Shown here: positions 1 through 64,000 of the stretch, piece after piece
Layout of the letters: each line of letters starts with the position of its first letter
How positions within the stretch are numbered: position 1 is the stretch's first letter
Virus record (IMG/VR): IMGVR_UViG_3300008012_000024
Location: 1-64,000 of that record
Length of the DNA: 64,000 nt
Strand: one strand, 5' to 3'
Source: an uncultured virus (IMG/VR IMGVR_UViG_3300008012_000024)
Lineage: Duplodnaviria; Heunggongvirae; Uroviricota; Caudoviricetes
Notes under the pieces: generated by a model
The model's input: only the letters and a program-made list of their open reading frames with translations
What the model was told of the DNA's origin: nothing
The model's database searches: none
Program-made: the position numbers and the translations under genes

Positions 1-101
1 GAACCACCCCGAATATCCAAAGGGAGTTATTTCCCAACTACAGGGTTTCGGTATATCCGAACCGCTGGGCACCTTTGGTTGGAACGTCTCAAGTCCTCGC
101 T
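1..101 (-). ncRNA. 5' part of a structured non-coding RNA, probably the cyanophage manA RNA motif (runs off window start)
   Basis: Begins just downstream of a perfect TTGACA-N17-TATAAT promoter, no ORF; CCAAAGG (72-78) pairs with CCUUUGG (17-23) enclosing UUCGG/CCGAA and AGUU/AACU hairpins; CCCUUUGGAUAUUCG resembles manA from memory. Confidence 0.5.
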
Positions 102-107
102 GTAGTA

Positions 108-136
108 ATTATAAGGTAAGAGTCGTGATTTGTCAA
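108..136 (-). promoter_or_regulatory. sigma70-type promoter TTGACA-N17-TATAAT
   Basis: tgtcaa at 131-136 and attata at 108-113 on + strand, 17-nt spacer. Confidence 0.85.
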
Positions 137-306
137 GGTGCTTCGTGGTTGTCTTCGATGTACATCTTCAATAAATCGTCATTAGCAGGCATCATCACAG
201 CTTTATCACCCTTTTGATTGACTATACCTATCGTTTCTCCATTTTCAACTCTTTCAAATAATTCATCAAAGTTTTCTTCCCATTCTTGCACTGTAAAAAA
301 TTTCAT
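133..306 (-). CDS. 57-aa Phd/YefM antitoxin-like protein (not in ORF track)
   Basis: Manual translation MKFFTVQEWEENFDELFERVENGETIGIVNQKGDKAVMMPANDDLLKMYIEDNHEAP; Phd-like pattern; ATAAATA late-promoter-like motif just upstream. Confidence 0.65.
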   Translation of the reverse strand: MKFFTVQEWEENFDELFERVENGETIGIVNQKGDKAVMMPANDDLLKMYIEDNHEAP

Positions 307-320
307 AGTTGCATTATTTA

Positions 321-515
321 TCAGGTAGTTGCAAGCTCTGCATATTCAATTTGATCCTCATCAAGATTGGCAGTAACAACTTCAAGAACATTCATAAACT
401 GATCAACAGTTTCACATTCAACAAATTTTTCATCCCCCTGATCACTCAAAAGAAGGAATGAACGAGAGCAAATGTCAATCACAATACCTTCAACGTACTC
501 AGCAGTGTTGTTCAT
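321..515 (-). CDS. conserved cyanophage hypothetical protein (64 aa, start at MNNTAE)
   Basis: ORF track 321..542; ATG at 515 preferred because the promoter -10 lies at 545-550. Confidence 0.7.
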   Translation of the reverse strand: MNNTAEYVEGIVIDICSRSFLLLSDQGDEKFVECETVDQFMNVLEVVTANLDEDQIEYAELATT

Positions 516-544
516 GATGGGGGGGTTCCCTTGATTACCCACGT

Positions 545-573
545 ATTATAGAGCATCTTGATATGAGTGTCAA
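545..573 (-). promoter_or_regulatory. sigma70-type promoter TTGACA-N17-TATAAT
   Basis: tgtcaa 568-573, attata 545-550, 17-nt spacer. Confidence 0.85.
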
Positions 574-586
574 TTGTGCCAGTTGA

Positions 587-2161
587 TCAAGTGTACCCAT
601 ACTTCTCTTTGTTGGCGTTGAAATTCTTCTCAACTTCATTTTTGGTAAGTGCCTTTGAATACAATCTGACGAGAGATATTTTTCCTGGAAATACATTTTG
701 AATATATGTAGAGGAAGAAAATCCAATACGTAAAGGTTCATCTGTATCAATTATATTTAAAGTGGCATTTCTATCACTAGTATCTAAACTTCCATTTATG
801 TAAATTGATGATCCTTTTCCTTGTTCTTTGACGGAAACAATATGATACCAAGTATTTAAATTAATTTTTGAGCTATCTAAACTATCATCTCCTCTAGATC
901 CAAAATTAACTTTTACATCATCACCAGATTTGTAAATTTGCATTCCATAACCAGCAGTAGAGGCAACGCCCACAATACTTGCACCTCCACCATTAATATC
1001 TGAAGTTAATCCAGTATCTGCAGTTAGATATATCCAAGATTCCATGCTAAAAGAAGTATCACCTATAGCAATTTTAGAATCGTTGCCAACATAATTTTTC
1101 CTAGATTCTAAAAATTTAGTGTTATAATTATATTGATTAAACCATAAACTTCCCCTTTCTTCTGTGTCATCAAACGTTGGATTGATATCTGAAATTATAA
1201 GATTAGTTCCGTCAGATCCTAAATTTTCAACCCCAACTATGCTATTAATTCCAGTTTTAGTGTCTAGAGAAACATTTATTGAGTATTTTCTAGATGCGTC
1301 AACATAGAAAAATAAATTATCTAAAGTAATATTTTCAGTAATATTATTAAAATTACTGATAGTAGTTTTTAAGTCATTGATTTCTTGAGATGTATCATTA
1401 ATTGTATTAGTAGTCCATTCCTCAAATTGTTGTTCATTCAAAGAATTTTTAACAGTATTTACTGCTGATATTTGAGTATCTCTTTGTAATCTTAAAGATT
1501 GAATTTCCGAAGATAATGTGATTATAGAATTTGCATATCCAACACAATCTCCAACAGATGGAGATGTTAAATTTGTAAAATTTCCAATTGAAGATCCACT
1601 ATTTTGTTGAGATTCTGTTTCATACCCATACCCAAATAAATTTTCTTCCAATTCTTCTGATGTTGATTCAAATAAATTATCTATACCAAAATTTTCTATA
1701 TTTAAATATCTGGAAATGGTAAGTTTGTCATTATAAATTGTAGATCCCAATCCAACTGAAGCCCCTTCAATAATTAGTGGTGAAGAATCTGTTGAATAAT
1801 CTTCTATTGTACATCCTTCACTAACTGCATTATTAAAAATTGACAGTATTTCTTGCTTTTTCTGATTTATTTGTGTATTATAATCATTTATAATTTTATC
1901 GTATGCTTTAGCAATTTCTCTATAATTATTAGTTAATTCTTTACTTCTTTCTAACTCCTTATTTTTTATCTGTAAAGGAGTTTCAAAAATCTCGTAGACT
2001 CTTTTCTCTCTTGTCCAACTACCGTCTGGATTTTGAGTAACTAAGTACTCTATTTTTGCTGGTGTACTAGGTTCTGGATCATCACCACGCGATTCTACCT
2101 CTTTCAATGATTCTGAAAGATTAGAAATAACTCTTCTAATGTGAAAATCTTCTTCTGCCAT
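587..2161 (-). CDS. virion structural protein, coiled-coil N-terminus and C-terminal LamG/concanavalin-like domain
   Basis: FSMESWIY...NTWYHIVSV...IYING...GKISLVRLYSKALT LamG pattern. Confidence 0.75.
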   Translation of the reverse strand: MAEEDFHIRRVISNLSESLKEVESRGDDPEPSTPAKIEYLVTQNPDGSWTREKRVYEIFETPLQIKNKELERSKELTNNYREIAKAYDKIINDYNTQINQKKQEILSIFNNAVSEGCTIEDYSTDSSPLIIEGASVGLGSTIYNDKLTISRYLNIENFGIDNLFESTSEELEENLFGYGYETESQQNSGSSIGNFTNLTSPSVGDCVGYANSIITLSSEIQSLRLQRDTQISAVNTVKNSLNEQQFEEWTTNTINDTSQEINDLKTTISNFNNITENITLDNLFFYVDASRKYSINVSLDTKTGINSIVGVENLGSDGTNLIISDINPTFDDTEERGSLWFNQYNYNTKFLESRKNYVGNDSKIAIGDTSFSMESWIYLTADTGLTSDINGGGASIVGVASTAGYGMQIYKSGDDVKVNFGSRGDDSLDSSKINLNTWYHIVSVKEQGKGSSIYINGSLDTSDRNATLNIIDTDEPLRIGFSSSTYIQNVFPGKISLVRLYSKALTKNEVEKNFNANKEKYGYT

Positions 2162-2187
2162 TTTTATTTTACTTTATATAATATGTA

Positions 2188-3555
2188 TTAATGATATATG
2201 ATCTTATCATATGATAAAGCATAATATGATTGACCCACTGGTGGAGTAGATATGGCACCCCAATCAGTTCTAGTTCCTATTTGTTGTGGAGTATCAACAG
2301 ATGTTGGTGGATTCTGTCCACTTATACCCAAATAATTTCCGTCATTTCTTCCCCACGCCCATAAAGTACCATCAGTTTTTATTGCTAGAGTACTGTGCTC
2401 ACCACAAGAAATATATCTCCAATTTGATTCGTTACCAACTTTTTGAGGTCTATTATATTTTAGAGTATTTCCTAAACCAAGTTGACCATATGTATTTTGT
2501 CCCCACATCCATAATGTTCCATTATCTTTTATTGCTCCCTGAAAATAACGTCCTGCAGAACAACGTTTCCAATCATCCTCAGTATTAGAAGAACCACCCG
2601 TACTTATTCTCAGTGCTGGATAAAAATCTGCTGGACTGTTGACAGGATCTGGTGTAAAGGCATCTCCAAGACCGTCGTCCGATCTATTATCACCCATCCA
2701 ATACATTGTACCATTCCCAGCAATAATTCCTGTAGAAGTAGGTCCAGTTGATAAATCTCTTGGATATCTGGGACGATCTAGAGCGATATAGTTGGAACCA
2801 GAACCAGATGCATCAATGTCAAAAAACGTTGAATTGAAACTACCAGCACCATCTCTACCAATAATATGGTTAGTAGTACCATAATTCATATGCAAACTAT
2901 AAACTCTACCATCAATATCAATCTCCTCATCATTATCTTCATCAGATTGGGTTGATCCTATGGCTAAGATGAAAATGTTATACCACCCAGCCCAAACTTT
3001 TCTAGCAACATATTCATCTGGGAGATTATTCCAGAAACTGCTTTGCAAAAGAGTTGGATATGTAATCGGAGTAGCACCAGAACTCGTCTTTCCCCACATA
3101 TATAAAGATCCATCCTGTTTAAGACCAACCATATGTTCATGTCCACATGCAAAGTCATACCATTTATGACCACTAACTAGACGCGGATAATCATATGAAT
3201 TGATCTGCCCATCACCAAAAATACCAGCTTTCCCATCACCCCAAACATATAAATCACCACTCATCGTTAAACCAGCAGCGAAACCATCTCCACTATCAAC
3301 TTTTCTAAAATCACCAAAATTGTAAAAAGTTGGTTCTGGTGATGTTTTTGAATTTGGAGAATTTGCATCACCAAGTTCACCATTATCATTTTTTCCCCAA
3401 GATTCTATAACACCAGTAGTAAAAAATTCTTTTGGTACAAATACATCATCCATTCGTGTAACCATAAATGGATTAGTGGTACTAAATCCAGTAACAAGAT
3501 TTATCTGTCCATATTTGTTATTAAAAGGAAACCCTATATTATAATTAGTTGCCAT
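2188..3555 (-). CDS. RCC1-repeat beta-propeller protein
   Basis: Repeated aIKxDGTLWxWGxNxxGQLG motifs. Confidence 0.85.
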   Translation of the reverse strand: MATNYNIGFPFNNKYGQINLVTGFSTTNPFMVTRMDDVFVPKEFFTTGVIESWGKNDNGELGDANSPNSKTSPEPTFYNFGDFRKVDSGDGFAAGLTMSGDLYVWGDGKAGIFGDGQINSYDYPRLVSGHKWYDFACGHEHMVGLKQDGSLYMWGKTSSGATPITYPTLLQSSFWNNLPDEYVARKVWAGWYNIFILAIGSTQSDEDNDEEIDIDGRVYSLHMNYGTTNHIIGRDGAGSFNSTFFDIDASGSGSNYIALDRPRYPRDLSTGPTSTGIIAGNGTMYWMGDNRSDDGLGDAFTPDPVNSPADFYPALRISTGGSSNTEDDWKRCSAGRYFQGAIKDNGTLWMWGQNTYGQLGLGNTLKYNRPQKVGNESNWRYISCGEHSTLAIKTDGTLWAWGRNDGNYLGISGQNPPTSVDTPQQIGTRTDWGAISTPPVGQSYYALSYDKIIYH

Positions 3556-3556
3556 T

Positions 3557-5005
3557 TTAAATATATTGTGTAGATTTTATTCCTATACATCCATAATCTT
3601 GTGCTCTTACTTGTTTCCAATTAGAATATTGTGTCTCTACATTATAGTTTAATAAAGTTGGCTGAAATCTCCAACTATAAGAAGTATATTCAAGTTGACG
3701 ATCTTGGTTGTTGCCATAACCATACAAACGTCCATCTGCACCTATAAGTATAGTAAAGTATATTCCACATGAAACAAATCTATAAGGTCCACCTGAAACC
3801 TGTAAAATACCTCCAGCAGTAGATCCCGAATTTATAGGTGCTGGTCCTATTCGATTATTTAATATAAGACCTGAAGAAATAAAATTAAAATCTAAAGGTT
3901 GACCAAACATGGAATCTTGATAATCATCATTTCTCCAGAAACCACCAGTCCATAGAGTTCCATCATTTCTTATGGCAGCCCAATGTGAAGAAGAAATATC
4001 ACAATGAATGTATCTTCTCCCAAAATCACCCCATGTTTGTCTTAATTCTATTGGATAAGTACTATTGAACATATTTCCACATCCATATAATCTACCATCT
4101 TCCTTTATTCCAATCCATTCATTTGTACCACATTGAACATATCTCCATTTATCTTCAAATGCTGATATATTTGGATTACCATAAACTCTTTTCATATATC
4201 CACCAGAATCTTGAGTACTAAAATTACCAAGTTGACCATAATTATTTCTTCCTGAACCGTACAAATAACCTTCTTGATCTATATACATGGCAAAATTAAA
4301 TCCAACAGAAACATATCTCCATTTTGTATTGAGTATAGATCCAGAAGTGACCATTGATGTAATATCCGTTGGAGGCACAAAAGTCCGTCCCCAATCGGTA
4401 ATATCAGGGTTGTTGGTATCTGCACCAGTACCAGCAAGACCATATACATTTCGTCCCCATGCCCATAGACTACCATCTCTTTTAATTGCTGCTACAAAGT
4501 TTGTACCAGGTGCACAATGTATCCAATCAGTACTGGTTGTAACTTGGTAAGGTGCGCCTTCATCAAAAGTCTGGCGGTATGTGTTTGATGCATATGGTTG
4601 TCCAAGTTCACCAGAACCATTCTGTCCAGACATCCATAAAGTACCATCACTTGCTAAAAAAGATGTATTCCGAAAAGCATAATTACTATTATTCTGGTAA
4701 GTTGGATTATTTCTAATATCTACAATTTCTTTTCTATAAAAAGCACTGCCATAAGTTGGTGGATCATTCCATCCAGCAGATTCATTTTGAAGATAATTAA
4801 GTCTCACTAAATCGTAAGTAGTACTGTTTTTTGGTATTAGGCTAGTAATTGAAAAATTTGCACCCCACCAGTATGCATCTGATCTTGTTCTATCATCAAT
4901 CAAACTTCGATATGTGGTTGTGAGATAATCTCTACTAACCAAAATACTTCCTAAATCAGACTCTCTTATGTGAAAATTTGTGGGAATTGAAGTTGATATA
5001 GGCAT
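3557..5005 (-). CDS. RCC1-repeat beta-propeller protein
   Basis: AAIKRDGSLWAWGRN, GRNNYGQLG and related repeats. Confidence 0.85.
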   Translation of the reverse strand: MPISTSIPTNFHIRESDLGSILVSRDYLTTTYRSLIDDRTRSDAYWWGANFSITSLIPKNSTTYDLVRLNYLQNESAGWNDPPTYGSAFYRKEIVDIRNNPTYQNNSNYAFRNTSFLASDGTLWMSGQNGSGELGQPYASNTYRQTFDEGAPYQVTTSTDWIHCAPGTNFVAAIKRDGSLWAWGRNVYGLAGTGADTNNPDITDWGRTFVPPTDITSMVTSGSILNTKWRYVSVGFNFAMYIDQEGYLYGSGRNNYGQLGNFSTQDSGGYMKRVYGNPNISAFEDKWRYVQCGTNEWIGIKEDGRLYGCGNMFNSTYPIELRQTWGDFGRRYIHCDISSSHWAAIRNDGTLWTGGFWRNDDYQDSMFGQPLDFNFISSGLILNNRIGPAPINSGSTAGGILQVSGGPYRFVSCGIYFTILIGADGRLYGYGNNQDRQLEYTSYSWRFQPTLLNYNVETQYSNWKQVRAQDYGCIGIKSTQYI

Positions 5006-5008
5006 AAT

Positions 5009-5695
5009 TTAACTAGTTGTAGTAGAAGATTCGACAGCAGCACTATCACCAGTGTTTGTATATGATACATCAAATTCTGGCATTGATAATAATGCCTCAC
5101 AATCACCACAAGCATCTATTTCGTTATGCTTTGTATATTCCCAATCAAATTGCTCTTGTACATAATCATCTATTTCATCTATAATAGTCTGCATTTCAGT
5201 AGAATTTAATTCTATCCATGTATTTTGAAACTTAAATCTTCTTCTAACATCTGTACTCATAGCACGAATCTTTGATGCTAATTGAGATCTATTTTCCCTC
5301 ATAGTTGAAACTGTTATTTCAATATCATTAATTGTTACTGTAATATTTCCATTATTTTCTTTATGCCATCTATCGTTAGTTATTTTTTCTTTATATCGTT
5401 GCTTAAGTTTTTCTAAAGGTATTGGAAGTATTTCATAAAAATATGTTAATCGATCTTCTCCAATCTCCCACCTAATCATATTTGGATATTCTGTTTTTCT
5501 ATTATGATGTGGGATATTATTAACGACTGGTAAAATTTTTAATTGATCATTAAAATTAATAGGAACATTCATATAATCTAATGGTCCTACATTATAATCT
5601 AAATTTAGATCATCCTTTATAGTTGAATTTATTAAACGATAGTTGAATCCAATAGGTCCTAATAATATGAAGGATCCGTTTACTAAGGCATACAT
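5009..5695 (-). CDS. DUF4376-like tail-fibre-associated protein (start at MYALVNG)
   Basis: K...I...RWHKENNG...YVQEQFDWE...I pattern; ATG at 5695 abuts upstream stop. Confidence 0.6.
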   Translation of the reverse strand: MYALVNGSFILLGPIGFNYRLINSTIKDDLNLDYNVGPLDYMNVPINFNDQLKILPVVNNIPHHNRKTEYPNMIRWEIGEDRLTYFYEILPIPLEKLKQRYKEKITNDRWHKENNGNITVTINDIEITVSTMRENRSQLASKIRAMSTDVRRRFKFQNTWIELNSTEMQTIIDEIDDYVQEQFDWEYTKHNEIDACGDCEALLSMPEFDVSYTNTGDSAAVESSTTTS

Positions 5696-5699
5696 TTTT

Positions 5700-8600
5700 T
5701 TATCCGTAAGTAACGTAATATTCTGGTGCAGACCCAGAGGTAACAAAGGCGGTATGTCTAAATCCAGCAGAAATCATTTTTACACTTGCTTTATGTCTAA
5801 ATGAATTACCAGCATTAGGTTCCATTAAATGTGGAAACTCAATCCTATTGGTATTTATTGTCGATTTTTGCCCCAATTGTCTATTTGAATTATCACCCCA
5901 CGACCAAGCAGATCCGTTAAATTTTACTGCTGCAGTATGTGTCTCACCACAAGAAACACCTTTCCATTGCCCAATATCAAGTTCATAATTTCCAGAAACG
6001 AATGTATTAGAAACTAATGTTGGAGAACTTCTAGAATTTTGATTATTTAAACCTAATTGCCCATCATCATTTCTTCCCCACAGATATAAAGATCCATCAT
6101 CTTTAATTGCAGCACTATGATATCCACCAGCAGAAATTGACTTCCAATGGTTATTAGTTCCCACTTGCTGCGGTGTATCATAATATTGTTGCACATCGTT
6201 ACCAATACCCAATATTCCTTCTCTACCAGAAACATTACCATTAGTAAGATAATTTCCACCCCATGCCCACAATGTTCCATCCTTTTTAAGTGCTAATGTA
6301 TGATTTCTTCCTGCTGATACTGTTAACCAATCTTCATCAGTTCCAACTTGAGTAAAGGTGTTTCTATCTGAAGTATCACCCAATCCAAGTTGCCCATAAG
6401 TATTGTTCCCAGTAGCCCAAAGAGTGCCATTATCTTTAATTGCCATAGTATGAAATCCTTTCCCAGAAACTTGAACCCAATCAACATCAAAATTAACAGG
6501 TGTTGGTGTGGATGTAGAAGTATTACTTCCATTACCTAATTGTCCAGCCCCATTAGCACCCCAAGTATATAAAATCTTTTGTGTAGATATCAATGCAGAA
6601 TGTTGTAATCCAGCAGATATAATTTTTATACGAGTAAATTGAGTACCTAAAGCTGTTGAGTTTGGTACAGTAATAGCACCACCAGCATTACCATCACCCA
6701 ACTGCCCATCACTGTCTGCTCCCCAACTATACAAAACTCCTTCTCTAGTTACTGCTAGTGTGTGATATCCTCCACATTTAACATCTTTCCAACTATCCTT
6801 TGCTTGAGTATTAACATCATAATGATAATAAAATGATCCAAAATCAGTTGTAGATGATCCATTACCTAATTGCCCCAAAGCATTATCACCAGTAGTAACT
6901 AATCTATCACCAATATATTGATCTATAAACCATTTTTCAGTAATAAAGTGATCTGTTAATTCTCCTTCATCCGAGTAATAATTTTGTGCATCAGGTACTG
7001 AACCTGCAAGTGGAGCGTTCCAGAGTATTGTTGGTGAACCACCCTCTATAGAATGAAGATCGGTAAAATTTTGATCATCATATTGTGTAGACTCAGAACC
7101 ACTGTAAAACTGAATAGATGATTGTGTTCCAACATTATTTGAAATATACAAAAGAACACTTGAATAATTCCATCCTCTATTTTGTTCCAGTACAGTTGCA
7201 ATTAAACCAGCTGCTAGTGGACATGCTGAACTACTACCAGTAAATGAATTATCATATGAAATTTCAGAAAGATTATTCCCATCATAAGAATAAGCTGTAC
7301 CAGGATGCCTTTCATATAAAAAAGAATAACCACTAATAGCACCATCCTGTGCTGTTGCTGCAATAGTTAATTCACCTGGTGCATATGCGTCTACCGCATT
7401 TCCCATATTACTATAGTATACTTTTCTTTCTCTACCTTCATTATCATAGTTAGAATCTAAAGCTCCAATACAAATTGTTCTGTAAGTAACACTACCATCA
7501 TTATTGTTCACTTTTCCTATCTGTCCAGGAAACCCTTTTCTATTAACAGTAAGAGTATAATTACGCCCCCCATATTGTGCAATAGATTGAGCCAATGTTT
7601 GATTTGCAGTTGGGTAGATGTAATTATTATAATCTGGGTGTTCTGATTTCACCATTTTTTGATTTTCATTCCCTGAAGCATGTACAAAGATTACTCCAGA
7701 ATCAATAAGTTCTTCACCTGCTTGAGATTCAGAATTATCTACCATTTCACATTGAAAAAGAGTATTTGGTTCTGTGAAATGGGTTAGAAATCTGGGACTT
7801 GCTCCCCAATCTACACTTCCTGATCCATCATCAATATCATATTGTTGTCCTCCACCACCCAAAGTTCCCGATCTAAAATAATAATAACCAGTAAGCAGTG
7901 CTGATAATGGAAGTCTAAAACCCCAACTATTGCTGGAAACGGTTGGATTTTTTGAATCATCAGATGTTCTATTTGGTTTATATAAATGAAATAATTTCAA
8001 CATATCAAAATAATTTTCAAATCCAAGACCATAGGTACTATACACATCTACATACCACTTATTTGCATTATATGCCCATCCATGCCATTTACCATATGCT
8101 TGTGATGCACAAGATGTGCCATGAGATGCACTACTAGGAATTTGGGGTACATTTCTATTTTGAAATGTACCATTACAATTAGCTCTCGTATATGAGGATG
8201 GAATTGAAATAACTGCTCCCCCTAAAATTGTAGTACTACTTCTACTGTTAACATTTCCCCACCACGATTTTGCGACTTGTTCTACGGGTACAGTAGTTCC
8301 ATCCCATCTAGTCTCTAATCTATTATTAGGATCAGCTTCAAAATAAGTTGGATCTAGATAATATGGTGCTTCCAAAACTAAGTCTAATAATTGACATGAT
8401 CCATTACTAGCACTTGCAGAAAAATTACTGTTTAAGACATTACCACCATCCCAATCATATGGTCCATATGGCCAATAACCTTGAGGTACTGGTGTCGATT
8501 GAAATGTACGAAAGTCTTGGAATTCTGCATGACCAAACCAACATTGATTATCACCAACTACGAGATCAACGTCTCTACCAGTTCCATTATTTTCGTTTAT

Positions 8601-9203
8601 TTGGTTGTTTTGATGTGAATTTGTAGAATAATTTGATATATTACCAAAATTTGATGCCGTGGCAAATGTAATACCCTTAGATTCATTTATCCAAGGATCC
8701 TCTTTCTGAGACATCCTGTACAATTGATATCCAGTTCTTCCAGTGTCCTCACCTATATTAGTTCTAGATGACAATTGACCATACAACCAAGTAGTATCTC
8801 CTCTATAATGCTTTGCACCGTGATTCCATCTGTAAGAAAATTCCACATTTTTGGGATTTACCAAATATGTTCCTCTATAAAACTGCGTATCAACATTGAC
8901 ATATTTTACTCTAGGATGTTCTTTTAGTGCTATAGCTTCCGAATCAGTTAATAAGTAAATAGCTCTTGTTTCACTGTGGAGTTTTTGATCAACACAATCA
9001 CAACAATCTGATGGAATATTATCATCTAAACTTCCATCTCTCATCAATTCTTCATGAATATATTGCCAATCTTCTGGTGTATAACATCCAATACAATACC
9101 TTTTTTTAACATCACCTTCAGGTTCTTTTTCTAAAGTATTTTTATAATTTAAAAAATCTTCATCGTCCTCAATGTGAGGTATTTTTAAGATATCATTATT
9201 CAT
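5700..9203 (-). CDS. subtilisin-like S8 protease fused to C-terminal RCC1 propeller
   Basis: Triad motifs DVDLVVGD, HGTSCASQAYG, FTGSSSACP, oxyanion ASGNE; about 7 RCC1 repeats after residue ~770. Confidence 0.85.
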   Translation of the reverse strand: MNNDILKIPHIEDDEDFLNYKNTLEKEPEGDVKKRYCIGCYTPEDWQYIHEELMRDGSLDDNIPSDCCDCVDQKLHSETRAIYLLTDSEAIALKEHPRVKYVNVDTQFYRGTYLVNPKNVEFSYRWNHGAKHYRGDTTWLYGQLSSRTNIGEDTGRTGYQLYRMSQKEDPWINESKGITFATASNFGNISNYSTNSHQNNQINENNGTGRDVDLVVGDNQCWFGHAEFQDFRTFQSTPVPQGYWPYGPYDWDGGNVLNSNFSASASNGSCQLLDLVLEAPYYLDPTYFEADPNNRLETRWDGTTVPVEQVAKSWWGNVNSRSSTTILGGAVISIPSSYTRANCNGTFQNRNVPQIPSSASHGTSCASQAYGKWHGWAYNANKWYVDVYSTYGLGFENYFDMLKLFHLYKPNRTSDDSKNPTVSSNSWGFRLPLSALLTGYYYFRSGTLGGGGQQYDIDDGSGSVDWGASPRFLTHFTEPNTLFQCEMVDNSESQAGEELIDSGVIFVHASGNENQKMVKSEHPDYNNYIYPTANQTLAQSIAQYGGRNYTLTVNRKGFPGQIGKVNNNDGSVTYRTICIGALDSNYDNEGRERKVYYSNMGNAVDAYAPGELTIAATAQDGAISGYSFLYERHPGTAYSYDGNNLSEISYDNSFTGSSSACPLAAGLIATVLEQNRGWNYSSVLLYISNNVGTQSSIQFYSGSESTQYDDQNFTDLHSIEGGSPTILWNAPLAGSVPDAQNYYSDEGELTDHFITEKWFIDQYIGDRLVTTGDNALGQLGNGSSTTDFGSFYYHYDVNTQAKDSWKDVKCGGYHTLAVTREGVLYSWGADSDGQLGDGNAGGAITVPNSTALGTQFTRIKIISAGLQHSALISTQKILYTWGANGAGQLGNGSNTSTSTPTPVNFDVDWVQVSGKGFHTMAIKDNGTLWATGNNTYGQLGLGDTSDRNTFTQVGTDEDWLTVSAGRNHTLALKKDGTLWAWGGNYLTNGNVSGREGILGIGNDVQQYYDTPQQVGTNNHWKSISAGGYHSAAIKDDGSLYLWGRNDDGQLGLNNQNSRSSPTLVSNTFVSGNYELDIGQWKGVSCGETHTAAVKFNGSAWSWGDNSNRQLGQKSTINTNRIEFPHLMEPNAGNSFRHKASVKMISAGFRHTAFVTSGSAPEYYVTYG

Positions 9204-9204
9204 A

Positions 9205-12200
9205 TTAACTATTTTCTTCTAATTTTTCTATTCTAATCTCATGATTTTTTATAGATTCAATTAAAATCGGTATAATAGCATCATAGTTAACTGTTTTGGA
9301 CCCATCAGAATTAGTTTCAATAATTTGGGGTAAAACTTTTTCAACATCTTGTGCTATTAATCCAAGAGATGGTTTTTTACTTTCTTTCCAGTTAAATGCA
9401 ACTCCTTTTAATTGTTGCGTTATTCCTATAGGATCATTAATATTTTCAATATTAATTTTTGCTCTTACATCTGATAATGATGTAAAGGATTGTGAGGATA
9501 AATTTCCTGTAGATGGTTTGTAAAATAATTTAGTAGAATGAGTTGTAAGAATAGTAGTTATACCAGAGGTAACACTGGTAAAACCAATAGAATAGTCATT
9601 AGTATCAATACTAGTAGTAGGTAAATTCTCAATATTAAGTTCCCCTGCTCCACTACTAGATCCACCACTACCACCAACATCAGTTAAAATCGATGTTATG
9701 GCCCACTCATCTCCACCACTTGATGAGAACTGTACTTGTTCAACTTTAATGTAAACACCACTAGCAACTTTAGCATTTTCTGGAATTTCTGCTTGTACTT
9801 CTGTCCAAGCATTTGAAGCAGTAGCAGATTCATTAGTTCCAGCTCCACTTGTAACTCGTAATACTTTGTGGAATTGAGTCCAACCTACACCATCAAGGGA
9901 ATAATAAAGGAATAATTCTTCACCATTATCTGGACCTTCATACCAATTTCTACATACATGGAATGAAAATGTATTGGAATTTTTTAAGTATATTCTATTT
10001 GGTGTAATAACTTTTCTATCTGCACTAATATTAGGGGAACCTTCATCAAAAACACATATTGGAGTGTATTGATTTATCAAACCATCAGTTGATGATGTTG
10101 GTAAATTCACTGCACCTATTGTGTTATATTGGGCAATAGTAGTTGGCCATGCGTTATGAAAATAAGCACTAGCATAATTTGAAAAATCTAAAGCGGCAAA
10201 GGAACTATTAGTATTGGAAGAATAAGATCTTATGTAAACTGAACTCACCAGGTAGTGGTCGATGTTAGCACCACTAGATGATTGCTTTAGTCTTATGAAA
10301 ACTCCACCAGAGTTTTTAGCACCATCGGGAACTTTAAATACATTTCTTATCCATCTAAGACCATTTTGGGAAGAGCTATTAAACCTACCCCTCTCCCCAA
10401 TCTCATTCCAACCCGTAGTGCCATTATAAGAATATTCCAGTATTACTTCTTCCAAATCATCTGGTTGTTCACCCCAACCTCCTACTCCACCAGGAAGAGA
10501 CCAGAATTCAACCAATTCTGAAGATGCTAAAAATATTTTATTTCTAGTAGTGATAGTTCTCGTTTCAGTAGAACCAATACTACCTCCAGACGTACCAAAT
10601 TGAAAAACGTAATCATTGGATTGTATCCAAGGTAATGGTGTTGATGAAACATTTCCAAAATCAGAAAATGCATCAGTTAATGATCTTTGATATACAGTGC
10701 CTCTCATAACATTAGAGGTATTTGTTGCATCGAGTATAAGAGTTCCCGATCCACCACCTCCACCACCTATACCACCAGTATTTGGAGAAGTGATTTGTAT
10801 TGCTAATGCACTTATAGCCCAGTTATCAAAGGCAGTTCCACTACTATTGTCTTGTTTGAATCTAACATATGCACCTTCATAATTTTGTATTGCAGTTGGT
10901 ACATCTACTTCTTGAAGAACCCACGTATTTCTTGTTATATCTGATGGTTGAATTGTAAAAATGTTAGTCCAGTTAGTGCCGTTGAACGAATATTGGAGTG
11001 ATAAACCTTCACCAGAATCTGGTTGTTCACCCCATCCACTTCCACCTTGATTGACATAGAAAAATATCTTAGATATGGTGGCAAAATAAACTTTTCTACT
11101 TGTTCTTACCCATCTTTCTCCAGTTGTCCCTGAAAATAATGCAATTGATGCTCCAGATGTAACATTAGATGTGTTACTCATGCCACTTATATTACCTACA
11201 GTGGTAAAAGATACACCATCAACTAAATTATTACTAACAGTTTGAGTATTAACAACCAAATCTCCTGGAATGTCAAAATTCATCAATGTATAAGGTGTTG
11301 TAGATGTTAATCCTTTAACACCTTGTGCACCTTGTGAACCAGTGTCACCCTTGATACCACCTAAACCTATTCTGCCTTGAACACCCTGCCTTCCCTGTGT
11401 TCCCTGAGTGCCCTGCTCACCCTCGACACCCTGCATTCCTTGTGAACCTCTCCTGCCTTGTAATCCTTGAGTACCCTGTACACCTTGAGTACCTTGATCA
11501 CCTTTTGAACCAGTTATACCTCTACCTTGAACACCCTGTACACCTTGAACTCCTTGTAAACCCTGAGTACCTTGGGGTCCCTGAATTCCACTATACCCTT
11601 GTATTCCTTGAGGACCTTGAGTTCCTTGAACACCCTGAGAACCTTGAGGGGATAATCCTCCTTGAATTCCCTGAAGTCCTTGTAAACCTTGAACACCTTG
11701 GAATCCTTGAGATCCTTGAACACCTTGAAAATTACTTAAAGGACCCTGAAGTCCTTGCATTCCCTGTAAACCTTGTGTCCCTTGAGTGCCCTGAAAATTA
11801 CCAAGCACACCCTGGATTCCTTGCAACCCTTGAATACCTTGAATACCTTGAGCACCTTGGAATCCTTCCGTTCCTTGTAAACCTTGAACACCTTGGTGAC
11901 TTCTTCCTTGTAATCCTTGTAATCCTTGGAATCCTTGCGAACCTTGTAATCCTTGAACGCCTTGCAAACCTTGCAAACCTTGAAATCCTTGAGTTCCCTG
12001 GAATCCCTGCATTCCTTGAAGACCTTGAGATCCCTGTATACCTTGAAAACCTTGAACACCTTGAAATCCTTGGGATCCCTGTGTTCCTTGAAAATTACTT
12101 AAAGGACCCTGAAGTCCTTGCATTCCTTGTAAACCTTGTGTTCCTTGATTACCTTGTAATCCTTGAACACCCTGTAATCCTTGAAGTCCTTGTAAACCTT

Positions 12201-12678
12201 GAACGCCTTGGAATCCTTGGGATCCTTGAACACCCTGTAATCCTTGAAGTCCTTGTAAACCTTGAAGTCCTTGTAATCCTTGAAGTCCTTGTAATCCTTG
12301 AACACCTTGAAAATTTCCTAAAGGACCCTGTAATCCTTGTCTTCCCTGTAAACCTTGTGTCCCTTGATTACCTTGCAATCCTTGAGTACCTTGAGTACCT
12401 TGAAAATTGCTCAAAGCACCTTGCAGTCCCTGAGTACCTTGTATTCCAGCACCTTGTGTTTCAGTTGCTCTTATCCAATATCTTTCCCCAGCATAACCAT
12501 CGACAGCAGCAACCATATACTGATCGCCAGCAGGTATGGGTTTATTGACTATCGAAGAAACTCCAACTAAAGGATCTCCAAGATCTGGTTCTGCTTGATT
12601 TAATCCCAGAAATTGATATCTATCGGATGTTATTCCCGTTCTCGCAAGTTTTTTAACTCTTTTAGAATTAAGGTCCAT
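9205..12678 (-). CDS. tail fibre: collagen-like G-X-Q stalk, three reelin-subrepeat-like domains, C-terminal S74 chaperone
   Basis: GLQ/GTQ/GVQ run; 3x EqPD.GE.l.L.YS..G..W...Q.S....[13 protein letters not shown]...[12 protein letters not shown]. Confidence 0.85.
11320..12456 (-). repeat. 9-bp collagen-like Gly-X-Gln coding repeats
   Basis: ccttg 9-nt periodicity with GPLSNFQG interruptions. Confidence 0.95.
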
Positions 12679-12686
12679 ATTTTATA

Positions 12687-13046
12687 TTACTGTTTTGCTG
12701 TTTCAAGTACACTAAGTATTATTTCAAGAACACCATTTTCATTTGCAGTGACTTGAATACTATCTGATGTTTCTAATGCCAATCTTCCATCAGAAACTAA
12801 ATTTGCACCATCATTAGGTGCTACTAAAAATTCATTGGCAAAAGCAAAATTTATAGTTGATTCCGTTGGTCTTGAATGAAATGCACTAACTGTATATGCA
12901 CTCAATGCAGCTCCAGAAGAAACATTGGTGACTTGACATAATATTACAATAGATGCAACACCAATTGGGCATGTGTATATACCAACAGTATCAGTAGTTA
13001 CTGGTACTCGTATTGTTCGGAATTTATTAAGTGCTACTACTGCCAT
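12687..13046 (-). CDS. ~120-aa fibre adaptor-like beta-sandwich protein
   Basis: IYTCP...IVILCQVTN...LALETSDSIQV...LEIILSVLE; paralogues at 58.7, 59.8-60.2 and 62.7 kb. Confidence 0.65.
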   Translation of the reverse strand: MAVVALNKFRTIRVPVTTDTVGIYTCPIGVASIVILCQVTNVSSGAALSAYTVSAFHSRPTESTINFAFANEFLVAPNDGANLVSDGRLALETSDSIQVTANENGVLEIILSVLETAKQ

Positions 13047-16000
13047 TTATCCTATTGCAAGAATTAAAGGTGTTACTGTATTTAACAGACTTTGACTGAA
13101 TGCTCTACCACTAATTGTTCCAGTAAGTTGATTAATTGTAAACTGATCACCAATTTTAAAGTTACCAGCTTGATCCGTACTGGTATAAACAACTTGACCA
13201 CCATTGTTCATTACAACTTCATTTTCAGTTATAACAACTCCACCCAATCCAGGTTTTGCTGAGAAAATATTATTTCCAGCACCAACCCATTCAAAAGAGT
13301 GTGATGATGTAATTTGTAAACTTACTCTACTAAAATAGACTGTTGTTCCAGCACTCACTGTGTTATTTAGATTCTGGTTTAGAACAATAGTTGAGATTCC
13401 TGCAACAGGTTTTGTTGCACTTTCAATAGAATAATATAATGGATAAATTATGGTAGTTGCAGCTGCACCGACTCCTCCACCACCAGTAAACGTAACAGTT
13501 GGATTTGTCAAATATTGACTACCAGCACTAATAATATCTACTGAGATTACTCTTCCACTTGCATCAATATTTGGTGATCCCTCACAAACAATTCCATTTG
13601 GTCCTTCTGGATCTGAAATTGTAACTATTGGAGGTGCTATGTATCCAGAACCACCATCAGTAACTTCAATTTTTTGAACTGTATAATACAACTCTCCAAA
13701 ATATAATGCTTGTCCATCATAAGGACGATAACTACCAACTCCACTAACTGTTATAGTATCTTGCTCAACTTCTGCTATTCCAGAAGAAATGCCAGTATAT
13801 CTATAAATTGATTTAGATGTTTCATCACCGACACCATCAGCAACCAATCCCAATCTACCAAATGAGGAGTTTGAGTTTGTTAAGTCACATTGCCCACCTG
13901 AAGCGGTGAAAATTGCTGTATCGTTACAAATGGTAAATATAGAAACTAACTGAGAATATGCTCCATTTGTAATAGAAACTCCAATTCCTCCTTGGTTATA
14001 CTGTGTATATGAATCAACACTCATCGTTCCTGTAACACCAATATCTGGTAAATCACCAGGTTCTGCCTCAAATCCATCAACTTTCATTCCGATAGAATTT
14101 GGAATAAAGTTTGTACAGTTTCTAGTATAAGGTCCTTGAACAATATTACCAACCCCTCTAGAATATGGTGGTGTAACAGTTCCGCCAACAACATAAGTAT
14201 GATCTACACTAGAAGTTCCGACATTTACCGTAAAAGTATCATTTTCATTATCTGCACTTAATACTCTAAATGCATAACCGTTATTTCCAGAAGGATATAT
14301 TGTTGTAGTAGCCGCTCCACTAGAACATGCAAATTCCATATCTCTCAAAGTAACCAAATCACCTGATCTTAACTTAATTCCAGGTGAAGTAATTGTAACT
14401 ATTCCTGTAGTATGTGTGTAATCTGCTTGTGTAATGTTCATTGAACGATTAACAACATACCCATCAGAAACATATGTGTGTGGAATAGTACTAACACCAG
14501 TATATACATCAAAAGAATTATCACCATGTACCTTAGTTACATAGAACTCATATCCAAAATATCCAGATGGGAATCTTGTTGTTGAAATAGATCCACCAGA
14601 GGAACATGAGAATAACAGGTCTCTAATTTCAACCAAATCACCAACGTTAGGTGTATATCCTAATGCTTTAAGAGTTGTTTTTCCAGATTCTTTTTCGTAA
14701 ACAGCACTAGAAATTCCTGAGAGATGATCAAATCCTTCTCCACGATTTCCAGGATATGTTGTATTGAATCCAATTGTTGAGAATGCTGTTGATCCTAAAC
14801 CAACTATATTGGTGACAACCCCAACACATGACCTCATTGCTGATGCAACATCAGTACAAGAATTAATCGTATTGTTAAATCCAGACTTATAATCAGATTG
14901 AATAGATAAATCTTTTACTTGAGTGAACTCAGATTGGAAGTTACTAACCTTTTTAACTGTTCCACCACTTTCATATGTATGAGGTAATACTGTTTTGCCA
15001 GTTACTACTTCAAATACATCATCACTAAGAACATCTTTAACTGGGAAAATATAACCAAAAGTTCCATCAGGATAAATTTCAGATGTGTAATTGGAAGTTA
15101 ACGTTCCACCATTTACATAATTGTGTGCTTTTGTTGTAGTTCCTGTATTTACTTCAACTTTATTAGAAACGTATAACGCTGGGTAATTTGATAAATTACC
15201 GTCACTAATTACTGTGGTTATAATTGCAATAATATTATCAATATTCGTTTGCACATCTGCACAAGAACTAGGATCTTGATTATCACCTGTCAGAGGATCT
15301 GCTGTAATCGTTAAATCTTTTACATTTAATTGATTTGTAATTGCTTTCTTAGCATAATCGCGAATACTATTAAATGCCGTTATAGATTCTGACTCCTCTC
15401 CAAGTAATCCATTTGTAATTGGTGCACCATTTGCATCAAAATATGCTCTGGTAGATTCTCTAATAAATTTATTAGTCCCATATCTAATATCCTTTTCGAG
15501 AGCATCTACAATAAATCCGATGTCTCTACGACACTTATTTTCTCCAGCAACAAAAATACCTGCATTAACATAAGTTGTTTTTAAGAGATCAAGATTTCCT
15601 GCATCAATTATTACAACAACTAAAGAAGTTAAAGTGTCAATTGCACTTTGTACATTAGCACATGAATCTGATGACTGATTATCTCCAGTCACTGGATCAG
15701 CAGTAATAGTTAAATCTGTTACCGTAAGTTGATTAGTAATTGCCTGCTTCATTAAATCTCTAGCGGCATTAAAAGCATCTATAGATGATGCTTCTTCACC
15801 AACCAATCCATTTGAAATTGGTGTTCCATTATTAAAATAGAGTTTAACAAATGATATTGAATAACTATTTCCACCAGTAAATACATCAGTTGAAACTGCG
15901 TCTACAAAATAACCAATGTCACGTTTACACTTAGTTTCTGTTGAAGAATCTGCAGGATTTTCTCCAGCCTGCATTGTATTCCAAGCACTATTAATGATCT

Positions 16001-19000
16001 CCGTTCTGTTTTGCTGTATTAATCTATAAGCATCTTTAAATCTAGAAAATCTTGTTGTTTGTACATCATTAGGATAATAAAAATCTGGATGAGATATTGC
16101 AATCGAAGCTAAAGATTTATCAATAATTTCAGTTCTATTTGCTTTTATTAAATTTGCAGCATCAACATATCGATCATCAGTTGTAGATATAACTTCAAAA
16201 TCATATCCATTATTTCCAGATGGATAAACTGATTGACCTTGATCACAACTAAAAACTAATCCTCCAAGTTTTACTCTCTTTCCTGGTTCAATGAAAAGAT
16301 ATGGACCTGTTGGACCAGTTCCAGTAACTGTTACCGTAGTTATTCCAGTTAAATAATCATAATCTGCATCATCTACAGTAAATACTGGTGTATAAAGTTT
16401 GGATACTTGTCCACCACTCACGTAAGTATGAGGATTTGCATAAGTTGTAGATCCAGTATTTACTATAAATGTAGTGCTACTAGATGAAGAACTAATAACA
16501 TCTTGAACTGTAAATTCATATCCTTGATTTCCATCTGGATAAACGTCCGTTCCATCAACACACTCGAAAGTTAATCCTTCAATTTTAACTCGATCACCAG
16601 AGGATATTGGTAGATAACCAGAAGTTTGAATTGTTGTAATTCCTGTGCTGTTAGTGTAAGAAGCTGTTATAACACCAACAGGAACTCCAGAAGATCCAGA
16701 TGTACATGAATATGTCAGATTCTCAATTTTGACAGCATCATCTTTTAATAATCCATGATCTGTAGCAGTTATTGTAGTAATGCCAGTACTATAATCATAA
16801 TCTGCAGATACAACAGTTGTTCCAAATCCAACTACAGTTCCTCCCCAAGTAGAGTTATTAACAATTGCTCTAGCAACATCAAATGAATAGTCTAAAGTTG
16901 CAATTGTCTGTTCAATTTCACCTTTTTCATTGTCTAATGTACCAACTGCTAAGTTCCAATCATCATCATAATATGATTTACCAGCACCAACACACTTAGA
17001 GTTACCACCTCTAGTAATATCATATATTACAGATCTCCATATATCACCAACATCATCGGCACAATCAGCACTTTCTAATCTTACTCCATGAATTGTTGTA
17101 ATACCAGTAGCATAATTAAAATTATCAATAATATTAGTAATAATACCAACACGTTCTCTTATTTTTTCTCTAACTGCAGTGCAACCGCCACCAACTAAAA
17201 TTGGTGAGTAAGAAACATTTTGTGCAAGTTGACTATAAGTTGTAACACCAGGTTGAGATTTATAATCTTTGTTATCTATAATGTATGTTGTAACACCAAC
17301 AGCATATTGTATAGCGGATATAGTCGCATCTTGAATACTATTTCCATTTTCATCGTTTCCAATAATGTGGAGAAGTGTTCCTCCATCATCATAATAAGAT
17401 AATCCTGCACCAACACATTTTTTATTACTTCCAGCTTTCAAATCATAAGATAAAGAACGCAAAATATCTTTAATATCATCTTCACAATTAGATGGATCTG
17501 TAGAAATACCTGAAGAATTAGTAACAACAAATGGTTGACCAGCGGAACCAACGTATGCAGTGGTTAAAAATCCTACTGTTTCTGCAGCAATATAGTCAAT
17601 ATTTAAATCAATTAATCTTGCAGCATCTTGCTCTCTATGATTTCCAGCAAATCCACTATATCCACTAGTTAAGAATCCTACAGATTCTTTCGCAATATAA
17701 TCTAAATTCAATCTAATCATTCTTGCAGCATCAAAGAATCTATCCGTAGCAACCCCCAATAAAGGTTGTAATGCTACCACTGCAGCTCCATCAGTCATTT
17801 CTGGACCGATAAAGCTAATATCAGTTATATGACATCCATTATTAACATAAATCAAATCTTGATTTGGATTTTTTGGTGTAATAATACAATTTCTAAGTTC
17901 TGTTCCTTCAATCGAAACAATTTTATTCAGAATAACAGGATTATCCTCAACATATGTGCCTGGAAATACTTTTATAGTATCATTTGTTAATGCAACAGAT
18001 GAAGCTCCTTTTATAGTTCGCTTTGGATGATTTTCTGCAAGACCAGTATTATTATCATCACCATTTATAGAAACAAATATCGTTCTTCCAACTGGTTTAT
18101 ATGATTGAACTTCTACTTTACCTTTTCCTGGAACTTGAGTTTCAAAAATATCAATACCAATTCCTGGAACAATTTGAGTAACAATTCCACTTAGAGTATC
18201 ACCATTACCAAAATAATTTGTTGCTGTTGCTGTTCCAACTACAGTCAGTGTATTTGTAATTGCACTCGTTCCAATACCAATACTACCAGAGGATGGATTG
18301 AAAACTAATTTTTCACTAGATACCTCTATCACTTCAGTTGATCCAACAGTAACGTTGGTCATCACTGGATAAAGAACTACATCTTCATCGGTATCATCAA
18401 CTTCAAATTGTGTTATTCCCTTAGGACCTTGCAATCCTTGAAGTCCTTGAGTACCTTGGATTCCTTGAACTCCTTGTAATCCTTGAGTGCCCTGAACTCC
18501 CTGGAATCCCTGTGTCCCCTGTGTTCCTTGTAAACCTTGAGTACCTTGCGTTCCCTGGAGTCCTTGAATACCTTGGAGTCCTTGTGTTCCCTGAACTCCC
18601 TGTAAACCTTGCGTTCCTTGATGTCCCTGTAAACCTTGAGTTCCTTGAACTCCTTGTAAACCCTGAGTACCTTGGGGTCCCTGTAAACCTTGAGTGCCTT
18701 GAGTTCCTTGGAAATTCGATCTTACACCCTGTAAACCTTGGAGACCTTGGGTACCCTGATTTCCTTGTAATCCTTGAACACCTTGAACACCTTGAACACC
18801 CTGAGTACCTTGAGTACCTTGAACACCCTGAGGTCCCTGAAGACCCTGTGTTCCTTGTGTAGATTGAACTCCCTGTAAACCTTGAAGACCTTGAACACCC
18901 TGATTTCCTTGTAGTCCTTGAGTACCTTGAAAATTGCCAATTACACCTTGTAATCCCTGTAAACCTTGTAATCCCTGTAAACCTTGAAGTCCTTGTAATC

Positions 19001-21761
19001 CTTGAAGTCCTTGTAATCCCTGTAATCCCTGTAAACCTTGAAGTCCTTGAGTACCTTGATTACCTTGTAATCCCTGTAATCCTTGGAGACCTTGGACACC
19101 TTGAGTTCCTTGATTACCTTGTATACCTTGTAATCCTTGGAGACCTTGGAGACCTTGAGTTCCTTGAAAATTACTTAAAGGACCTTGAACACCTTGGAAT
19201 CCTTGAGATCCTTGAACACCTTGAAAATTACTTAAAGGACCCTGAAGTCCTTGCATTCCTTGTGTACCTTGGAAATTACTTATATTACCTTGAAGACCCT
19301 GAAGACCTTGAAGACCCTGAAGACCTTGAAGACCTTGAGCACTCTGGACACCTTGTAAACCTTGTAATCCTTGGAGACCTTGGAATCCTTGAGATCCTTG
19401 AACACCTTGAAAATTACTTAAAGGACCCTGAAGTCCTTGCATTCCCTGTAAACCTTGAAGTCCTTGAAATCCTTGACATCCTTGAGTGCCTTGGAAACCC
19501 TGTAAACCTTGAAGTCCTTGTAATCCTTGAAGTCCTTGTAATCCTTGAACACCCTGATTTCCCTGTGTTCCTTGGAAATTACTTAGATTACCTTGAAGTC
19601 CTTGTAATCCTTGAACACCCTGATGTCCTTGTAATCCCTGTAATCCTTGTGTTCCTTGAAAATTACTTAAAGGACCTTGAACACCCTGAAGACCTTGAAC
19701 ACCAGTAGGGTTAAATGAGATAGATAATCTCTCTGTATCATCAAAACTAGAAGAACCAGAAAGATAAGTAACATAAACCTCTAAGAATCTATGACTACCA
19801 GAAAATCCATTTATTGTTACATCTTCAACTTGAGTAACATAAAATATAACAGCTCCAGGATTGTTAGTTTCCGCTGATGAAATAGTTAAAGATCCTTTTA
19901 TAGTGTTTGTGAATGAAGGATCATCCCACCCGTTAATCCAATTAGATCTTGATACTCCATAATAATCTTGTACCGAAATAAAAATTCTATTAACTGATGC
20001 AATTGAAAGATTATTAAATTTTAGTGTTCCATTTGCGACTCGATATAAAATATTACTAATTCCACCTGGATCAAGTGGTCTCTGAGTTTCACTATCAAAT
20101 TCATAAGGTACACCATTAGGAAATCCAACAACACCCTGAGTTCCTTGAAAATTACTTAAAGGACCCTGAAGTCCTTGAAGTCCTTGGAGTCCTTGAACTC
20201 CTTGGAGTCCCTGAGTTCCTTGATTAGATTGTACACCTTGTAAACCTTGAGTTCCTTGGAAATTACCAACTACACCTTGTAGTCCTTGATTTCCCTGTGT
20301 TCCTTGATTACCTTGTAATCCTTGAGTTCCTTGAAAATTGCTAATTACACCTTGAAGTCCTTGAAGTCCTTGAAGACCTTGAGCACTCTGGACACCTTGT
20401 AAACCTTGTAATCCTTGAGTTCCTTGAAAATTACTTAAAGGACCCTGAAGTCCTTGAAGTCCTTGAAGACCTTGAGCACTCTGGACACCTTGGAATCCTT
20501 GTAAACCTTGTAAACCTTGAACACCTTGCCTTCCAATAGGAGCGAAGAAAAATGCAATCTTTGTATTTGCACCTATTGTACTAGTAGTATCTGTTAAAAG
20601 ATTGACAGTAAGTGTATAATAAGTATTAAAAGCACCCTGAGTACCAGCATTTACATCAGTAACTTCAAAAATATAAGAAATAGTTCCGTCTGGGGAAGAA
20701 GATTGTAAATGCAAATATCCTACAGTTGGTTTTGATCCTAAAATTTCCCAATCATCAAACCATGCAGTTTGATTCTTACCTACACTATCAATATTATCAA
20801 TGTATATTTTTGTTATATCTGCTGGAGTATTATTATCAAATCTAAAGTATCCATTACCAGGATCTCCCTGTGTTGTAGAAGTATTAAATCTCCATATTGT
20901 TCCACCACTATCACCTTTATTACCTTGCTCACCAATTAAACCCTGAACACCTTGGAATCCTTGTGCGCCTTGAGATCCTTTTGAACCTTGAAGTCCTTGG
21001 AAATTGCTAAGTACACCCTGAGCACCTTGGAGTCCTTGAGCACCTTGGAGTCCTTGAAATCCTTGTGACCCCTGAGAACCTTGTAAACCTTGAGCACCTT
21101 GGAGTCCTTGGGTTCCTTGAAAATTACCAAGTACACCTTGTAGTCCTTGATTTCCCTGTGTTCCTTGATTACCTTGTAATCCTTGATTTCCCTGTAATCC
21201 CTGATGTCCTTGTAATCCCTGTAATCCTTGTGTTCCTTGAAAATTACTTAAAGTACCTTGGAGACCTTGAGCACCTACGGTTCCAGTAATCGTTAATCTT
21301 TTATCACCATCAATGTTTTGTGTTGTAAGTGCAATACCAACACCAGCTACTATTTTTACAGTATCAAGACCTTCGGCTTCTAATGTATCTTGCCCATCAA
21401 CTTCCCAATATTTAAACGTACTATTAAGGGCAATTTGTACAGCACCATCACCCAAATCAGATACTGCAAATCCAGAATCAGTATCAAAACGTATTGCTTT
21501 TACATTTGTAATCTGATTACTAATTACACCATTCCCAGTTTCAGGGTCTATAGTTAATGTATCAATTGCACTAACTTCTATACCAACGTTCTCTAAGTTA
21601 GATCCATCACCATAATAATTTTGAGCATAGACACTAACTGCACTAACAATACCAGTATTACCATATACGGTAACACCTGTTCCAACCTTAAGATCATCTA
21701 TCTCTAAAAGAGATAGTTGCTCAGGCGGTTGATTTGTACTGTAGATATTAATTCTTGCCAT
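13047..21761 (-). CDS. giant 2904-aa tail fibre with collagen-like segments, pectin-lyase-like beta-helix and repeated beta and helical modules
   Basis: Three G-X-Q tracts; FVSINGDD...TIKGA...VFPGTYVEDNP; PYTRNCTNF; repeated ADYxxxTG...YPxG..GY.F...HTYVSGG. Confidence 0.85.
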   Translation of the reverse strand: MARINIYSTNQPPEQLSLLEIDDLKVGTGVTVYGNTGIVSAVSVYAQNYYGDGSNLENVGIEVSAIDTLTIDPETGNGVISNQITNVKAIRFDTDSGFAVSDLGDGAVQIALNSTFKYWEVDGQDTLEAEGLDTVKIVAGVGIALTTQNIDGDKRLTITGTVGAQGLQGTLSNFQGTQGLQGLQGHQGLQGNQGLQGNQGTQGNQGLQGVLGNFQGTQGLQGAQGLQGSQGSQGFQGLQGAQGLQGAQGVLSNFQGLQGSKGSQGAQGFQGVQGLIGEQGNKGDSGGTIWRFNTSTTQGDPGNGYFRFDNNTPADITKIYIDNIDSVGKNQTAWFDDWEILGSKPTVGYLHLQSSSPDGTISYIFEVTDVNAGTQGAFNTYYTLTVNLLTDTTSTIGANTKIAFFFAPIGRQGVQGLQGLQGFQGVQSAQGLQGLQGLQGPLSNFQGTQGLQGLQGVQSAQGLQGLQGLQGVISNFQGTQGLQGNQGTQGNQGLQGVVGNFQGTQGLQGVQSNQGTQGLQGVQGLQGLQGLQGPLSNFQGTQGVVGFPNGVPYEFDSETQRPLDPGGISNILYRVANGTLKFNNLSIASVNRIFISVQDYYGVSRSNWINGWDDPSFTNTIKGSLTISSAETNNPGAVIFYVTQVEDVTINGFSGSHRFLEVYVTYLSGSSSFDDTERLSISFNPTGVQGLQGVQGPLSNFQGTQGLQGLQGHQGVQGLQGLQGNLSNFQGTQGNQGVQGLQGLQGLQGLQGLQGFQGTQGCQGFQGLQGLQGMQGLQGPLSNFQGVQGSQGFQGLQGLQGLQGVQSAQGLQGLQGLQGLQGLQGNISNFQGTQGMQGLQGPLSNFQGVQGSQGFQGVQGPLSNFQGTQGLQGLQGLQGIQGNQGTQGVQGLQGLQGLQGNQGTQGLQGLQGLQGLQGLQGLQGLQGLQGLQGLQGLQGVIGNFQGTQGLQGNQGVQGLQGLQGVQSTQGTQGLQGPQGVQGTQGTQGVQGVQGVQGLQGNQGTQGLQGLQGVRSNFQGTQGTQGLQGPQGTQGLQGVQGTQGLQGHQGTQGLQGVQGTQGLQGIQGLQGTQGTQGLQGTQGTQGFQGVQGTQGLQGVQGIQGTQGLQGLQGPKGITQFEVDDTDEDVVLYPVMTNVTVGSTEVIEVSSEKLVFNPSSGSIGIGTSAITNTLTVVGTATATNYFGNGDTLSGIVTQIVPGIGIDIFETQVPGKGKVEVQSYKPVGRTIFVSINGDDNNTGLAENHPKRTIKGASSVALTNDTIKVFPGTYVEDNPVILNKIVSIEGTELRNCIITPKNPNQDLIYVNNGCHITDISFIGPEMTDGAAVVALQPLLGVATDRFFDAARMIRLNLDYIAKESVGFLTSGYSGFAGNHREQDAARLIDLNIDYIAAETVGFLTTAYVGSAGQPFVVTNSSGISTDPSNCEDDIKDILRSLSYDLKAGSNKKCVGAGLSYYDDGGTLLHIIGNDENGNSIQDATISAIQYAVGVTTYIIDNKDYKSQPGVTTYSQLAQNVSYSPILVGGGCTAVREKIRERVGIITNIIDNFNYATGITTIHGVRLESADCADDVGDIWRSVIYDITRGGNSKCVGAGKSYYDDDWNLAVGTLDNEKGEIEQTIATLDYSFDVARAIVNNSTWGGTVVGFGTTVVSADYDYSTGITTITATDHGLLKDDAVKIENLTYSCTSGSSGVPVGVITASYTNSTGITTIQTSGYLPISSGDRVKIEGLTFECVDGTDVYPDGNQGYEFTVQDVISSSSSSTTFIVNTGSTTYANPHTYVSGGQVSKLYTPVFTVDDADYDYLTGITTVTVTGTGPTGPYLFIEPGKRVKLGGLVFSCDQGQSVYPSGNNGYDFEVISTTDDRYVDAANLIKANRTEIIDKSLASIAISHPDFYYPNDVQTTRFSRFKDAYRLIQQNRTEIINSAWNTMQAGENPADSSTETKCKRDIGYFVDAVSTDVFTGGNSYSISFVKLYFNNGTPISNGLVGEEASSIDAFNAARDLMKQAITNQLTVTDLTITADPVTGDNQSSDSCANVQSAIDTLTSLVVVIIDAGNLDLLKTTYVNAGIFVAGENKCRRDIGFIVDALEKDIRYGTNKFIRESTRAYFDANGAPITNGLLGEESESITAFNSIRDYAKKAITNQLNVKDLTITADPLTGDNQDPSSCADVQTNIDNIIAIITTVISDGNLSNYPALYVSNKVEVNTGTTTKAHNYVNGGTLTSNYTSEIYPDGTFGYIFPVKDVLSDDVFEVVTGKTVLPHTYESGGTVKKVSNFQSEFTQVKDLSIQSDYKSGFNNTINSCTDVASAMRSCVGVVTNIVGLGSTAFSTIGFNTTYPGNRGEGFDHLSGISSAVYEKESGKTTLKALGYTPNVGDLVEIRDLLFSCSSGGSISTTRFPSGYFGYEFYVTKVHGDNSFDVYTGVSTIPHTYVSDGYVVNRSMNITQADYTHTTGIVTITSPGIKLRSGDLVTLRDMEFACSSGAATTTIYPSGNNGYAFRVLSADNENDTFTVNVGTSSVDHTYVVGGTVTPPYSRGVGNIVQGPYTRNCTNFIPNSIGMKVDGFEAEPGDLPDIGVTGTMSVDSYTQYNQGGIGVSITNGAYSQLVSIFTICNDTAIFTASGGQCDLTNSNSSFGRLGLVADGVGDETSKSIYRYTGISSGIAEVEQDTITVSGVGSYRPYDGQALYFGELYYTVQKIEVTDGGSGYIAPPIVTISDPEGPNGIVCEGSPNIDASGRVISVDIISAGSQYLTNPTVTFTGGGGVGAAATTIIYPLYYSIESATKPVAGISTIVLNQNLNNTVSAGTTVYFSRVSLQITSSHSFEWVGAGNNIFSAKPGLGGVVITENEVVMNNGGQVVYTSTDQAGNFKIGDQFTINQLTGTISGRAFSQSLLNTVTPLILAIG
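18415..21276 (-). repeat. three collagen-like Gly-X-Gln tracts (approx. 18415-19703, 20130-20535, 20910-21276) separated by two similar ~130-aa globular domains
   Basis: ccttg periodicity; spacers WRFNTSTTQGDPG..FRFDN and YEFDSETQRPLDPG..LKFNN. Confidence 0.9.
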
Positions 21762-21764
21762 GTT

Positions 21765-22652
21765 TTATTTCTTGTCGTATGTCCAACCAGCGATTGAATA
21801 TTCCGAATTATCACCTGGGTAATCATCTGGTGTGGTACCTTCGTACTCTATTATCATTTTACCCAATCTATCAGCCCAAACTTGATAATGACAATTAATT
21901 GTTGTTCCATTTCCAGATTTTACAATAATATTTTTACCCCATTCAATTTTTTCAACATAAAGATCTTGACTATGCCCTATTTGAGTAAGATTTACTGTGA
22001 TAGACTCTTTGTCAACTAAACCATCCCAATAATCGGGGAGAGTAATTACATTACTATTTAACAACTTTCCTCGAACGTATATTGCAGCTTCTGGACCCTC
22101 AACACATGCATGTCTTAACCTATAATTTGGTTTATTGGGGTGCTTTATATCAAAGGTTTTTTTACTATTTAAAGCTAATGGAAGATTACCAACTCCAGCA
22201 ACAAGAACAGCACCATTCAAATTGATAGTAGGTGCAGATATATCAACTTTACCACTACCATTCATAAGAACACTATTACCAGTTAAAGTAAGTCCCTTAG
22301 TTCCAGCTATTGCAGTTTTTGTACTTTTAACGGTTGTTGTGACTGAAACTACATCTAGGGTAGGACCCTCAATTCTAGTAGCACCATTTACGGATGTAGC
22401 GCCAACAATAGTAACTACACCTGTTAAATTAGATGGTCCTACAACTTCAACAGCTATTGGATTTGTGGTGTTAGACATCACATTAAGTGCTGCATTAACA
22501 ATTTTATTCATACCAGAACCGACAAAACATTGATATATGTTTGCACTTCCTGGTGGGATGAATGCTTGTGGTATGTTTAATGCAGCGCCAACAACTGGTG
22601 CTTTAACTTCTAAATAACTTGTCGAAATATCCGAAAAATTTGCTGATGACAT
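21765..22652 (-). CDS. tail spike/needle-like structural protein with C-terminal chaperone-like domain
   Basis: Beta-rich middle; KTFDIKHP...RLRHACVEGPE..IYVRG motif typical of T4-like cyanophage tail genes. Confidence 0.6.
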   Translation of the reverse strand: MSSANFSDISTSYLEVKAPVVGAALNIPQAFIPPGSANIYQCFVGSGMNKIVNAALNVMSNTTNPIAVEVVGPSNLTGVVTIVGATSVNGATRIEGPTLDVVSVTTTVKSTKTAIAGTKGLTLTGNSVLMNGSGKVDISAPTINLNGAVLVAGVGNLPLALNSKKTFDIKHPNKPNYRLRHACVEGPEAAIYVRGKLLNSNVITLPDYWDGLVDKESITVNLTQIGHSQDLYVEKIEWGKNIIVKSGNGTTINCHYQVWADRLGKMIIEYEGTTPDDYPGDNSEYSIAGWTYDKK

Positions 22653-22663
22653 AATATATTATT

Positions 22664-23275
22664 TTATTTTACTGTTCCTGTAGATCCACATGACTGGGAT
22701 AGACCCTTTAACAAAGATTCCCAATTTCCTTGAAGTAATGATGTAATCGATTTTGTCATTGATTGAGGAGGAAATTGTTCTAATAATCCCATTACATTTA
22801 CAAAGTTTTCTGTAACTATATTTACTCCACTAGTTCCATTTAGACATAATCTAGATGCAGCAATACGCACTTCCTTTGTTGAAGCTATGATTACATGCCC
22901 ATTTGAAGATACTAAAAAATTTCCTTGATTTTTTTCACCTGTTGTTTCGATATGAATATTTTTTGCTTTAAGATGTATATTTCCTCTTTCAGCATTAATA
23001 ATTAAATCACCGTTTTTGGCAACGATAGATCTTGCAATAGCTTCTTTTTTTGTTCCATCTATACTATGACCAGAAACTTCGTGCCATGCGTCTTGTATAT
23101 GTTCAACTTTAGATCCATCTTTATGATAAACACAGTGATTATTTGTTGATGTAATAATACAAAAATCTCTACCATCATCCTGTGATCCTGGTCCTATGGG
23201 ACCACAATGAACATAAGCATGTGGATTATTTGCAATTGTATAATCTGGTGCTGGATTTGATGGTGGTGTTGTCAT
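22664..23275 (-). CDS. gp5 C-terminal beta-helix-like protein
   Basis: IVAKNGDLIINAERGNIHLKAKNIHIE repeats; position in hub cluster; start at MTTPP. Confidence 0.55.
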   Translation of the reverse strand: MTTPPSNPAPDYTIANNPHAYVHCGPIGPGSQDDGRDFCIITSTNNHCVYHKDGSKVEHIQDAWHEVSGHSIDGTKKEAIARSIVAKNGDLIINAERGNIHLKAKNIHIETTGEKNQGNFLVSSNGHVIIASTKEVRIAASRLCLNGTSGVNIVTENFVNVMGLLEQFPPQSMTKSITSLLQGNWESLLKGLSQSCGSTGTVK

Positions 23276-25992
23276 CTTGAAATACAATCAATTACGGTTA
23301 ACAATTTATCTGTACCAATAGCATCCAATTCTTCCTGTTCAAGAGCAGAAATGGGTGTGAATTTAAGCACTGTTCTAAACTTAGCTCCTACTCCATTTCT
23401 ACTATTTATTGTAATATCTGGGAGAACTGTGTATCCTCTTGGTGATGATACAATTCTAATATCAACTATTTCACCATCTGGAGAAACTTCAAGTTCAAAC
23501 TCTGGTTGATCTTCAAGATCTCCATCTACTTCAACGGTATCTTCTTCATCATATCCAGTTCCAGTGCTAACAATTATAATTCTACTGATTTCAGAAACTA
23601 CTTGTGACGAATCTTCAGGAACTTGATCTTCATCAGGATCATCATCAATCGATGCAATTAATCCTGGTAGATTTATTATATTCTGATCTCTACCATCTCC
23701 GTCTTGATTGGAATCAGTTTCACCATCATCATCACCACCAGATGGTTCACCCGTTCCACCGCCACCTGTAGGTGAAGTACTGGTTGTACTACCAGTTGGT
23801 ACTTCATTACTTCCACCACCACCAGATGGAATTGGATTATTTGGATCACCAGTTGGATCATTATCTGGATCTGGGTCTGGATTTGGGTCTGGATTTGGAT
23901 CTGGGTCTGGATCACCAGTAGGATCTTCAACATCTGGATCGGGGTCTGGATCTGGATCGGGGTCTGGATCGGGGTCTGGATCTGGATCGGGGTCTGGATC
24001 TGGGTCTGGATCGGTACCTGGTACACCAGTTACATCCTCAGGATCATCGGAACCTGGGGGATCTGGTGGATCTGTAGGATCCTCGGGAACTGTAGGATCT
24101 TCTAATTTTGATACGATAATTTGAATTACTTCAACAGCAGTATTTTCAATAGATAAAGCTTTTGTATTTAATGCGGTAAGAATATAATACAATTCTTTGG
24201 TTGTTTCACCTTCAGCAAATTCGGTATCAAGTGGAATAACTAAAGATGCTGATCCATTAGGAACTAATCCACTGTATATTGTTTCAGATGTATCAGACTG
24301 TTGATTATAACTACCTAAAGAAACTTGAGTTGCATTACTAGTACTCCAAATAAACTTAACTGTGTTTCCTACAACAGAATCTTCTGGTTCTGCCGCAAAT
24401 GAGTCTATTGACGGTGGATCTGTATTGATAGGATCTCCAGGATCTCCTGGAACATCATTTTTAAATACCCTAACTGAGATATCATTTTTAGTTTCATTCT
24501 GTGGATGATCAGAAAAAGTTTTTATCGCTGTAAGTTGATATATTTTTTCAGTTTCATTGGAACCAGCAGGAAAATTAACATCATCTTCTGATATGTTTAT
24601 TGTACGACTTCCATTAGCAGGTAAATCTCCAAGACCTTGAACATTTAATCTTACTTTATCCGCATTTGATGTTTCCCATCTAATAGTTACTGTATTATTA
24701 ACTTCAACATCTCTTGGAACAGATTCTAAACTTCTAATTACTGGTTGAGGTCTAATTTGATTAGTATATCCAATTCCTGGATTTGTAATTACAACATCAG
24801 TTACTTCACCACCTTCCAAAATTGGATATCCATTTCCACCAACACCACATCCACCAGGATCTACAAAGGACATAAATGGAGTTGATTCATATTCATTTCC
24901 TGGATAGAACATATTAACACCAACAATTTCTCCAATGGCATTAACAACAGCTCCACCTACAGCTTGTGCTCCACCTCCACCAAAAAATTCAACCTGAACA
25001 CCACATTCAAAAGAACCACTATAACAACCACCTGGAGAAACATATCCACCCTGATTTTCTGGATCACCTTCTCCAAAGAAGTCATCCATCCACCCATTAA
25101 CAGATTTAGAGATACCTTCACTAAAACTAAAGTTATACCAATTATCAGTTTTAGTATTTTGTGGTCCACCAAATGGTCCAGCTGCAAATTCTTTTAATTC
25201 TTCATTACACTCTGGTTGTTCACATAAAAATCCTTCAAATCCCAATATAAAATTAATCGCCTGATAAACAGACCCCATAACTCTTGATACTGGAGCAAGT
25301 TCCTTATTGATTGAATCAAAAAAAGGTTTCATTGCTCTATCGATATCATTAAGAAGTTTATTTAATATTGCATTAACATAATTTTCAACAGAACAAAAAG
25401 GAACGTTTATAACTTTTCCTATAAATGAATATAAAAAATCTCCAACTAAATTAAATAATCCATCAATAATATCATCAAATTTACAAAATACTTTATCAAG
25501 TGTAATTGCCAGTTTTGACTTGGTCGTTTCTTTGGTTTGTGGAGGATTTGTTAAGTAAATTAAATAATCAATACCAGACTTGATCTTTCTAAGAACCCAT
25601 TCTCTAGATCTTTGAGTAATGCCCTTAAGAACTCCAACTATTTCTGATATTGTTGCTCTTATTTCGCTTTGTAAATTAGATACTGCCTTTATAGTTCCAT
25701 TAATATACTTATCTCCATATTTCTTCAACCCTCTAAGAAAAATAAAAAACTTTTTTAGTGAAACATATATATTTGCTGCATTATTTTTTCCACATGGAGC
25801 AGCTTTAACATGTGGAAGCTCACATAACTCTCTATATGAATCAAGAGCTAAAGTTCTACATACAGGTAATTTACTCGGATCAAAGTACCCATTTTCTTGT
25901 ATTATATTGATTTTTTCATTATTAGGAATTTTTACAGAATTACCTGTTAAATCATTATTAAGATAATCTGTTGGTATTCTACTTTTTGCCAT
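23272..25992 (-). CDS. baseplate hub-associated protein (cyanophage gp5 middle region) with two Ig-like inserts and Pro-Asp linker
   Basis: Cys-containing helical N-terminus, GGGG.GA..A.V...G.I repeats, WETSNA/WSTSNA Ig-like domains. Confidence 0.6.
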   Translation of the reverse strand: MAKSRIPTDYLNNDLTGNSVKIPNNEKINIIQENGYFDPSKLPVCRTLALDSYRELCELPHVKAAPCGKNNAANIYVSLKKFFIFLRGLKKYGDKYINGTIKAVSNLQSEIRATISEIVGVLKGITQRSREWVLRKIKSGIDYLIYLTNPPQTKETTKSKLAITLDKVFCKFDDIIDGLFNLVGDFLYSFIGKVINVPFCSVENYVNAILNKLLNDIDRAMKPFFDSINKELAPVSRVMGSVYQAINFILGFEGFLCEQPECNEELKEFAAGPFGGPQNTKTDNWYNFSFSEGISKSVNGWMDDFFGEGDPENQGGYVSPGGCYSGSFECGVQVEFFGGGGAQAVGGAVVNAIGEIVGVNMFYPGNEYESTPFMSFVDPGGCGVGGNGYPILEGGEVTDVVITNPGIGYTNQIRPQPVIRSLESVPRDVEVNNTVTIRWETSNADKVRLNVQGLGDLPANGSRTINISEDDVNFPAGSNETEKIYQLTAIKTFSDHPQNETKNDISVRVFKNDVPGDPGDPINTDPPSIDSFAAEPEDSVVGNTVKFIWSTSNATQVSLGSYNQQSDTSETIYSGLVPNGSASLVIPLDTEFAEGETTKELYYILTALNTKALSIENTAVEVIQIIVSKLEDPTVPEDPTDPPDPPGSDDPEDVTGVPGTDPDPDPDPDPDPDPDPDPDPDPDPDPDVEDPTGDPDPDPNPDPNPDPDPDNDPTGDPNNPIPSGGGGSNEVPTGSTTSTSPTGGGGTGEPSGGDDDGETDSNQDGDGRDQNIINLPGLIASIDDDPDEDQVPEDSSQVVSEISRIIIVSTGTGYDEEDTVEVDGDLEDQPEFELEVSPDGEIVDIRIVSSPRGYTVLPDITINSRNGVGAKFRTVLKFTPISALEQEELDAIGTDKLLTVIDCISR
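23860..24015 (-). repeat. (Pro-Asp/Asn)n coding tandem repeat
   Basis: tctggatcgggg-type 6/12-nt repeats encoding DPDPDP. Confidence 0.95.
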
Positions 25993-26498
25993 TATTTTCT
26001 AAAAAAACTCCTACTTGTACGAAATGGTGTTTGCTCTCTTTTTTCACCAGGTTTTTTTCCACTAATCATATGATACAGAGCTGGTTGCACACTTTTATAC
26101 CAATTTTTAGTCTTTTTAAATTCTGCACTTTTTTTCGATGTTTGATCACTTTCAGTTATTTCGTATGATGGATCACTTCTCCCCAAAACTCCTACTATCA
26201 AAGGTAATAGTTTTTCTGGATCAGTATTTAAAAATACTCCGACAACCCATTCACCACCAGTTATTCCAACACTCTTTCTATTTAGAGATCCATGACTAGT
26301 TGATCTCATGATCACTGCCCATTCCAACCCATCATCAGAAAGTTCAGAACCTAATGATGGGTGATAACCCAATATCCTAACTTTAACACGATCACCCCAC
26401 CCTTTAGGATTTTCAATATTAATTGTTTGTCCCAAGGGAACTTGACCTATGAACCATTTTAATGGTGCTTTTCCAACAAAATCTGGATTAAATGACAT
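25992..26498 (-). CDS. gp5: baseplate hub gp5 N-terminal OB-fold protein
   Basis: WFIGQV...RVKVRILGYH...LEWA...GEWVVGVFL. Confidence 0.7.
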   Translation of the reverse strand: MSFNPDFVGKAPLKWFIGQVPLGQTINIENPKGWGDRVKVRILGYHPSLGSELSDDGLEWAVIMRSTSHGSLNRKSVGITGGEWVVGVFLNTDPEKLLPLIVGVLGRSDPSYEITESDQTSKKSAEFKKTKNWYKSVQPALYHMISGKKPGEKREQTPFRTSRSFFRK

Positions 26499-27807
26499 TA
26501 GAAGTTGTCTCCGTATTTGTATATATTCCAGGTGTGTCCCGAACTATTCTTAAAGAAGTATATGAAGATCTAGGTCTAAAATCATGGCATAAATGAGTTA
26601 TAATATATTTACCACTATTTAATTCACTTTTGGTACCTTTATGTTTACTATCAAAAGAAATTTTCTGAAAAATACAATTTATAACATCACCAGCATGTAA
26701 TGCTAAATTACATGGAACTATTATATCAATCACGTGTGACATTAATAAATTATATCTCTGTATTGATCTTGATAGGTAGAATTTTTTATCATTCACAATA
26801 GATGAACTTATTCCAGGATTAGTGAATCCAGAATCTGCAAGTGAAAACACAGTTCTTGAAAAATTAACATTAGTTTTATCTTCATCATCATATAAAGCTT
26901 GAAAATCTATATTATTTCCAAGAGTACTATGTCCATAAGATGCTAATGGTACTTGTTTTTCAACATATCCAAAAGTACTCATATCAAAAGATGCTTCCTT
27001 TATCATAGAAATACCAGAGTACATATTACTCAAAACATTACTATTATTATGATAAACAGGTTCTTTTAATATCTTAAAATCATTTTTTCTATCATCAGTA
27101 TTGAACATTACATCTGTGTGCGTGTAAGTTGCAACAGGATCTGATTGAATGATACTATCAATTGATTTGTAGTTCATGCCATCTTGAGTCTCCCAGAAAA
27201 AATATCCAGGTCCACCCGTACTAGAGACAGATTTTTTCGCCATGGAAGTAATAATATCAAATGGTCTGTTACCATTCATACGAAAAGAATCACTATTACT
27301 TGTTTGATCTATAAAAACTTTTTCTGTTGGAAATCCCAACTCATCTGTTAATATTTTTTCAATAGAACTAGAAATAGTATTATGATAACTCTTAAAACTT
27401 TTGTGAGTTCCGTTTATAACTGAAGACTCTGAAAGTAAACTTAAAGTAACAGTTTCAGATTGACTGTCTTGAGAAATCGGAGTTGGATTTGAAACTCTAA
27501 ATGGAGTTGTCCTAAAATCTAAAAATCCAGATTCATTCTCAATAAAAAATTGTACAGATTCTTGTCCCTTACCAATAATTGGTAAACTATCTCGTAGTGT
27601 TCCAAGTCTTGTTTGAACATCAACATTAGAACTTGCTCTTACAAGATCTCCAACATCATAATATGTTAATGATGCTGTAAGTATTGGAGAAAAAATACTT
27701 TCATAATACTTAAATCCCAATGTTTTTGCTTCAATAGGAACTACCGTATTATCTTTTGGTCTTCCAATTAATATTTGTTTGTAGTGGGATGAATTACTAT
27801 ATGGCAT
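26488..27807 (-). CDS. baseplate hub protein (gp27-like)
   Basis: YYESIFSP, YFFWETQDG.NYKSID, SGKYIITHLCH motifs. Confidence 0.65.
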   Translation of the reverse strand: MPYSNSSHYKQILIGRPKDNTVVPIEAKTLGFKYYESIFSPILTASLTYYDVGDLVRASSNVDVQTRLGTLRDSLPIIGKGQESVQFFIENESGFLDFRTTPFRVSNPTPISQDSQSETVTLSLLSESSVINGTHKSFKSYHNTISSSIEKILTDELGFPTEKVFIDQTSNSDSFRMNGNRPFDIITSMAKKSVSSTGGPGYFFWETQDGMNYKSIDSIIQSDPVATYTHTDVMFNTDDRKNDFKILKEPVYHNNSNVLSNMYSGISMIKEASFDMSTFGYVEKQVPLASYGHSTLGNNIDFQALYDDEDKTNVNFSRTVFSLADSGFTNPGISSSIVNDKKFYLSRSIQRYNLLMSHVIDIIVPCNLALHAGDVINCIFQKISFDSKHKGTKSELNSGKYIITHLCHDFRPRSSYTSLRIVRDTPGIYTNTETTSNVI

Positions 27808-27811
27808 GTCT

Positions 27812-30502
27812 TTAAGAGATTAGGGATCTATTACGTAATCCAGATCCTGACTTTGGTGTGATAACAAATGGAACAACTTGTTGTACAGGAACTTCAACAA
27901 TTTCAGTTGGACCAGAAACCACAGCTATGGTTGTTTCTTTCAATATAGTTATTGATGCAGAATCACCACCACCATATCCAGGAGTAGCTGGTGATATTCC
28001 TTGCTGTGGTCTTATCTGTTGATTGTTTTTTATTCTCTGTTCCAACAATTTTTCAATTTTTAACAAAAGTTTTTTATTTTTTTCATTGGTGGTTTCATAT
28101 TCAGTTGGAAATAATCCAGTTCCAAATGCACCTCTAGTATCTTTGATTATGAGTTTACCACTACTATCTATTTCAACATTTATATTTTCTTGTCCAAATA
28201 TCATATTATTACCCTTTCCAATACTTAATATCATTTTTTTGATATTTTCACTTATCTGTAAATTGGTTTTTGGTTTTGGTGGTTCTAATTTATATGGACC
28301 TGGTTTCATCGTTGGTGATCCCATTTTAATAGTGTAATTGCCATCACCAGTTCCAAGATAATCTTTTGTGGCAACACTAAAATCTAACATATGATTTTTA
28401 GAGTGTCCTGGTACTCCAGAACCTGCATCATTTACACGTACAACTGCAGTTTTATTTGTTCTAGTATTTGTCACGATAACATTGAAAGCCTGACCCCTAG
28501 ATAAAGTTCTACCACCAGGCATATATCTGGGATCTGCTCTATAAGTCATAGATTTTGGAAGTTTTGCCAAAAATTCTGGGAATGCTGCAGCAGTAAATAA
28601 TTCTGGTCGATAACCTTCACCAGAAGAAGTTGCTGGTAATCCATCTGGTGTTTTATATCCACTTGCATTAATTCCACCCAAAGATGGATCATAATAAGAT
28701 GTTTTTGCATTAGTAGCAATAATATCACCTTGTTTCAATTGATTAGGACCAGGACCACCTCCACCTAATAATTGAGTTGTTATTAATGGTCTTAATCGTG
28801 CCCAACCAGGATATGCACCTGCTTTAGTAGTATAAGGTCCACCTTCCTTGAAAAAATCAACGCTCTGGTGTGGTCCAGTCCCACTACCAACTTCTCTTGG
28901 TTTATCTAGATATTCTTGTCTTGTTGCTTTTCTACCTAAAACTTGTCCCGCAGTAATAGTATCCCCATCTTTAACTTTCAGTTCTCCTGTAGGAAAATGG
29001 GCATATAGTGCATCAAAATAAGTTCCTGGATTATTTGGATCTTCACTTCGTATAATTACATGATTTCCGTATCCACGTTTTTTACTAGGATCTTTGTCCC
29101 ATCCAGGGTCTGCTGGATCATTAGCAATTCCACGTGGTATAACTTTACCATCAAATAATGCAATCATATTAGGATTGGGACCTGTAATCTCATATCCAGG
29201 TTCATCGGTTGCATCTTGACTAATAATAGTCCTCTTTCTATTCCACAATTCCTCCTCTTTAAACGCCTGTTGCTCAGTCGCTTTGTAATCGGATGGTAAA
29301 CGTCCTACTGGTCTTTTCTCTCTAGGATATTTTAGTTTCAATAAAGATTTGTAAGACTGCATGAAAGTCTTAAATAATGAATTATTTTCTTCATATTCTT
29401 TCGATATATTACTAGATTCTTCAGTATTTGTTTTTAATTTTGAAAAATAATTTACAGATGTGATTGCCCTTTTAGCTTTCCCAGTTAATCCACCAGAAAC
29501 TGTCATTTTCTGACCAGTAACTGTTCCTCCAGTTGAAAGTTTTTGTATATCATTGTATGCACGCTGAGATTCATATCTTTCTACGTTTGCATCCCATACT
29601 TTCTCTTCACCAATTCCCTGCCAAGATTCTGGTGCTGTGGTTGCAGTACCAGTCTTATCTCCAGGAGACATAACTCCCATTTTCCCCTGAAAAGGAGCCA
29701 TGATTACTTTACTCTTATCTTTTAGGAAGACAGTTCCAGTGTTTGAATCGTAACCAGGAGCCGATGCTTTTATTTTTTGTTGTGCTTTTGCCTTTACTGG
29801 TTTAATAGCAACAGCTTTTACTGCAGGATCTTTAAGTGCTTCAGAATAACTACCATATACTTTCTTAGTCGTGCTTGAATAATACTTTCCTTCTATCTCT
29901 GCCAATTCTTGTTTAATCTTATCATCTTCATCAGGATTTTTAATTAAATTAAAGATATCAAAATCTAATCCTTTTAACATCTTATCAGTTTCATTAATAA
30001 GTTTTCCAGCTTCTCTAATCGTATCAAGTCCTGCTTGGAATGATCCACCGATTATTGGTAATAAAACTTTTGTTAAATCAAGTATTCCTTTCATTCCTTT
30101 TACAACAATATCAAATATTGTTGCAATAGCTGGACCTAACCAAGGATTATCTTCAAAAAATTTCTTTATTGTAGTAAATGCAGTCTGTAACCCCCTTAAA
30201 AGGGTTGGTAAATTATTTACTAAAACACCAAGTATAATAACACCAAAAACTTCTTTGAACTTATCAATCATACTCTTTGGTTTTGCTACCAATCTTGTAG
30301 CAATATTAGTCAATGCAGACTTTTGTGCTCCCGCTTCTATTTTGTTTTCCTTTTTCTTACGTTTTGATTTACCTAAAAGAATAAAATTAAATCTTTTTTC
30401 ATCCTTTTTTATTTTCGATATTTTTTTTCTTTTTGAAAAAATCAAAGAATTTATATTAAGAATATTAAATTTTAATTTTTTTACGCTCTTTGTACTTTCC
30501 AT
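27812..30502 (-). CDS. tail-length/lysin-like protein with degenerate M23 domain and RlpA-like double-psi beta-barrel
   Basis: GYGNHVII...YAHF...GTGPHQS; TSYY...TAA...VRVNDAG...LDFS. Confidence 0.7.
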   Translation of the reverse strand: MESTKSVKKLKFNILNINSLIFSKRKKISKIKKDEKRFNFILLGKSKRKKKENKIEAGAQKSALTNIATRLVAKPKSMIDKFKEVFGVIILGVLVNNLPTLLRGLQTAFTTIKKFFEDNPWLGPAIATIFDIVVKGMKGILDLTKVLLPIIGGSFQAGLDTIREAGKLINETDKMLKGLDFDIFNLIKNPDEDDKIKQELAEIEGKYYSSTTKKVYGSYSEALKDPAVKAVAIKPVKAKAQQKIKASAPGYDSNTGTVFLKDKSKVIMAPFQGKMGVMSPGDKTGTATTAPESWQGIGEEKVWDANVERYESQRAYNDIQKLSTGGTVTGQKMTVSGGLTGKAKRAITSVNYFSKLKTNTEESSNISKEYEENNSLFKTFMQSYKSLLKLKYPREKRPVGRLPSDYKATEQQAFKEEELWNRKRTIISQDATDEPGYEITGPNPNMIALFDGKVIPRGIANDPADPGWDKDPSKKRGYGNHVIIRSEDPNNPGTYFDALYAHFPTGELKVKDGDTITAGQVLGRKATRQEYLDKPREVGSGTGPHQSVDFFKEGGPYTTKAGAYPGWARLRPLITTQLLGGGGPGPNQLKQGDIIATNAKTSYYDPSLGGINASGYKTPDGLPATSSGEGYRPELFTAAAFPEFLAKLPKSMTYRADPRYMPGGRTLSRGQAFNVIVTNTRTNKTAVVRVNDAGSGVPGHSKNHMLDFSVATKDYLGTGDGNYTIKMGSPTMKPGPYKLEPPKPKTNLQISENIKKMILSIGKGNNMIFGQENINVEIDSSGKLIIKDTRGAFGTGLFPTEYETTNEKNKKLLLKIEKLLEQRIKNNQQIRPQQGISPATPGYGGGDSASITILKETTIAVVSGPTEIVEVPVQQVVPFVITPKSGSGLRNRSLIS

Positions 30503-30503
30503 A

Positions 30504-33032
30504 TTACACCAAGATACCTAAAGTTTCTGGGACTGTATAATTAAAGTCATTATTAGAATCAAATGGTGATATAGAAGGAATTGGAGATGTAGCATCTGAT
30601 TGTGTAGTCCTTGGTTTTGGTGTAGATTTTTTAGAAAGATCTAAAACCTTGGGCGCAAGATTAACAACATTAACAGATGGAGAACCAGTTTCTTTTTCAA
30701 TAACAAATGGAACGACAGTTGTACTTGTAGGAGATTGTACAATATTTTTTACATTTGTTACTGGTTTAGCAATATTATTAGTTACGGGTTGTCTTATACT
30801 ATTATTAACTGATGAAAAATGAGATCTTGATGGTGATTGTTTATTTTGACTTACAAATTTTGGTGCTGGAATACTTGGTCCAGACATTTTTTTAGGTCTA
30901 GATCTTTTCGGTCTAGTAATTTTAGATTTTAATCCTGGTGATCCACCACCACTTGGTGGATCACCACTTGGTGGATTTGTTTTTGCTCTTTCCTTTCTAT
31001 TTTTCTTAGAAATTTCTCGCTTCTCTTCATCAAACAATTCAGTAAATTCAGTAATTAAATCTTTAAATACCCTGTTTGATCTTCTAGTTACTGCATTAAT
31101 TTTTTCTTGGTTGATAGTTGCTTCAGTAAATTGTTTCCACAATCTTCCAGCATTATCATTAATATCCTTTAAAAGTGGGCGGAAAGGATTTGCTGCTGAT
31201 GAACGAATAACTTCTTCTCCAGGAGCAAGCATTGCAGGAACACTATCAACTGTTTGAGATCCTGAACCAAATACTGTTCCACCCATACTTCTAAATTGGG
31301 TTTCTGGTTGAACATTTACTTTTTCAGATGGACTATTTGCATATATTCTCTCTAACTGTTGTCTGACTTCTTTAGGTGCTCCAACAAAAAGATTTCCACC
31401 AGATGTTCCAGATAATTCTCTCTGTATGAGACGTTTTAATACCTCATCAAGAACAACATTTTCATCTACTACCAATCTACCTTCTTTTGCTCTTTGTTGT
31501 AAGAGAGCTCTATGAAATGCTGGAGATTGTACTTCTTTTTCAGCTGCTATGACTACTCTATCTGCCTGACGATCTGGTAGTTTAAGTTTTAATTGCCCTA
31601 AACGATTTCTAACAGCAACTTTAAATTTGCTTAGGTTGGCAGATCTAAGACTTGTAAAAGGAGATTTCGGTCTCACTCCCCTTCCAGGTCTTCCAGCCAT
31701 AATCATACCTGCATAATCTAATGCAGTTTGAGCTCCGAAGAAGGTTTTAATCCACGGATTATCTAACATCAACTGAGTTTGTTGAGCTTTATAATCCTGT
31801 TCTTCTTTGCTTATAAATCTGAATTTGGGTGTGTCATCCCCAGTGAATATATTTTTTGATGTTGGTTCAACGATCAATTGACCCATTGGAGTTTGAACAC
31901 TTTGTGTTTTTGTTTGTCCAAAAATAGTACGATCATTGTAATATTTTTTAAGTAAAGGATTAACATATTCTTGAACTCCTACTGGTATTGCCTTTCTTCT
32001 TATTATTTCTAATGGTGTAGGTTCGGATTTTGTTACTTCTTCTATCGGTGGCGTCTCTTTAGGTTTTAGTGGTGAAGCCGAAGCACTAGATTCAGAAGCT
32101 TTGGCAAGTGCAGTTAATGGATTACTAATCTCTATAAGTTGTTTTAATATTTCAATAGCTCCCAAACCCAGAAGTCCATTAAAAATACCTGTAAAAATAG
32201 GTTTATAATCTGTTTTACTAATTGCTGCCTGCATTTGCGCTTCCAACGCAGATGACAGTTCTGGAGATGGTTCTTTGATACAGTTTGGAAGCTTTGCACA
32301 AAGATCTTCTAAAGGGAATTTTGGTGGTTGAACCCTAGGTGTTTTAAGTCTATTTTCAAAGAGAGATCTAAGACCTCTTCCAATTTTGTATAATTTTTTA
32401 ACTAATCCAAGTAATTTTACTGCACCAAAAACTACTAGTAATTCTTTCCAGTAATCTTTTAAGAAATTAAAGAACTGCTGTAATTTTTCTTGGTTTTCTT
32501 TCTCAGATAACCATTTAAAGGCAGTATTGAGTACTATACCAGTTATTATTATAGAAAGAAAATCTAAAATTCTTTGGAATATACTTTTAGCAGGTGCTAT
32601 TACAGTATTTAATGCACTACCAATTAAAGATTTACCCCGACTTTCTATCCTCTTTTCTTTTTCATTAATTTTATTTTTTGCTATCCTTTTTTTCGATAGT
32701 CTTAAATTTTCATTTCTTTCCTTTATCCTTTCATCATAATCTAAACTTAACTGCTCTCTAATTTGAGAAAGTAACTTATTAGATTCTTCTAAAACTTTAA
32801 ATATATTTAAATTAGACTGAATATATTTAACTATACCACGTGATTCTTGATTTTCACTCTTTTCAGAAACTAATTTACTAGGTGTAATTTTTGGTGTTAG
32901 TTTTTTAAAACTAAAACTACTTTTTTTAAGACTTATACCAGATCCTAAAGCACCACGATTTAAAGAAGAATTTATATTTCTTCTACTAATTTTGGGAAGA
33001 GATGGTGCTCTATAGATTTGGTTAATTTCCAC
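30504..33032 (-). CDS. tape-measure-like structural protein
   Basis: Helical basic N-terminus similar to downstream gene; GG.V.G.G....DSVPAMLAPGEEVI motif. Confidence 0.6.
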   Translation of the reverse strand: MEINQIYRAPSLPKISRRNINSSLNRGALGSGISLKKSSFSFKKLTPKITPSKLVSEKSENQESRGIVKYIQSNLNIFKVLEESNKLLSQIREQLSLDYDERIKERNENLRLSKKRIAKNKINEKEKRIESRGKSLIGSALNTVIAPAKSIFQRILDFLSIIITGIVLNTAFKWLSEKENQEKLQQFFNFLKDYWKELLVVFGAVKLLGLVKKLYKIGRGLRSLFENRLKTPRVQPPKFPLEDLCAKLPNCIKEPSPELSSALEAQMQAAISKTDYKPIFTGIFNGLLGLGAIEILKQLIEISNPLTALAKASESSASASPLKPKETPPIEEVTKSEPTPLEIIRRKAIPVGVQEYVNPLLKKYYNDRTIFGQTKTQSVQTPMGQLIVEPTSKNIFTGDDTPKFRFISKEEQDYKAQQTQLMLDNPWIKTFFGAQTALDYAGMIMAGRPGRGVRPKSPFTSLRSANLSKFKVAVRNRLGQLKLKLPDRQADRVVIAAEKEVQSPAFHRALLQQRAKEGRLVVDENVVLDEVLKRLIQRELSGTSGGNLFVGAPKEVRQQLERIYANSPSEKVNVQPETQFRSMGGTVFGSGSQTVDSVPAMLAPGEEVIRSSAANPFRPLLKDINDNAGRLWKQFTEATINQEKINAVTRRSNRVFKDLITEFTELFDEEKREISKKNRKERAKTNPPSGDPPSGGGSPGLKSKITRPKRSRPKKMSGPSIPAPKFVSQNKQSPSRSHFSSVNNSIRQPVTNNIAKPVTNVKNIVQSPTSTTVVPFVIEKETGSPSVNVVNLAPKVLDLSKKSTPKPRTTQSDATSPIPSISPFDSNNDFNYTVPETLGILV

Positions 33033-33198
33033 TTTGTTGTGCTTTTAGATTTTCTTCTTCAACATGCTGTTGTAAAAGCGAAACATAGATTTCCCTTTCA
33101 AAGGGAATCATATTTTCCAACTCCGTCAAGCTATATTTATGATGCTGCATCAAGGCAAAATTAACACGGTAATATGACTCAAGATTAGTATGAGCCAT
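33022..33198 (-). CDS. gp51: baseplate hub assembly catalyst gp51-like, 58 aa (not in ORF track)
   Basis: MAHTNLESYYRVNFALMQHHKYSLTELENMIPFEREIYVSLL; directly follows gp26. Confidence 0.85.
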   Translation of the reverse strand: MAHTNLESYYRVNFALMQHHKYSLTELENMIPFEREIYVSLLQQHVEEENLKAQQSGN

Positions 33199-33200
33199 AC

Positions 33201-33923
33201 TCAGGTGAAAAAACTTGCAAGGCCCTCAAGAACGACTTCAGATTCAACTTTGGTTTTCGGATTTGTAACATTAACAATATGCATCAATTTAGGCATAGTT
33301 ATAAAGAAGTTTTCAACCTCTTTCAACTGCCTGGTGTTCATTTGATCTACAAAATCCTTCAACTCTTTCTTAGTACAATCTTTTGCAGACCAAGACTCTT
33401 CTTTATTATATACCATATCGATACATGAGACAATCATGTCTAATGATTTGTCAACATTATCATCATCCGTATTATATTCAAAATTATTCTCAACAAACTG
33501 ATCCAAGGAAGGATACTTCATCTTCATTGAAAGTTCATCATCCAACCTAATAATCTGTTCATGGTCAGGATTTCTCTGAACTGAAATGCTATCTATATCA
33601 ATAGATGTTTTAACTTGAGTTTCTTCATCATCTGGGCAGATAACACTTACTTCAACTGATTCACCAACAGATTTTGCTCTAACATTGAGGAAAATATATT
33701 CAATATCAAAAGTTGATAAGTCTTTTATCTTAACACCTCTTGTGCTAATACAATCTCCTAAGATTTGTACAATAGCATTGGTAATTTGTTTCATATCTTC
33801 AGATTCTAATGCCATGATTAGAATCTTTTCTTCTCTAACAAGAAAAGGTCTATACTTAATCTTTTTACCAGAAGATGGAATTTCCATCTCATACAATGGC
33901 GTATTAATCTTAGGTAAAGGCAT
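33201..33923 (-). CDS. gp26: baseplate hub subunit gp26
   Basis: MPLPKI...YRPFLVREEKIL...FDIEYIFLNVRAKSVGE. Confidence 0.92.
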   Translation of the reverse strand: MPLPKINTPLYEMEIPSSGKKIKYRPFLVREEKILIMALESEDMKQITNAIVQILGDCISTRGVKIKDLSTFDIEYIFLNVRAKSVGESVEVSVICPDDEETQVKTSIDIDSISVQRNPDHEQIIRLDDELSMKMKYPSLDQFVENNFEYNTDDDNVDKSLDMIVSCIDMVYNKEESWSAKDCTKKELKDFVDQMNTRQLKEVENFFITMPKLMHIVNVTNPKTKVESEVVLEGLASFFT

Positions 33924-33949
33924 AATTTTCTATACAATTCATGTGTTTT

Positions 33950-33957
33950 TATTTATA
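33950..33957 (-). promoter_or_regulatory. T4-type late promoter TATAAATA
   Basis: tatttata on + strand upstream of gp26. Confidence 0.75.
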
Positions 33958-33962
33958 GGGTG

Positions 33963-34670
33963 TTATGCAATATTGCCGTTCAAATCAATTGATTCGGTTG
34001 CAAACTCCCTACGTACAATGTATCTATCATAGTTTAGAGTAACTGTTATTTTCATAATTTCAGAACCACCATATGCAACTGGTATTGAAGCCATAGACTT
34101 AGGAAAAGCATTAACTAACTGATATGATATGTTTGTTGCACCACCTTTTGCATAGTCTGCTTCAAACTTTTTGATGTAAATTCCGTTAGTTTTATAATAC
34201 TTTGGGTAGTTATATCTTCTATAATAACCAACTGATGCTGATTGATCTGAGTTTTGTTGTGGCATGTCTCCACCAGCGCCACCAGAAATAAAATCCATCC
34301 ATGCTTCAAAAAATCCTAATACTTTATATTGTCTATCAATATAAAATGTGAAGTCAATATCAGTATTAATTCTAGTATGTGCAAATTCTTGCCCAACACC
34401 AATGAAATTATCTTTTACTTCTGCAGTTGCATATGAAGATGCTGGTAAAGTTGCATTAGTACAAAGAAGACCTATACCTCTACCAAAATCTTCATTGAAA
34501 TTGATAGATCCATATTGAGTACCATCACTAAGAAACTTTAAAAATGATGTTGTAGTTGATGGTGAAGCCCAAGAATTTCCAATAAAAACTTCGTATAGAT
34601 TTGTTCTCGATAAATTCAAAAACGTTGGCAACATACTCATATTTACAGTGCCAATCTCTGGAACTTTCAT
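33963..34670 (-). CDS. baseplate tail tube initiator (gp54-like)
   Basis: RTNLYEV...LLCTNATLP...FFEAWMDFI...NAFPKS; synteny. Confidence 0.7.
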   Translation of the reverse strand: MKVPEIGTVNMSMLPTFLNLSRTNLYEVFIGNSWASPSTTTSFLKFLSDGTQYGSINFNEDFGRGIGLLCTNATLPASSYATAEVKDNFIGVGQEFAHTRINTDIDFTFYIDRQYKVLGFFEAWMDFISGGAGGDMPQQNSDQSASVGYYRRYNYPKYYKTNGIYIKKFEADYAKGGATNISYQLVNAFPKSMASIPVAYGGSEIMKITVTLNYDRYIVRREFATESIDLNGNIA

Positions 34671-34672
34671 TT

Positions 34673-34709
34673 CTAAATACTTTTATACGCTATGTTATGA
34701 ACTATTTAG
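34673..34709. promoter_or_regulatory. pair of oppositely oriented late promoters (CTAAATA) for gp4 and the gp54-like gene
   Basis: ctaaata 34673-34679 (+) and tatttag 34703-34709 (-). Confidence 0.6.
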
Positions 34710-35144
34710 ATGGCATACAAAGGAAAATACAAACCTTCTTATCCCAAGAAATACAAGGGTGATCCTACAAATATAGTTTATAGATCATTATGGGAAAGAA
34801 AGTTTATGGTTTATTGTGATAAAAATGAAAGAATATTAGAATGGGGTAGTGAAGAACTTGCACTTCCTTATAGATCACCGTTAGATAACAGAATTCATCG
34901 TTACTTTCCAGATTTTTATATTAAAGTTGTAGAAAATAATGGACAGATTCAAAAGTATTTGATTGAAATAAAACCCAAAAAACAAACTATTGAACCTAAA
35001 GTTAAAAAAACAAAAACTAAAGGTTACATATATGAAGTTACTGAATGGGCAAAAAATCAAGCAAAATGGAAAGTTGCTCAAGAATTTTGTGAAGATCGTC
35101 GATGGAAATTTAAAATTATCACAGAAGACGAACTAGGTATCTAA
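34710..35144 (+). CDS. gp4: head completion nuclease gp4
   Basis: YKGKYKP..PKKYKGDP..IVYRSLWE, RYFPDF, EIKP. Confidence 0.95.
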   Translation: MAYKGKYKPSYPKKYKGDPTNIVYRSLWERKFMVYCDKNERILEWGSEELALPYRSPLDNRIHRYFPDFYIKVVENNGQIQKYLIEIKPKKQTIEPKVKKTKTKGYIYEVTEWAKNQAKWKVAQEFCEDRRWKFKIITEDELGI

Positions 35145-35145
35145 A

Positions 35146-35550
35146 ATGCCAAGAAAAACACTAAGGCAAAGAGCAGCAGAAAATACTGATACTGATTTTA
35201 ATGTAAATCGTCTTAGATCAGTAACTGATAGTATCGTCGGTACTGAACATCCAGATGATTTAATGATTGAATTAATGAATGTTTTAAATGAAAGTGGAAA
35301 AGTTCCTGATTCTGGAAAATACTACATTTTTGTTTACAATCCTAAAACACCAAACATAAAATATGATCAAAATCCATTTGTTGCCGTTTCAGATGTTTTT
35401 TCATGGGGGTTCAGAGGTATAAACTTTCATTGGGGAAAAGTTAGACAATATACTTGGGATGAGATAGTAGGGGAAATATATGAAGTCTATCAATCTGAGA
35501 TAAAAGATTTACAAACCATACCTTTTGGAAACTTTCGTCTAAATAGTTAA
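35146..35550 (+). CDS. gp2: DNA end protector gp2-like protein
   Basis: GKYYIFVYNPKT...YDQNP...GFRGINFH; follows gp4. Confidence 0.7.
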   Translation: MPRKTLRQRAAENTDTDFNVNRLRSVTDSIVGTEHPDDLMIELMNVLNESGKVPDSGKYYIFVYNPKTPNIKYDQNPFVAVSDVFSWGFRGINFHWGKVRQYTWDEIVGEIYEVYQSEIKDLQTIPFGNFRLNS

Positions 35551-35559
35551 AAAAGGATA

Positions 35560-36456
35560 ATGGCAGAACAATCAATAAGGTATCCTTCTGATATGGCAAT
35601 TGAGAAGGAAACTGATTATTTTAGTATTACACTTAAGGAATATGTAAATCCAGATGCATCTGGAATTGGTAACACAAATTTTACCGTTACTGGATTGCTT
35701 GATTATTCTAAAAAAGAATCCATACAGATTGGTTCAGTCATATACTTACCAATGCCATCAAATTTGCAAGATTCCAATGCGGTATCTTGGGGTGAAAGTA
35801 AGATGAATAATCTTACTGCTGCAGGAGTCGCTGCAGGAGGGGCACTAATGGATATTGACCTATTTAATCTCGAAGGATCATTAGAAGAAGTTAAAGGGAA
35901 ATTGGGAACGATTCGTGGTTCTTTGGATTTGGATAAGATAATAACATTAGGAAAAACTCAATTATCTGCAGAAGCAGTAAATGTTCTTGGTGGTAATGTT
36001 ACCCTAGATCAAATTCTGGCACGTAGTTATGGTCAAATCGTAAATCAAAATAATAGATTATTGTTCAACGGTGTTACTTTAAGAGAGTTTAACTTTTCAT
36101 TCAAGTTAACACCGAGAAATGAAGAGGACAGAGATAATATTAAAAAAATAATTAGAACACTTAAAGTGCATATGAGTGCTAAGAATAATAGTAAAGAAAA
36201 GGACCCTGGTACATTTATTAAGACTCCTGGTTACTTTGATCTGCAATATAGAAAGGGGAATACTAAACACCCATTTCTACCATCATTCAAAGAATGTGCT
36301 CTAAAAAATATGGCAGTTAATTATACTGGTGAAAATGTTTATGCAACATATCATGACGGAACTCCTGTTTCTATGCAACTTGATTTAAGTTTTCAAGAAG
36401 TTGTACCAGTTTATGCAGAAGATTATACTGATAGTCTTTTAGGAGTAGGATACTGA
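35560..36456 (+). CDS. gp48: baseplate tail tube cap gp48
   Basis: IYLPMP, LFNGVTLREFNFSFKLTPRN, TYHDGTP; CTAAATA at 35539-35545. Confidence 0.88.
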   Translation: MAEQSIRYPSDMAIEKETDYFSITLKEYVNPDASGIGNTNFTVTGLLDYSKKESIQIGSVIYLPMPSNLQDSNAVSWGESKMNNLTAAGVAAGGALMDIDLFNLEGSLEEVKGKLGTIRGSLDLDKIITLGKTQLSAEAVNVLGGNVTLDQILARSYGQIVNQNNRLLFNGVTLREFNFSFKLTPRNEEDRDNIKKIIRTLKVHMSAKNNSKEKDPGTFIKTPGYFDLQYRKGNTKHPFLPSFKECALKNMAVNYTGENVYATYHDGTPVSMQLDLSFQEVVPVYAEDYTDSLLGVGY

Positions 36457-36457
36457 T

Positions 36458-37159
36458 ATGGGTTATTTCAGAGAACTTCCAGAACTAGATTACCAATCAC
36501 CATTAGTTGATAGAACATCAACACTAGAGTTTGTTAGAGCTAAAAATCTCTTTAGAAGAGTAAAAATTCGTAGTGATTTTGAAAAAATTTATAATGCTTT
36601 TGAAAAATATACAATAGTAGAAGATACACGCCCCGATCAAGTTGCAAACGAATTGTATAAAGATTCCACTTTAGATTGGGTTGTTTTAATATCTGCCAAT
36701 ATACTAAATGTTAGGAATGAATGGCCTTTATCAAATAGTAATCTTGAAGCATATGCATATGATTTATATGGTGACACTTTAAATGATGTCAAATATTATG
36801 AAACTATTGAAGTAAAAGATGCGAAAGGTAGAATTATTCTCCCTGCTGGTGAAATTGTAGATCAAAATCACAAAGTACCAAAACCAGTAACAGATACATT
36901 ACCAACACAATCATATGTTCAATATTATGATGCAGATACCAACTCATATAAGAGAGTTGAAAATATCACAATACCTGTAACTAATTTTGAATATGAGGTA
37001 ATGAAAAATGATAAAAAAAGAGAAATTACAGTATTAAGATCTCGATATTTAGAGCAATTTTTAGATGAATTGAGACAGTTGATGAAATACAAAGACTCAT
37101 CACAATATGTGAATGATACTTTGATTAAAGCAGAAAATATTAGAATTACCTCTCCATAA
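36458..37159 (+). CDS. gp53: baseplate wedge subunit gp53
   Basis: YFRELP, RPDQVANELY...DWVVL, EWPL, TNFEYE. Confidence 0.9.
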   Translation: MGYFRELPELDYQSPLVDRTSTLEFVRAKNLFRRVKIRSDFEKIYNAFEKYTIVEDTRPDQVANELYKDSTLDWVVLISANILNVRNEWPLSNSNLEAYAYDLYGDTLNDVKYYETIEVKDAKGRIILPAGEIVDQNHKVPKPVTDTLPTQSYVQYYDADTNSYKRVENITIPVTNFEYEVMKNDKKREITVLRSRYLEQFLDELRQLMKYKDSSQYVNDTLIKAENIRITSP

Positions 37160-37186
37160 AAAAGGGGGGGATTTAAATCCCCCCGC
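37157..37186. terminator. intrinsic terminator between convergent gp53 and gp32 units
   Basis: GGGGGGAT-TTAA-ATCCCCCC hairpin flanked by an A6 tract (U-tract on minus strand). Confidence 0.85.
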
Positions 37187-37188
37187 TG

Positions 37189-37275
37189 TTACTTAAAGAT
37201 AAGCATATAATAAGTTGCCACAACCAGGAGGGTCAGGCAGACCCTCTCATATGACCACTTGAACTTTTTTTTCAT
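37189..37275 (-). CDS. 28-aa single-TM small protein (not in ORF track)
   Basis: MKKKFKWSYERVCLTLLVVATYYMLIFK; TGATG overlap with gp32 stop, ends at terminator. Confidence 0.55.
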   Translation of the reverse strand: MKKKFKWSYERVCLTLLVVATYYMLIFK

Positions 37276-38225
37276 CAGTCCTCTGCCAGTTTAGCAAAGT
37301 AACTCAGTGTATCATCATCTTCGGTAGAAGAACTGGTGATATCGGAGCTGTTAAAGTCTCGCCCATCACTCAATGAATTCAATTCTTCTTTCATTGATTG
37401 TGGCATAGGATTGCTCTCACCACGATTTTGGCGGCGGAACTCTTCCTCTTCCTCAAGGGTCTCCTGATCTTGGAATTTAGGAGTTCCCTTATTTCCAAGA
37501 ACATAATCCATACGCTTTTTCAGTTCATCATAGGTTTTGAACTGATCGGGAGCAACAAGTTCAGAAAGAGAATACTGCTTCTTCCAGATTGCTTCCATAG
37601 CGTCATCATCATCTAGGAGGGCGCTGGAGCGGGCAAACTCCGAAGAGTCATAGTTACGGTAACCAGCAACGTTCTTCGCCTTCAGCTTGAAGTTAGCACC
37701 TTGCCAGAAGTCGAACGGATCGATTGCTTCCTCATCTTCAAACTCAGGTTGCATTGCAGTAGTGAGTTTATCAAAGATCTTCTTACCAAACTTATACAAG
37801 AAAACTTTTCCCTCGTTTTCAGGATTAGCAGGATCTTTTACAACATAAATGTTGGCGATGTAAGTCAGTTTACGCTTCTGCTTACGTGCAAGTTCTTTTC
37901 CAGCATCAGTGCCATTGTTCCAAAGCATGGAATTATACTCAGACACAGGATCTTTCTGTCCCATCGTAGTCAGAGAGTTCTCAATGTACCAACCACCAGG
38001 ACCTTGGAAGGCATGGGAGTACAGTTTAACAAACGGCAGATCTTCGCCGTTAGGAGCAGGCAGGAAACGAATAACGGCATAACCGTTGCCGCTCTTATCA
38101 CATTCCAGTTTCCAGAGACGCTCATCTCCTGGGTTAGCGGAATTATTCATTTTTTCGACTTCTTTAACCAGTTTAGCGGTCAAAGAGCCCAGTTTGGATT
38201 GCTTTTTAAGGTCTGCGAAAGACAT
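37275..38225 (-). CDS. gp32: single-stranded DNA-binding protein gp32
   Basis: GNGYAVIRFLP, WYIENSLTT, KFGKKIFDK, acidic tail. Confidence 0.97.
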   Translation of the reverse strand: MSFADLKKQSKLGSLTAKLVKEVEKMNNSANPGDERLWKLECDKSGNGYAVIRFLPAPNGEDLPFVKLYSHAFQGPGGWYIENSLTTMGQKDPVSEYNSMLWNNGTDAGKELARKQKRKLTYIANIYVVKDPANPENEGKVFLYKFGKKIFDKLTTAMQPEFEDEEAIDPFDFWQGANFKLKAKNVAGYRNYDSSEFARSSALLDDDDAMEAIWKKQYSLSELVAPDQFKTYDELKKRMDYVLGNKGTPKFQDQETLEEEEEFRRQNRGESNPMPQSMKEELNSLSDGRDFNSSDITSSSTEDDDTLSYFAKLAED

Positions 38226-38270
38226 TTGGATTACCTCGGATTAATTGGATTCGGGGGGATTTACTTGGAT

Positions 38271-38299
38271 AGTATAACAAAAAATCGGTTAGGCGTCAA
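38271..38299 (-). promoter_or_regulatory. sigma70-type early promoter of gp32 (TTGACG-N17-TATACT)
   Basis: cgtcaa 38294-38299, agtata 38271-38276. Confidence 0.8.
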
Positions 38300-38621
38300 T
38301 GTATTTTTTAAGTGCCTCGATGGTTGCATTCATACTATCAAAAAGCATAATCATATCAGTTTCTGGTGGAAAACCCATCAGAGCAACTGATTTACGAAGA
38401 TTCTCTTTCATTTCTACCGCTTTAGGGTCGTCTGAAAGAGATAACCTAGTATACATCACTTGCTGCTTTTCTAGCAAGTCTGTGAGAATTTGGACATGTT
38501 CCAACTTTTCTTCACGGGACATTGCACTAAAAGACAATAAACTTCCATAAATTTTTTCTTGAAGATAATTTATCTCTTCAAGTTCTTTTTGAATAATTTC
38601 AGATTCAAAAAAGTCACTCAT
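38289..38621 (-). CDS. DUF1825-like conserved protein
   Basis: FFESEIIQ...EKQQVMYTRLSLSDDP. Confidence 0.7.
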   Translation of the reverse strand: MSDFFESEIIQKELEEINYLQEKIYGSLLSFSAMSREEKLEHVQILTDLLEKQQVMYTRLSLSDDPKAVEMKENLRKSVALMGFPPETDMIMLFDSMNATIEALKKYIDA

Positions 38622-39210
38622 CTACCAGGTCTCTCAAAATTTTCTTGTATTTGAATACATCAATATTTATGAAGGGATTATATTTTTTTAATTTTAAACT
38701 TACGGTTTCCCATACAGGATCTTTTAATTTTTTATCAAAGTTTTTTGAAAAACCAAAAATTTTTTCAAAAATAACGAATGTTTCAAGACTTATTTCTCCA
38801 CCAAGAAATTTTTTTAGTAAAATTGGGTGACCCTTGGAACAATTGAAGAGATTCTCTAATTCGTTGTTCGATAGTAATTCGTTGCTTTGTTCTTTGAACA
38901 AGTAAGTTGAACTCTGACGACGTTTCATCCAATCGGCGTACACTCTTTCGCCAGAATTGATAATTTCTCCAATCCATAGGTTTTGTGGGTTATCGGCAGC
39001 AGCAAAATTAGATACTAAAAAATCCAAAATTTCTTGATCAGAATACTTACGAGAGGTTTTTTCAAACCAATACTTGTCTTTTCTTTTATTGAAAGAAGTA
39101 ATACTCGCACGGGTTTTTGCCCCGTATTTGAAAAAGTCGTATTTTGGATTTGTGAAGTGATTTTTTAGTGACAAATAATGTTGGTAAGTTTCAAAGGGAG
39201 TCACGATCAT
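38614..39210 (-). CDS. gp59: helicase loader gp59
   Basis: YLSLKNHF...YDFFKY...FNKRKDKYWFEK. Confidence 0.92.
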   Translation of the reverse strand: MIVTPFETYQHYLSLKNHFTNPKYDFFKYGAKTRASITSFNKRKDKYWFEKTSRKYSDQEILDFLVSNFAAADNPQNLWIGEIINSGERVYADWMKRRQSSTYLFKEQSNELLSNNELENLFNCSKGHPILLKKFLGGEISLETFVIFEKIFGFSKNFDKKLKDPVWETVSLKLKKYNPFINIDVFKYKKILRDLVDE

Positions 39211-39467
39211 AGTGGCAGTTTAGCTCTCGATGTTTTTTTCATAAAGTTGAGACGAATAGCATCCCACTTTAACTTTTCTTTTAGAGGTTTTGATACAAGT
39301 TTTGTAATTGAATCAACTTCAATATTGTTAGTCTCACAATAGAAACATATTGCATCAATATAATTCATCTTTTCTTTTGCAACAATTTTTTCAATTTCTA
39401 TTGCAAATTTTGATGGTGTTAAAAACTTGTTTTCTAACACGTTTTTTAGATCTTTATTTTGTTCCAT
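39207..39467 (-). CDS. gp33: late promoter co-activator gp33 (start at MEQNK)
   Basis: FAIEIEKIV...YIDAI...KPLKEKLKWDA..LNFM. Confidence 0.9.
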   Translation of the reverse strand: MEQNKDLKNVLENKFLTPSKFAIEIEKIVAKEKMNYIDAICFYCETNNIEVDSITKLVSKPLKEKLKWDAIRLNFMKKTSRAKLPL

Positions 39468-40137
39468 AGAATTCCAATTTATCTCTAACAAACTCTCCAA
39501 TATATTCTGTGAGAAGTTTGATGTACTTTGATTTGTCTCGTTCTTCATAGACGACGCATTCTCCATTTTCGCAAGCCATAATAATTACAAGTTTTTTGAC
39601 TGAAATACCAGTCAGTTCGTACAGCATACAACCATATGCCATGCACTGTACAAAATAGTGATCAATCCACTCCCGTGGTTTCGGTTTAGCAGATGTCTTA
39701 AAGTCGATTATTGCTAATTCGCCGTTGTATTCTGCAATACAATCAACAGTTCCCGCAATCCCTAATTGTTTACTATATAGCGAACCTTCAAGGGTGTATA
39801 TATTATTTATATTTTTAAGAGTTTGCTTAGAGATTTTAAATAAAAAGTCAGAAATAGGTTGTACTTCTGGCAATTCTTCATTCTTTAGAAAATACTCTAC
39901 AAGAGTATGCATATCTGTACCACGACTTGTGGCACGTTTTGTGATGCGTTCTGCTTTTTCTTCCCCTACCCGTTTTCTCCACTTAGCAAAAAATTCTCTA
40001 TTTCTGTGACTGGTAACAGATGTAATGGAGACCAGTCGGAGGAGTTCTTCTTCATCAGGAACTTTATAAAATCTTACTCCATCAATTGTTTCTCTTTCAA
40101 GAGATGGAAGATCAATATCAACATGGTTAAAAATCAT
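39454..40137 (-). CDS. PD-(D/E)XK exonuclease (exonuclease A-like)
   Basis: SITSV, RGTDMH, AGTVDCIA, IIDFKTS, YFVQ..AY. Confidence 0.9.
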   Translation of the reverse strand: MIFNHVDIDLPSLERETIDGVRFYKVPDEEELLRLVSITSVTSHRNREFFAKWRKRVGEEKAERITKRATSRGTDMHTLVEYFLKNEELPEVQPISDFLFKISKQTLKNINNIYTLEGSLYSKQLGIAGTVDCIAEYNGELAIIDFKTSAKPKPREWIDHYFVQCMAYGCMLYELTGISVKKLVIIMACENGECVVYEERDKSKYIKLLTEYIGEFVRDKLEFYGTK

Positions 40138-40835
40138 TTTTCACTCATAAAAAATACTTGTGTTAATCTTGGATCAAAGTTATTAGAGAATAAATTACTA
40201 GCACTATGAAAGTAATTTGAATTATATAAGATTAATCTATTATAAACATTATCAATTTCATGTGTTTTTTCAAATAATTCATCAACTTTATCTTTTATTT
40301 TAATAATGTCTATAGCAGGATTTGGTTTGGGAATATAAGAAGAGTATAGCATATTTTTGTATGCATTGAAATAGTAGTCATATTCTCTTCTAAGATCTGC
40401 AAACTTTTTATTTGTTGATGGATCTGAAATGTTATTTGTATAATTTTTTAATTTATAAAAACTAGTTCCAGAACTTTTAATGGATTTTTTATTTAAATAA
40501 ACAACACCAGAAAGAGTTTTTTTACCATCTATAAAATAGTTTTTATAAAGATCGGTATGTACAAATCCACTATTTAATGATGAATTTTTAAAAGGAGAAA
40601 AAATATATGTTTTATGAAATGAAGTTTCCAAATCATAATTGAATACATCAACACTAGTTTTATTTTTTAATAAAACTGAAAAAGATGTGAAAATATCAGA
40701 GTTATTATCTAATATTGAAGTTCTTTTTCCTGGCCAATTAGAACCTACCTCAGAAGAAAATTTTTGTGATAAGGCATAATTTACAACACTATCTGGATCT
40801 GAATAAAAATTATCTATAACAATAACATCATTCAT
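40134..40835 (-). CDS. DUF6445-like 2OG-Fe(II) oxygenase-fold protein
   Basis: VIDNFYSDPD, WPGKR, HTD, VVYLN, YNRLILY..YFHS, RLTQVFF. Confidence 0.75.
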   Translation of the reverse strand: MNDVIVIDNFYSDPDSVVNYALSQKFSSEVGSNWPGKRTSILDNNSDIFTSFSVLLKNKTSVDVFNYDLETSFHKTYIFSPFKNSSLNSGFVHTDLYKNYFIDGKKTLSGVVYLNKKSIKSSGTSFYKLKNYTNNISDPSTNKKFADLRREYDYYFNAYKNMLYSSYIPKPNPAIDIIKIKDKVDELFEKTHEIDNVYNRLILYNSNYFHSASNLFSNNFDPRLTQVFFMSEK

Positions 40836-41590
40836 AAATTAGTTTCTTGTTTTGCAAGAAGATATTCTTTAACCAAACCAGATCTTACAATATCATTAAC
40901 ATCAAACTCAACAAGATCGACAGAAGGCATAGTTTGCAGTATTTTTATAAAATCAAAGATACCATTCTTATCATTAGTCTTTGTTAAATCAGACTGAGTG
41001 GCATCACCACAAAACATAATTTTAGAGTTTTCACCGATTCGTGTAATTATACTATCAAGTTCGTGGAAAGTTAGATTTTGAAATTCATCAACAATAATAA
41101 TTGCATTATCGAGAGTAGTTCCACGAAGAAAAGAAGTGCTCCAAAACTTAATCGTTTCTTGTGACTTCAAATTACCGTAAAGCATTTCAAAATCTGCATC
41201 ACTGGGCATTTGAAACATATACTTCACCATATTTTTATATGGAATTTGATAAATGTCTGCTTTATCTTCATGAGTACCAGGTAAAAAACCAATTTCCCTG
41301 GTTGCAACTAACGATCTAACCAAATAAATTTTTTCAAAAGGACTATTTTCATCTAATACATCTTTAAGTGCATTATAAAGAGTAATAAACGTTTTACCAG
41401 TTCCAGCACAACCATAGGCAACTAGATGTTTATCTTCTTTATATGAATCAAAATAAGTTTTTTGATTATCAGTAATAGGTTCAATATCAATAAGATATTC
41501 TAACCCTAATGGTTTTCTACGCTTCATCTGCTTTACAGTGAGTCCAACCCCAATAGGTTGCTCTGCAGATCCTCTTTTTCTTCTTGCCAT
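40832..41590 (-). CDS. phoH: PhoH family ATPase
   Basis: GCAGTGKT, IGFLPG, FLRGTT, DEFQN, GDATQSD, IVRSGLV. Confidence 0.96.
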   Translation of the reverse strand: MARRKRGSAEQPIGVGLTVKQMKRRKPLGLEYLIDIEPITDNQKTYFDSYKEDKHLVAYGCAGTGKTFITLYNALKDVLDENSPFEKIYLVRSLVATREIGFLPGTHEDKADIYQIPYKNMVKYMFQMPSDADFEMLYGNLKSQETIKFWSTSFLRGTTLDNAIIIVDEFQNLTFHELDSIITRIGENSKIMFCGDATQSDLTKTNDKNGIFDFIKILQTMPSVDLVEFDVNDIVRSGLVKEYLLAKQETNL

Positions 41591-41599
41591 ACTAGAATA

Positions 41600-41845
41600 C
41601 TAAATCTTTTTTACGTTTGCGCCAGGCATAGATGCTGCTCTTCCAAGGACATCATTCCATCCTGGATTTTTAGCAACTAATTTACTCTGCCATTCACCAA
41701 CTTCACCAAATCCTGGTGCGTTGTATGGAGTATAGTATCTTTCCCATTCTGGGTTGTCTTCTCTCCACTGATCCCATTCGTGAACACTCATCTTCACTTC
41801 TTTGGTTTCACCAGTTTCTTTATGTTTTACAGGATAAGTTGCCAT
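41600..41845 (-). CDS. conserved T4-like cyanophage hypothetical protein
   Basis: MATYPV...TGETKE...GWNDVL; TATAAATA at 41869-41876 upstream. Confidence 0.8.
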   Translation of the reverse strand: MATYPVKHKETGETKEVKMSVHEWDQWREDNPEWERYYTPYNAPGFGEVGEWQSKLVAKNPGWNDVLGRAASMPGANVKKI

Positions 41846-41871
41846 TCTTTATAATTTCAATACGAAAATAT

Positions 41872-42510
41872 TTATACCCATTCAAGTGCTTCAGCAACTG
41901 TTGGAAACTGTTCAATAAAAATCTTCTTACATCCATTTGCTACATCCATGTGCTCTTTCTGAGTGCCGTTTGCAGACCTCAGAGTTATATAATGGATCCA
42001 TGACCTGCATGATCCTGACATGTAGATTTTTGTTGGTACGCAGAGTGGAAGCACATTTCTTGCACATTCCTTTGCGACACCACGTTCAAGCATTTGCTTG
42101 TACAAAGCCATGGAAGAATCAAAGAGAGTTTGCATCTGAAGTTGCAGAGTCTGAACATCAAAAGGATCCAAATCATCAATAGAATTTTGACGATTCTTCG
42201 TGTCTTGCCTACGAAGTTCTGGTAGTGGAATCTTATCAAAACCTAACAGAGATGAATCAGCGTACCGCTGGGAAAACTCTTGATATGTGAACGAACGGTG
42301 ACGCAAAATTTGAGCTGCGATTGCCCTGGTAGTTTCAATCTCCAGAGTCATGAAACTTTGCTCAAATACACTCCAGTGATTATGTTTAATACAATATTTC
42401 AAAAGTCCTGCATATTTTTCGTTTTCTTGATTTGCAGGATTAGAAACTCTGGCAACATATGCCATAGTTTCTTCTGCATCTGGAGTTACACTAATCAGTT
42501 TTACGGTCAT
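41872..42510 (-). CDS. thyX: flavin-dependent thymidylate synthase
   Basis: HWSVFE, QILRHRSFTYQEFSQRY, ARNVLP. Confidence 0.97.
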   Translation of the reverse strand: MTVKLISVTPDAEETMAYVARVSNPANQENEKYAGLLKYCIKHNHWSVFEQSFMTLEIETTRAIAAQILRHRSFTYQEFSQRYADSSLLGFDKIPLPELRRQDTKNRQNSIDDLDPFDVQTLQLQMQTLFDSSMALYKQMLERGVAKECARNVLPLCVPTKIYMSGSCRSWIHYITLRSANGTQKEHMDVANGCKKIFIEQFPTVAEALEWV

Positions 42511-42677
42511 TTACCAAATCCTTTGTAATTTTGTTTTTCAATTTCGGAAATTTGTTCTTTAAGATTGGAAAGTTCTTTTTTCATTTCTACAATCCTTTCT
42601 TCATCATAAAGATGATCTTGCTTGATAAGTCTTTCAAGCAATTTTACAAGACGTTTAGCTCTTGTCGTATCAGTCAT
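42507..42677 (-). CDS. hypothetical protein (start at MTDTTR)
   Basis: ORF coupled on both sides; KGFGK C-terminus common in cyanophages. Confidence 0.7.
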   Translation of the reverse strand: MTDTTRAKRLVKLLERLIKQDHLYDEERIVEMKKELSNLKEQISEIEKQNYKGFGK

Positions 42678-42834
42678 CATCATCCTCAAAGATTTCATCG
42701 TAATCTAGTTCTTTTCTTTTTGAAGTAGATTCTGGATATTTATATGCTTCCACATCAGATAGAACTTCAGCTTTTAGAGAATCAACCAATAATTCCAAAT
42801 TACGAACTATTAGTTTTAACCTTTCTTTGTCCAT
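42670..42834 (-). CDS. 54-aa conserved hypothetical protein (not in ORF track)
   Basis: MDKERLKLIVRNLELLVDSLKAEVLSDVEAY...DYDEIFEDDDD. Confidence 0.75.
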   Translation of the reverse strand: MDKERLKLIVRNLELLVDSLKAEVLSDVEAYKYPESTSKRKELDYDEIFEDDDD

Positions 42835-42865
42835 AAATTATTTTCATTATTATAGAGTATAGCAC

Positions 42866-42890
42866 AAAAAAAGAGGGTGATCAACCCTCA
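42866..42890 (-). terminator. intrinsic terminator
   Basis: GAGGGT-TGATC-ACCCTC followed by T7. Confidence 0.8.
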
Positions 42891-43063
42891 GTGTCTAATA
42901 GAATTCTGCAGATTCGCTTACATGTAGCTTGGTCTTCGTCGCATTCAATTAAGCAGTCAAAGTAATCGTTTACCAGATCTAATTCCTCATTACATCGGTT
43001 TAGCGTACTCTCAAAATGATTCCATTCTGCTAATTGGTTGCGAGAAATGAGATTATGCATCAC
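42881..43063 (-). CDS. 60-aa Cys-rich small protein
   Basis: DYFDCLIECDEDQATCKRICR; strong GGAGGTG RBS. Confidence 0.8.
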   Translation of the reverse strand: MMHNLISRNQLAEWNHFESTLNRCNEELDLVNDYFDCLIECDEDQATCKRICRILLDTEG

Positions 43064-43138
43064 ACCTCCAACGCAATTTTAACATTAATTTAGAAAATCA
43101 TAATAAAGAAAAAATTTCAGAACATAAGCAGAACCTTA

Positions 43139-43178
43139 ATTCTATTCTATGTAGTAATGTTTTGGTATCTTAATATAC
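43139..43178 (-). promoter_or_regulatory. NtcA-type box GTA-N8-TAC with downstream TAGAAT -10
   Basis: GTATCTTAATATAC at 43165-43178; TAGAAT at 43144-43139, 20-nt spacer. Confidence 0.55.
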
Positions 43179-43203
43179 TATTGTAACTTTTTAATGTAAG
43201 TAC

Positions 43204-43232
43204 AAAAAAAGAGAGGTTTCTTAACCTCTCTT
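43204..43232 (-). terminator. intrinsic terminator of the riboswitch/DUF4278 transcript
   Basis: AGAGAGGTT-AAGA-AACCTCTCT followed by T-tract. Confidence 0.85.
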
Positions 43233-43319
43233 ATGTAAAAGTGTTAACTTTCCGTAAACTAAACCAAGAAATGCAATACTAAAAATAGAACCTAATGATA
43301 CTACTTATAATGCTTGCAC
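43221..43319 (-). pseudogene. possible small membrane-protein gene interrupted by TAA at codon 5
   Basis: GAGG RBS then GTG CAA GCA TTA TAA, followed in frame by VVSLGSIFSIAFLGLVYGKLTLLHKRG*. Confidence 0.4.
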
Positions 43320-43326
43320 AATTGCC

Positions 43327-43491
43327 TCACTTATTATAAGTGTGACCGCGATAGCAGAAAGTACCATGTACTTCATCAGCACCTTGCTTACACTCATACT
43401 TGACACCACGATAAGTGGTCATTGCGATTTGAGCGTCGTGCAGTGCTGCTGCTTTTTTAATTTGCTTTTTAATGAGATTGAGGGTGTTCAT
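43327..43491 (-). CDS. DUF4278-like protein, 54 aa (not in ORF track)
   Basis: MNTLNLIKKQIKKAAALHDAQIAMTTYRGVKYECKQGADEVHGTFCYRGHTYNK; two YRG.xY motifs; AGGAG RBS. Confidence 0.85.
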   Translation of the reverse strand: MNTLNLIKKQIKKAAALHDAQIAMTTYRGVKYECKQGADEVHGTFCYRGHTYNK

Positions 43492-43556
43492 TGTAGGTCT
43501 CCTAAAAGAATGGGTGAAAATTAACCTTCTCAGCTTTCGCTGGATCCGTTTTTTCC

Positions 43557-43744
43557 CGTTCCTTCAGTCGTTTGCGTCCCAGTAGAATTCACATTCAGGT
43601 ACAGATTCCTTTACGGTCTCTACCAATTCTACCACCACTTGTGGAGGTAGTTCTGATCTATTTTTTGTGATCCTGAACAATAATGCATCAGCATCAGTAC
43701 AAGTTATACTTGAATATAAAAGTAATTCTAGCATGGGATGAACG
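43557..43744 (-). ncRNA. glutamine riboswitch-like aptamer 2 with ORF-filled P2 loop
   Basis: CGUUC-A-UCCCA...UGGGA-CGCAAACGACUGAAG-GAACG. Confidence 0.75.
43564..43734 (-). CDS. 56-aa two-Cys protein nested in aptamer 2 (not in ORF track)
   Basis: MLELLLYSSITCTDADALLFRITKNRSELPPQVVVELVETVKESVPECEFYWDAND; GGAG 10 nt upstream; resembles 43770..43970. Confidence 0.75.
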   Translation of the reverse strand: MLELLLYSSITCTDADALLFRITKNRSELPPQVVVELVETVKESVPECEFYWDAND

Positions 43745-43747
43745 CTC

Positions 43748-43980
43748 CGTTCCGCGACTTACTTGCGTCCTATGTATACACTCCGTTACATTCACCTGGT
43801 ACTTTTGATTTGAGGTAAGCGATTAGACTCAACTTCGACCGAAGGTCAAGGTTTGGATCTAATCGGATTTCCGTAGATCGTTGTAACCACCTTTCACAAG
43901 ACATGTGCCAATCGTAAGGATTAGCGTCATTATGATGGGCAAGGGTGAATGCCAGCAGTAGTGCTAACATTGGATGAACG
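43748..43980 (-). ncRNA. glutamine riboswitch-like aptamer 1 with ORF-filled P2 loop
   Basis: CGUUC-A-UCCaAUGU...ACAUaGGA-CGCAAGUAAGUCGCG-GAACG. Confidence 0.75.
43770..43970 (-). CDS. 66-aa two-Cys protein with hydrophobic N-terminus nested in aptamer 1
   Basis: ORF track; C...I..D.NL....K..L...LK.KVP.EC. Confidence 0.75.
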   Translation of the reverse strand: MLALLLAFTLAHHNDANPYDWHMSCERWLQRSTEIRLDPNLDLRSKLSLIAYLKSKVPGECNGVYT

Positions 43981-43989
43981 TACTAGAGT

Positions 43990-44018
43990 ATTATAACTCC
44001 TATGTACTATGTAGTCAA
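43990..44018 (-). promoter_or_regulatory. sigma70-type promoter TTGACT-N17-TATAAT
   Basis: agtcaa 44013-44018, attata 43990-43995; predicted TSS near 43983, just before aptamer 1. Confidence 0.85.
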
Positions 44019-44025
44019 GTAGTTA

Positions 44026-44041
44026 TGTAACTTATGATACA
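44026..44041. promoter_or_regulatory. NtcA box TGTA-N8-TACA
   Basis: tGTAacttatgaTACa, core 8 nt upstream of the -35 element. Confidence 0.7.
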
Positions 44042-44101
44042 ATTTTAAAAAACCTTACAGGTTAAAAATTTTGGCGAATTTTTTTCGGGGTTATTGGGAA
44101 A

Positions 44102-44461
44102 TCACTTTCGCTTTTTCTTTTCGGTGGGTGCTTTATACCCCCAGAGTTTTGGATTCACTGTACCATAACCAAAATCAATTTTCTGTATTGATCCTTTACC
44201 ATACTTATCATAATACATATCAAACAACTTAGATATTTTACTACATCTAGTAAGATCCATATACTCAATACCATCAACGATATACCAAATTAATCTGGCA
44301 TCATTTGGCCAAGATGGATCTTTAACTTGTTCTAAAGTTGCTTTCTCAACCAAAATACTACAACCATATCTAGCTGTGGAATTTTCTTTTTCTTCGTTAC
44401 TCCATTCCACAGATGATCCTCCAGTTTCCTTAGATTTTACTTCATCATAAGTCTCATTCAT
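44102..44461 (-). CDS. conserved cyanophage hypothetical protein (start at MNETY)
   Basis: FDMYYDKYG...IDFGYGTVNPKLWG. Confidence 0.8.
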   Translation of the reverse strand: MNETYDEVKSKETGGSSVEWSNEEKENSTARYGCSILVEKATLEQVKDPSWPNDARLIWYIVDGIEYMDLTRCSKISKLFDMYYDKYGKGSIQKIDFGYGTVNPKLWGYKAPTEKKKRK

Positions 44462-45048
44462 GAGCGATTTCCCCATTTAATATCAGGATACGCAGTAGAA
44501 ACAATATCTTTAGTGATATTGTACTTGGTTTGCAGTTTTTTATCTTTAATTAAGATTAAAATTTCTGCTTCCAAAGGATGTAAACCCCTAAGCATATCAA
44601 TGAAAAGAGTTTCTCTCCTCATAGAATTCATACCAGGATTTCCACCACGAAGAAAATTATAAAACTTACGAAATTCTTTACGAATGGTAGTTTGCCCCTG
44701 ATCATTCATGCCAAGTGAGTTACTACCAAGTTCTTCCATTTTTTTAACTGCATCACCAATTTTGCCACTCATATCACCACTAAAAGCATTTTGTTCACCA
44801 TTAGTAGCATAAGGAACAGGTCCTTCTGGAAGAAGACTGATTACACTCTCATCAAAATTCCAAATAAAAACTGCTTTAAGAGAATTATCTCCGTATTTTT
44901 GAAGAACCTCAACTTTTTTTGCTTTACTACGCTGTTTGGAAGCTAATTGTAAAACTTCAAAAGCAAAAGGATTTTTTGCAAGATCTGGAATAGGTTTAGA
45001 TGCTGCTTTTTTCCTAGTCGTCGTCTTCTTCTGATTGGTTGTCGTCAT
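44458..45048 (-). CDS. conserved T4-like hypothetical protein (DUF6433-like; start at MTTTNQ)
   Basis: WNFDESVISLLPEG.VPY, RRETLFI.ML.GLHP.EA. Confidence 0.8.
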   Translation of the reverse strand: MTTTNQKKTTTRKKAASKPIPDLAKNPFAFEVLQLASKQRSKAKKVEVLQKYGDNSLKAVFIWNFDESVISLLPEGPVPYATNGEQNAFSGDMSGKIGDAVKKMEELGSNSLGMNDQGQTTIRKEFRKFYNFLRGGNPGMNSMRRETLFIDMLRGLHPLEAEILILIKDKKLQTKYNITKDIVSTAYPDIKWGNRS

Positions 45049-45241
45049 AATAGTTTTCAAAATTAAATGCAATTACCTCATCGGGTATTAGGTTCCCGTT
45101 ACCATCAAACATTTCGGGATGAGGTCTTGGTACTTCCCGATAATTCATCATGTATTCTCTCGCGGTCCACCCAACAACAGTTCCTAGTATAAGAAACAAA
45201 ATAGTCAAAAATGATCCAAAAACTAAACTTACTGCTAACAT
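45014..45241 (-). CDS. small membrane protein
   Basis: N-terminal TM, HPEMFD.NGN motif. Confidence 0.75.
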   Translation of the reverse strand: MLAVSLVFGSFLTILFLILGTVVGWTAREYMMNYREVPRPHPEMFDGNGNLIPDEVIAFNFENYYDDNQSEEDDD

Positions 45242-45261
45242 TGTTCTTACCTCTTAGGAAA

Positions 45262-45450
45262 CTATTTTTCTTTTTTCTTTATATTTAAAGAAAATTCAAA
45301 ATAAAGATTAATTTCCCTTCTACGAAAATTTAATACTTTATTTGTAATAAAGTGTATAACGTTGGGTTTTTTCTTTTTGCCTCCGCGTAAAACAAATTCA
45401 ACTCCTCGGTTAATAGGAATCTTAGAATTATTTATATTGTTATTAGACAA
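45262..45450 (-). CDS. hypothetical protein
   Basis: INRGVE..LR...REI.L.F; coupled to glutaredoxin. Confidence 0.6.
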   Translation of the reverse strand: MSNNNINNSKIPINRGVEFVLRGGKKKKPNVIHFITNKVLNFRRREINLYFEFSLNIKKKEK

Positions 45451-45676
45451 ATTGTTTTTCTTTTAAAAATTTAATTGTATCTGTACATCCACCCAAGTAT
45501 TCATCTTCATAAATTACTTGAGGAAAAGTTGATTCACTTCCAAATTTAGAAATAAAATCATCCCTGGTAAAATCTTTTCCCAGAGTAAGTTCCTCATAAG
45601 AGTTACCTGTTAATTCTATCACTTGTTTAACTTTATAGCAATACTTACAATTTTTTCTAGTAAAAATTTTAAACAA
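45443..45676 (-). CDS. nrdC: glutaredoxin
   Basis: CKYC, TFPQV, LGGCTD; TTG start with GGAGG RBS. Confidence 0.9.
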   Translation of the reverse strand: MFKIFTRKNCKYCYKVKQVIELTGNSYEELTLGKDFTRDDFISKFGSESTFPQVIYEDEYLGGCTDTIKFLKEKQFV

Positions 45677-45694
45677 AATTAAATTCCTCCTTTT

Positions 45695-46516
45695 CTATAC
45701 TCCATCCTCATGCCAACATTCATTGTAACCATTTTTTTGATCATCATATGGGTATGACATAAGATCTTTTTTAGGCCATTTTAAATCAATACCTTTTTTA
45801 GGGAAAGATTTAAATAACCTTTTTGATAGATTAGTGCTAATCTCATGAGATTCATCCCATTGTTGACAATTATCATATAGATACTTATCTTGTTGGATTA
45901 GCATTATCTTGACACGATCATCAAAATTAGAACAATAATGTGCTCCAATATAAGTTTCAGATCTAGTAAAATATGGATAATATTTCCACAGATCATTCTT
46001 TGATATTTTTACCAGATCTGTAATGTTATATGTTTTTAATGGTATATCAAATAATTTATATAAATCTTCAGTTTTTCCCCAGAAAAGATGATCTCTGGGG
46101 TGGAATAGAAGATGTGGATATAATCCTGGTACAAATATACGATCTTTCTCTCTGTTCTCTATAAAAAATTCATACATATTGAGCATACTCTTATGATCAT
46201 ATAACTGATCGGTACGCATTTTTATAGAATACTCTGTTGTAGATTTTTTTATACCACTGAAAGAGGAGAAAATTTGAAGATTGACATTATCATCTCCAGT
46301 ATTTGTAGGTTTTTTGTTCGGTACTAATACAATTCTATCTACATTTTTATCAATAATATCTCTGAGGGATGATAAATCATCATCATCCCAACAGGATAAA
46401 ATTATATTATTAACGAAAGGAATATTTAAATAACTTTCTATTACATCATTGGTAAATTCATCATATTTTCCTTGCAGAATAATATCATGTTTTTCATACT
46501 CATTATTATTCCGCAT
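45695..46516 (-). CDS. WavE-like lipopolysaccharide synthesis protein
   Basis: IILQG, IILSCW, NVNLQI.SS..G, KMRTD, FHPRDHLFWG. Confidence 0.75.
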   Translation of the reverse strand: MRNNNEYEKHDIILQGKYDEFTNDVIESYLNIPFVNNIILSCWDDDDLSSLRDIIDKNVDRIVLVPNKKPTNTGDDNVNLQIFSSFSGIKKSTTEYSIKMRTDQLYDHKSMLNMYEFFIENREKDRIFVPGLYPHLLFHPRDHLFWGKTEDLYKLFDIPLKTYNITDLVKISKNDLWKYYPYFTRSETYIGAHYCSNFDDRVKIMLIQQDKYLYDNCQQWDESHEISTNLSKRLFKSFPKKGIDLKWPKKDLMSYPYDDQKNGYNECWHEDGV

Positions 46517-46518
46517 GA

Positions 46519-49500
46519 CTACTTTTTTTCGCGTTCAATATCATAGTGCTTCAAATTATCAACAATAAGATTATGATAATACGGAGTAAGATTATAGTTA
46601 TCAATCAAATCTAGAAAAATTTCTTTAGATTCTTCAACTTTACCCCAGTACCAACCAGAAGATGCTTTTTCAAAAAGTAAACCAAGTCTTCCAGGATATT
46701 CAACATCATGTGTTGTTTTTGGAGAATCAAAATCAGATAAAGTCAAACCCTGGCAGGCAAATTGATAACAGTGACTCCACTGCGATCTTTTCTCATGGAA
46801 TCTTGCAAGCAAAAAGTATGCTTCTGGTCTAGTTGGTTTTATACATAACGCTTGCTGCAGTAATGATTCTGCTGTACCATCTCTTGTTCCTTGTTTATCA
46901 TAACAATGATGGCACTTAATTATTGCTTCATATTGCATATCTTCACTTTCAAACCTTTCAGCGGCTCTCAAGAAATATGAAAGTGCTGGTGCAGTGTGCC
47001 CTTCTTTTTCATACCATATTCCAAGGTTGTAATTTTTTTGTGCATCCTCACAATCTAAAGAATATTCATACAATAACTGCTCTAACTCAGTCCTTTCCCT
47101 TCCAATACTTTTTTTTTCTTCTACAATTTCAGTATCTTTTTCGGAAGTTACAGAAAGCAGTGCGCCAAGTGAAACATTGTTATTTTTCCACCAATCTGTG
47201 ACAAATTTATATGTTTCAACATGATGTGCTTTGTTTTTATCAGATAATCCCTCTTTCCCATAAAAAGTAGAAGGATGATTTTGATCTTCAACAAAAAGAT
47301 TTATAGAATAAACTTTACCAAGTCCATAGAAAATTACATTTTCTGGCATTGGATAAAAATTGGAGTTTGGAATATTTAAAGTATAAGTATTATTATCAAA
47401 ATAATGATCAATTATTTTTTTAGCATACCCTCTGGTTAAAATATATGCGGTTACAGACCAATCATACATTGATCTATCACGCAATCTCACTTCTTCCTGA
47501 CCATCTCGTACACAGCAGAGTTGAACACATTCAGCATCTTCTGGAAGACTTTGAATAAATTCTGTCCAAGAAAAATTCCAATCATTAACAGTCTCAAGGC
47601 TTAGATCATCTTCACAAAAGAATGCATACTCTTCATCAGTTTCATCATACCACTTTTTAATCATCTTGATATGAGATACTACACATCCCTTTGTACCATC
47701 ATCAAGTATATGTAACTGCTCTCCTTCTAATTTATCATCAGATTCAGAAAATCTCTTGGAAATTACACCAACAGTTTTTTCTACACCACAACTAAAAAAT
47801 TGTTTATTAAGTTTATTTCTCCGTTCAACACTTTCCTCTAAACTTATATAGTAAACGCTAGGAAAGTTTACAAATTTTATTTTGTTTGGTATCTCTTTAC
47901 TTTGATTCAATTTAAATGCCATTTCTTTCCATTTATTAAGGACAATATTGTGTGAATTATGATGGTGAACATTTACATTATCATCTTCACCGTCAATTTG
48001 ATATGATGCTTTAAAGGAAATATCTTCTAAAAAGAGAGGAATTACATAAACTTCATCACTCAATCCAAAGATAATAGTTTCAATAACTGGTACAATAGCC
48101 CAGTCTGGTCTGTATTCTACATCGTGACATTTGGAATCAAGATGGAATACATCATCATAATAATATGTATCAATCAATTTTTGTGCATATTTTCTACTAA
48201 TTAAGTATGCACATCCAGACCAATCACTCCATTCTCTAGTTTTAAATTTAATATCTAAACCATACTCATATTCTCTAAGTAAACAAAGTTGAACACATTC
48301 CCATTGTGGAGGTAAAGAGTTAAAAAACTCTTCCCATGTAAAGTCCCAATATTTTACAGATTCTAAGGAGATATCATCTTCACAGAAAAAAGCATATTCC
48401 TCTTCAGTGTCATTCAACCATTCTTTAATGGCCTTTAAATGAGAAGTTACTGGACCTCTACTACCAATACTTAATCGATGTAAGTACCCACTTTGAATTT
48501 GATGCTCACTATCATCATATTTTTTAAATATATGAGGAGTTATATGATCTTCTAGTATACCATACTCTGAAAATATTTTATATAAATTTTCTCTCCTCTC
48601 TTCAGAATGTTCAACACTAATAAAATTAACTGGTGGAAGATTTTTTAATTTATTTTTATCCAGTTGATGTTGGTTATTATCAATAGATGCTGTGTAATAA
48701 CGACCACCTTCAGAAGAAACTATCCATTTAGTTTCACACTTAACGTATGCTCCAGATACTTCATCCACTTTAGCACGGTTAATCTGATTGTGTTTCATTG
48801 CTAAAACGTAATCAGTTTGCCATTCTAAATCATCACCACTATAACAACCAGAAAGATTTGCTCTTATAATATCTCTTATTTCTCTTTGCTCATAGGTTGA
48901 ACGAAAGTTTTCAAATCGTTTATTGTCTGGATGAGGCATGTGAATTAGATGATAATCAAAATCTAATTTCTTGTGCTCTAATCCATAAATCTCTAATCTT
49001 TTATAAATCTCATCATCTTCAAATGAGTAAAAATCTGAAAACGATTCGTTATATCCACCAATATTAATAAAATGTTCCTTTGAAACAAAAAGAAGACCTG
49101 TCAAATACCTATAGTATGAACTATAAGAATTGTAATAATCTTGTATTTGCTCAACACTCATCTTCATTTTATCAAATTTATGAAGACCACTCTCTTCATC
49201 ATAAAATTCTGGACTTTTTATAGAAGATTTTCCACTAACAAATGAATTTTCATCAATCTTATATTTGTTGAAAAAGGAATAATATGGACTCATTATATAA
49301 TCACAATCAACCTTAAGTATGTAATCTCCAGTCGCTTGTTGAGCAGCCAAGTTTAATGGTTGTGGTTGATTAAAATACTCAACATCATCTACACGAATGA
49401 TTTTAATCCTTTCGTCCAGTTGAGTTAGATTTTTTAATGGTTTGTCAGATTTCCAATCAACAATAATAATTTCTGATATTTCTGAGTAATTTAACCAAGA

Positions 49501-49563
49501 ATTTAATGAAACTCTTAATGCTTCATTTCTATTTTTACAAGCACATATTAATGAAATCTTCAT
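46519..49563 (-). CDS. multidomain glycosyltransferase: GT2/GT7-like, two GT25-like domains, TPR
   Basis: CKNR, KVDCD, GGYNE..EDD; 2x YISLE.S.ERR...SH.K.IK.W...FFCEDD; TPR C-terminus. Confidence 0.85.
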   Translation of the reverse strand: MKISLICACKNRNEALRVSLNSWLNYSEISEIIIVDWKSDKPLKNLTQLDERIKIIRVDDVEYFNQPQPLNLAAQQATGDYILKVDCDYIMSPYYSFFNKYKIDENSFVSGKSSIKSPEFYDEESGLHKFDKMKMSVEQIQDYYNSYSSYYRYLTGLLFVSKEHFINIGGYNESFSDFYSFEDDEIYKRLEIYGLEHKKLDFDYHLIHMPHPDNKRFENFRSTYEQREIRDIIRANLSGCYSGDDLEWQTDYVLAMKHNQINRAKVDEVSGAYVKCETKWIVSSEGGRYYTASIDNNQHQLDKNKLKNLPPVNFISVEHSEERRENLYKIFSEYGILEDHITPHIFKKYDDSEHQIQSGYLHRLSIGSRGPVTSHLKAIKEWLNDTEEEYAFFCEDDISLESVKYWDFTWEEFFNSLPPQWECVQLCLLREYEYGLDIKFKTREWSDWSGCAYLISRKYAQKLIDTYYYDDVFHLDSKCHDVEYRPDWAIVPVIETIIFGLSDEVYVIPLFLEDISFKASYQIDGEDDNVNVHHHNSHNIVLNKWKEMAFKLNQSKEIPNKIKFVNFPSVYYISLEESVERRNKLNKQFFSCGVEKTVGVISKRFSESDDKLEGEQLHILDDGTKGCVVSHIKMIKKWYDETDEEYAFFCEDDLSLETVNDWNFSWTEFIQSLPEDAECVQLCCVRDGQEEVRLRDRSMYDWSVTAYILTRGYAKKIIDHYFDNNTYTLNIPNSNFYPMPENVIFYGLGKVYSINLFVEDQNHPSTFYGKEGLSDKNKAHHVETYKFVTDWWKNNNVSLGALLSVTSEKDTEIVEEKKSIGRERTELEQLLYEYSLDCEDAQKNYNLGIWYEKEGHTAPALSYFLRAAERFESEDMQYEAIIKCHHCYDKQGTRDGTAESLLQQALCIKPTRPEAYFLLARFHEKRSQWSHCYQFACQGLTLSDFDSPKTTHDVEYPGRLGLLFEKASSGWYWGKVEESKEIFLDLIDNYNLTPYYHNLIVDNLKHYDIEREKK

Positions 49564-50039
49564 TCAGACAACTCTCTCCTATAATAATTACAATTATCTG
49601 TACAGATACCTTTTGTTGATAATATTCTATCGTATCTTTCTTCGTATTTATTGTAATAAGAAATGGACTCTGGTAGAACAATGATTGAGTTATTATATGG
49701 TATTTGTCCTACTAATACCCACCCAATACCCCTACTGGTTAAAGCATACCTATCATTTTCATGATAGAAGTAATGTAAATTCATGACCGTAGAAGAGCAG
49801 AACTCTAAGGATTCACGATCTTTACAGTGAATCCAGAGTCTTTCTCTATGCTTATAAAGCCACCCAAGTTTCAATGGATATTGAGGTTTATCATGTCCAA
49901 GAAAAAGTTGTTTATCTTTCGATCTCAAATCAATTTCTACGTCATATCCCATCGATAAGGCTTCATCAATGTAATCTGGACTATTTTCCCTTTCAGGATT
50001 AGGACCATCTACATTTCCCCTATGAGCAATGATAATCAT
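49560..50039 (-). CDS. short glycerophosphodiester phosphodiesterase-like protein
   Basis: IAHRGN...EN...DVEID...LGHD...WIHCK...GICTD. Confidence 0.8.
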   Translation of the reverse strand: MIIIAHRGNVDGPNPERENSPDYIDEALSMGYDVEIDLRSKDKQLFLGHDKPQYPLKLGWLYKHRERLWIHCKDRESLEFCSSTVMNLHYFYHENDRYALTSRGIGWVLVGQIPYNNSIIVLPESISYYNKYEERYDRILSTKGICTDNCNYYRRELSE

Positions 50040-50040
50040 A

Positions 50041-51279
50041 TCAAAACTCTAAAACCCATTCTGGAAGAGATCCACCACCAGTTTCATATCCCCACTTATC
50101 AATAGCAGCACGGAATTCCTCTCCAGGATTCTTATCAATCGCTTGTCGCATTGCTAAAGCACCAGAGAGAGTGCCACCAGGGTGTCCATGAACTGCACCA
50201 CCACAGTTTGCTAGGAAATCAGTTCCAAACTTCTCAGCAGTAGTGTTGACGATACCTGGATGCATACCACAACTGAGTGCTGGTAGGACATTTCTATGAT
50301 GCAAAGTATCCATCACGGTATGCAGTTCTGCTTCATCATCACTCAAATATCCACCCCACATACCAGCATGGATAGTATCAACACCACAGAGACCTGCAAG
50401 GTCACAAAGAACACTCCAATCGATACCAAAGTTATGACGCTTATCAGTCAGAATCTTATCTCCACTCTTCTGATAATGAACAAACATTGGAAGATCCATC
50501 TTCCTCACGGAATTGTAAACACCAAGTCCACTCCAGAAATTAATGTGAATACCATTACCACCATTATTTGCAACAAACTTTGCACGATCAAGGATAGTAT
50601 GGTGATCACCATTAATGCAGAAACAGTAAATTACTCCCCTACCACATTCATTAACAAGATTTGAAATAAGTTCTACACGATCTTCAAGACGGCAAAAAGA
50701 TGGATTGGAAAGAATCTCATCTTCTTTAATAAAATCTACTCCACCATCGAGAAGTTCTTTAACCATCTCCGAAAGAGTTTGTGGAGAGATTCCAGTTTTT
50801 GGTTTAACAATAGCACCAGAAAGTGGTTTATCGTAACGATTAACAAACCTACGGATACCATCAATACCATACTTAGGTCCCAAAAACTGTGCTTCAACAT
50901 CAGCAGGAAAATCAAGTTTTCTGAGTCTACATGTTTTGAAGACATCAATATCAAGTTGTCCACCCATTAACTGACACATCAGATGAGAAATACCATCACC
51001 TTCCCAATCAGTATTCACTTTAGGGAAACCAATCTTTACTTCACCAGAAGTCATGTTAGTTAATTTTTCTTCATCGTCGTAAATGACGCATGATGCAAGT
51101 TCAAAAAGATCATCACTTTCCCAACGATTACGAACTTTTGGATTACCCACACTTTGTCCAATTGCAAGTGCCCAAGCAGCATCTCGCAAGTTGCCTATAT
51201 TTTCATATGTTTCGATGTAAAATGTAGCAACAACACAACGATTTTTTTCTTGTTCTGTTAATTCTCTAAAAAATTTCAT
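50041..51279 (-). CDS. RuBisCO-like protein (form IV)
   Basis: GAIVKPKTG, GVDFIKEDE, DTIHAG, SCGMHPG, GGAVHGHP; lacks E60, N123, R295 and loop-6 K334 equivalents. Confidence 0.92.
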   Translation of the reverse strand: MKFFRELTEQEKNRCVVATFYIETYENIGNLRDAAWALAIGQSVGNPKVRNRWESDDLFELASCVIYDDEEKLTNMTSGEVKIGFPKVNTDWEGDGISHLMCQLMGGQLDIDVFKTCRLRKLDFPADVEAQFLGPKYGIDGIRRFVNRYDKPLSGAIVKPKTGISPQTLSEMVKELLDGGVDFIKEDEILSNPSFCRLEDRVELISNLVNECGRGVIYCFCINGDHHTILDRAKFVANNGGNGIHINFWSGLGVYNSVRKMDLPMFVHYQKSGDKILTDKRHNFGIDWSVLCDLAGLCGVDTIHAGMWGGYLSDDEAELHTVMDTLHHRNVLPALSCGMHPGIVNTTAEKFGTDFLANCGGAVHGHPGGTLSGALAMRQAIDKNPGEEFRAAIDKWGYETGGGSLPEWVLEF

Positions 51280-51950
51280 ACTTTAACCTCATTTTTTATA
51301 AAAACCAATATCTCATCACCAGCAAATCCATATGTTTTATTAGAACCATATGTCTTTACTTGAGTAATATTACAATAATACTTATCATTATTATATTGTT
51401 CAAGAAAATTTGCATATGATTGGATTGCGTAGTCAACGTCTTCAACTATAAGAATTCCTCCAGGATTTAAATACTTATGAACATTTGAAATTACTTTTAC
51501 CTGATCCCAAAACTCATGGCTGGCATCGTCTATAATAATATCAAATTTAGTACCTGTTTTTTCAAATGCTTCAAGAATTGATTGTTCATCCCTAACATTT
51601 ATATAATCATAATGAACGTTATGAAGATTATCATTTTTAGCAAGTTGGACAAAATCATATTGATAGCGAGTTTCTGTACAGTGTTCCAATTTACAATCCC
51701 AACCATATAGAGTAGCCTGCGAAAAATACTCTCTCCACATCTTCATAGATGCATTTTTATATATACCAATCTCACCAAACACAATGTCTTTATGTCTAAG
51801 ATTAGAAAATAAAAAATTATAAAAAGGAGTATAGGAATGACGCCCCATTTCATATACTAATGAAGATTTGTCTGTTTTATATTTTTCACCAATATGACAT
51901 AAATCAGTTGGAGATGTGAAACTATTGTAAAGTACTTGATTGAATTTCAT
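51276..51950 (-). CDS. class I SAM-dependent O-methyltransferase-like protein
   Basis: YKTDK, HSYTPFY, EIGI..AS.KMW.EYF, FDIIIDDASH, GGILIVED. Confidence 0.85.
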   Translation of the reverse strand: MKFNQVLYNSFTSPTDLCHIGEKYKTDKSSLVYEMGRHSYTPFYNFLFSNLRHKDIVFGEIGIYKNASMKMWREYFSQATLYGWDCKLEHCTETRYQYDFVQLAKNDNLHNVHYDYINVRDEQSILEAFEKTGTKFDIIIDDASHEFWDQVKVISNVHKYLNPGGILIVEDVDYAIQSYANFLEQYNNDKYYCNITQVKTYGSNKTYGFAGDEILVFIKNEVKV

Positions 51951-52273
51951 AATTTAACCTCAAATTTGTCTGATGGTATAGATGGTGTTTTTACACATAC
52001 TACTGTGCAGTCTTCCAAAAACACTGGATCTGCAACTTCATATCTATCTAGTACGAATACATCACCACTGTTTATTTCTTTATTTTGAATTATCATTTTT
52101 CCAGAAACTAGAACATTATATTCTATACCCTTTTTATGATAATGTGCAGGCCACTCTTCACCCTTTTTATGATTTAAAACTGCCACTTCAAAATCTTTTG
52201 TTCTAAAAATAGAGGGTTCAAAATCACCAATGATCCACCCTCTAGTGTAATCGGAAAGTTTAGTAATTTTCAT
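51947..52273 (-). CDS. cupin-fold protein
   Basis: RGWIIGDFEP, HYHK..EYN, VKTPS..DK. Confidence 0.75.
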   Translation of the reverse strand: MKITKLSDYTRGWIIGDFEPSIFRTKDFEVAVLNHKKGEEWPAHYHKKGIEYNVLVSGKMIIQNKEINSGDVFVLDRYEVADPVFLEDCTVVCVKTPSIPSDKFEVKL

Positions 52274-52982
52274 ATTTCATAAGAAAGGAATCTAAATCTT
52301 CTGGAACCCCAACTGGATTATGTTGCCAATTTGGAATATGATGAATACCAACTTTTAACTCCTTCTTTATCATATGATTGTAAGAAGGTCCAACATAAAA
52401 TTCACCATTAGGTGCTCTATCATCACATTCTATCATACTCTCAGTACTTTGTACAAAGTACTTACCCTTTCTCCAGTAATGAATACCATTTAAAGAAATG
52501 TCACTCAATACCTCCTTTTCTTTTATCAATTTAACAAAACCATTTTTATCAATTTTAGCATAACTATTTTTAGGAGTAGTTGTGCTATAAGTTACAACAA
52601 CACCATCATACTTATAATATCTAGCAGTTGTCAAGAAAAGATCAGAATCCCACCACATAATTTGATCACAATTGGCAATAACAAGTTCATCCTCATTATT
52701 AATATAATCTTTAAATAAAAGACAACTAGATGCAGGACCTTCGGTTGTTTCTTCTACACTGATTATTTTTGCATCGGGAAGAATGTTGTGAAGTAATGTG
52801 CAAACCTGATCATAATAACTATCCTTTCTGATTACAAAATGATATGTACCATTCATACCAAGAGACTCAATAGCTCTTTGTATCATTGGAACACCGTGTA
52901 TATCAATTAAAGGTTTTGGTATTTTGTAAGTATCTCTAGGAAATCTAGTTCCTTCACCCGCCATTGGTATTAAAATGTTCAT
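52260..52982 (-). CDS. sugar nucleotidyltransferase (BcbE-like GT-A fold)
   Basis: IPMAGEGTRF, PKPLI, T.GPA, IANCDQ, EK, GEFYV.P.YN, G.PEDL. Confidence 0.88.
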   Translation of the reverse strand: MNILIPMAGEGTRFPRDTYKIPKPLIDIHGVPMIQRAIESLGMNGTYHFVIRKDSYYDQVCTLLHNILPDAKIISVEETTEGPASSCLLFKDYINNEDELVIANCDQIMWWDSDLFLTTARYYKYDGVVVTYSTTTPKNSYAKIDKNGFVKLIKEKEVLSDISLNGIHYWRKGKYFVQSTESMIECDDRAPNGEFYVGPSYNHMIKKELKVGIHHIPNWQHNPVGVPEDLDSFLMKYENY

Positions 52983-53627
52983 TCACTTTACCTCAATAAA
53001 CTTATTGTATCTCTTTTTTCTAGCAAATCCAATTCCCCAATCTTGAGGACATGCATTTTCAATAACATCCCATCTAGTTTTGTCCAAATTATTAATAAAT
53101 TTATTTGGACCTGGATGACACGTTGTGTCATGTAAACCAACTATTCCATTCGGTGCTAACAATTTAGTATATTCCCAATCAGTCAATACTTGATTAATAC
53201 TATGCCATCCATCAATAAAAATGAAATCAAATTTTTTAATTCCCCAAAACTGGTCAAACATACCAACATTTTCATCAATATATGAACTATTGTTCTGAAT
53301 GGTATGAATGTTATTATCTGGATCCCTTATAAAAGACCTATCTTCAAGATCAAGACCAACGTATATAGTCTCATGTCTTTTATTTGAAGTTAATACATGA
53401 ACAAATGATTCTTCATCATTTCTAGCAATACCAATCTCAAGAATTGCTTTAGCATGATCTTTTACTTTTAAAAATTGTTCTAAAAGATTTGATCTATTAC
53501 ATTCAGTTACTTCTTTACAATTATCAGATCTTACATAATTTTTAAAAAAATCATTTTGCTCATAATCTAAATCATCATATTCAGTAAAAGTTCTGATATC
53601 ACAAACAAGATCTTTTTTCCATTTCAT
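52983..53627 (-). CDS. class I SAM-dependent methyltransferase
   Basis: ILEIG, FDFIFIDGWHS, GIVGLHDT. Confidence 0.85.
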   Translation of the reverse strand: MKWKKDLVCDIRTFTEYDDLDYEQNDFFKNYVRSDNCKEVTECNRSNLLEQFLKVKDHAKAILEIGIARNDEESFVHVLTSNKRHETIYVGLDLEDRSFIRDPDNNIHTIQNNSSYIDENVGMFDQFWGIKKFDFIFIDGWHSINQVLTDWEYTKLLAPNGIVGLHDTTCHPGPNKFINNLDKTRWDVIENACPQDWGIGFARKKRYNKFIEVK

Positions 53628-54256
53628 AATACTTCTCCAGGTTTTAGTTTAAAATAGTCAGGAAGATTAGTAAACCATTTATATTCCTCTCCCAATTTTT
53701 GTTCCAACAATTGTTTTATTTCTTCTGTTTCTTTTTCCCAACTTGTTTTTCTTTCCTTAAAATTAAGTTTAGGATGGTTTTTAGGGACTCCCCAATAATT
53801 TCTAATCTCTTCTTGAACTTTAATATCACCCAAAGACTCATACTTGGTGAATAAAAATTCATATTCACTATTGGGATTTTCAACATAACCCGTTAAGTGA
53901 GATTTATATTGAACCGCATCATAAGGATTTAGTAAGTATTCTTTAAGGGTTATTGTATTACCAACCTTAAAATAAGTTGGATCGCCACAACACCATTCTC
54001 TCCAATGAACCCATGTTTCACTAGGAAATCCTCTGCGGAAGGAAGCTAAAATATAGTCATAAGGATTACACATTAAATAATGAATTTTATGTCCATTCTT
54101 ATATTTTATATAATTATTAGAATATTCTATAGGCAATCCTTCTTTTTTAAATCTACTATGAACGCTATAAGTTGATCCATCTAATGTTGGTCCTTTTCCC
54201 AACCATCGTAATAAGTAATGTGTTGCAGTATTTCCTGGAGTTATTAATATGTTCAT
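53624..54256 (-). CDS. sulfotransferase-like P-loop protein
   Basis: PGNTATHYL, NPYD..AS..RR, KYESL. Confidence 0.5.
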   Translation of the reverse strand: MNILITPGNTATHYLLRWLGKGPTLDGSTYSVHSRFKKEGLPIEYSNNYIKYKNGHKIHYLMCNPYDYILASFRRGFPSETWVHWREWCCGDPTYFKVGNTITLKEYLLNPYDAVQYKSHLTGYVENPNSEYEFLFTKYESLGDIKVQEEIRNYWGVPKNHPKLNFKERKTSWEKETEEIKQLLEQKLGEEYKWFTNLPDYFKLKPGEVL

Positions 54257-54260
54257 TTAG

Positions 54261-55133
54261 TTAATAATTTATAATTTTTTTCACAATTTGTTTTGTTGTT
54301 AAATTGTTTTTTAGATGGGAAAAAAGATATTCATTTAAAGAATTATATTCTGGATGAATTTCTCCTTTTCTAGCATATTTATTAACCTCTCTGAATATCT
54401 CTTTAGGATAATCTAACATCACAAATGCAGGACATTCATCAATATCTGGAAAATATGGTACACACTTATTGGCAAGTATTTCAAGATGCCTCATACAATT
54501 CCATTGACTTTTTTTCCAAGTTATTCCATAATAAGATATTGCATAATCCCTATAATATGATTCTTCAGTAGTATAAACATACGTTTCTTTTTTTCCAGGA
54601 ATTATGTCAGCAAATACTTTTTCTTTTTTAGGAGTATGTTTAATTAGTTGTGACTCAGGTATACCAAAACTTATGGGATTTCCTGCTCCTATATTTTCTA
54701 ATTGACTCTTCCATATTATTCCATAAGGAAATATTCCAAAAGCGTGAGAATAATTCCAAGAATTATCTGATCCATCAATAAAATGAACTTTATCTTTAGA
54801 ATAGTATTTTCTAACAATATCAAGATAATCTAAACATCTCCTATTTGGAAATGACTCATGTGTGTATACACATCCGTATATAATAATATCATAAAACTTA
54901 GAACGTATTTTTTCAACTATTATTTCTGGAGATTCTACGTTTGGAACATAATCAAGTTTTCCAAACATAGTAAATCCTTTTCCATATAATTTAGATAGAT
55001 CAGAACTATTTTTAATCATATAAGAAGGATAATGAGTCTCATATACATCAAATCCACTATCAATTAATCCATGATAAACAGTATCTGCCTGATATTCTGG
55101 GTATGCAAAGTTATAGACGTATAAAATTTTCAT
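54261..55133 (-). CDS. putative glycosyltransferase (GT-B-like)
   Basis: YQAD..YHGL, FIDGSD, YY.DY..S.YGIT.KK..W.CMRHLEI.A..C.PYF. Confidence 0.65.
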   Translation of the reverse strand: MKILYVYNFAYPEYQADTVYHGLIDSGFDVYETHYPSYMIKNSSDLSKLYGKGFTMFGKLDYVPNVESPEIIVEKIRSKFYDIIIYGCVYTHESFPNRRCLDYLDIVRKYYSKDKVHFIDGSDNSWNYSHAFGIFPYGIIWKSQLENIGAGNPISFGIPESQLIKHTPKKEKVFADIIPGKKETYVYTTEESYYRDYAISYYGITWKKSQWNCMRHLEILANKCVPYFPDIDECPAFVMLDYPKEIFREVNKYARKGEIHPEYNSLNEYLFSHLKNNLTTKQIVKKIINY

Positions 55134-55909
55134 TAGTAAACGTGAGTTTCTGCGGAATAATGTTCACCATACCAGTATCTCCTAAAATCTTTTTTGTTAT
55201 TGATAATAACATTGAAAGGAAATCTATTAAGTTCTATTTGCATACTGTTCAAATAATCACGAAGAATAGATTCTGGATGATAATCAATGGTACCCATATT
55301 AGTGAGATTATTATATAAATCAGAATATATGTCCATCAATTGTGATGTACCTAATGCAAATTGATCATTAACTCCACCACACCAATCTTCACCTTTTGGA
55401 ATATTAATACAATCTGGTAACTTTTTCAAATCCAATTCTTTACCTTCAAAATCACTATCAAATCTCATCCGTATAACTCTATCAAAAACAATATTGTTTT
55501 CATTCTCATAATCTTTTTTTAATTGATTACTTTTCCAAATAGAGTACAACATACTTATGTAACCAATATCATGCCTTGGTTTAATACATGTATCTGGTAT
55601 AAAGGGATTGGTATCTAAACAATCATATATTTTTTGAAAATGATGTTTTTTACTTTCATAATCTTCAATGAGTAAAGTCTCATACTTGTATTGATTTTGA
55701 TCAATAATACCAAGATCAGTTTCTACAATGTTTTGTTTTTCCTTTAACTCTAAACCCTGTATCGTTGTCGTAAAATCTTCACGATCATATATCTTCCAAG
55801 TATGAATAAAAAGTTTTAGATCTTCATAATTTTTAGTTATATTCTCAATACTACGAACAGCAAATTCTGGATACCTGACAGCACCAGAAATACATATAGC
55901 GATTTTCAT
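55133..55909 (-). CDS. putative glycosyltransferase
   Basis: KIAICISG..R, FIHTW, SMLYS, FDRVIRMRFD, NDQFALG, HPE. Confidence 0.7.
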   Translation of the reverse strand: MKIAICISGAVRYPEFAVRSIENITKNYEDLKLFIHTWKIYDREDFTTTIQGLELKEKQNIVETDLGIIDQNQYKYETLLIEDYESKKHHFQKIYDCLDTNPFIPDTCIKPRHDIGYISMLYSIWKSNQLKKDYENENNIVFDRVIRMRFDSDFEGKELDLKKLPDCINIPKGEDWCGGVNDQFALGTSQLMDIYSDLYNNLTNMGTIDYHPESILRDYLNSMQIELNRFPFNVIINNKKDFRRYWYGEHYSAETHVY

Positions 55910-56907
55910 TATTCAAAAATGTAATTTTTAACGACTTGCTTGGGAACTCTCAACAAATATGCAGCATTATCCTGGAATCCAAATGTCATCAAGTAATCAT
56001 CACCGTACTCACACATTCCAACTGCAAATTCAATAGAACCACCTAAGAAAGAAAATCTTTTTGATACTTTAGTAATCTTCCAGTCTTTATCCCATACAAC
56101 AAATCTATGCCTGTATGTTCCATCCTTTCTTCCTGCAGGACTTTGATATAGGAATGTCTCATGATTCAAACAGAAACGTCTTTGATCATCCAATTTTAAA
56201 ACTTGCGATCCACCACGCAAATCAATACATCCCAAATCCTGCCATTCTGAGAGAGCAACTCTTTCAGTTTTATTTGTTTCCATATTATACTTAACTACTT
56301 CCGTTCCATTAGTCCACTTAATAAAATGAAACGGCATGTCTAGGACAGGCATCCAGTTTTTTTCACAATAAGAAGTCTTGTCACCCTGATCGTCACCAGG
56401 AACTGGAATTCTATATTGTTTTAATTCTTTAACACCATTTTCAGTAAACTCAATCTCAGACAACTCCATGCGTCCTTGACCATTATAAGTGGTATCTCTT
56501 CTTACACCACAAATATAAAGTTTACCATCCCACCTCATAATCCGAGCATCTTCCAATCCAACAAATTCCCATAATTCTTTATCAGGAAAATCTGAAGTAT
56601 CAATATGATGATAATATTTAATAGACATATCATCTGTCATTTCACACATAATATTTTTAGTGCGAAGACGTAAATCGTTTTCTGGATGAATATAAACTAA
56701 TGGTCCCCAATGATGTTCATACTTATTCAATTCAGAATGATACAATGTATAATTAATATTTCTAAGATTTACAATGATTTTTCCATTATCATTATAAATT
56801 GATGGGTTAGTTAGTGCTGGTCCTTTAAGATCTTCTGAAGGAATAATCAGTGGGTGTATAGATCCACCATTTTCTAAGGCAATCTTTACAAAATTTTCTT
56901 CACTCAT
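55909..56907 (-). CDS. five-bladed beta-propeller glycosidase/phosphorylase-like protein
   Basis: NPSI, GLEDARI, EKNWMP, LRGGS, IEFAVG, FGFQD. Confidence 0.75.
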   Translation of the reverse strand: MSEENFVKIALENGGSIHPLIIPSEDLKGPALTNPSIYNDNGKIIVNLRNINYTLYHSELNKYEHHWGPLVYIHPENDLRLRTKNIMCEMTDDMSIKYYHHIDTSDFPDKELWEFVGLEDARIMRWDGKLYICGVRRDTTYNGQGRMELSEIEFTENGVKELKQYRIPVPGDDQGDKTSYCEKNWMPVLDMPFHFIKWTNGTEVVKYNMETNKTERVALSEWQDLGCIDLRGGSQVLKLDDQRRFCLNHETFLYQSPAGRKDGTYRHRFVVWDKDWKITKVSKRFSFLGGSIEFAVGMCEYGDDYLMTFGFQDNAAYLLRVPKQVVKNYIFE

Positions 56908-56963
56908 ATTATTAAATCAACTGTTGATATTTATTTTGGAGTTATAAACTCTATTCTAGCACA

Positions 56964-58727
56964 TTAATATGGAATTGGGCACCAATAAACTTTATTTGAA
57001 CTAGATCCTATGAAATATATATTTCTCCCACGAACGTGAATTCCTCTGAGAGTAGTTTCTTGTTGCGTTACCTTAAAAGATTGCATAAATGTTAAACTAA
57101 CTCCAGTTAATCTCCAGGGGACACTAGTCTTATATTGTTGTATTTCATCAGTGCTATGTCCAGCCGTAAATAAGTATCGTCCATCTTCAGACCATGCAAT
57201 ACCATTTGTACTGCCTTCAACATTAGCATTATCATCTAATGCAATGCTTGAACCATCATAATTATAAGTAGTATCACCTTCTATTGTTCTTAGTCCATAC
57301 CACGGAGGATCAACCGTATACTGATATGCAATATTATTATCAATAGCCCACAACTTTGTTCCATCGTAACTATAACGGCAACCAAGTGGAGTATCAGCAC
57401 TCTGATTATTTGTAAACAAAGATGCTGCTATTAATCCATATCTTTCATTACCAACATGTGTAGATTCTTTTCCAGCATATTTCATTCTAAAAATTCTATC
57501 ATAGTCACCAGTTGTATAAAGGTCACCAACCCATAAAATATCATCAGATTGCCATCTAACACACGCTATGGTATAAGCATAGTAAGAATTATTCCCAGCA
57601 CTTTGTCTGTAATGATTCAGATCATACTTAGCATAATTAGAGCCCATACTAGTAATATCATAAGGTGTTGATAATTCACCAATATAAATTCCATCCATTC
57701 CATAACCACACCAGGCAATTACTGTACCATCAGAATTGAAATCAAATCCAGTTGGATTTGAATCAACTGCACTTGTTGTTCCAAGATGAGTTAAAGTACT
57801 ACTAATATCATAAGCAGTACTTAAACTAAATCTATCAAATACATCTCCCGTCATTCCAAGAACTAATAGATTAGATCCACTATTATAAAACTGAAAATCA
57901 TATGGACCTGTCTCCCAAGTCCCAAGATCAACACTATTACCCTCAGTAACAGTTGATGACACATCCCATGCAGTTGAAACTGAGAATTCAAATAAATCAT
58001 TATATCCATCACACAAAATCCAAAACTTTGTGCCGTCAGGTTTCCATCTTATAGATCTAGCAGTTCTATTCAGTGGACTTGTTGACATAGTGTAATAAGT
58101 TACACCCCCTGCTGTACTTATATCGTATGCAGTAGACAAAGTACGTTGAGCTACTCTATCATTCGGGGCAACAAAATAAACTTTAGTTCCATCATTATTA
58201 AATTCAAATGAGTATGTAGAAGCATCTGATACTCCAGTTGCAGTTGCTAAATTATCATATTTTTTATATGGAATGGCACCGTAAGATATTGTTGATAAAT
58301 CCCACGGAGTTGACATATTAAATAAAATTATACCATCTTTATCATGTCCACACAGAATCAAATATTGACCATCAGGTGAAATATCAAACCCATATGAATT
58401 ACCTTCATATTGTACATGAGACCATTCACGAACATATGATGCTGAACTTGGATCGAAAGGTGTTGATAATGAATATTGTCTAATGTAATCTGAACTAGTA
58501 GCCAAGAACATTTTAGTTCCATCGGGGCTAACGTGAACATCATACCAAGCTGTTCGACCAGTAACAACTGGATTGAAATATCTATTCACAGTAACTGCGG
58601 AAAGAGATGAAGATGCTAGATCTGCACTAACCTTTTTCCGAAGATATTCATTTTGACTTACCATACCACTAGGAATTGCGGCTTTCCTTACCGTTCCAGT
58701 CAATAAACTGCTACTATTAATAGACAT
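56964..58727 (-). CDS. beta-propeller virion/fibre-tip protein with LSTxWD repeats
   Basis: Repeated F..DGTK.....QY.LST.WD.ST. Confidence 0.75.
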   Translation of the reverse strand: MSINSSSLLTGTVRKAAIPSGMVSQNEYLRKKVSADLASSSLSAVTVNRYFNPVVTGRTAWYDVHVSPDGTKMFLATSSDYIRQYSLSTPFDPSSASYVREWSHVQYEGNSYGFDISPDGQYLILCGHDKDGIILFNMSTPWDLSTISYGAIPYKKYDNLATATGVSDASTYSFEFNNDGTKVYFVAPNDRVAQRTLSTAYDISTAGGVTYYTMSTSPLNRTARSIRWKPDGTKFWILCDGYNDLFEFSVSTAWDVSSTVTEGNSVDLGTWETGPYDFQFYNSGSNLLVLGMTGDVFDRFSLSTAYDISSTLTHLGTTSAVDSNPTGFDFNSDGTVIAWCGYGMDGIYIGELSTPYDITSMGSNYAKYDLNHYRQSAGNNSYYAYTIACVRWQSDDILWVGDLYTTGDYDRIFRMKYAGKESTHVGNERYGLIAASLFTNNQSADTPLGCRYSYDGTKLWAIDNNIAYQYTVDPPWYGLRTIEGDTTYNYDGSSIALDDNANVEGSTNGIAWSEDGRYLFTAGHSTDEIQQYKTSVPWRLTGVSLTFMQSFKVTQQETTLRGIHVRGRNIYFIGSSSNKVYWCPIPY

Positions 58728-59089
58728 TAGTAGATTTCCTCGTATCCGATAGTTACTTCAAGAATTGAGCTACTACTTGCTTGTACTTTTATAGAATGCC
58801 CCTCTAAAAGATATAAATATGAATCTTTATCTAAAATAATTTGTGTAGATGAAGTAGGAACATATATTCTATATGCAAGATAACGATCATTTGATCCATC
58901 GTTTATAGAAACAGATATCCATGCATCCGTTCCAGTAGAAATATTTGCAGCGTAAATTGAATTTATTTTAAATACTTTATCTGAGGATGCACTATTCGTC
59001 AAAATAGATGATAATGATGTAGTAACAGATCCTGAAACATGCTTACCCAATATAACGAGTCCAGATTTTGTTAAACTTGGATTTGCCAT
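58727..59089 (-). CDS. ~120-aa fibre adaptor-like protein
   Basis: MANP...KVFKINSIYAAN...YLYLLEG.SI...IGYEEI. Confidence 0.7.
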   Translation of the reverse strand: MANPSLTKSGLVILGKHVSGSVTTSLSSILTNSASSDKVFKINSIYAANISTGTDAWISVSINDGSNDRYLAYRIYVPTSSTQIILDKDSYLYLLEGHSIKVQASSSSILEVTIGYEEIY

Positions 59090-59150
59090 TTACTGATTTA
59101 CTCCTATCTTCATTTAAAACTAATAACCCACTACTTACTATGTATAATTA

Positions 59151-60191
59151 TCACAGTCCAAATTCATCTTTATAGTAATTATAATTATTTAGAACTTCGT
59201 TAGCAGACAATGCTTTAGTATATACTAAAAATTTAGATCCCTTCATTTGAGTAGGAAAGGCATCACCACTAGTTTTAGCAACCGTAAAATCAGCTGCAGT
59301 TCCAAATGAATTAGTATTTGTCGAACCAGTCGATATAAGCGATCCATTTATATAAAGTCTAATTGCATTATCACCATCAGCATCCCACGTGAACACTATT
59401 TGACGCCAAGAATTCCAGTGCGAACCAAGATTATAAACAATATCAGTAGTAGTTGTTGTTTCTAATCTAGCTTCCATTTTATATACATTAGAACCAAGAA
59501 GCAATAACATATAAAAACCAAAGTTATTACTTCCAGTATCACGCGCCCCAAAAATATGTCTATAAGCTGAATCAGTATCATCAATATTCACCCACGCTTC
59601 GATTGAGATGGGATTATGACCACTGTTGAAATCTGAAAGAGATACATTTGCATATTCACTACTAGTTCCATCAAATTGGAAATAACCACCAGATCCACTC
59701 GTATGTGTAGGCGATCCATTTAATGTCATATCGTTGCCTTGTCCACTTATATCAGTCCAAGTAGTGCCACTTCCACTGTATGAAGCACTATCAGCAGCAT
59801 CGACATGAAATATTAAACCATCAGTAATAACACCAGGTGCGGTGTAAATATCATCATAAACGACAATAACATGAGTGTTATAACCACTAACTTTTATACT
59901 CTCTCCTTCTTGAAGATAGAAGTATCTAGACCTGTTTAAAATAATTTGCGTACTTTCAGGTGGTACTTGTACGTTTTTTGCAATATAACGATCATTAACA
60001 CCATCACTAATACAAATATCTACTCCACCTAGAGTACTACTACTTGAACATGAAGCGTATATAGTATCTATTTTATATACCTTATTAGAATCAGCGGTAA
60101 CAGACAGGAGAGATGTTAACGTTGTTGTTGTAGATGCCGCAACATAACCTCCATGAATTGACGAAGCACTCGCAATATTTGGATCAGCCAT
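59151..60191 (-). CDS. adaptor domain fused to LamG domain
   Basis: N-terminus similar to 58727..59089; TDGLIFHVDA..SY.GSG..W.D.SG.GN and LamG motifs; TATAAATA at 60217-60224. Confidence 0.8.
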   Translation of the reverse strand: MADPNIASASSIHGGYVAASTTTTLTSLLSVTADSNKVYKIDTIYASCSSSSTLGGVDICISDGVNDRYIAKNVQVPPESTQIILNRSRYFYLQEGESIKVSGYNTHVIVVYDDIYTAPGVITDGLIFHVDAADSASYSGSGTTWTDISGQGNDMTLNGSPTHTSGSGGYFQFDGTSSEYANVSLSDFNSGHNPISIEAWVNIDDTDSAYRHIFGARDTGSNNFGFYMLLLLGSNVYKMEARLETTTTTDIVYNLGSHWNSWRQIVFTWDADGDNAIRLYINGSLISTGSTNTNSFGTAADFTVAKTSGDAFPTQMKGSKFLVYTKALSANEVLNNYNYYKDEFGL

Positions 60192-60226
60192 ATAAAATCT
60201 TTTTCATGCGTTCAAATATTTATATA

Positions 60227-60586
60227 TCATCCAAAAATCATTGATATCATAACACCACCACTGCCACCACTGCCACTACCTCCACCATCAGAAGTACCAG
60301 CAATACCTTGAACACCCTGGGCACCGACAGCAGCATATTCACCAGAAAGACCCTGCAAACCTTGAGTACCTTGGTTTCCTTGAATACCACCAGCACCAGC
60401 AAGACCTTGAACACCTTGAGTGCCTTGAGAACCTTGACCACCAACAGCACCAAAGAGACCCTGAAGTCCTTGAAGTCCTTGAAGACCAATGGTTCCTTGA
60501 GTGCCTTGGTTAGCAAGACCCTGAACACCTTGTGCTCCAGAAAAATTAGTACCAGTTAAAAACTCTGTTAATCTTATATCGGGCAT
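60227..60586 (-). CDS. mini collagen-like fibre protein
   Basis: About 28 G-X-Y triplets, C-terminal GGVMISMIFG. Confidence 0.8.
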   Translation of the reverse strand: MPDIRLTEFLTGTNFSGAQGVQGLANQGTQGTIGLQGLQGLQGLFGAVGGQGSQGTQGVQGLAGAGGIQGNQGTQGLQGLSGEYAAVGAQGVQGIAGTSDGGGSGSGGSGGVMISMIFG

Positions 60587-60608
60587 AATATTGTAGGGTT
60601 AATATGAT

Positions 60609-61229
60609 CTATTTATCTGCACTATCAAAAGCATAATGTACATTATGTCCATCAGACAACACATAATGAAAAAATATTTGATGATAATATTTTTTAAAAA
60701 TATTTTTTGTTATTGAAAAATTTTTCTTGTCAAATTCTTCTCTCCAATGAAGTATTTCACAACCCTTATATAGAATTGCATCTCCAGCAGAAAGATTCAC
60801 AGAAACATCATCACCATTTGGTGTTTTTACAAATATTGGCCAAGGTTTCTTTGAATTAGAAGATACATGTATTGATACTGATATTTCACATGATGATCTA
60901 TCAATATGTTTTTCTAATTTTTGATTTGAAAAATAAAATCTATCAAAATAATAAGTATTATAAAGTTTTTTACCAATTATTTTTTCTATTTTCAATCTAA
61001 TCTGGTTGTGTATATTTCTATATTGTGGGTGATTATAACAGCAAGTAGCTCCATTTACTTGCATATCTTCACCAGCATATGTAAACTCGTTTAATTTTTT
61101 ACCCCAGTAATGTATTTGCCCAGTTTTAGATGGAACATTCCTGTACAACTCTTCAGGATTCCATAAATCCTTAACAACTAAGTATCCTTGTTCATCAAAA
61201 ACACTATTATTTGTTTTACTAATAGTCAT
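60609..61229 (-). CDS. 2OG-Fe(II) oxygenase
   Basis: HIDR..CEIS, GDAILYKG...HWR, QIFFHY. Confidence 0.85.
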   Translation of the reverse strand: MTISKTNNSVFDEQGYLVVKDLWNPEELYRNVPSKTGQIHYWGKKLNEFTYAGEDMQVNGATCCYNHPQYRNIHNQIRLKIEKIIGKKLYNTYYFDRFYFSNQKLEKHIDRSSCEISVSIHVSSNSKKPWPIFVKTPNGDDVSVNLSAGDAILYKGCEILHWREEFDKKNFSITKNIFKKYYHQIFFHYVLSDGHNVHYAFDSADK

Positions 61230-61232
61230 AAT

Positions 61233-61853
61233 TTACTTCCACCTAGGTCCAACAACCCAACCAACTAATGATTTTCTTTGTCCTTTAGTAACTTTCAAAA
61301 CTCTATGCTGAGTTCTAGAATCAAAAATTACTATAGTTCCCCTCTGCCTTGGAGCAAAATAACTTTTTCCATCTTCAGCAAGTAATTGTAAATTTCCACC
61401 CTCATAATCTTCTGGATTTGAAAGTTGAACAACAAACGAAAGTTTTCTAACCAATTCTAGATTTTCATTTACAAAATCTTGTGCTCTACCATCAGAATAA
61501 TTTCCTACAGAAATTGGTTTGTAATGGCATGATATTCCAGCATCATTATGCCAAGTGTAAAATTCACCAACATCATATTGAGTAAATTGCATATTCTCTG
61601 CATCAATATTACGGATATCATAGAGAAAATTTTCCCTATTTGCTCTTTGAATATAATGCCAAACAAATCCTCCAACCCAATGCGTTGTTGGAATCCAAGA
61701 ATTTTTTGATGCTCTCTTATCTTTATTTAAAGAATCACCAGATAAAAGAGAATCATTCATTTGATTCCCAAAATTATTATTCAAATCTTCACATATGACT
61801 TCAACAACCTTTTCTGGCAGATTAGTCATATACCAAATACTCTGATATGCCAT
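61233..61853 (-). CDS. 2OG-Fe(II) oxygenase (PKHD/prolyl-hydroxylase-like)
   Basis: YTWHND, RKLS, YEGG.L, HRV..VT.G.R.SLVGW. Confidence 0.9.
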   Translation of the reverse strand: MAYQSIWYMTNLPEKVVEVICEDLNNNFGNQMNDSLLSGDSLNKDKRASKNSWIPTTHWVGGFVWHYIQRANRENFLYDIRNIDAENMQFTQYDVGEFYTWHNDAGISCHYKPISVGNYSDGRAQDFVNENLELVRKLSFVVQLSNPEDYEGGNLQLLAEDGKSYFAPRQRGTIVIFDSRTQHRVLKVTKGQRKSLVGWVVGPRWK

Positions 61854-61903
61854 TTATTATATTTTCCTGTTCAAATAATTATATCATATAATACTTTCAC
61901 ATA

Positions 61904-62659
61904 TTACTGTGATTGACCAGTAAACATGTCATATTGATATTTTGTTTGGAGATAAGAATATCTGCTAGCAGCACCAGAAACTTCACAATAAAGATAATAT
62001 TCAGTAGCAGATCCATCAGAATTAGCAGTAGCTCCAGTATTGGTGCTACCTGTTCCACCAGCATCATAACACCACATGCTATCAGTATTTTCTTGGTATG
62101 CAACATCAGTCCATGAGTGAGAGGTAGTCCAAGCAGTACTATAAGTTGTAGATCTTTGCCAATATTGAGCACTGTTTTGTCTATACAAGTCTGGATCTAA
62201 ATTATTAATAACTCCATTAGCAGCATGAATTTCTATATGATCCATTTGGAAATCACCAAGAAACCAATTTGAAGCATCACTAGAAGCCTGTTGACGTACA
62301 AGAAATCTTCCCCAACCACTAGATTCGTAAGATGACATGTTAATAGTACCAGTAAGCCATGGCTGACCATCAGCGGAGTGTTGTTCACTTCCCATACCAC
62401 TGGTATAAGTTGTACCATTATTTGATGATACAGGCAATTGAGTAAGAGTACCAGCAGAAATATCGTGCCAATAAAAATTAGTAGTTCCCATGTAATCACC
62501 CCACCTATAATACTTAAATGTAATATATGCGTCTTGTATTTTTACGGATAAATTCTCGGCAGCATGGTATGACAATTCAGACTGACCTGTTACTATTTTA
62601 CTAGAAGTGTCCGTCTTTGCTACAGTTCTTCTACCAGAATTATAACTTTTTATTGGCAT
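61904..62659 (-). CDS. fibre-tip protein with MAM-like domain (start at MPIKSY)
   Basis: F.YY..G..MGT, W....I, GDFQMDHI, TGSTNTG...YYLYCE.S. Confidence 0.6.
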   Translation of the reverse strand: MPIKSYNSGRRTVAKTDTSSKIVTGQSELSYHAAENLSVKIQDAYITFKYYRWGDYMGTTNFYWHDISAGTLTQLPVSSNNGTTYTSGMGSEQHSADGQPWLTGTINMSSYESSGWGRFLVRQQASSDASNWFLGDFQMDHIEIHAANGVINNLDPDLYRQNSAQYWQRSTTYSTAWTTSHSWTDVAYQENTDSMWCYDAGGTGSTNTGATANSDGSATEYYLYCEVSGAASRYSYLQTKYQYDMFTGQSQ

Positions 62660-62660
62660 A

Positions 62661-63011
62661 TTATGAGGACTCCTTATCACCCAAAGGTAAAACAGTTATT
62701 GCATTTGTTGTACTGTCATTTTCAACCCGAATCGTATCACCATTTGTTGTCAATGTGATTGGATATGCGAACTCAATAAATGCCGTATCTGAAGCACTCA
62801 TTGCACCTTTAATTATTTTGTTTGATGTTGCTGGAGATCCACCATTAGCCACCACATAGACGTGAAAAGTTGTGTTAGCACCAGTGTCTAGATTATGTAT
62901 CAGTAATCCTCGGACGTATATTTTTTGAGAATTCTGAACTTGGACAACTGTTCCAGTACTATTTGCTGAAACGGAAACGGGAAATCCTAAACCAGTTTTT
63001 GCTAGGGCCAT
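62661..63011 (-). CDS. ~116-aa fibre adaptor-like protein
   Basis: YVRGLLIHN...V.NGG...YPITL...D.I.V; CTAAATA at 63031-63037. Confidence 0.65.
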   Translation of the reverse strand: MALAKTGLGFPVSVSANSTGTVVQVQNSQKIYVRGLLIHNLDTGANTTFHVYVVANGGSPATSNKIIKGAMSASDTAFIEFAYPITLTTNGDTIRVENDSTTNAITVLPLGDKESS

Positions 63012-63033
63012 TATATTTTCGTTTTAATTTTAT

Positions 63034-63771
63034 TTAGGTAAATAACATAGATTCCAGTAGATCTGCCGATCCACCACCACCAGAACCAGAAATTGTAACT
63101 GAAGCGATACCACTATTTACTGCTGCTGTTACTGAAGAACCATAAAAATTTAAAGTTGTTACTGCAGCACCAACATTAGATCCTTCTTCTTGTATTGTTA
63201 TTCCACCACCAAGACCAGTATATGAATAAACTTGCCATCCATCTGTTGCATCTTCATATACAAATTCTACAATGACACCCTTCAAATCTAAAATAAAATT
63301 ATCAGCGGAACCTTCAATATTACTACCATTACGTGCCACTGTTAAATTATTAGTGTCCCAATCTCCACCGTCACCAATTTTAACAGAATCACCTTCACTT
63401 GGAGATGCTGGTAATGTTATAGTAAAACTACCACCAGAGGTGTCGGCAATAAGTTGATCACCAGCAGAAGCTGTATAAGTTGTAGTCTTTCTAGTCCATG
63501 GATTTGATCCTCCTCCACCACCACCAGAACTATTAATAGTAACTATTCCTGTAGGACCACCAGTTAAAGTAATATTAGTTCCAGCAACAATTGATGTTAC
63601 AATTCCACTCAATGCAGAACCATCACCAGAATAATCAGTTCCTGTTATCGTTCCACGAACATCAAGTAAACTAGTAGGAACAGAACTGTTGATACCAATT
63701 CTATCCGTATCAACAGCTCTTGTTATTAATCCTTCGGAAACTAAATTTGCAGTTTCTCTAGTTCTTCCCAT
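63034..63771 (-). CDS. short tail-fibre-like protein
   Basis: RIGINS..P...LDV.G, YTA..GD...DT..G.FT.TLPASP..GD, C-terminal DLLESMLF. Confidence 0.75.
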   Translation of the reverse strand: MGRTRETANLVSEGLITRAVDTDRIGINSSVPTSLLDVRGTITGTDYSGDGSALSGIVTSIVAGTNITLTGGPTGIVTINSSGGGGGGSNPWTRKTTTYTASAGDQLIADTSGGSFTITLPASPSEGDSVKIGDGGDWDTNNLTVARNGSNIEGSADNFILDLKGVIVEFVYEDATDGWQVYSYTGLGGGITIQEEGSNVGAAVTTLNFYGSSVTAAVNSGIASVTISGSGGGGSADLLESMLFT

Positions 63772-63789
63772 TTAGTTAGTTCCTCCCTA

Positions 63790-63999
63790 TTATGCTTGAG
63801 ATTCTGACCAAGAAATTCTAGATGATATTTGATAAGGTGAATCTTTATTGATACTTGCAGTATCAAGAGATGATGCACAAATTGTAATTACATCTGGACC
63901 GTTTGGAAATACACCATCACCACCAAGAATAGAGTTTCCAAGATCAGTCAATCTACTTAAATCAAATGTTTCAGATGCAACAGATCTAATTTCTTGACC
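63790..63999 (-). CDS. C-terminus of a large virion structural protein (5' end outside window)
   Basis: ...DLGNSILGGDGVFPNGPDVIT...RISWSESQA*. Confidence 0.7.
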   Translation of the reverse strand, partial: GQEIRSVASETFDLSRLTDLGNSILGGDGVFPNGPDVITICASSLDTASINKDSPYQISSRISWSESQA

Positions 64000-64000
64000 T

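Follow-up and report, generated by a model that had tools for sequence, protein, structure and literature searches.

Putative Tandem Glutamine-Type Aptamers with P2 Helices Closed around Small Protein-Coding Genes in a Phage Leader

Introduction

Riboswitch aptamers are usually seen as compact, non-coding domains that stand before the genes they control. The closest described relatives of the locus presented here are the two classes of glutamine aptamer. Glutamine-I aptamers (RF01739), such as that of the gifB/IF17 leader of Synechocystis, share with the locus the P1 strands CGUUC/GAACG, an unpaired A, and the base of P2, and their tail, GAAGGAACG, recurs in the second of the two units described below (unit 2, occupying slot 2). 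The association with a DUF4278 gene is also shared, as is the ON logic in which the tail competes with a duplex that inhibits the ribosome-binding site. Tandem glutamine-I copies are known (Weinberg 2010, PMC2864571), and for IF17 it has been shown that glutamine switches translation on by melting the inhibitory duplex (Klahn 2018, PMC6212724). The P2 of glutamine-I is, however, a hairpin of ~14 nt, whereas the helix considered here is closed across 170–200 nt of gene. Unlike glutamine-I, the present locus has start and stop codons in the helix and a nested reading frame (ORF2) that is read through the junction, gives no Rfam match in the window, and is borne by a phage.

Glutamine-II (RF01704, the Downstream-peptide motif of marine picocyanobacteria) shares with the locus the CGCA after the first hairpin, a GGAACGG that may likewise be presented in the loop of a 3′ hairpin, and a short DUF4278-like ORF downstream. 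The differences are that the possible 3′ hairpin of the locus, of just 3 bp, extends into the next aptamer, and that the first hairpin is replaced by a gene-bearing helix.

Phage group I introns carry homing-endonuclease ORFs in their peripheral loops and are likewise functional RNA folds that tolerate a whole protein gene in one stem-loop. In those introns, which are ribozymes, the ORF sits in a loop and has signals of its own, whereas in the present locus the helix is itself made from the start and stop codons, and the fold is a putative metabolite sensor within the mRNA of the ORF. Riboswitches acting via small upstream ORFs are described for the B12 and Mbox leaders of Mycobacterium tuberculosis (PMC11260477, PMC12810186), which share with the locus the interplay of ligand sensing and leader small-ORF translation. 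There, the small ORF is described as part of the expression platform 3′ of a compact aptamer, while in the present locus it lies inside the aptamer. Our search of the literature found no published description of glutamine aptamers with P2 closed around genes.

Results and Discussion

Organization of the Locus

The window is the whole 64,000-nt stretch that was analysed, positions 1 to 64,000 of the uncultured-virus record IMGVR_UViG_3300008012_000024. On its minus strand, positions 43980–43557 hold two glutamine-aptamer cores back to back, each with a P2 closed around a complete small ORF. The cores and nested ORFs are flanked by a near-consensus promoter on the 5′ side and by a DUF4278-like 54-aa gene with a terminator on the 3′ side. 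An earlier note on this DNA had described two back-to-back patterns of the form CGUUC-A-P2-CGCAA...GAACG, and every pairing that it named is present as written. The features are the following, with the four P1 strands lettered a to d.

43990..44018, minus: sigma-70-type promoter, TTGACT-17-TATAAT, 11/12 consensus matches
43976..43980, minus: aptamer 1 P1 5′ strand CGUUC (a), invariant in 53/53 distinct slot-1 long units
43975, minus: unpaired A of aptamer 1, read from the sequence
43967..43974, minus: aptamer 1 P2 5′ arm UCCAAUGU, including the ORF1 AUG (43970-43968); from sequence, fold, and relatives
43770..43970, minus: nested ORF1, 66 aa, two-Cys small protein, phrog_6471 (PHROG E 8.1e-31, full length)
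43768..43775, minus: aptamer 1 P2 3′ arm ACAUAGGA, including the ORF1 stop UAG (43772-43770); from sequence and covariation
43748..43767, minus: aptamer 1 junction CGCAAGUAAGUCGCG (43767-43753) and P1 3′ strand GAACG (b, 43752-43748); non-coding, nearly invariant
43743..43756, minus: possible glutamine-II-like 3′ hairpin CGC/GCG with loop GGAACGGA; from the RF01704 alignment on the related locus L043; 3 bp, weak
43747-43745, minus: linker GAG between units 1 and 2, read from the sequence
43740..43744, minus: aptamer 2 P1 5′ strand CGUUC (c); from sequence and relatives
43739, minus: unpaired A of aptamer 2, read from the sequence
43724..43738, minus: aptamer 2 P2 5′ arm, UCCCA (43738-43734), ORF2 AUG (43734-43732), and extension UAGAAUU (43730-43724); from sequence, fold, and relatives
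43564..43734, minus: nested ORF2, 56 aa, two-Cys small protein, phrog_504 (PHROG E 2.1e-21, full length)
43577..43589, minus: aptamer 2 P2 3′ arm, AAUUCUA (43589-43583), a bulged C, and basal UGGGA (43581-43577); from sequence, fold, and relatives
43557..43576, minus: aptamer 2 junction CGCAAACGACUGAAG (43576-43562, with the ORF2 stop UGA at 43566-43564) and P1 3′ strand GAACG (d, 43561-43557); from sequence and relatives
43502..43567, minus: expression platform, CUGAAGGAA.GGG (43567-43555) pairing with CCC.UUCUUUUAG (43514-43502) in the lowest-energy fold
43327..43491, minus: putative regulated gene, 54-aa DUF4278-like (IF17-like) protein, phrog_545; from PHROG and a PF14105 match below threshold
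43209..43232, minus: intrinsic-terminator-like hairpin (10 bp) with a T run behind it, at the end of a unit of ~780 nt

Since the −10 element ends 9 nt before the CGUUC of aptamer 1, the mRNA should start a few bases 5′ of that aptamer. The same promoter arrangement is found in the related loci L035 and L062 and in phage Syn9. Taken as a whole, the stretch is best explained, with some reserve, as a cyanophage operon of ~780 nt composed of the promoter, aptamer 1/ORF1, aptamer 2/ORF2, the DUF4278/IF17-like gene, and the terminator.

Several features of glutamine-I (RF01739) are found in both units, namely the P1 strands CGUUC/GAACG and the P2 base U-A, C-G, C-G right after the unpaired A, and the leader is placed before a DUF4278-like gene. 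The junction of unit 2 reads CUGAAGGAACG, and the conserved 3′ junction of RF01739 ends GAAGGAACG. The junction of unit 1 has GUCGCGGAACG, lacks the GAAGG, and is closer to RF01704 than to RF01739. The 3′ strand of the small CGC/GCG hairpin of unit 1 would take in the first two bases of the CGUUC of aptamer 2; one compensatory change of this hairpin, C-G to A-U, occurs in L035 and L037, and in L062 the GAGCG is kept although the next aptamer stands 64 nt away. Unit 1 looks glutamine-II-like and not merely adjacent to unit 2, its possible 3′ hairpin sharing two bases with the P1 of the latter.

The exact word CGTTCAYCC occurs twice in the 64 kb, both times at the aptamer locus, while one mismatch gives 19 occurrences against 11.1 expected, which is unremarkable. 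It is the conservation and covariation in related loci that place the arrangement beyond chance.

Related Loci and Covariance-Model Searches

Two sets of related loci were collected, 80 via the 54-aa protein (set 1) and 120 via the linker word (set 2), and their two slots hold either short-P2 or long-P2 forms. In set 1 the layouts are short+long in 43, long+long in 22, and short+short in 2, with a long slot 2 without adjacent slot 1 in 7 and incomplete loci in 6; the corresponding counts in set 2 are 70, 36, and 1, with 13 incomplete.

The short forms, natural stand-ins for the tetraloop versions suggested in the earlier note, connect the locus to the known families. The short-P2 form of slot 2 (L035, L037) matches RF01739 over the full length with 36.8 bits, above the gathering threshold of 35, and the short forms of slot 1 align over the full length to both models, with 23–27.5 bits for RF01739 and 21.8–28.6 bits for RF01704, under both thresholds (35 and 33 bits, respectively). 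The junctions and P1 strands are letter-identical between the short-P2 and long-P2 forms, and the junction/P1 3′ stretch of aptamer 1 in the window is itself found letter for letter after short P2 hairpins in other loci. The assignment to glutamine-type aptamers made in the earlier note is thereby supported.

For the window itself, the Rfam search gives no match at the gathering score, and none at E ≤ 10 on 801 nt. The best RF01704 match in the window covers 9 nt with 4.7 bits (E 9.93, against the threshold of 33 bits), and RF01739 and RF01704 yield nothing useful over the whole 74-kb record. The expectation that standard covariance models would miss these elements was therefore correct.

Pairing and Folding of the Long-Range P2

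Among the 53 distinct slot-1 long units, 90.4% of the P2 cells are paired as compared to 85.9% in shuffles, and the covariation score is 0.164 as compared to 0.094, neither value being reached in any of 500 shuffles; slid controls are 25–54% paired. One P2 pair is C-G in 30 units and U-A in 23 and is never unpaired, and the next is C-G in 15, U-A in 14, A-U in 2, and G-C in 1. The stop codons in the 3′ arm (TAG 19, TGA 12, TAA 9) are part of this pattern: the choice between UAG, UGA, and UAA is mirrored by the untranslated bases of the 5′ arm just before the AUG. Position 4 of unit 1 in the window is an A-A mismatch, as in 19/53 slot-1 units, and position 5 is unpaired in 9/53. In slot 2, position 4 is C-G in 108, U-A in 39, U-G in 7, and unpaired in 1 of the 155 distinct units. 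No permutation out of 2000 matches the observed P2 pairing in either slot.

Beyond the helix base, the arms of a given unit also fit each other better than arms swapped between loci, with energies of −15.2 vs −11.0 kcal/mol for slot 1 and −7.55 vs −6.41 kcal/mol for slot 2. For the 7-bp extension of the P2 of unit 2, proposed previously, this means that own arms are more complementary than those of other loci, but the extension has no single register: RNAalifold on 33 aligned slot-2 units detects neither a conserved extension of P2 nor any covarying pair, and favours a GCGUUC:GGGACGC pairing over P1.

The P2 is closed in the lowest-energy fold of 43/53 native slot-1 units and of 121/155 native slot-2 units, as compared to 8/53 and 44/155, respectively, when the interior is shuffled. 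Both window units show P2 closure in their lowest-energy folds and fold more stably than shuffles (z −3.3 and −4.1).

The behavior of P1 is different. Because it never varies among the relatives, P1 has no covariation support, so that of the P1/P2 covariation suggested as a check in the earlier note only the P2 part, in 53 and 155 distinct units, is obtained. The P1 of slot 2 appears in the lowest-energy fold of only 31/155 units, and in the ligand-free lowest-energy folds of 53 distinct full leaders the P1 of unit 1 is found in 3 and that of unit 2 in none. Such scarcity in the predicted folds fits with a switch, yet it also means that the aptamer fold is not preferred on energy rules alone. 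As P2 is predicted to close whether or not P1 forms, glutamine may modulate the burial of the AUG rather than decide it, and its effect on the access to the nested start codons may be slight.

Nested Genes

In 206/208 distinct long units, an ATG within the P2 5′ arm opens a reading frame of 40 aa or more. In 188 of these 206 the AUG occupies the same fixed position within the helix, the loop being without a separate ribosome-binding site, and the stop codons fall in the P2 3′ arm or the junction. In the window, the last codons of ORF2 (WDAND) together with its stop codon are the aptamer core, and the stop lies 3 nt before the P1 3′ strand. The 33 aligned slot-2 units show no or almost no variation in the junction and P1, and this extends to the wobble positions of the codons that end ORF2.

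The dN/dS check proposed earlier gives medians of 0.19 for slot-1 and 0.39 for slot-2 ORFs, with the third codon positions being the most variable, and the lengths of slot-2 units vary in steps of three. Both nested proteins have an invariant Cys pair and confident helical AlphaFold models (mean pLDDT of 81 for ORF1). The claim of a whole gene within each P2 is supported by the covariation of the long-range helix and by the conservation of the ORFs. As to the identity of the proteins, the Pfam search returned no family, the protein Atlas only viral or unlabelled hypothetical clusters, and the Foldseek comparison of both models with the PDB nothing better than E 3.5. A comparison of the ORF1 and ORF2 profiles aligns both Cys with equal spacing, with a probability of only 24% and E 8e-4, and a common origin of the two proteins is possible. 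The BLASTP comparison of ORF1 with ORF2 is insignificant (E 0.093).

Expression Platform and Proposed Mechanism

The 54-aa protein encoded downstream matches PF14105 with E 3.3e-4 and 21.4 bits, below the threshold of 25.3, and all 35 relatives examined (35/35) match the same family at E ≤ 0.01, every one under the Pfam threshold, in line with the earlier description of the gene as DUF4278-like. The platform helix in front of it covers the first two bases of the Shine–Dalgarno sequence AGGAG (43503-43499), and its loop can hold an optional GAAA-tetraloop hairpin (43546-43523). In 45/45 distinct leader tails, the lowest-energy fold contains this helix, which joins the tail of aptamer 2 to the ribosome-binding site; the invariant aptamer core provides the 5′ strand, and the inner part aligns only with gaps. 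In the ligand-free lowest-energy folds of the 53 full leaders, a b:c hairpin is formed in 44, strand a is paired with the start of the last gene in 50, and strand d with the anti-Shine–Dalgarno strand in 52.

In both units, the P2 helix is closed by the 5′ end of the gene, i.e., the bases before and including the AUG, pairing with its 3′ end, the stop or last codons. Since P2 is built from the AUG region on one strand and the stop region on the other, the aptamer fold and the translation of the nested gene would be mutually exclusive, and the translation of ORF2 through the junction, ending 3 nt before the P1 3′ strand, would add to this exclusion. Start and stop codons, and in one gene also the final five codons, belong to the aptamer, and folding, sensing, and translation would therefore have to be traded off on one RNA.

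In the mechanism that we propose, the ribosome would load while the P2 3′ arm is still untranscribed, and the RNA would close afterwards. Without glutamine, strand a would be paired to the start of the last gene (AUGAAC), b and c would form a local hairpin, and the ribosome-binding site in front of that gene would be bound by d together with the junction. Glutamine would favour a:b and c:d, upon which both closed P2 domains would tighten, the nested genes would be translated less, and the IF17-like gene would regain a free ribosome-binding site and start codon, giving an ON switch as for gifB. Cooperative action of the two sensors is expected, since neither P1 can form until b and c separate. 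The switch would, on the other hand, be blurred by ribosomes finishing ORF2, as these would open the anti-Shine–Dalgarno helix at any glutamine level.

The elements of this proposal differ in strength. It is very probable that these are real split aptamers around real genes, and they probably still bind glutamine. We lean toward ON control of the last gene, while glutamine-dependent repression of the nested genes could well occur, with our judgement falling slightly on the doubtful side. More tentative is the full scheme of a ribosome-gated sensor, a cooperative, AND-like switch in which ribosome traffic would set when the RNA senses glutamine and glutamine would feed back. The aptamer would then exist only when the mRNA of the translated gene is closed from start to stop, and the four P1 strands of the two units would exchange pairing with the ribosome-binding site and start codon of the IF17-like gene.

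Alternative Explanations

It is conceivable that the nested genes are passengers, the P2 tolerating insertions like the loops of group I introns, with glutamine sensed for the downstream gene only and with no coupling. Each slot is indeed found in short and in long form with the same core, the ORFs inside P2 fall into at least six clusters that look unrelated, and P2 closure is predicted regardless of P1. The fixed helix offset of the AUG in 188/206 units, in a loop lacking a ribosome-binding site of its own, is not what insertion of independent genes would suggest, nor is the position of the stop in the 3′ arm or junction with co-evolution of ORF ends and helix. Some coupling is moreover physically unavoidable, as a ribosome on the start or stop codons cannot coexist with P2, and we consider the passenger explanation unlikely. 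That the ORFs are no genes at all, but long structured P2 extensions staying open by chance, could be argued from the strong structure of the inserts (z −3.3 and −4.1); it is hardly credible in view of the 206/208 intact frames, the slot-2 lengths in steps of three, the most variable third codon positions with dN/dS of 0.19 and 0.39, the invariant Cys pair, the PHROG families, and the confident AlphaFold cores.

The aptamers might also have decayed, ligand sensing having ended with gene insertion and the conserved halves having taken on other tasks, for example in mRNA stability or as a simple start–stop hairpin that restrains translation. This would account for the lack of a covariance-model match in the window, and P2 closure alone could throttle translation. 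We find it very improbable, because the 53 slot-1 long units show no variation in the non-coding junction and P1 bases, the 33 aligned slot-2 units show none or almost none in theirs, wobble positions of the final ORF2 codons included, the Rfam-matching short forms carry identical stretches, and the switch helix that the aptamer 2 tail forms with the ribosome-binding site is retained in 45/45 leaders. A different alternative keeps the sensing and changes the fold: b:c with a:d outside it, making one interlocked sensor instead of two in tandem. The b:c hairpin of the ligand-free folds (44/53) and the bases shared between the CGC/GCG hairpin and unit 2 are in its favour, and covariation of P1 cannot decide between a:b/c:d and b:c/a:d because all four strands are invariant. 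The P2 arms match better within units than across them, position 3 pairing in 17/17 cases within units vs 13/17 across, and position 4 in 17/17 (unit 2) and 8/17 (unit 1) within vs 5/17 across. In addition, the cores are unchanged in loci without adjacent slot 1 or with the aptamers 64 nt apart, and a:d pairing occurs in 0/53 folds. The strand-swapped arrangement is accordingly judged improbable, and two tandem units with a:b and c:d are retained as the preferred description.

Distribution and Implications

In favour of transcription, metatranscriptome contigs from 4/4 runs span 43228-44069 with little coverage of the flanks; such contigs give no transcript ends, strand, or level. They could include DNA in the libraries, and the bare flanks carry no meaning.

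A blastn search with the locus matches 418 GenBank cyanophage records, and the linker word is estimated to occur in ~1400 IMG/VR stretches. In cellular genomes, one pattern scan restricted to the slot-2 length range, below the lengths of the slot-1 and 212–218-nt forms, gave four matches, all in metagenome-assembled contigs. A previous survey lists just two glutamine aptamers for cyanophage genomes and concludes that riboswitches are rarely used by phages (McCown 2017, PMC5473149). If the ribosome-gated mechanism is true, the switch would be carried widely by T4-like cyanophages, and phage riboswitches would be greatly under-counted because standard models are blind to split aptamers. The arrangement suggests that cyanophages may read the glutamine pool of the host to time an IF17-like, i.e., glutamine-synthetase-inhibitor-like, protein and two small proteins. 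The layout is directly testable, since the cultured model phage Syn9 has the same one at gp196–gp198.

Layout of the Operon

The locus is a probable glutamine-riboswitch variant in which two aptamers each close their P2 around a whole gene. Sequence reading, ORF calls and a promoter and terminator search delimit a single compact unit at 44018-43209 (minus strand), with the following parts.

Parts of the operon, 5′ to 3′ (all on the minus strand)
Promoter TTGACT-17-TATAAT, 11/12 matches, 9 nt before the first CGUUC
43980-43748: unit 1 (first aptamer, enclosing ORF1, 66 aa)
Linker GAG between unit 1 and unit 2
43744-43557: unit 2 (second aptamer, enclosing ORF2, 56 aa)
Spacer of 65 nt from unit 2 to the 54-aa gene
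43491-43327: 54-aa gene
43232-43209: terminator-like hairpin and T run

The two units have the same order of parts, namely CGUUC, A, the P2 5′ arm with the AUG, the ORF, the P2 3′ arm, CGCA with the junction, and GAACG. The AUG of ORF1 lies within UCCAAUGU and its UAG stop within ACAUAGGA, while ORF2 starts in UCCCAUG, reads through UGGGA and the junction, and stops at a UGA 3 nt 5′ of the P1 3′ strand. All pairings named in an earlier note, which had read the locus as tandem glutamine aptamers, are present in the window. When the units are folded singly, P2 closure is reproduced in both, and P1 too in unit 1, with stabilities exceeding those of shuffles (z -3.3 and -4.1).

Relatives with a Short P2

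A cmscan of the window gave no Rfam match at the gathering score and none at E <= 10 (801 nt), and family searches of the 74-kb record with RF01739 (glutamine-I) and RF01704 (glutamine-II) returned nothing beyond one 9-nt match of 4.7 bits. Related loci were collected through the 54-aa protein (set 1, 80 loci) and through the linker word (set 2, 120 loci), a word present in an estimated 1400 or so IMG/VR stretches. In front of the 54-aa gene, the same position is occupied by three slot layouts.

Layouts of slot 1 + slot 2 (short, ordinary P2 hairpin; long, P2 closed around an ORF)
Short + long: set 1, 43/80; set 2, 70/120
Long + long (the window's type): set 1, 22/80; set 2, 36/120
Short + short: set 1, 2/80; set 2, 1/120
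No adjacent slot 1, slot 2 long: set 1, 7/80; set 2, 0/120
Incomplete: set 1, 6/80; set 2, 13/120

The junction and P1 letters are the same whether P2 is a 10-28-nt hairpin or a 170-230-nt domain. The natural short-P2 relatives served as a stand-in for the ORF removal suggested earlier. In two loci (L035 and L037) the short slot-2 aptamer reaches 36.8 bits (threshold 35) in a full-length match to RF01739, and the short slot-1 aptamers give full-length, sub-threshold matches to RF01739 (23-27.5 bits) and RF01704 (21.8-28.6 bits). Covariance models do miss the window's elements, as had been expected, yet a short-P2 relative passes the RF01739 threshold.

Selection on the Long-Range P2

Selection acts on the long-range P2. 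Of 385 units taken from the 200 loci and the window, 279 are distinct: in slot 1, 53 long and 62 short; in slot 2, 155 long and 3 short; and 6 unassigned. With the 53 long units of slot 1 aligned, 90.4% of cells are paired over the 13 base pairs that make up P1 and the base of P2, versus 85.9% in shuffles, with a covariation score of 0.164 versus 0.094 (0/500 shuffles as high in either case); sliding the partner columns as a control leaves 25-54% paired. Pair 13/272 is C-G in 30 units and U-A in 23, with none unpaired (n = 53), and pair 14/271 is C-G in 15, U-A in 14, A-U in 2, G-C in 1 and unpaired in 21, the window having an A-A mismatch here. The nested gene's stop codon supplies the 3′ members of these two pairs, and the stops TAG (19 units), TGA (12) and TAA (9) each occur with matching untranslated bases 5′ of the AUG, a match for which coding constraint does not account. 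Covariation is silent on P1, because P1 never varies in these units.

At position 4 of slot 2, 108 units have C-G, 39 U-A and 7 U-G, and one is unpaired (n = 155), while position 1 changes from U-A to C-G in one unit. The P2 arms show compensatory pairs in both slot 1 (53 units) and slot 2 (155 units), and in neither slot did any of 2000 permutations reach the observed pairing. Beyond the helix base, own arms pair with -15.2 versus -11.0 kcal/mol for arms swapped between loci in slot 1, and with -7.55 versus -6.41 kcal/mol in slot 2, beating 40/40 permutations each. P2 is closed in the lowest-energy fold of 43/53 native slot-1 and 121/155 native slot-2 units, and of 8/53 and 44/155 with the interior shuffled. 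RNAalifold on 33 slot-2 units found no conserved P2 extension and no covarying pair, and favoured a GCGUUC/GGGACGC pairing over P1; this result, like the invariance of P1, counts against the reading.

The two units may also be interlocked, because the RF01704 alignment puts GGAACGGA into a hairpin loop closed by CGC/GCG, the first two bases of the following CGUUC forming part of the 3′ strand of this stem, one pair of this hairpin changes from C-G to A-U in L035 and L037, and a further locus (L062) keeps GAGCG though its next aptamer is 64 nt off; the shared helix comprises only 3 bp, with one independent change. For the P2 arms, cross-unit pairing is less well kept than within-unit pairing.

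Nested Genes

The ORFs inside P2 are genes. Of 208 distinct long units, 206 have an ORF of 40 aa or more whose ATG lies in the 5′ arm of P2, at an identical offset in 188 of the 206. ORF1 is a full-length match to phrog_6471 (E 8.1e-31) and ORF2 to phrog_504 (E 2.1e-21). Clustering of the nested proteins gives a single cluster for slot 1 (49) and a single one for slot 2 (149), besides four small clusters, and the dN/dS check suggested earlier gives medians of 0.19 for the slot-1 family (779/1176 pairs usable) and 0.39 for the slot-2 family (7759/11026), with the greatest variation at third codon positions. Two cysteines are invariant within each main family, and they align with equal spacing in a weak profile comparison of the two (E 8e-4, probability 24%). 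AlphaFold models have helical cores with pLDDT > 90 (means 81.1 for ORF1 and 80.7 for ORF2). ORF2's final five codons are nucleotide-invariant, wobble included, which shows an RNA-level constraint on the aptamer core; the ORF interior varies (overall mean column identity 75%).

Minor nested families in four loci (L100, L107, L108 and L117) have no BLAST kinship to the main two, so that several kinds of gene have been housed in P2. Their proteins again have two cysteines, together with a hydrophobic, signal-peptide-like N-terminus.

Expression Platform and Probable Switch

The aptamer 2 tail, CUGAAGGAA.GGG, pairs with CCC.UUCUUUUAG, whose end falls within AGGAG, the Shine-Dalgarno sequence of the 54-aa gene. 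In 45/45 distinct leader tails the lowest-energy fold has a helix of this type, in two sequence solutions, each complementary to the invariant strand of the aptamer. Inside the anti-Shine-Dalgarno hairpin loop there is an optional GAAA-tetraloop hairpin (43523-43546, minus strand; GAUC CAGC GAAA GCUG ... GGUU), found in the window and in some relatives but lacking in most, with compensated stem changes (CAGC/GCUG, CUGC/GCAG, CUGCC/GGCAG).

Ligand-free lowest-energy folds were calculated for 53 distinct full leaders (window leader z -4.87), the P1 strands CGUUC and GAACG being termed a and b in unit 1 and c and d in unit 2. Strands b and c form a local hairpin in 44/53 folds, a pairs with AUGAAC at the beginning of the 54-aa gene in 50/53, and d with the junction pairs with the ribosome-binding site in 52/53; P1 is formed in 3/53 for unit 1 and 0/53 for unit 2. 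Because these folds use the P1 strands otherwise, we read glutamine as driving a:b and c:d, a shift that would leave both the start codon and the ribosome-binding site of the 54-aa gene free. Such wiring, as predicted from sequence and energy models, would be an ON switch for this gene, as gifB is by experiment (PMC6212724), and should be cooperative. Since P2 is closed in both predicted states, most translation of the nested genes may take place while their 3′ arms are still to be transcribed, and glutamine may further stabilize the closed form.

GUUCAU at 43974-43979 is an exact 6-bp complement of AUGAAC at 43486-43491 (both minus strand), and in L036, where the gene starts with AUGAGC, the pairing would survive via G-U. 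Such pairing could be a second lock on the 54-aa gene or a coincidence.

The earlier observation of tandem aptamer cores around whole genes is confirmed by pairings, relatives, covariation and ORF conservation; the structural interpretation, glutamine aptamers with genes in P2, is supported, and glutamine regulation is plausible from sequence and modeling. Full-text searches, together with passages of PMC6212724, PMC2864571, PMC5473149, PMC9964418, PMC9004378 and PMC7760959, yielded no account of a glutamine aptamer with a gene nested in it; McCown 2017 (PMC5473149) counts only two glutamine aptamers among cyanophages.

Distribution and Genomic Context

The downstream gene is DUF4278-like, as had been proposed: 35/35 relatives of the 54-aa protein match at E <= 0.01, all below Pfam's threshold. 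Metatranscriptome contigs from 4/4 runs cover 43228-44069 and little of the flanks, which is presence in RNA libraries and not proof of transcription. Their summed depth has 5- to 10-fold peaks at the aptamer cores (43541-43597 and 43712-43768), and many contigs join cores across differing ORF sequences, together the signature of many co-occurring phage variants with common cores.

By blastn, 418 GenBank cyanophage records match the locus. The three genes carry the annotations gp196, gp197 and gp198 in Syn9, whose sequence also shows the same promoter, the cores and the start-stop pairings. In phages Sf-CH5 (H4) and Sf-FS3 (H27) the match is split in two, with an annotated homing or HNH endonuclease gene beneath, which suggests that a mobile gene has inserted into the riboswitch operon or next to it. 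Among 185,579 species genomes scanned by pattern, the layout turned up 4 times, each time on a metagenome-assembled contig, and these four (L202-L205), binned as Synechococcus, Verrucomicrobiales, Euryarchaeota and an uncultured bacterium, are most likely mis-binned cyanophage contigs. Two genes downstream of the operon lies a 212-aa ORF (41872-42510, minus strand), presumably a flavin-dependent thymidylate synthase (ThyX), and the small ORFs in between match PHROGs of unknown function (phrog_665).

Follow-up and report, generated by a model that had tools for sequence, protein, structure and literature searches.

What would a phage do with a RuBisCO-like protein (RLP) encoded among genes for glycan synthesis? 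The question was raised by a 64,000-nucleotide stretch of an uncultured virus (IMG/VR record IMGVR_UViG_3300008012_000024), referred to here as the window. It contains a cassette of tightly packed genes, all on the (-) strand, for a nucleotidyltransferase (NT), a cupin, a methyltransferase, the intact RLP, a truncated GDPD-like protein and a multidomain glycosyltransferase (Table 1). According to the ORF coordinates, neighbouring genes overlapped by 14, 4, 4 and 4 nt and the remaining junctions were gaps of 0-2 nt; these coordinates and the Pfam matches agreed with the gene content and the abutting or overlapping packing given in the original prediction, made from the sequence alone. T4-like genes were found on both flanks of the cassette, the island lying among virion and tail genes, and an identical cassette was detected in four further viral contigs differing in length, indicating that it is phage-borne and not the product of a host-phage chimera. 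The cassette is part of a glycan island in a T4-like cyanomyovirus, a phage with a host range of photosynthetic cyanobacteria.

Table 1. Genes of the glycan island in the window
Feature	Coordinates	Strand	Evidence
RuBisCO-like protein (RLP), 412 aa, P0001	50041..51279	-	PF00016, 146.8 bits (cut-off 30.1)
Nucleotidyltransferase (NT), 240 aa, P0124, sugar-1-phosphate NT type	52260..52982	-	PF00483, 34.7 bits (cut-off 21.2)
Small monocupin, 108 aa, P0123	51947..52273	-	Cupin_7 weak, 20.4 < 27; AF2/Foldseek fold matches
SAM methyltransferase, 224 aa, between cupin and RLP	51276..51950	-	PF13847, 32.8 bits
Truncated GDPD/PLC-like phosphodiesterase-fold protein (mini-GDPD), 159 aa, P0122	49560..50039	-	Family profile and AF2 fold
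Multidomain glycosyltransferase, 1014 aa	46519..49563	-	GT2 32.6, Glyco_transf_7C 39.5, GT25 28.7 bits
WavE-like LPS-synthesis protein, 273 aa	45695..46516	-	PF07507, 53 bits
Methyltransf_24 (TylF-like) methyltransferase, 214 aa	52983..53627	-	PF13578, 30.1 bits
Unannotated protein, 210 aa	53624..54256	-	ORF
Unannotated protein, 290 aa (g290)	54261..55133	-	Homologue fused to RLP in P0127
DUF7796 protein, 258 aa, island member	55133..55909	-	PF25072, 42 bits
Unannotated protein, 332 aa	55909..56907	-	ORF

The 210-, 290- and 332-aa proteins of the island gave no family match in Pfam, NCBIfam or PHROG. Among the viral loci compared, the 210-aa protein was present only in near-identical contigs, and homologues of the 332-aa protein were found with 53-82% identity. 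For g290, the ESM Atlas yielded a weak GT1-like lead and nothing stronger. The evidence from RNA libraries consisted of contigs alone, for which carry-over DNA is a possible source.

The RLP scored under every NCBIfam equivalog cut-off (form III, 201 < 497; MtnW, 163 < 409; OiaX, 156 < 700), and a second MtnW model gave 122 bits (cut-off 513.6). In the phylogenetic tree, whose references included neither a true Bacillus-type MtnW nor Chlorobium IV-Photo, 61 viral and cellular rows formed a single branch (SH-aLRT 100, stem 0.66) apart from forms I-III, OiaX-type and MtnW-like/deep RLPs, bearing out the separation from MtnW-type enzymes on which the original prediction depended. Residues were mapped on an alignment of 97 rows, 61 of them from the RLP clade. 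The metal-binding and enolisation core (K175, K177, K201, D203 and E204) was retained in 61/61 clade rows and H327 in 53/61, and S379, G381, G403 and G404 of the glycine loops were also kept, all as predicted for K175, K177, the K-E-D-E motif, H327 and the loops. The carboxylation residues were replaced in 61/61 clade rows, E60 and N123 by G, H294 by Q and K334 by Y, while the R295 position was K in 55/61. The absence of N123 and the Y at K334 had thus been read correctly, but two other residue calls were wrong and the E60 call was one residue off: the supposedly retained H294 is H268, aligned to H292; the Y assigned to R295 is Y269, aligned to I293; and the Q assigned to E60 is the residue following G41, the aligned counterpart of E60. 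The clade-invariant residues differing from the reference rows were mostly polar. With the metal/enolisation core retained and the carboxylation residues lost, the RLP is predicted from its sequence to be an enzyme that cannot fix CO2; in the tree it is a member of a distinct non-carboxylating form-IV-type clade linked to the NT.

RLPs in phages had been described before, and the novelty implied by the original prediction was overstated. A set covering phages (some Myoviridae, IMG/VR) and Beckwithbacteria includes about 80 'Form IV-like' RLPs from phages, with their function given as 'unclear' (Jaffe, Castelle, Dupont and Banfield, Mol Biol Evol 2019; PMC6389311). Like the window RLP, these proteins are phage-borne, form-IV-related and devoid of key catalytic residues. 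Among the IV-like phage entries in the alignment headers of that work are scaffolds with the IMG ids 3300000116 and 3300005805, which are also the ids of clade loci L008 and L042. The words nucleotidyl, glycosyl, neighbor and synteny are all absent from its main text, and its Supplementary Fig. S1 shows 'genomic context' (PMC6389311). The NT linkage, the fusions and the members from SAR11, Legionella and DPANN appear to go beyond that work. The published literature searched contained no account of an RLP linked to sugar activation.

The linkage was evaluated in 80 viral and 40 cellular loci, in which a gene was counted when located within 1.5 kb of the RLP and, for the NT, also on the same strand. 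An NT was linked to the RLP in 76/80 viral loci (65/67 of those with flanks of at least 1.5 kb) and in 33/40 cellular loci (26/29 with such flanks), a near-universal RLP-NT adjacency in support of the original prediction. Shuffled gene orders were observed across the loci (NCR, NCRP, PNR, RN, PRN, RCN and RNC). An RLP was present in 49 of the 51 viral loci whose NT has at least 50% identity to the window NT. The best solved relative of the NT family profile was 4evw (E 1.1e-36), to which no function is assigned, with GDP-mannose, RmlA and GlmU-type enzymes next; the likeness to sugar-1-phosphate NTs covered approximately 170 residues. Distant NTs were fused to a beta-phosphoglucomutase-family HAD in 22 loci and to a bona fide RibB domain in three loci and in phage S-SKS1 (ribB 188.1 >= 177.45). 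The NT family appears to be a module fed by sugar-phosphate enzymes. HAD and RLP occurred together in L076, L190, L209 and L219, and the Pelagibacter genome L085 carried a HAD-NT 5.9 kb away from the RLP; the two are not clean alternatives as NT partners.

Covalent linkage was also detected. Two metagenomic proteins, P0125 and P0126, were RLP-NT-cupin fusions, with E-values of 8e-34 and 1e-23 for the NT part and 2.5e-37 and 2e-30 for the cupin part. In P0127 the RLP was fused to a homologue of g290, residues 396-553 showing 35% identity to the C-terminal half of g290 (E 7e-24). Clade RLPs with an NT, adjacent or fused, were seen in phages, SAR11, Legionella and tiny archaea (DPANN).

The other cassette members were linked less uniformly. 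Foldseek matched the AF2 model of the cupin (pLDDT 97.1) to 168 cupins at E <= 1e-3, among them archaeal cupin phosphomannose isomerases and KdgF. In its metal motif, H-x-H-x4-E-x6-G, the residues H44, E51 and G58 were invariant and H46 was conserved in at least 90%. The cupin lay within 1.5 kb of the RLP in 67/80 viral loci and was present in 9/40 cellular loci, being absent from most of these. The 159-aa protein had no Pfam match, and the earlier description 'phosphodiesterase-like' held only at the level of profile and fold: the profile of the mini-GDPD family (46 members) matched solved GDPDs (E 1.3e-5), and the top nine Foldseek matches of its AF2 model (pLDDT 96.2) were all GDPDs (E 1.7e-3 to 5e-3). 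The GDPD assignment of this truncated protein is hence weak at the sequence level. Invariant residues of the family were H6, R7, E35, D37, H49, H71, K73 and D96. Mini-GDPD genes were located within 1.5 kb of the RLP in 53/80 viral and 14/40 cellular loci and were absent from many. The SAM methyltransferase (PF13847) between cupin and RLP is a variable insert, found at this distance in only 8/80 viral loci. Methyltransf_24 was within 1.5 kb in 22/80 viral loci and within 6 kb in nine more; in L013 it formed a fusion with the mini-GDPD. The RLP neighbours in 12 cellular loci were surface-glycan genes, comprising GT2/4/9/17/25/61, Wzy_C ligases, SDR epimerases, DegT, LicD, Bac_transf, GtrA and GDPD.

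Among characterised relatives, MtnW/YkrW (2,3-diketo-5-methylthiopentyl-1-phosphate enolase) has the fold, K175, K201, D203 and E204 in common with the RLP; both are non-carboxylating and enolase-type, and a single phosphate is probably bound at the P1 glycine loops. In contrast, K177 is retained in the RLP clade and replaced in the MtnW-like/deep rows, the two form separate branches, and neither the window nor the 130 ORFs scanned in 12 cellular loci contained an mtn gene. OiaX (3-oxo-isoapionate-4-phosphate decarboxylase) and the apiose-pathway RLPs are form IV enzymes of phosphorylated sugar acids and share the form-IV side of the tree with the clade (SH-aLRT 95), but the RLP reached only 156 bits in the OiaX model. 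Their neighbours, four-carbon acid-sugar kinases and aldo/keto reductases, are catabolic, unlike the glycan context here. Identity between the RLP and 358 plasmid-borne RLP/RuBisCO records did not exceed 33%. The cultured cyanophages S-SKS1 (NT-RibB), S-PRM1 and B3 (both HAD-NT) carry the same NT family (33-41% identity) in a similar glycan island, often with a mini-GDPD; in place of the RLP, however, the feeder is a DHBP synthase domain or a beta-phosphoglucomutase-family HAD. A tblastn search found no RLP in any of 50,697 phage records, including these three.

The best reading, to which we give a moderately better than even chance, is a biosynthetic RLP feeding an NDP-activated sugar pathway, the product of which is tailored onto a surface glycan; the RLP probably takes part in making an unusual activated sugar that goes into that glycan. 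It would be an active Mg2+/carbamate-dependent enolase- or isomerase-type enzyme without carboxylation activity, sharing one pathway with the adjacent NT and, where present, the metal cupin, which is likely to be an isomerase or epimerase. A mono-phosphorylated keto-sugar may be converted into an unusual NDP-activated sugar or sugar-like alcohol phosphate, the RLP presumably acting ahead of the NT, although linkage and fusion do not fix the order of steps. Neighbouring methyltransferases and glycosyltransferases would then tailor the activated sugar and install it on the putative target, a surface glycan, and the presence of a truncated GDPD-like protein may mean that a substituent is attached by a phosphodiester bond. 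For the cyanophage, this would amount to an auxiliary module, expressed during infection, that remodels glycans. The core of the original prediction, a biosynthetic non-carboxylating RLP coupled to nucleotide activation, was thus supported by the NT adjacency, the fusions, the glycan-locus neighbours and the separate clade, with host LPS, another surface glycan or virion proteins as candidate targets. Several observations count against the best reading: the RLP reactions known so far end in an open-chain ketose with a primary phosphate at C1, and the NT is of the sugar-1-phosphate type; HAD and RLP co-occur in some loci; and the cupin and the mini-GDPD are often missing.

Alternatively, the NT could act first, producing an NDP-sugar from a host sugar-1-phosphate, with RLP and cupin then rearranging the nucleotide-bound sugar while the P1 glycine loops hold the diphosphate. 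The NT profile agrees with such an order, small cupins acting on NDP-keto-sugars exist, the cupin follows the NT in the fusions, and the loop-6 change of K334 to Y could open the site. We nevertheless regard it as unlikely, as we know of no RuBisCO-family enzyme acting on a nucleotide-linked substrate, domain order does not give reaction order, and RibB, the alternative fusion partner of the NT, uses a free pentulose phosphate. It is quite improbable that phage DNA or virion proteins, instead of the host surface glycan, are the acceptors of the activated product. T4-like phages do glycosylate their own DNA from NDP-sugars and the island sits among virion and tail genes, but in cells the same cassette occurs in loci of the O-antigen, LPS and capsule type, together with Wzy_C, LicD, Bac_transf and GtrA, and the island transferases belong to LPS-type families (GT25, WavE and GT2).

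Very improbable is a role as an auxiliary metabolic gene for salvage or catabolism, independent of the NT and glycan genes, with the RLP as a methionine-salvage-like enolase or isomerase and the cupin as an acireductone-dioxygenase analogue. The RLPs characterised under NCBIfam names (MtnW, OiaX) are indeed catabolic or salvage enzymes, methionine salvage likewise combines an RLP with a HAD phosphatase and a cupin dioxygenase, and HAD domains recur in the NT module. Against this stand the low scores in both MtnW models, the separate clade, the lack of mtn genes in the ORFs scanned and the RLP-NT fusion, which fits salvage poorly; moreover, the mostly polar clade-specific residues do not suggest a methylthio pocket. 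A true CO2-fixing RuBisCO boosting host carbon fixation, to which membership in the RuBisCO large-subunit superfamily and the photosynthetic hosts might point, is hardly credible, being contradicted by the loss of E60, N123, H294 and K334 throughout the clade and by scores far under the form I, II and III cut-offs; small-subunit, PRK and carboxysome genes were not seen among the window proteins scanned either. As regards the remaining annotated island member, DUF7796 was also found in the DPANN RLP locus L106, with weak matches in the B3 and S-SKS1 islands.

The RuBisCO-like protein (RLP) of the window was assigned to the RuBisCO large-subunit superfamily, as it scored 146.8 bits against the catalytic-barrel family PF00016 (gathering cut-off 30.1) and matched 96 distinct RuBisCO/RLP sequences in PDB at E<=1e-10. 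The scores were below the NCBIfam cut-offs for form III (201 < 497.45), form I (190 < 438) and form II (105 < 489), and also below the equivalog cut-offs for MtnW (NF007095, 162.9 < 409; TIGR03332, 121.9 < 513.6) and OiaX (156.4 < 700). The protein was aligned in 97 rows, which were 61 non-redundant members of its clade and references labelled by NCBIfam (8 form I, 2 form II, 14 form III, 1 OiaX, 4 OiaX-like, 4 deep RLPs, 1 MtnW-like and 2 form-I-like RLPs), with 55 rows at least 88% identical to a retained row and two duplicate loci left out. When positions were mapped via form I reference motifs, K175, K177, K201, D203 and E204 were each conserved in all 61 clade rows. In the window's RLP, K175 corresponds to K159, the carbamylatable K201 to K185, and the Mg ligands D203 and E204 to D187 and E188. 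S379, G381 and G403/G404 were also kept in the clade, as was H327 in 53 of the 61 rows. The catalytic set of carboxylating RuBisCO was incomplete: E60, N123, H294 and K334 were replaced throughout the 61 rows, by G41, G107, Q270 and Y311 in the window's protein. Further replacements were N/P for T65/W66, E for D202 and C for G380 (both 61/61), as well as K for R295 and D for H298 (55/61 each). This pattern indicated that the enolisation and metal-binding core is intact and strictly selected, while those required to add CO2 and to cleave the product have been lost. The original prediction had reported H294 as kept and R295 as replaced by Y, but both calls came from a two-residue shift, as H268 aligns with H292 and Y269 with I293; apart from these two residues, the observation was real.

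In the maximum-likelihood tree, all 61 clade rows formed one branch (SH-aLRT 100, stem 0.66), which grouped with the OiaX-type and MtnW-like/deep RLP clades (SH-aLRT 95) apart from forms I/III (98), with form II as the outgroup. The RLP was therefore placed neither within the branch of forms I/III nor with the outgroup, where the carboxylating forms are located. Membership in the OiaX group was not seen either, the OiaX clade and the window's clade being separate with SH-aLRT 100 each. The clade was separate from the MtnW-like row (L122) and the four deep RLP rows, in a tree that contained neither sequences passing the MtnW cut-off, such as true Bacillus-type MtnW, nor Chlorobium IV-Photo sequences. 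The window's clade may correspond to the IV-GOS clade of Tabita.

The 18 proteins of the gene island around the RLP were searched by tblastn against 120 loci (80 viral and 40 cellular). A homologue of the neighbouring nucleotidyltransferase (NT) was located within 1.5 kb of the RLP on the same strand in 76 of the 80 viral loci and in 33 of the 40 cellular loci, corresponding to 65/67 and 26/29, respectively, when at least 1.5 kb was available on both sides. Among the seven cellular misses, L085 and L112 have an adjoining NT recognised by Pfam, L102 has an NT 162 bp away on the opposite strand, L094, L120 and L121 are short or end in the gene, and L122 is the MtnW-like locus outside the clade. 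The cupin was present within 1.5 kb in 67/80 viral and 9/40 cellular loci, and g159, a truncated GDPD-like protein (mini-GDPD), in 53/80 viral loci (with 14 more within 6 kb) and 14/40 cellular loci. A Methyltransf_24 gene was within 1.5 kb of the RLP in 22 of the 80 viral loci, and the methyltransferase located between the cupin and the RLP in the window was a rare insert (8/80). The gene order was shuffled with adjacency retained, as NCR, NCRP, PNR, RN, PRN, RCN and RNC (N, NT; C, cupin; R, RLP; P, mini-GDPD), a pattern that usually points to functional coupling and not to synteny passed on by descent.

A search for longer RLP-containing proteins identified three metagenomic fusions. P0125 (813 aa) and P0126 (817 aa) combined RLP, NT and cupin in one chain (NT, E 8e-34 and 1e-23; cupin, E 2.5e-37 and 2e-30) and were different sequences, 58% and 55% identical to the window's RLP. 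P0127 (724 aa) joined the RLP to a homologue of the island protein g290 (E 7e-24); g290 is probably another member of the pathway. Each fusion was represented by a single metagenomic sequence, so that a small chance of a sequencing artefact has to be allowed for. A 706-aa ORF that had appeared as a fusion in Azospirillum (L111) was rejected, as it matched neither PF00016 nor any other Pfam family and the actual RLP ORF there is 415 aa; the long ORF was taken to be a frame artefact, perhaps caused by high G+C content.

The NT was recognised as a sugar-phosphate nucleotidyltransferase by PF00483 (34.7 bits against a cut-off of 21.2), and G9, G11 and R13 of its N-terminal G-x-G-x-R loop were invariant in 36 sequences. 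The best solved relative of the family profile was 4evw, a structural-genomics 'nucleoside-diphosphate-sugar pyrophosphorylase' (E 1.1e-36), followed by sugar-1-phosphate enzymes of the GDP-mannose, RmlA, GlmU and HddC types over approximately 170 residues; IspD, PntC, IPCT, MurU and LicC matched at the N-terminal loop only. Within 50,697 phage records, cultured cyanophages without the RLP carried NT homologues of 30-41% identity. In S-PRM1 and B3 the NT was fused behind a HAD domain of the beta-phosphoglucomutase family, and in S-SKS1 it preceded, in the same chain, a DHBP-synthase (RibB) domain with a score above the ribB cut-off (188.1 vs 177.45). The latter fusion lies in a phage glycan island (L164:5001-6428, SWZG_00042) and was also found in L226-L228. 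It suggests that the compound activated with a nucleotide may be DHBP or another 4-carbon ketose phosphate related to it; the literature search found no paper on DHBP synthase in cyanophages.

The partners of the NT were surveyed in 80 of the 162 viral NT loci. The RLP accompanied 49 of the 51 NTs at least 50% identical to that of the window, the exceptions being one incomplete locus and L213, which had the cupin and mini-GDPD without the RLP. The 29 more distant NTs were HAD-fused in 22 cases and RibB-fused in three, while three were accompanied by the RLP and one by none of the three. The mini-GDPD was found with modules of the RLP type as well as of the HAD type. A plain replacement of the RLP by HAD or RibB was too simple a view, as four viral loci carried both HAD and RLP (L076, in which a HAD-NT fusion is beside the cupin and RLP, and L190, L209 and L219). 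The HAD, RibB and RLP partners thus indicate an NT family fed by Mg-dependent sugar-phosphate enzymes. A second NT paralogue, 27% identical to the window's NT, was present in SAR11 group 2 and DPANN loci (L104:7219-7959 and homologues in L090-L108) in addition to the NT beside the RLP, and could correspond to two activation steps or two donors.

The AF2 model of the cupin (pLDDT 97.1) gave 168 PDB matches at E<=1e-3 (probability 1.00), although the Pfam score alone was below the cut-off (20.4 < 27), and the sequence conserved cupin motif 1 as H44-x-H46-x4-E51-x6-G58. The nearest folds belonged to small cupins that bind a metal, among them KdgF and the cupin-type phosphomannose isomerases of archaea, and a role of the modelled protein as isomerase or epimerase is plausible. 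Single-sequence scans with Pfam, NCBIfam and PHROG gave nothing for g159 or for the island proteins g210, g290 and g332. For g290, phmmer against PDB found no match, and the ESM Atlas yielded no more than clusters named 'hypothetical' and a weak lead to GT1-like proteins. The window's g159 comprises 159 aa compared with the 244 positions of the GDPD model (PF03009), and a Pfam GDPD match was obtained for only 3 of 46 members of its family (best E 0.033). The family profile matched GDPD structures across the catalytic motif (E 1.3e-5 and 1.5e-5), and the top nine Foldseek matches of the AF2 model (pLDDT 96.2) were all GDPDs (TMq 0.37-0.62). The catalytic residues of GDPDs are an N-terminal H-R, E-x-D and H-D. 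H6, R7, E35, D37 and H49 were invariant in the family, together with H71, K73 and D96. From the profile and fold matches, g159 was identified as a truncated GDPD/PLC-like protein of 159 aa instead of approximately 240 aa. A 386-aa fusion of Methyltransf_24 and mini-GDPD was also found (L013:9265-10425), which connects methyltransferase and phosphodiesterase-like protein through a shared step or substrate.

The genes discussed here lie in an island, a run of overlapping or abutting ORFs between a DNA-metabolism block and further virion genes. The annotated ORFs are, in order of transcription, a beta-propeller protein, g332, a DUF7796 protein, g290, g210, a Methyltransf_24 enzyme, NT, cupin, a Methyltransf_31 enzyme, RLP, g159, a 1014-aa GT2/GT7C/GT25 glycosyltransferase and a WavE-like protein. 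The parent virus record is 74,106 bases with an estimated completeness of 37%. The window also encodes proteins of the baseplate and tail tube as well as collagen-like tail fibres of very large size, and its gp32 was 86-88% identical to the homologues of Synechococcus phage S-SKS1 and Prochlorococcus phages P-SSM2 and P-SSM5. This identity and the T4-like genes identified the phage as a T4-like cyanomyovirus.

Coordinates of features in the window
Feature	Position	Strand	Length (aa)	Remark
Three proteins with RCC1-like repeats	2188-9203			
Tail-fibre protein	9205-12678		1157	Many collagen-like repeat matches
Tail-fibre protein	13047-21761		2904	Many collagen-like repeat matches
gp32	37275-38225			T4-like gene
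PhoH	40832-41590			T4-like gene
ThyX	41872-42510			T4-like gene
Stretch compared with RNA-library contigs	44100-58800			Runs X1 and X2
Gene island	45695-58727	minus		
g159 (mini-GDPD)	49560-50039	minus	159	
RLP	50041-51279	minus	412	
Cupin	51947-52273	minus	108	
NT	52260-52982	minus	240	
g290	54261-55133	minus	290	
Ferrochelatase-like (phrog_2954) and 2OG-Fe(II) oxygenase (phrog_61) genes	60609-61853			Adjoining, just upstream of island; typical cyanophage auxiliary genes

A neighbourhood created by the assembly of host and phage DNA would have undermined the original prediction. The same 18 island genes were found in the viral contigs L004, L005 and L045 at 98-100% protein identity, and L003 carried the part of the island that fits on the contig. 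These four contigs are 33-111 kb and all differ in size from the window's record, and this recurrence makes a host-phage chimera unlikely. The G+C content of the island (0.28-0.36) showed no break from the rest of the window (0.30-0.40). The blastn search of the cassette against phage records gave only five short matches, every one outside the RLP. By tblastn, no match to the RLP was obtained in the 50,697 phage records, and the protein is therefore missing from every cultured phage of this set; PHROGs contained no family for it.

A protein database search found 2643 RLP relatives at E<=0.001 among 7134 candidates. In IMG/VR, 242 stretches encoded a relative, of which 80 were kept as the viral loci, and the 40 cellular loci came from a set of species-representative genomes. 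The carriers included a complete Pelagibacter chromosome and SAR11 single-cell genomes, MAGs of Woese-, Pace-, Micr- and Nanoarchaeia, Verrucomicrobia, Elusimicrobia, Azospirillum oleiclasticum, Turneriella, three Legionella species, Tatlockia, Francisellaceae, Balneola and Sphingobacteriales; no cyanobacterium was among the 40 loci. The phage-type NT-cupin-RLP-miniGDPD cassette was also seen on a 4.6-kb contig of a 'Methanobacteriota' MAG (L083) and a 3.3-kb contig of a 'Crocinitomicaceae' MAG (L084), with RLPs 85% and 67% identical to that of the window, and L083 was nested inside the viral clade in the tree. Both are probably viral contigs mis-binned into MAGs.

A Pfam scan of the RLP surroundings in 12 cellular loci, covering 130 ORFs, showed that the neighbours were genes of glycan loci, such as GT9 heptosyltransferase, GT1/4, GT2, GT17, GT25 and GT61, two Wzy_C O-antigen ligases, SDR epimerases/dehydratases and a DegT aminotransferase. 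Bac_transf, GtrA, GDPD, DUF7796 and DUF4422 proteins, a carbamoyltransferase and radical-SAM enzymes were also present, and LicD was divergently adjacent in Legionella nautarum. No gene for methionine salvage or the Calvin cycle was seen among these ORFs.

The original prediction had assigned the RLP to the biosynthesis of an unusual sugar or polyol phosphate that is nucleotide-activated and transferred. Comparative genomics, namely the linkage, the fusions, the glycan loci and the residues, supported this predicted role well at the genomic level. An enolisation core without carboxylation residues, the obligate coupling to the NT with occasional fusion to NT and cupin, and the glycan-locus context favour the following scheme. 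The RLP would enolise or isomerise a mono-phosphorylated keto-sugar, as suggested by the retained glycine loops of the P1 site and the changed P2 residues R295 and H298. The cupin would act as isomerase or epimerase, the NT, working either before or after the RLP, would form an NDP derivative, and the methyltransferases and glycosyltransferases would tailor and transfer the activated unit. The reactions of RibB and of RuBisCO-type enzymes have the same beginning, a pentulose phosphate held by the metal as its enediolate, and the simplest guess for the RLP substrate is accordingly a keto-sugar monophosphate. The open-chain primary phosphate expected here differs from the substrate of a sugar-1-phosphate-like NT, and a mutase step (by the HAD domain where present) may bridge the two. 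More speculatively, the GDPD-like protein and the LicD and GDPD neighbours hint that the unit might be attached by a phosphodiester, as with phosphocholine or ribitol phosphate.

We put forward, as a tentative and on balance rather doubtful proposal, that the clade rearranges a pentulose or hexulose phosphate in a reaction not described before, the product of which is nucleotide-activated and phosphodiester-linked onto cell-surface glycans, that this is shared by abundant marine cyanophages, SAR11, DPANN archaea and Legionella, and that the phages re-coat the infected cell, for example against superinfection. RuBisCO-like proteins are a textbook example of how the relatives of a CO2-fixing enzyme can diverge in function, and to our knowledge every function assigned to them is salvage or catabolism. 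If the proposal is true, the RuBisCO fold would here have its first anabolic role, in the building of glycans. The clade is widespread, and is locked to, and at times fused with, a sugar-activating enzyme in surface-glycan loci; its carriers include SAR11 and some of the commonest viruses of the ocean. The hypothesis is testable in vitro with three small soluble proteins or one natural fusion, and such a test would establish both a reaction new to RLPs and a new activated sugar. The hypothesis is also relevant to the remodelling of host surfaces by cyanophages and to hypervariable glycan islands, which are thought to govern phage-host recognition.

RLPs on phages are already known. Jaffe et al. 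2019 (PMC6389311) described a non-redundant set of approximately 80 RLPs, named 'Form IV-like', from Beckwithbacteria and putative phages (some of them Myoviridae), and called their function 'unclear'. The terms nucleotidyl, glycosyl, neighbor and synteny are all absent from the main text of that paper, and part of the genomic context may already be drawn in its supplementary figure. Its IV-like sequence headers include phage scaffolds from two of six IMG ids tried, shared with our loci L008 and L042, a correspondence of headers and not of residues; the two clades are probably the same. The GOS paper mentions new groups of RuBisCO homologues in ocean metagenomes. Our literature search found nothing tying RuBisCO-like proteins to nucleotidyltransferase, to glycosyltransferase/SAR11 or to viral auxiliary metabolism, and nothing on function under IV-GOS. 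What is new is that the RLP is coupled to sugar activation, that it occurs in fusions, and that it extends to SAR11, Legionella and DPANN.

Contigs of four metatranscriptome runs from four studies matched parts of the island, among them the genes for RLP, cupin, NT and methyltransferase, with DNA carry-over being possible. At least 99% likeness was found for 19 of 29 pieces in run X1 and 15 of 23 in run X2, which shows presence in the RNA libraries only and not transcription, the uncovered parts being uninformative. The contigs of X1 and X2 that were identical to pieces of the island came from freshwater- as well as marine-labelled runs, and the phage or a near-identical strain may occur in brackish or estuarine water.
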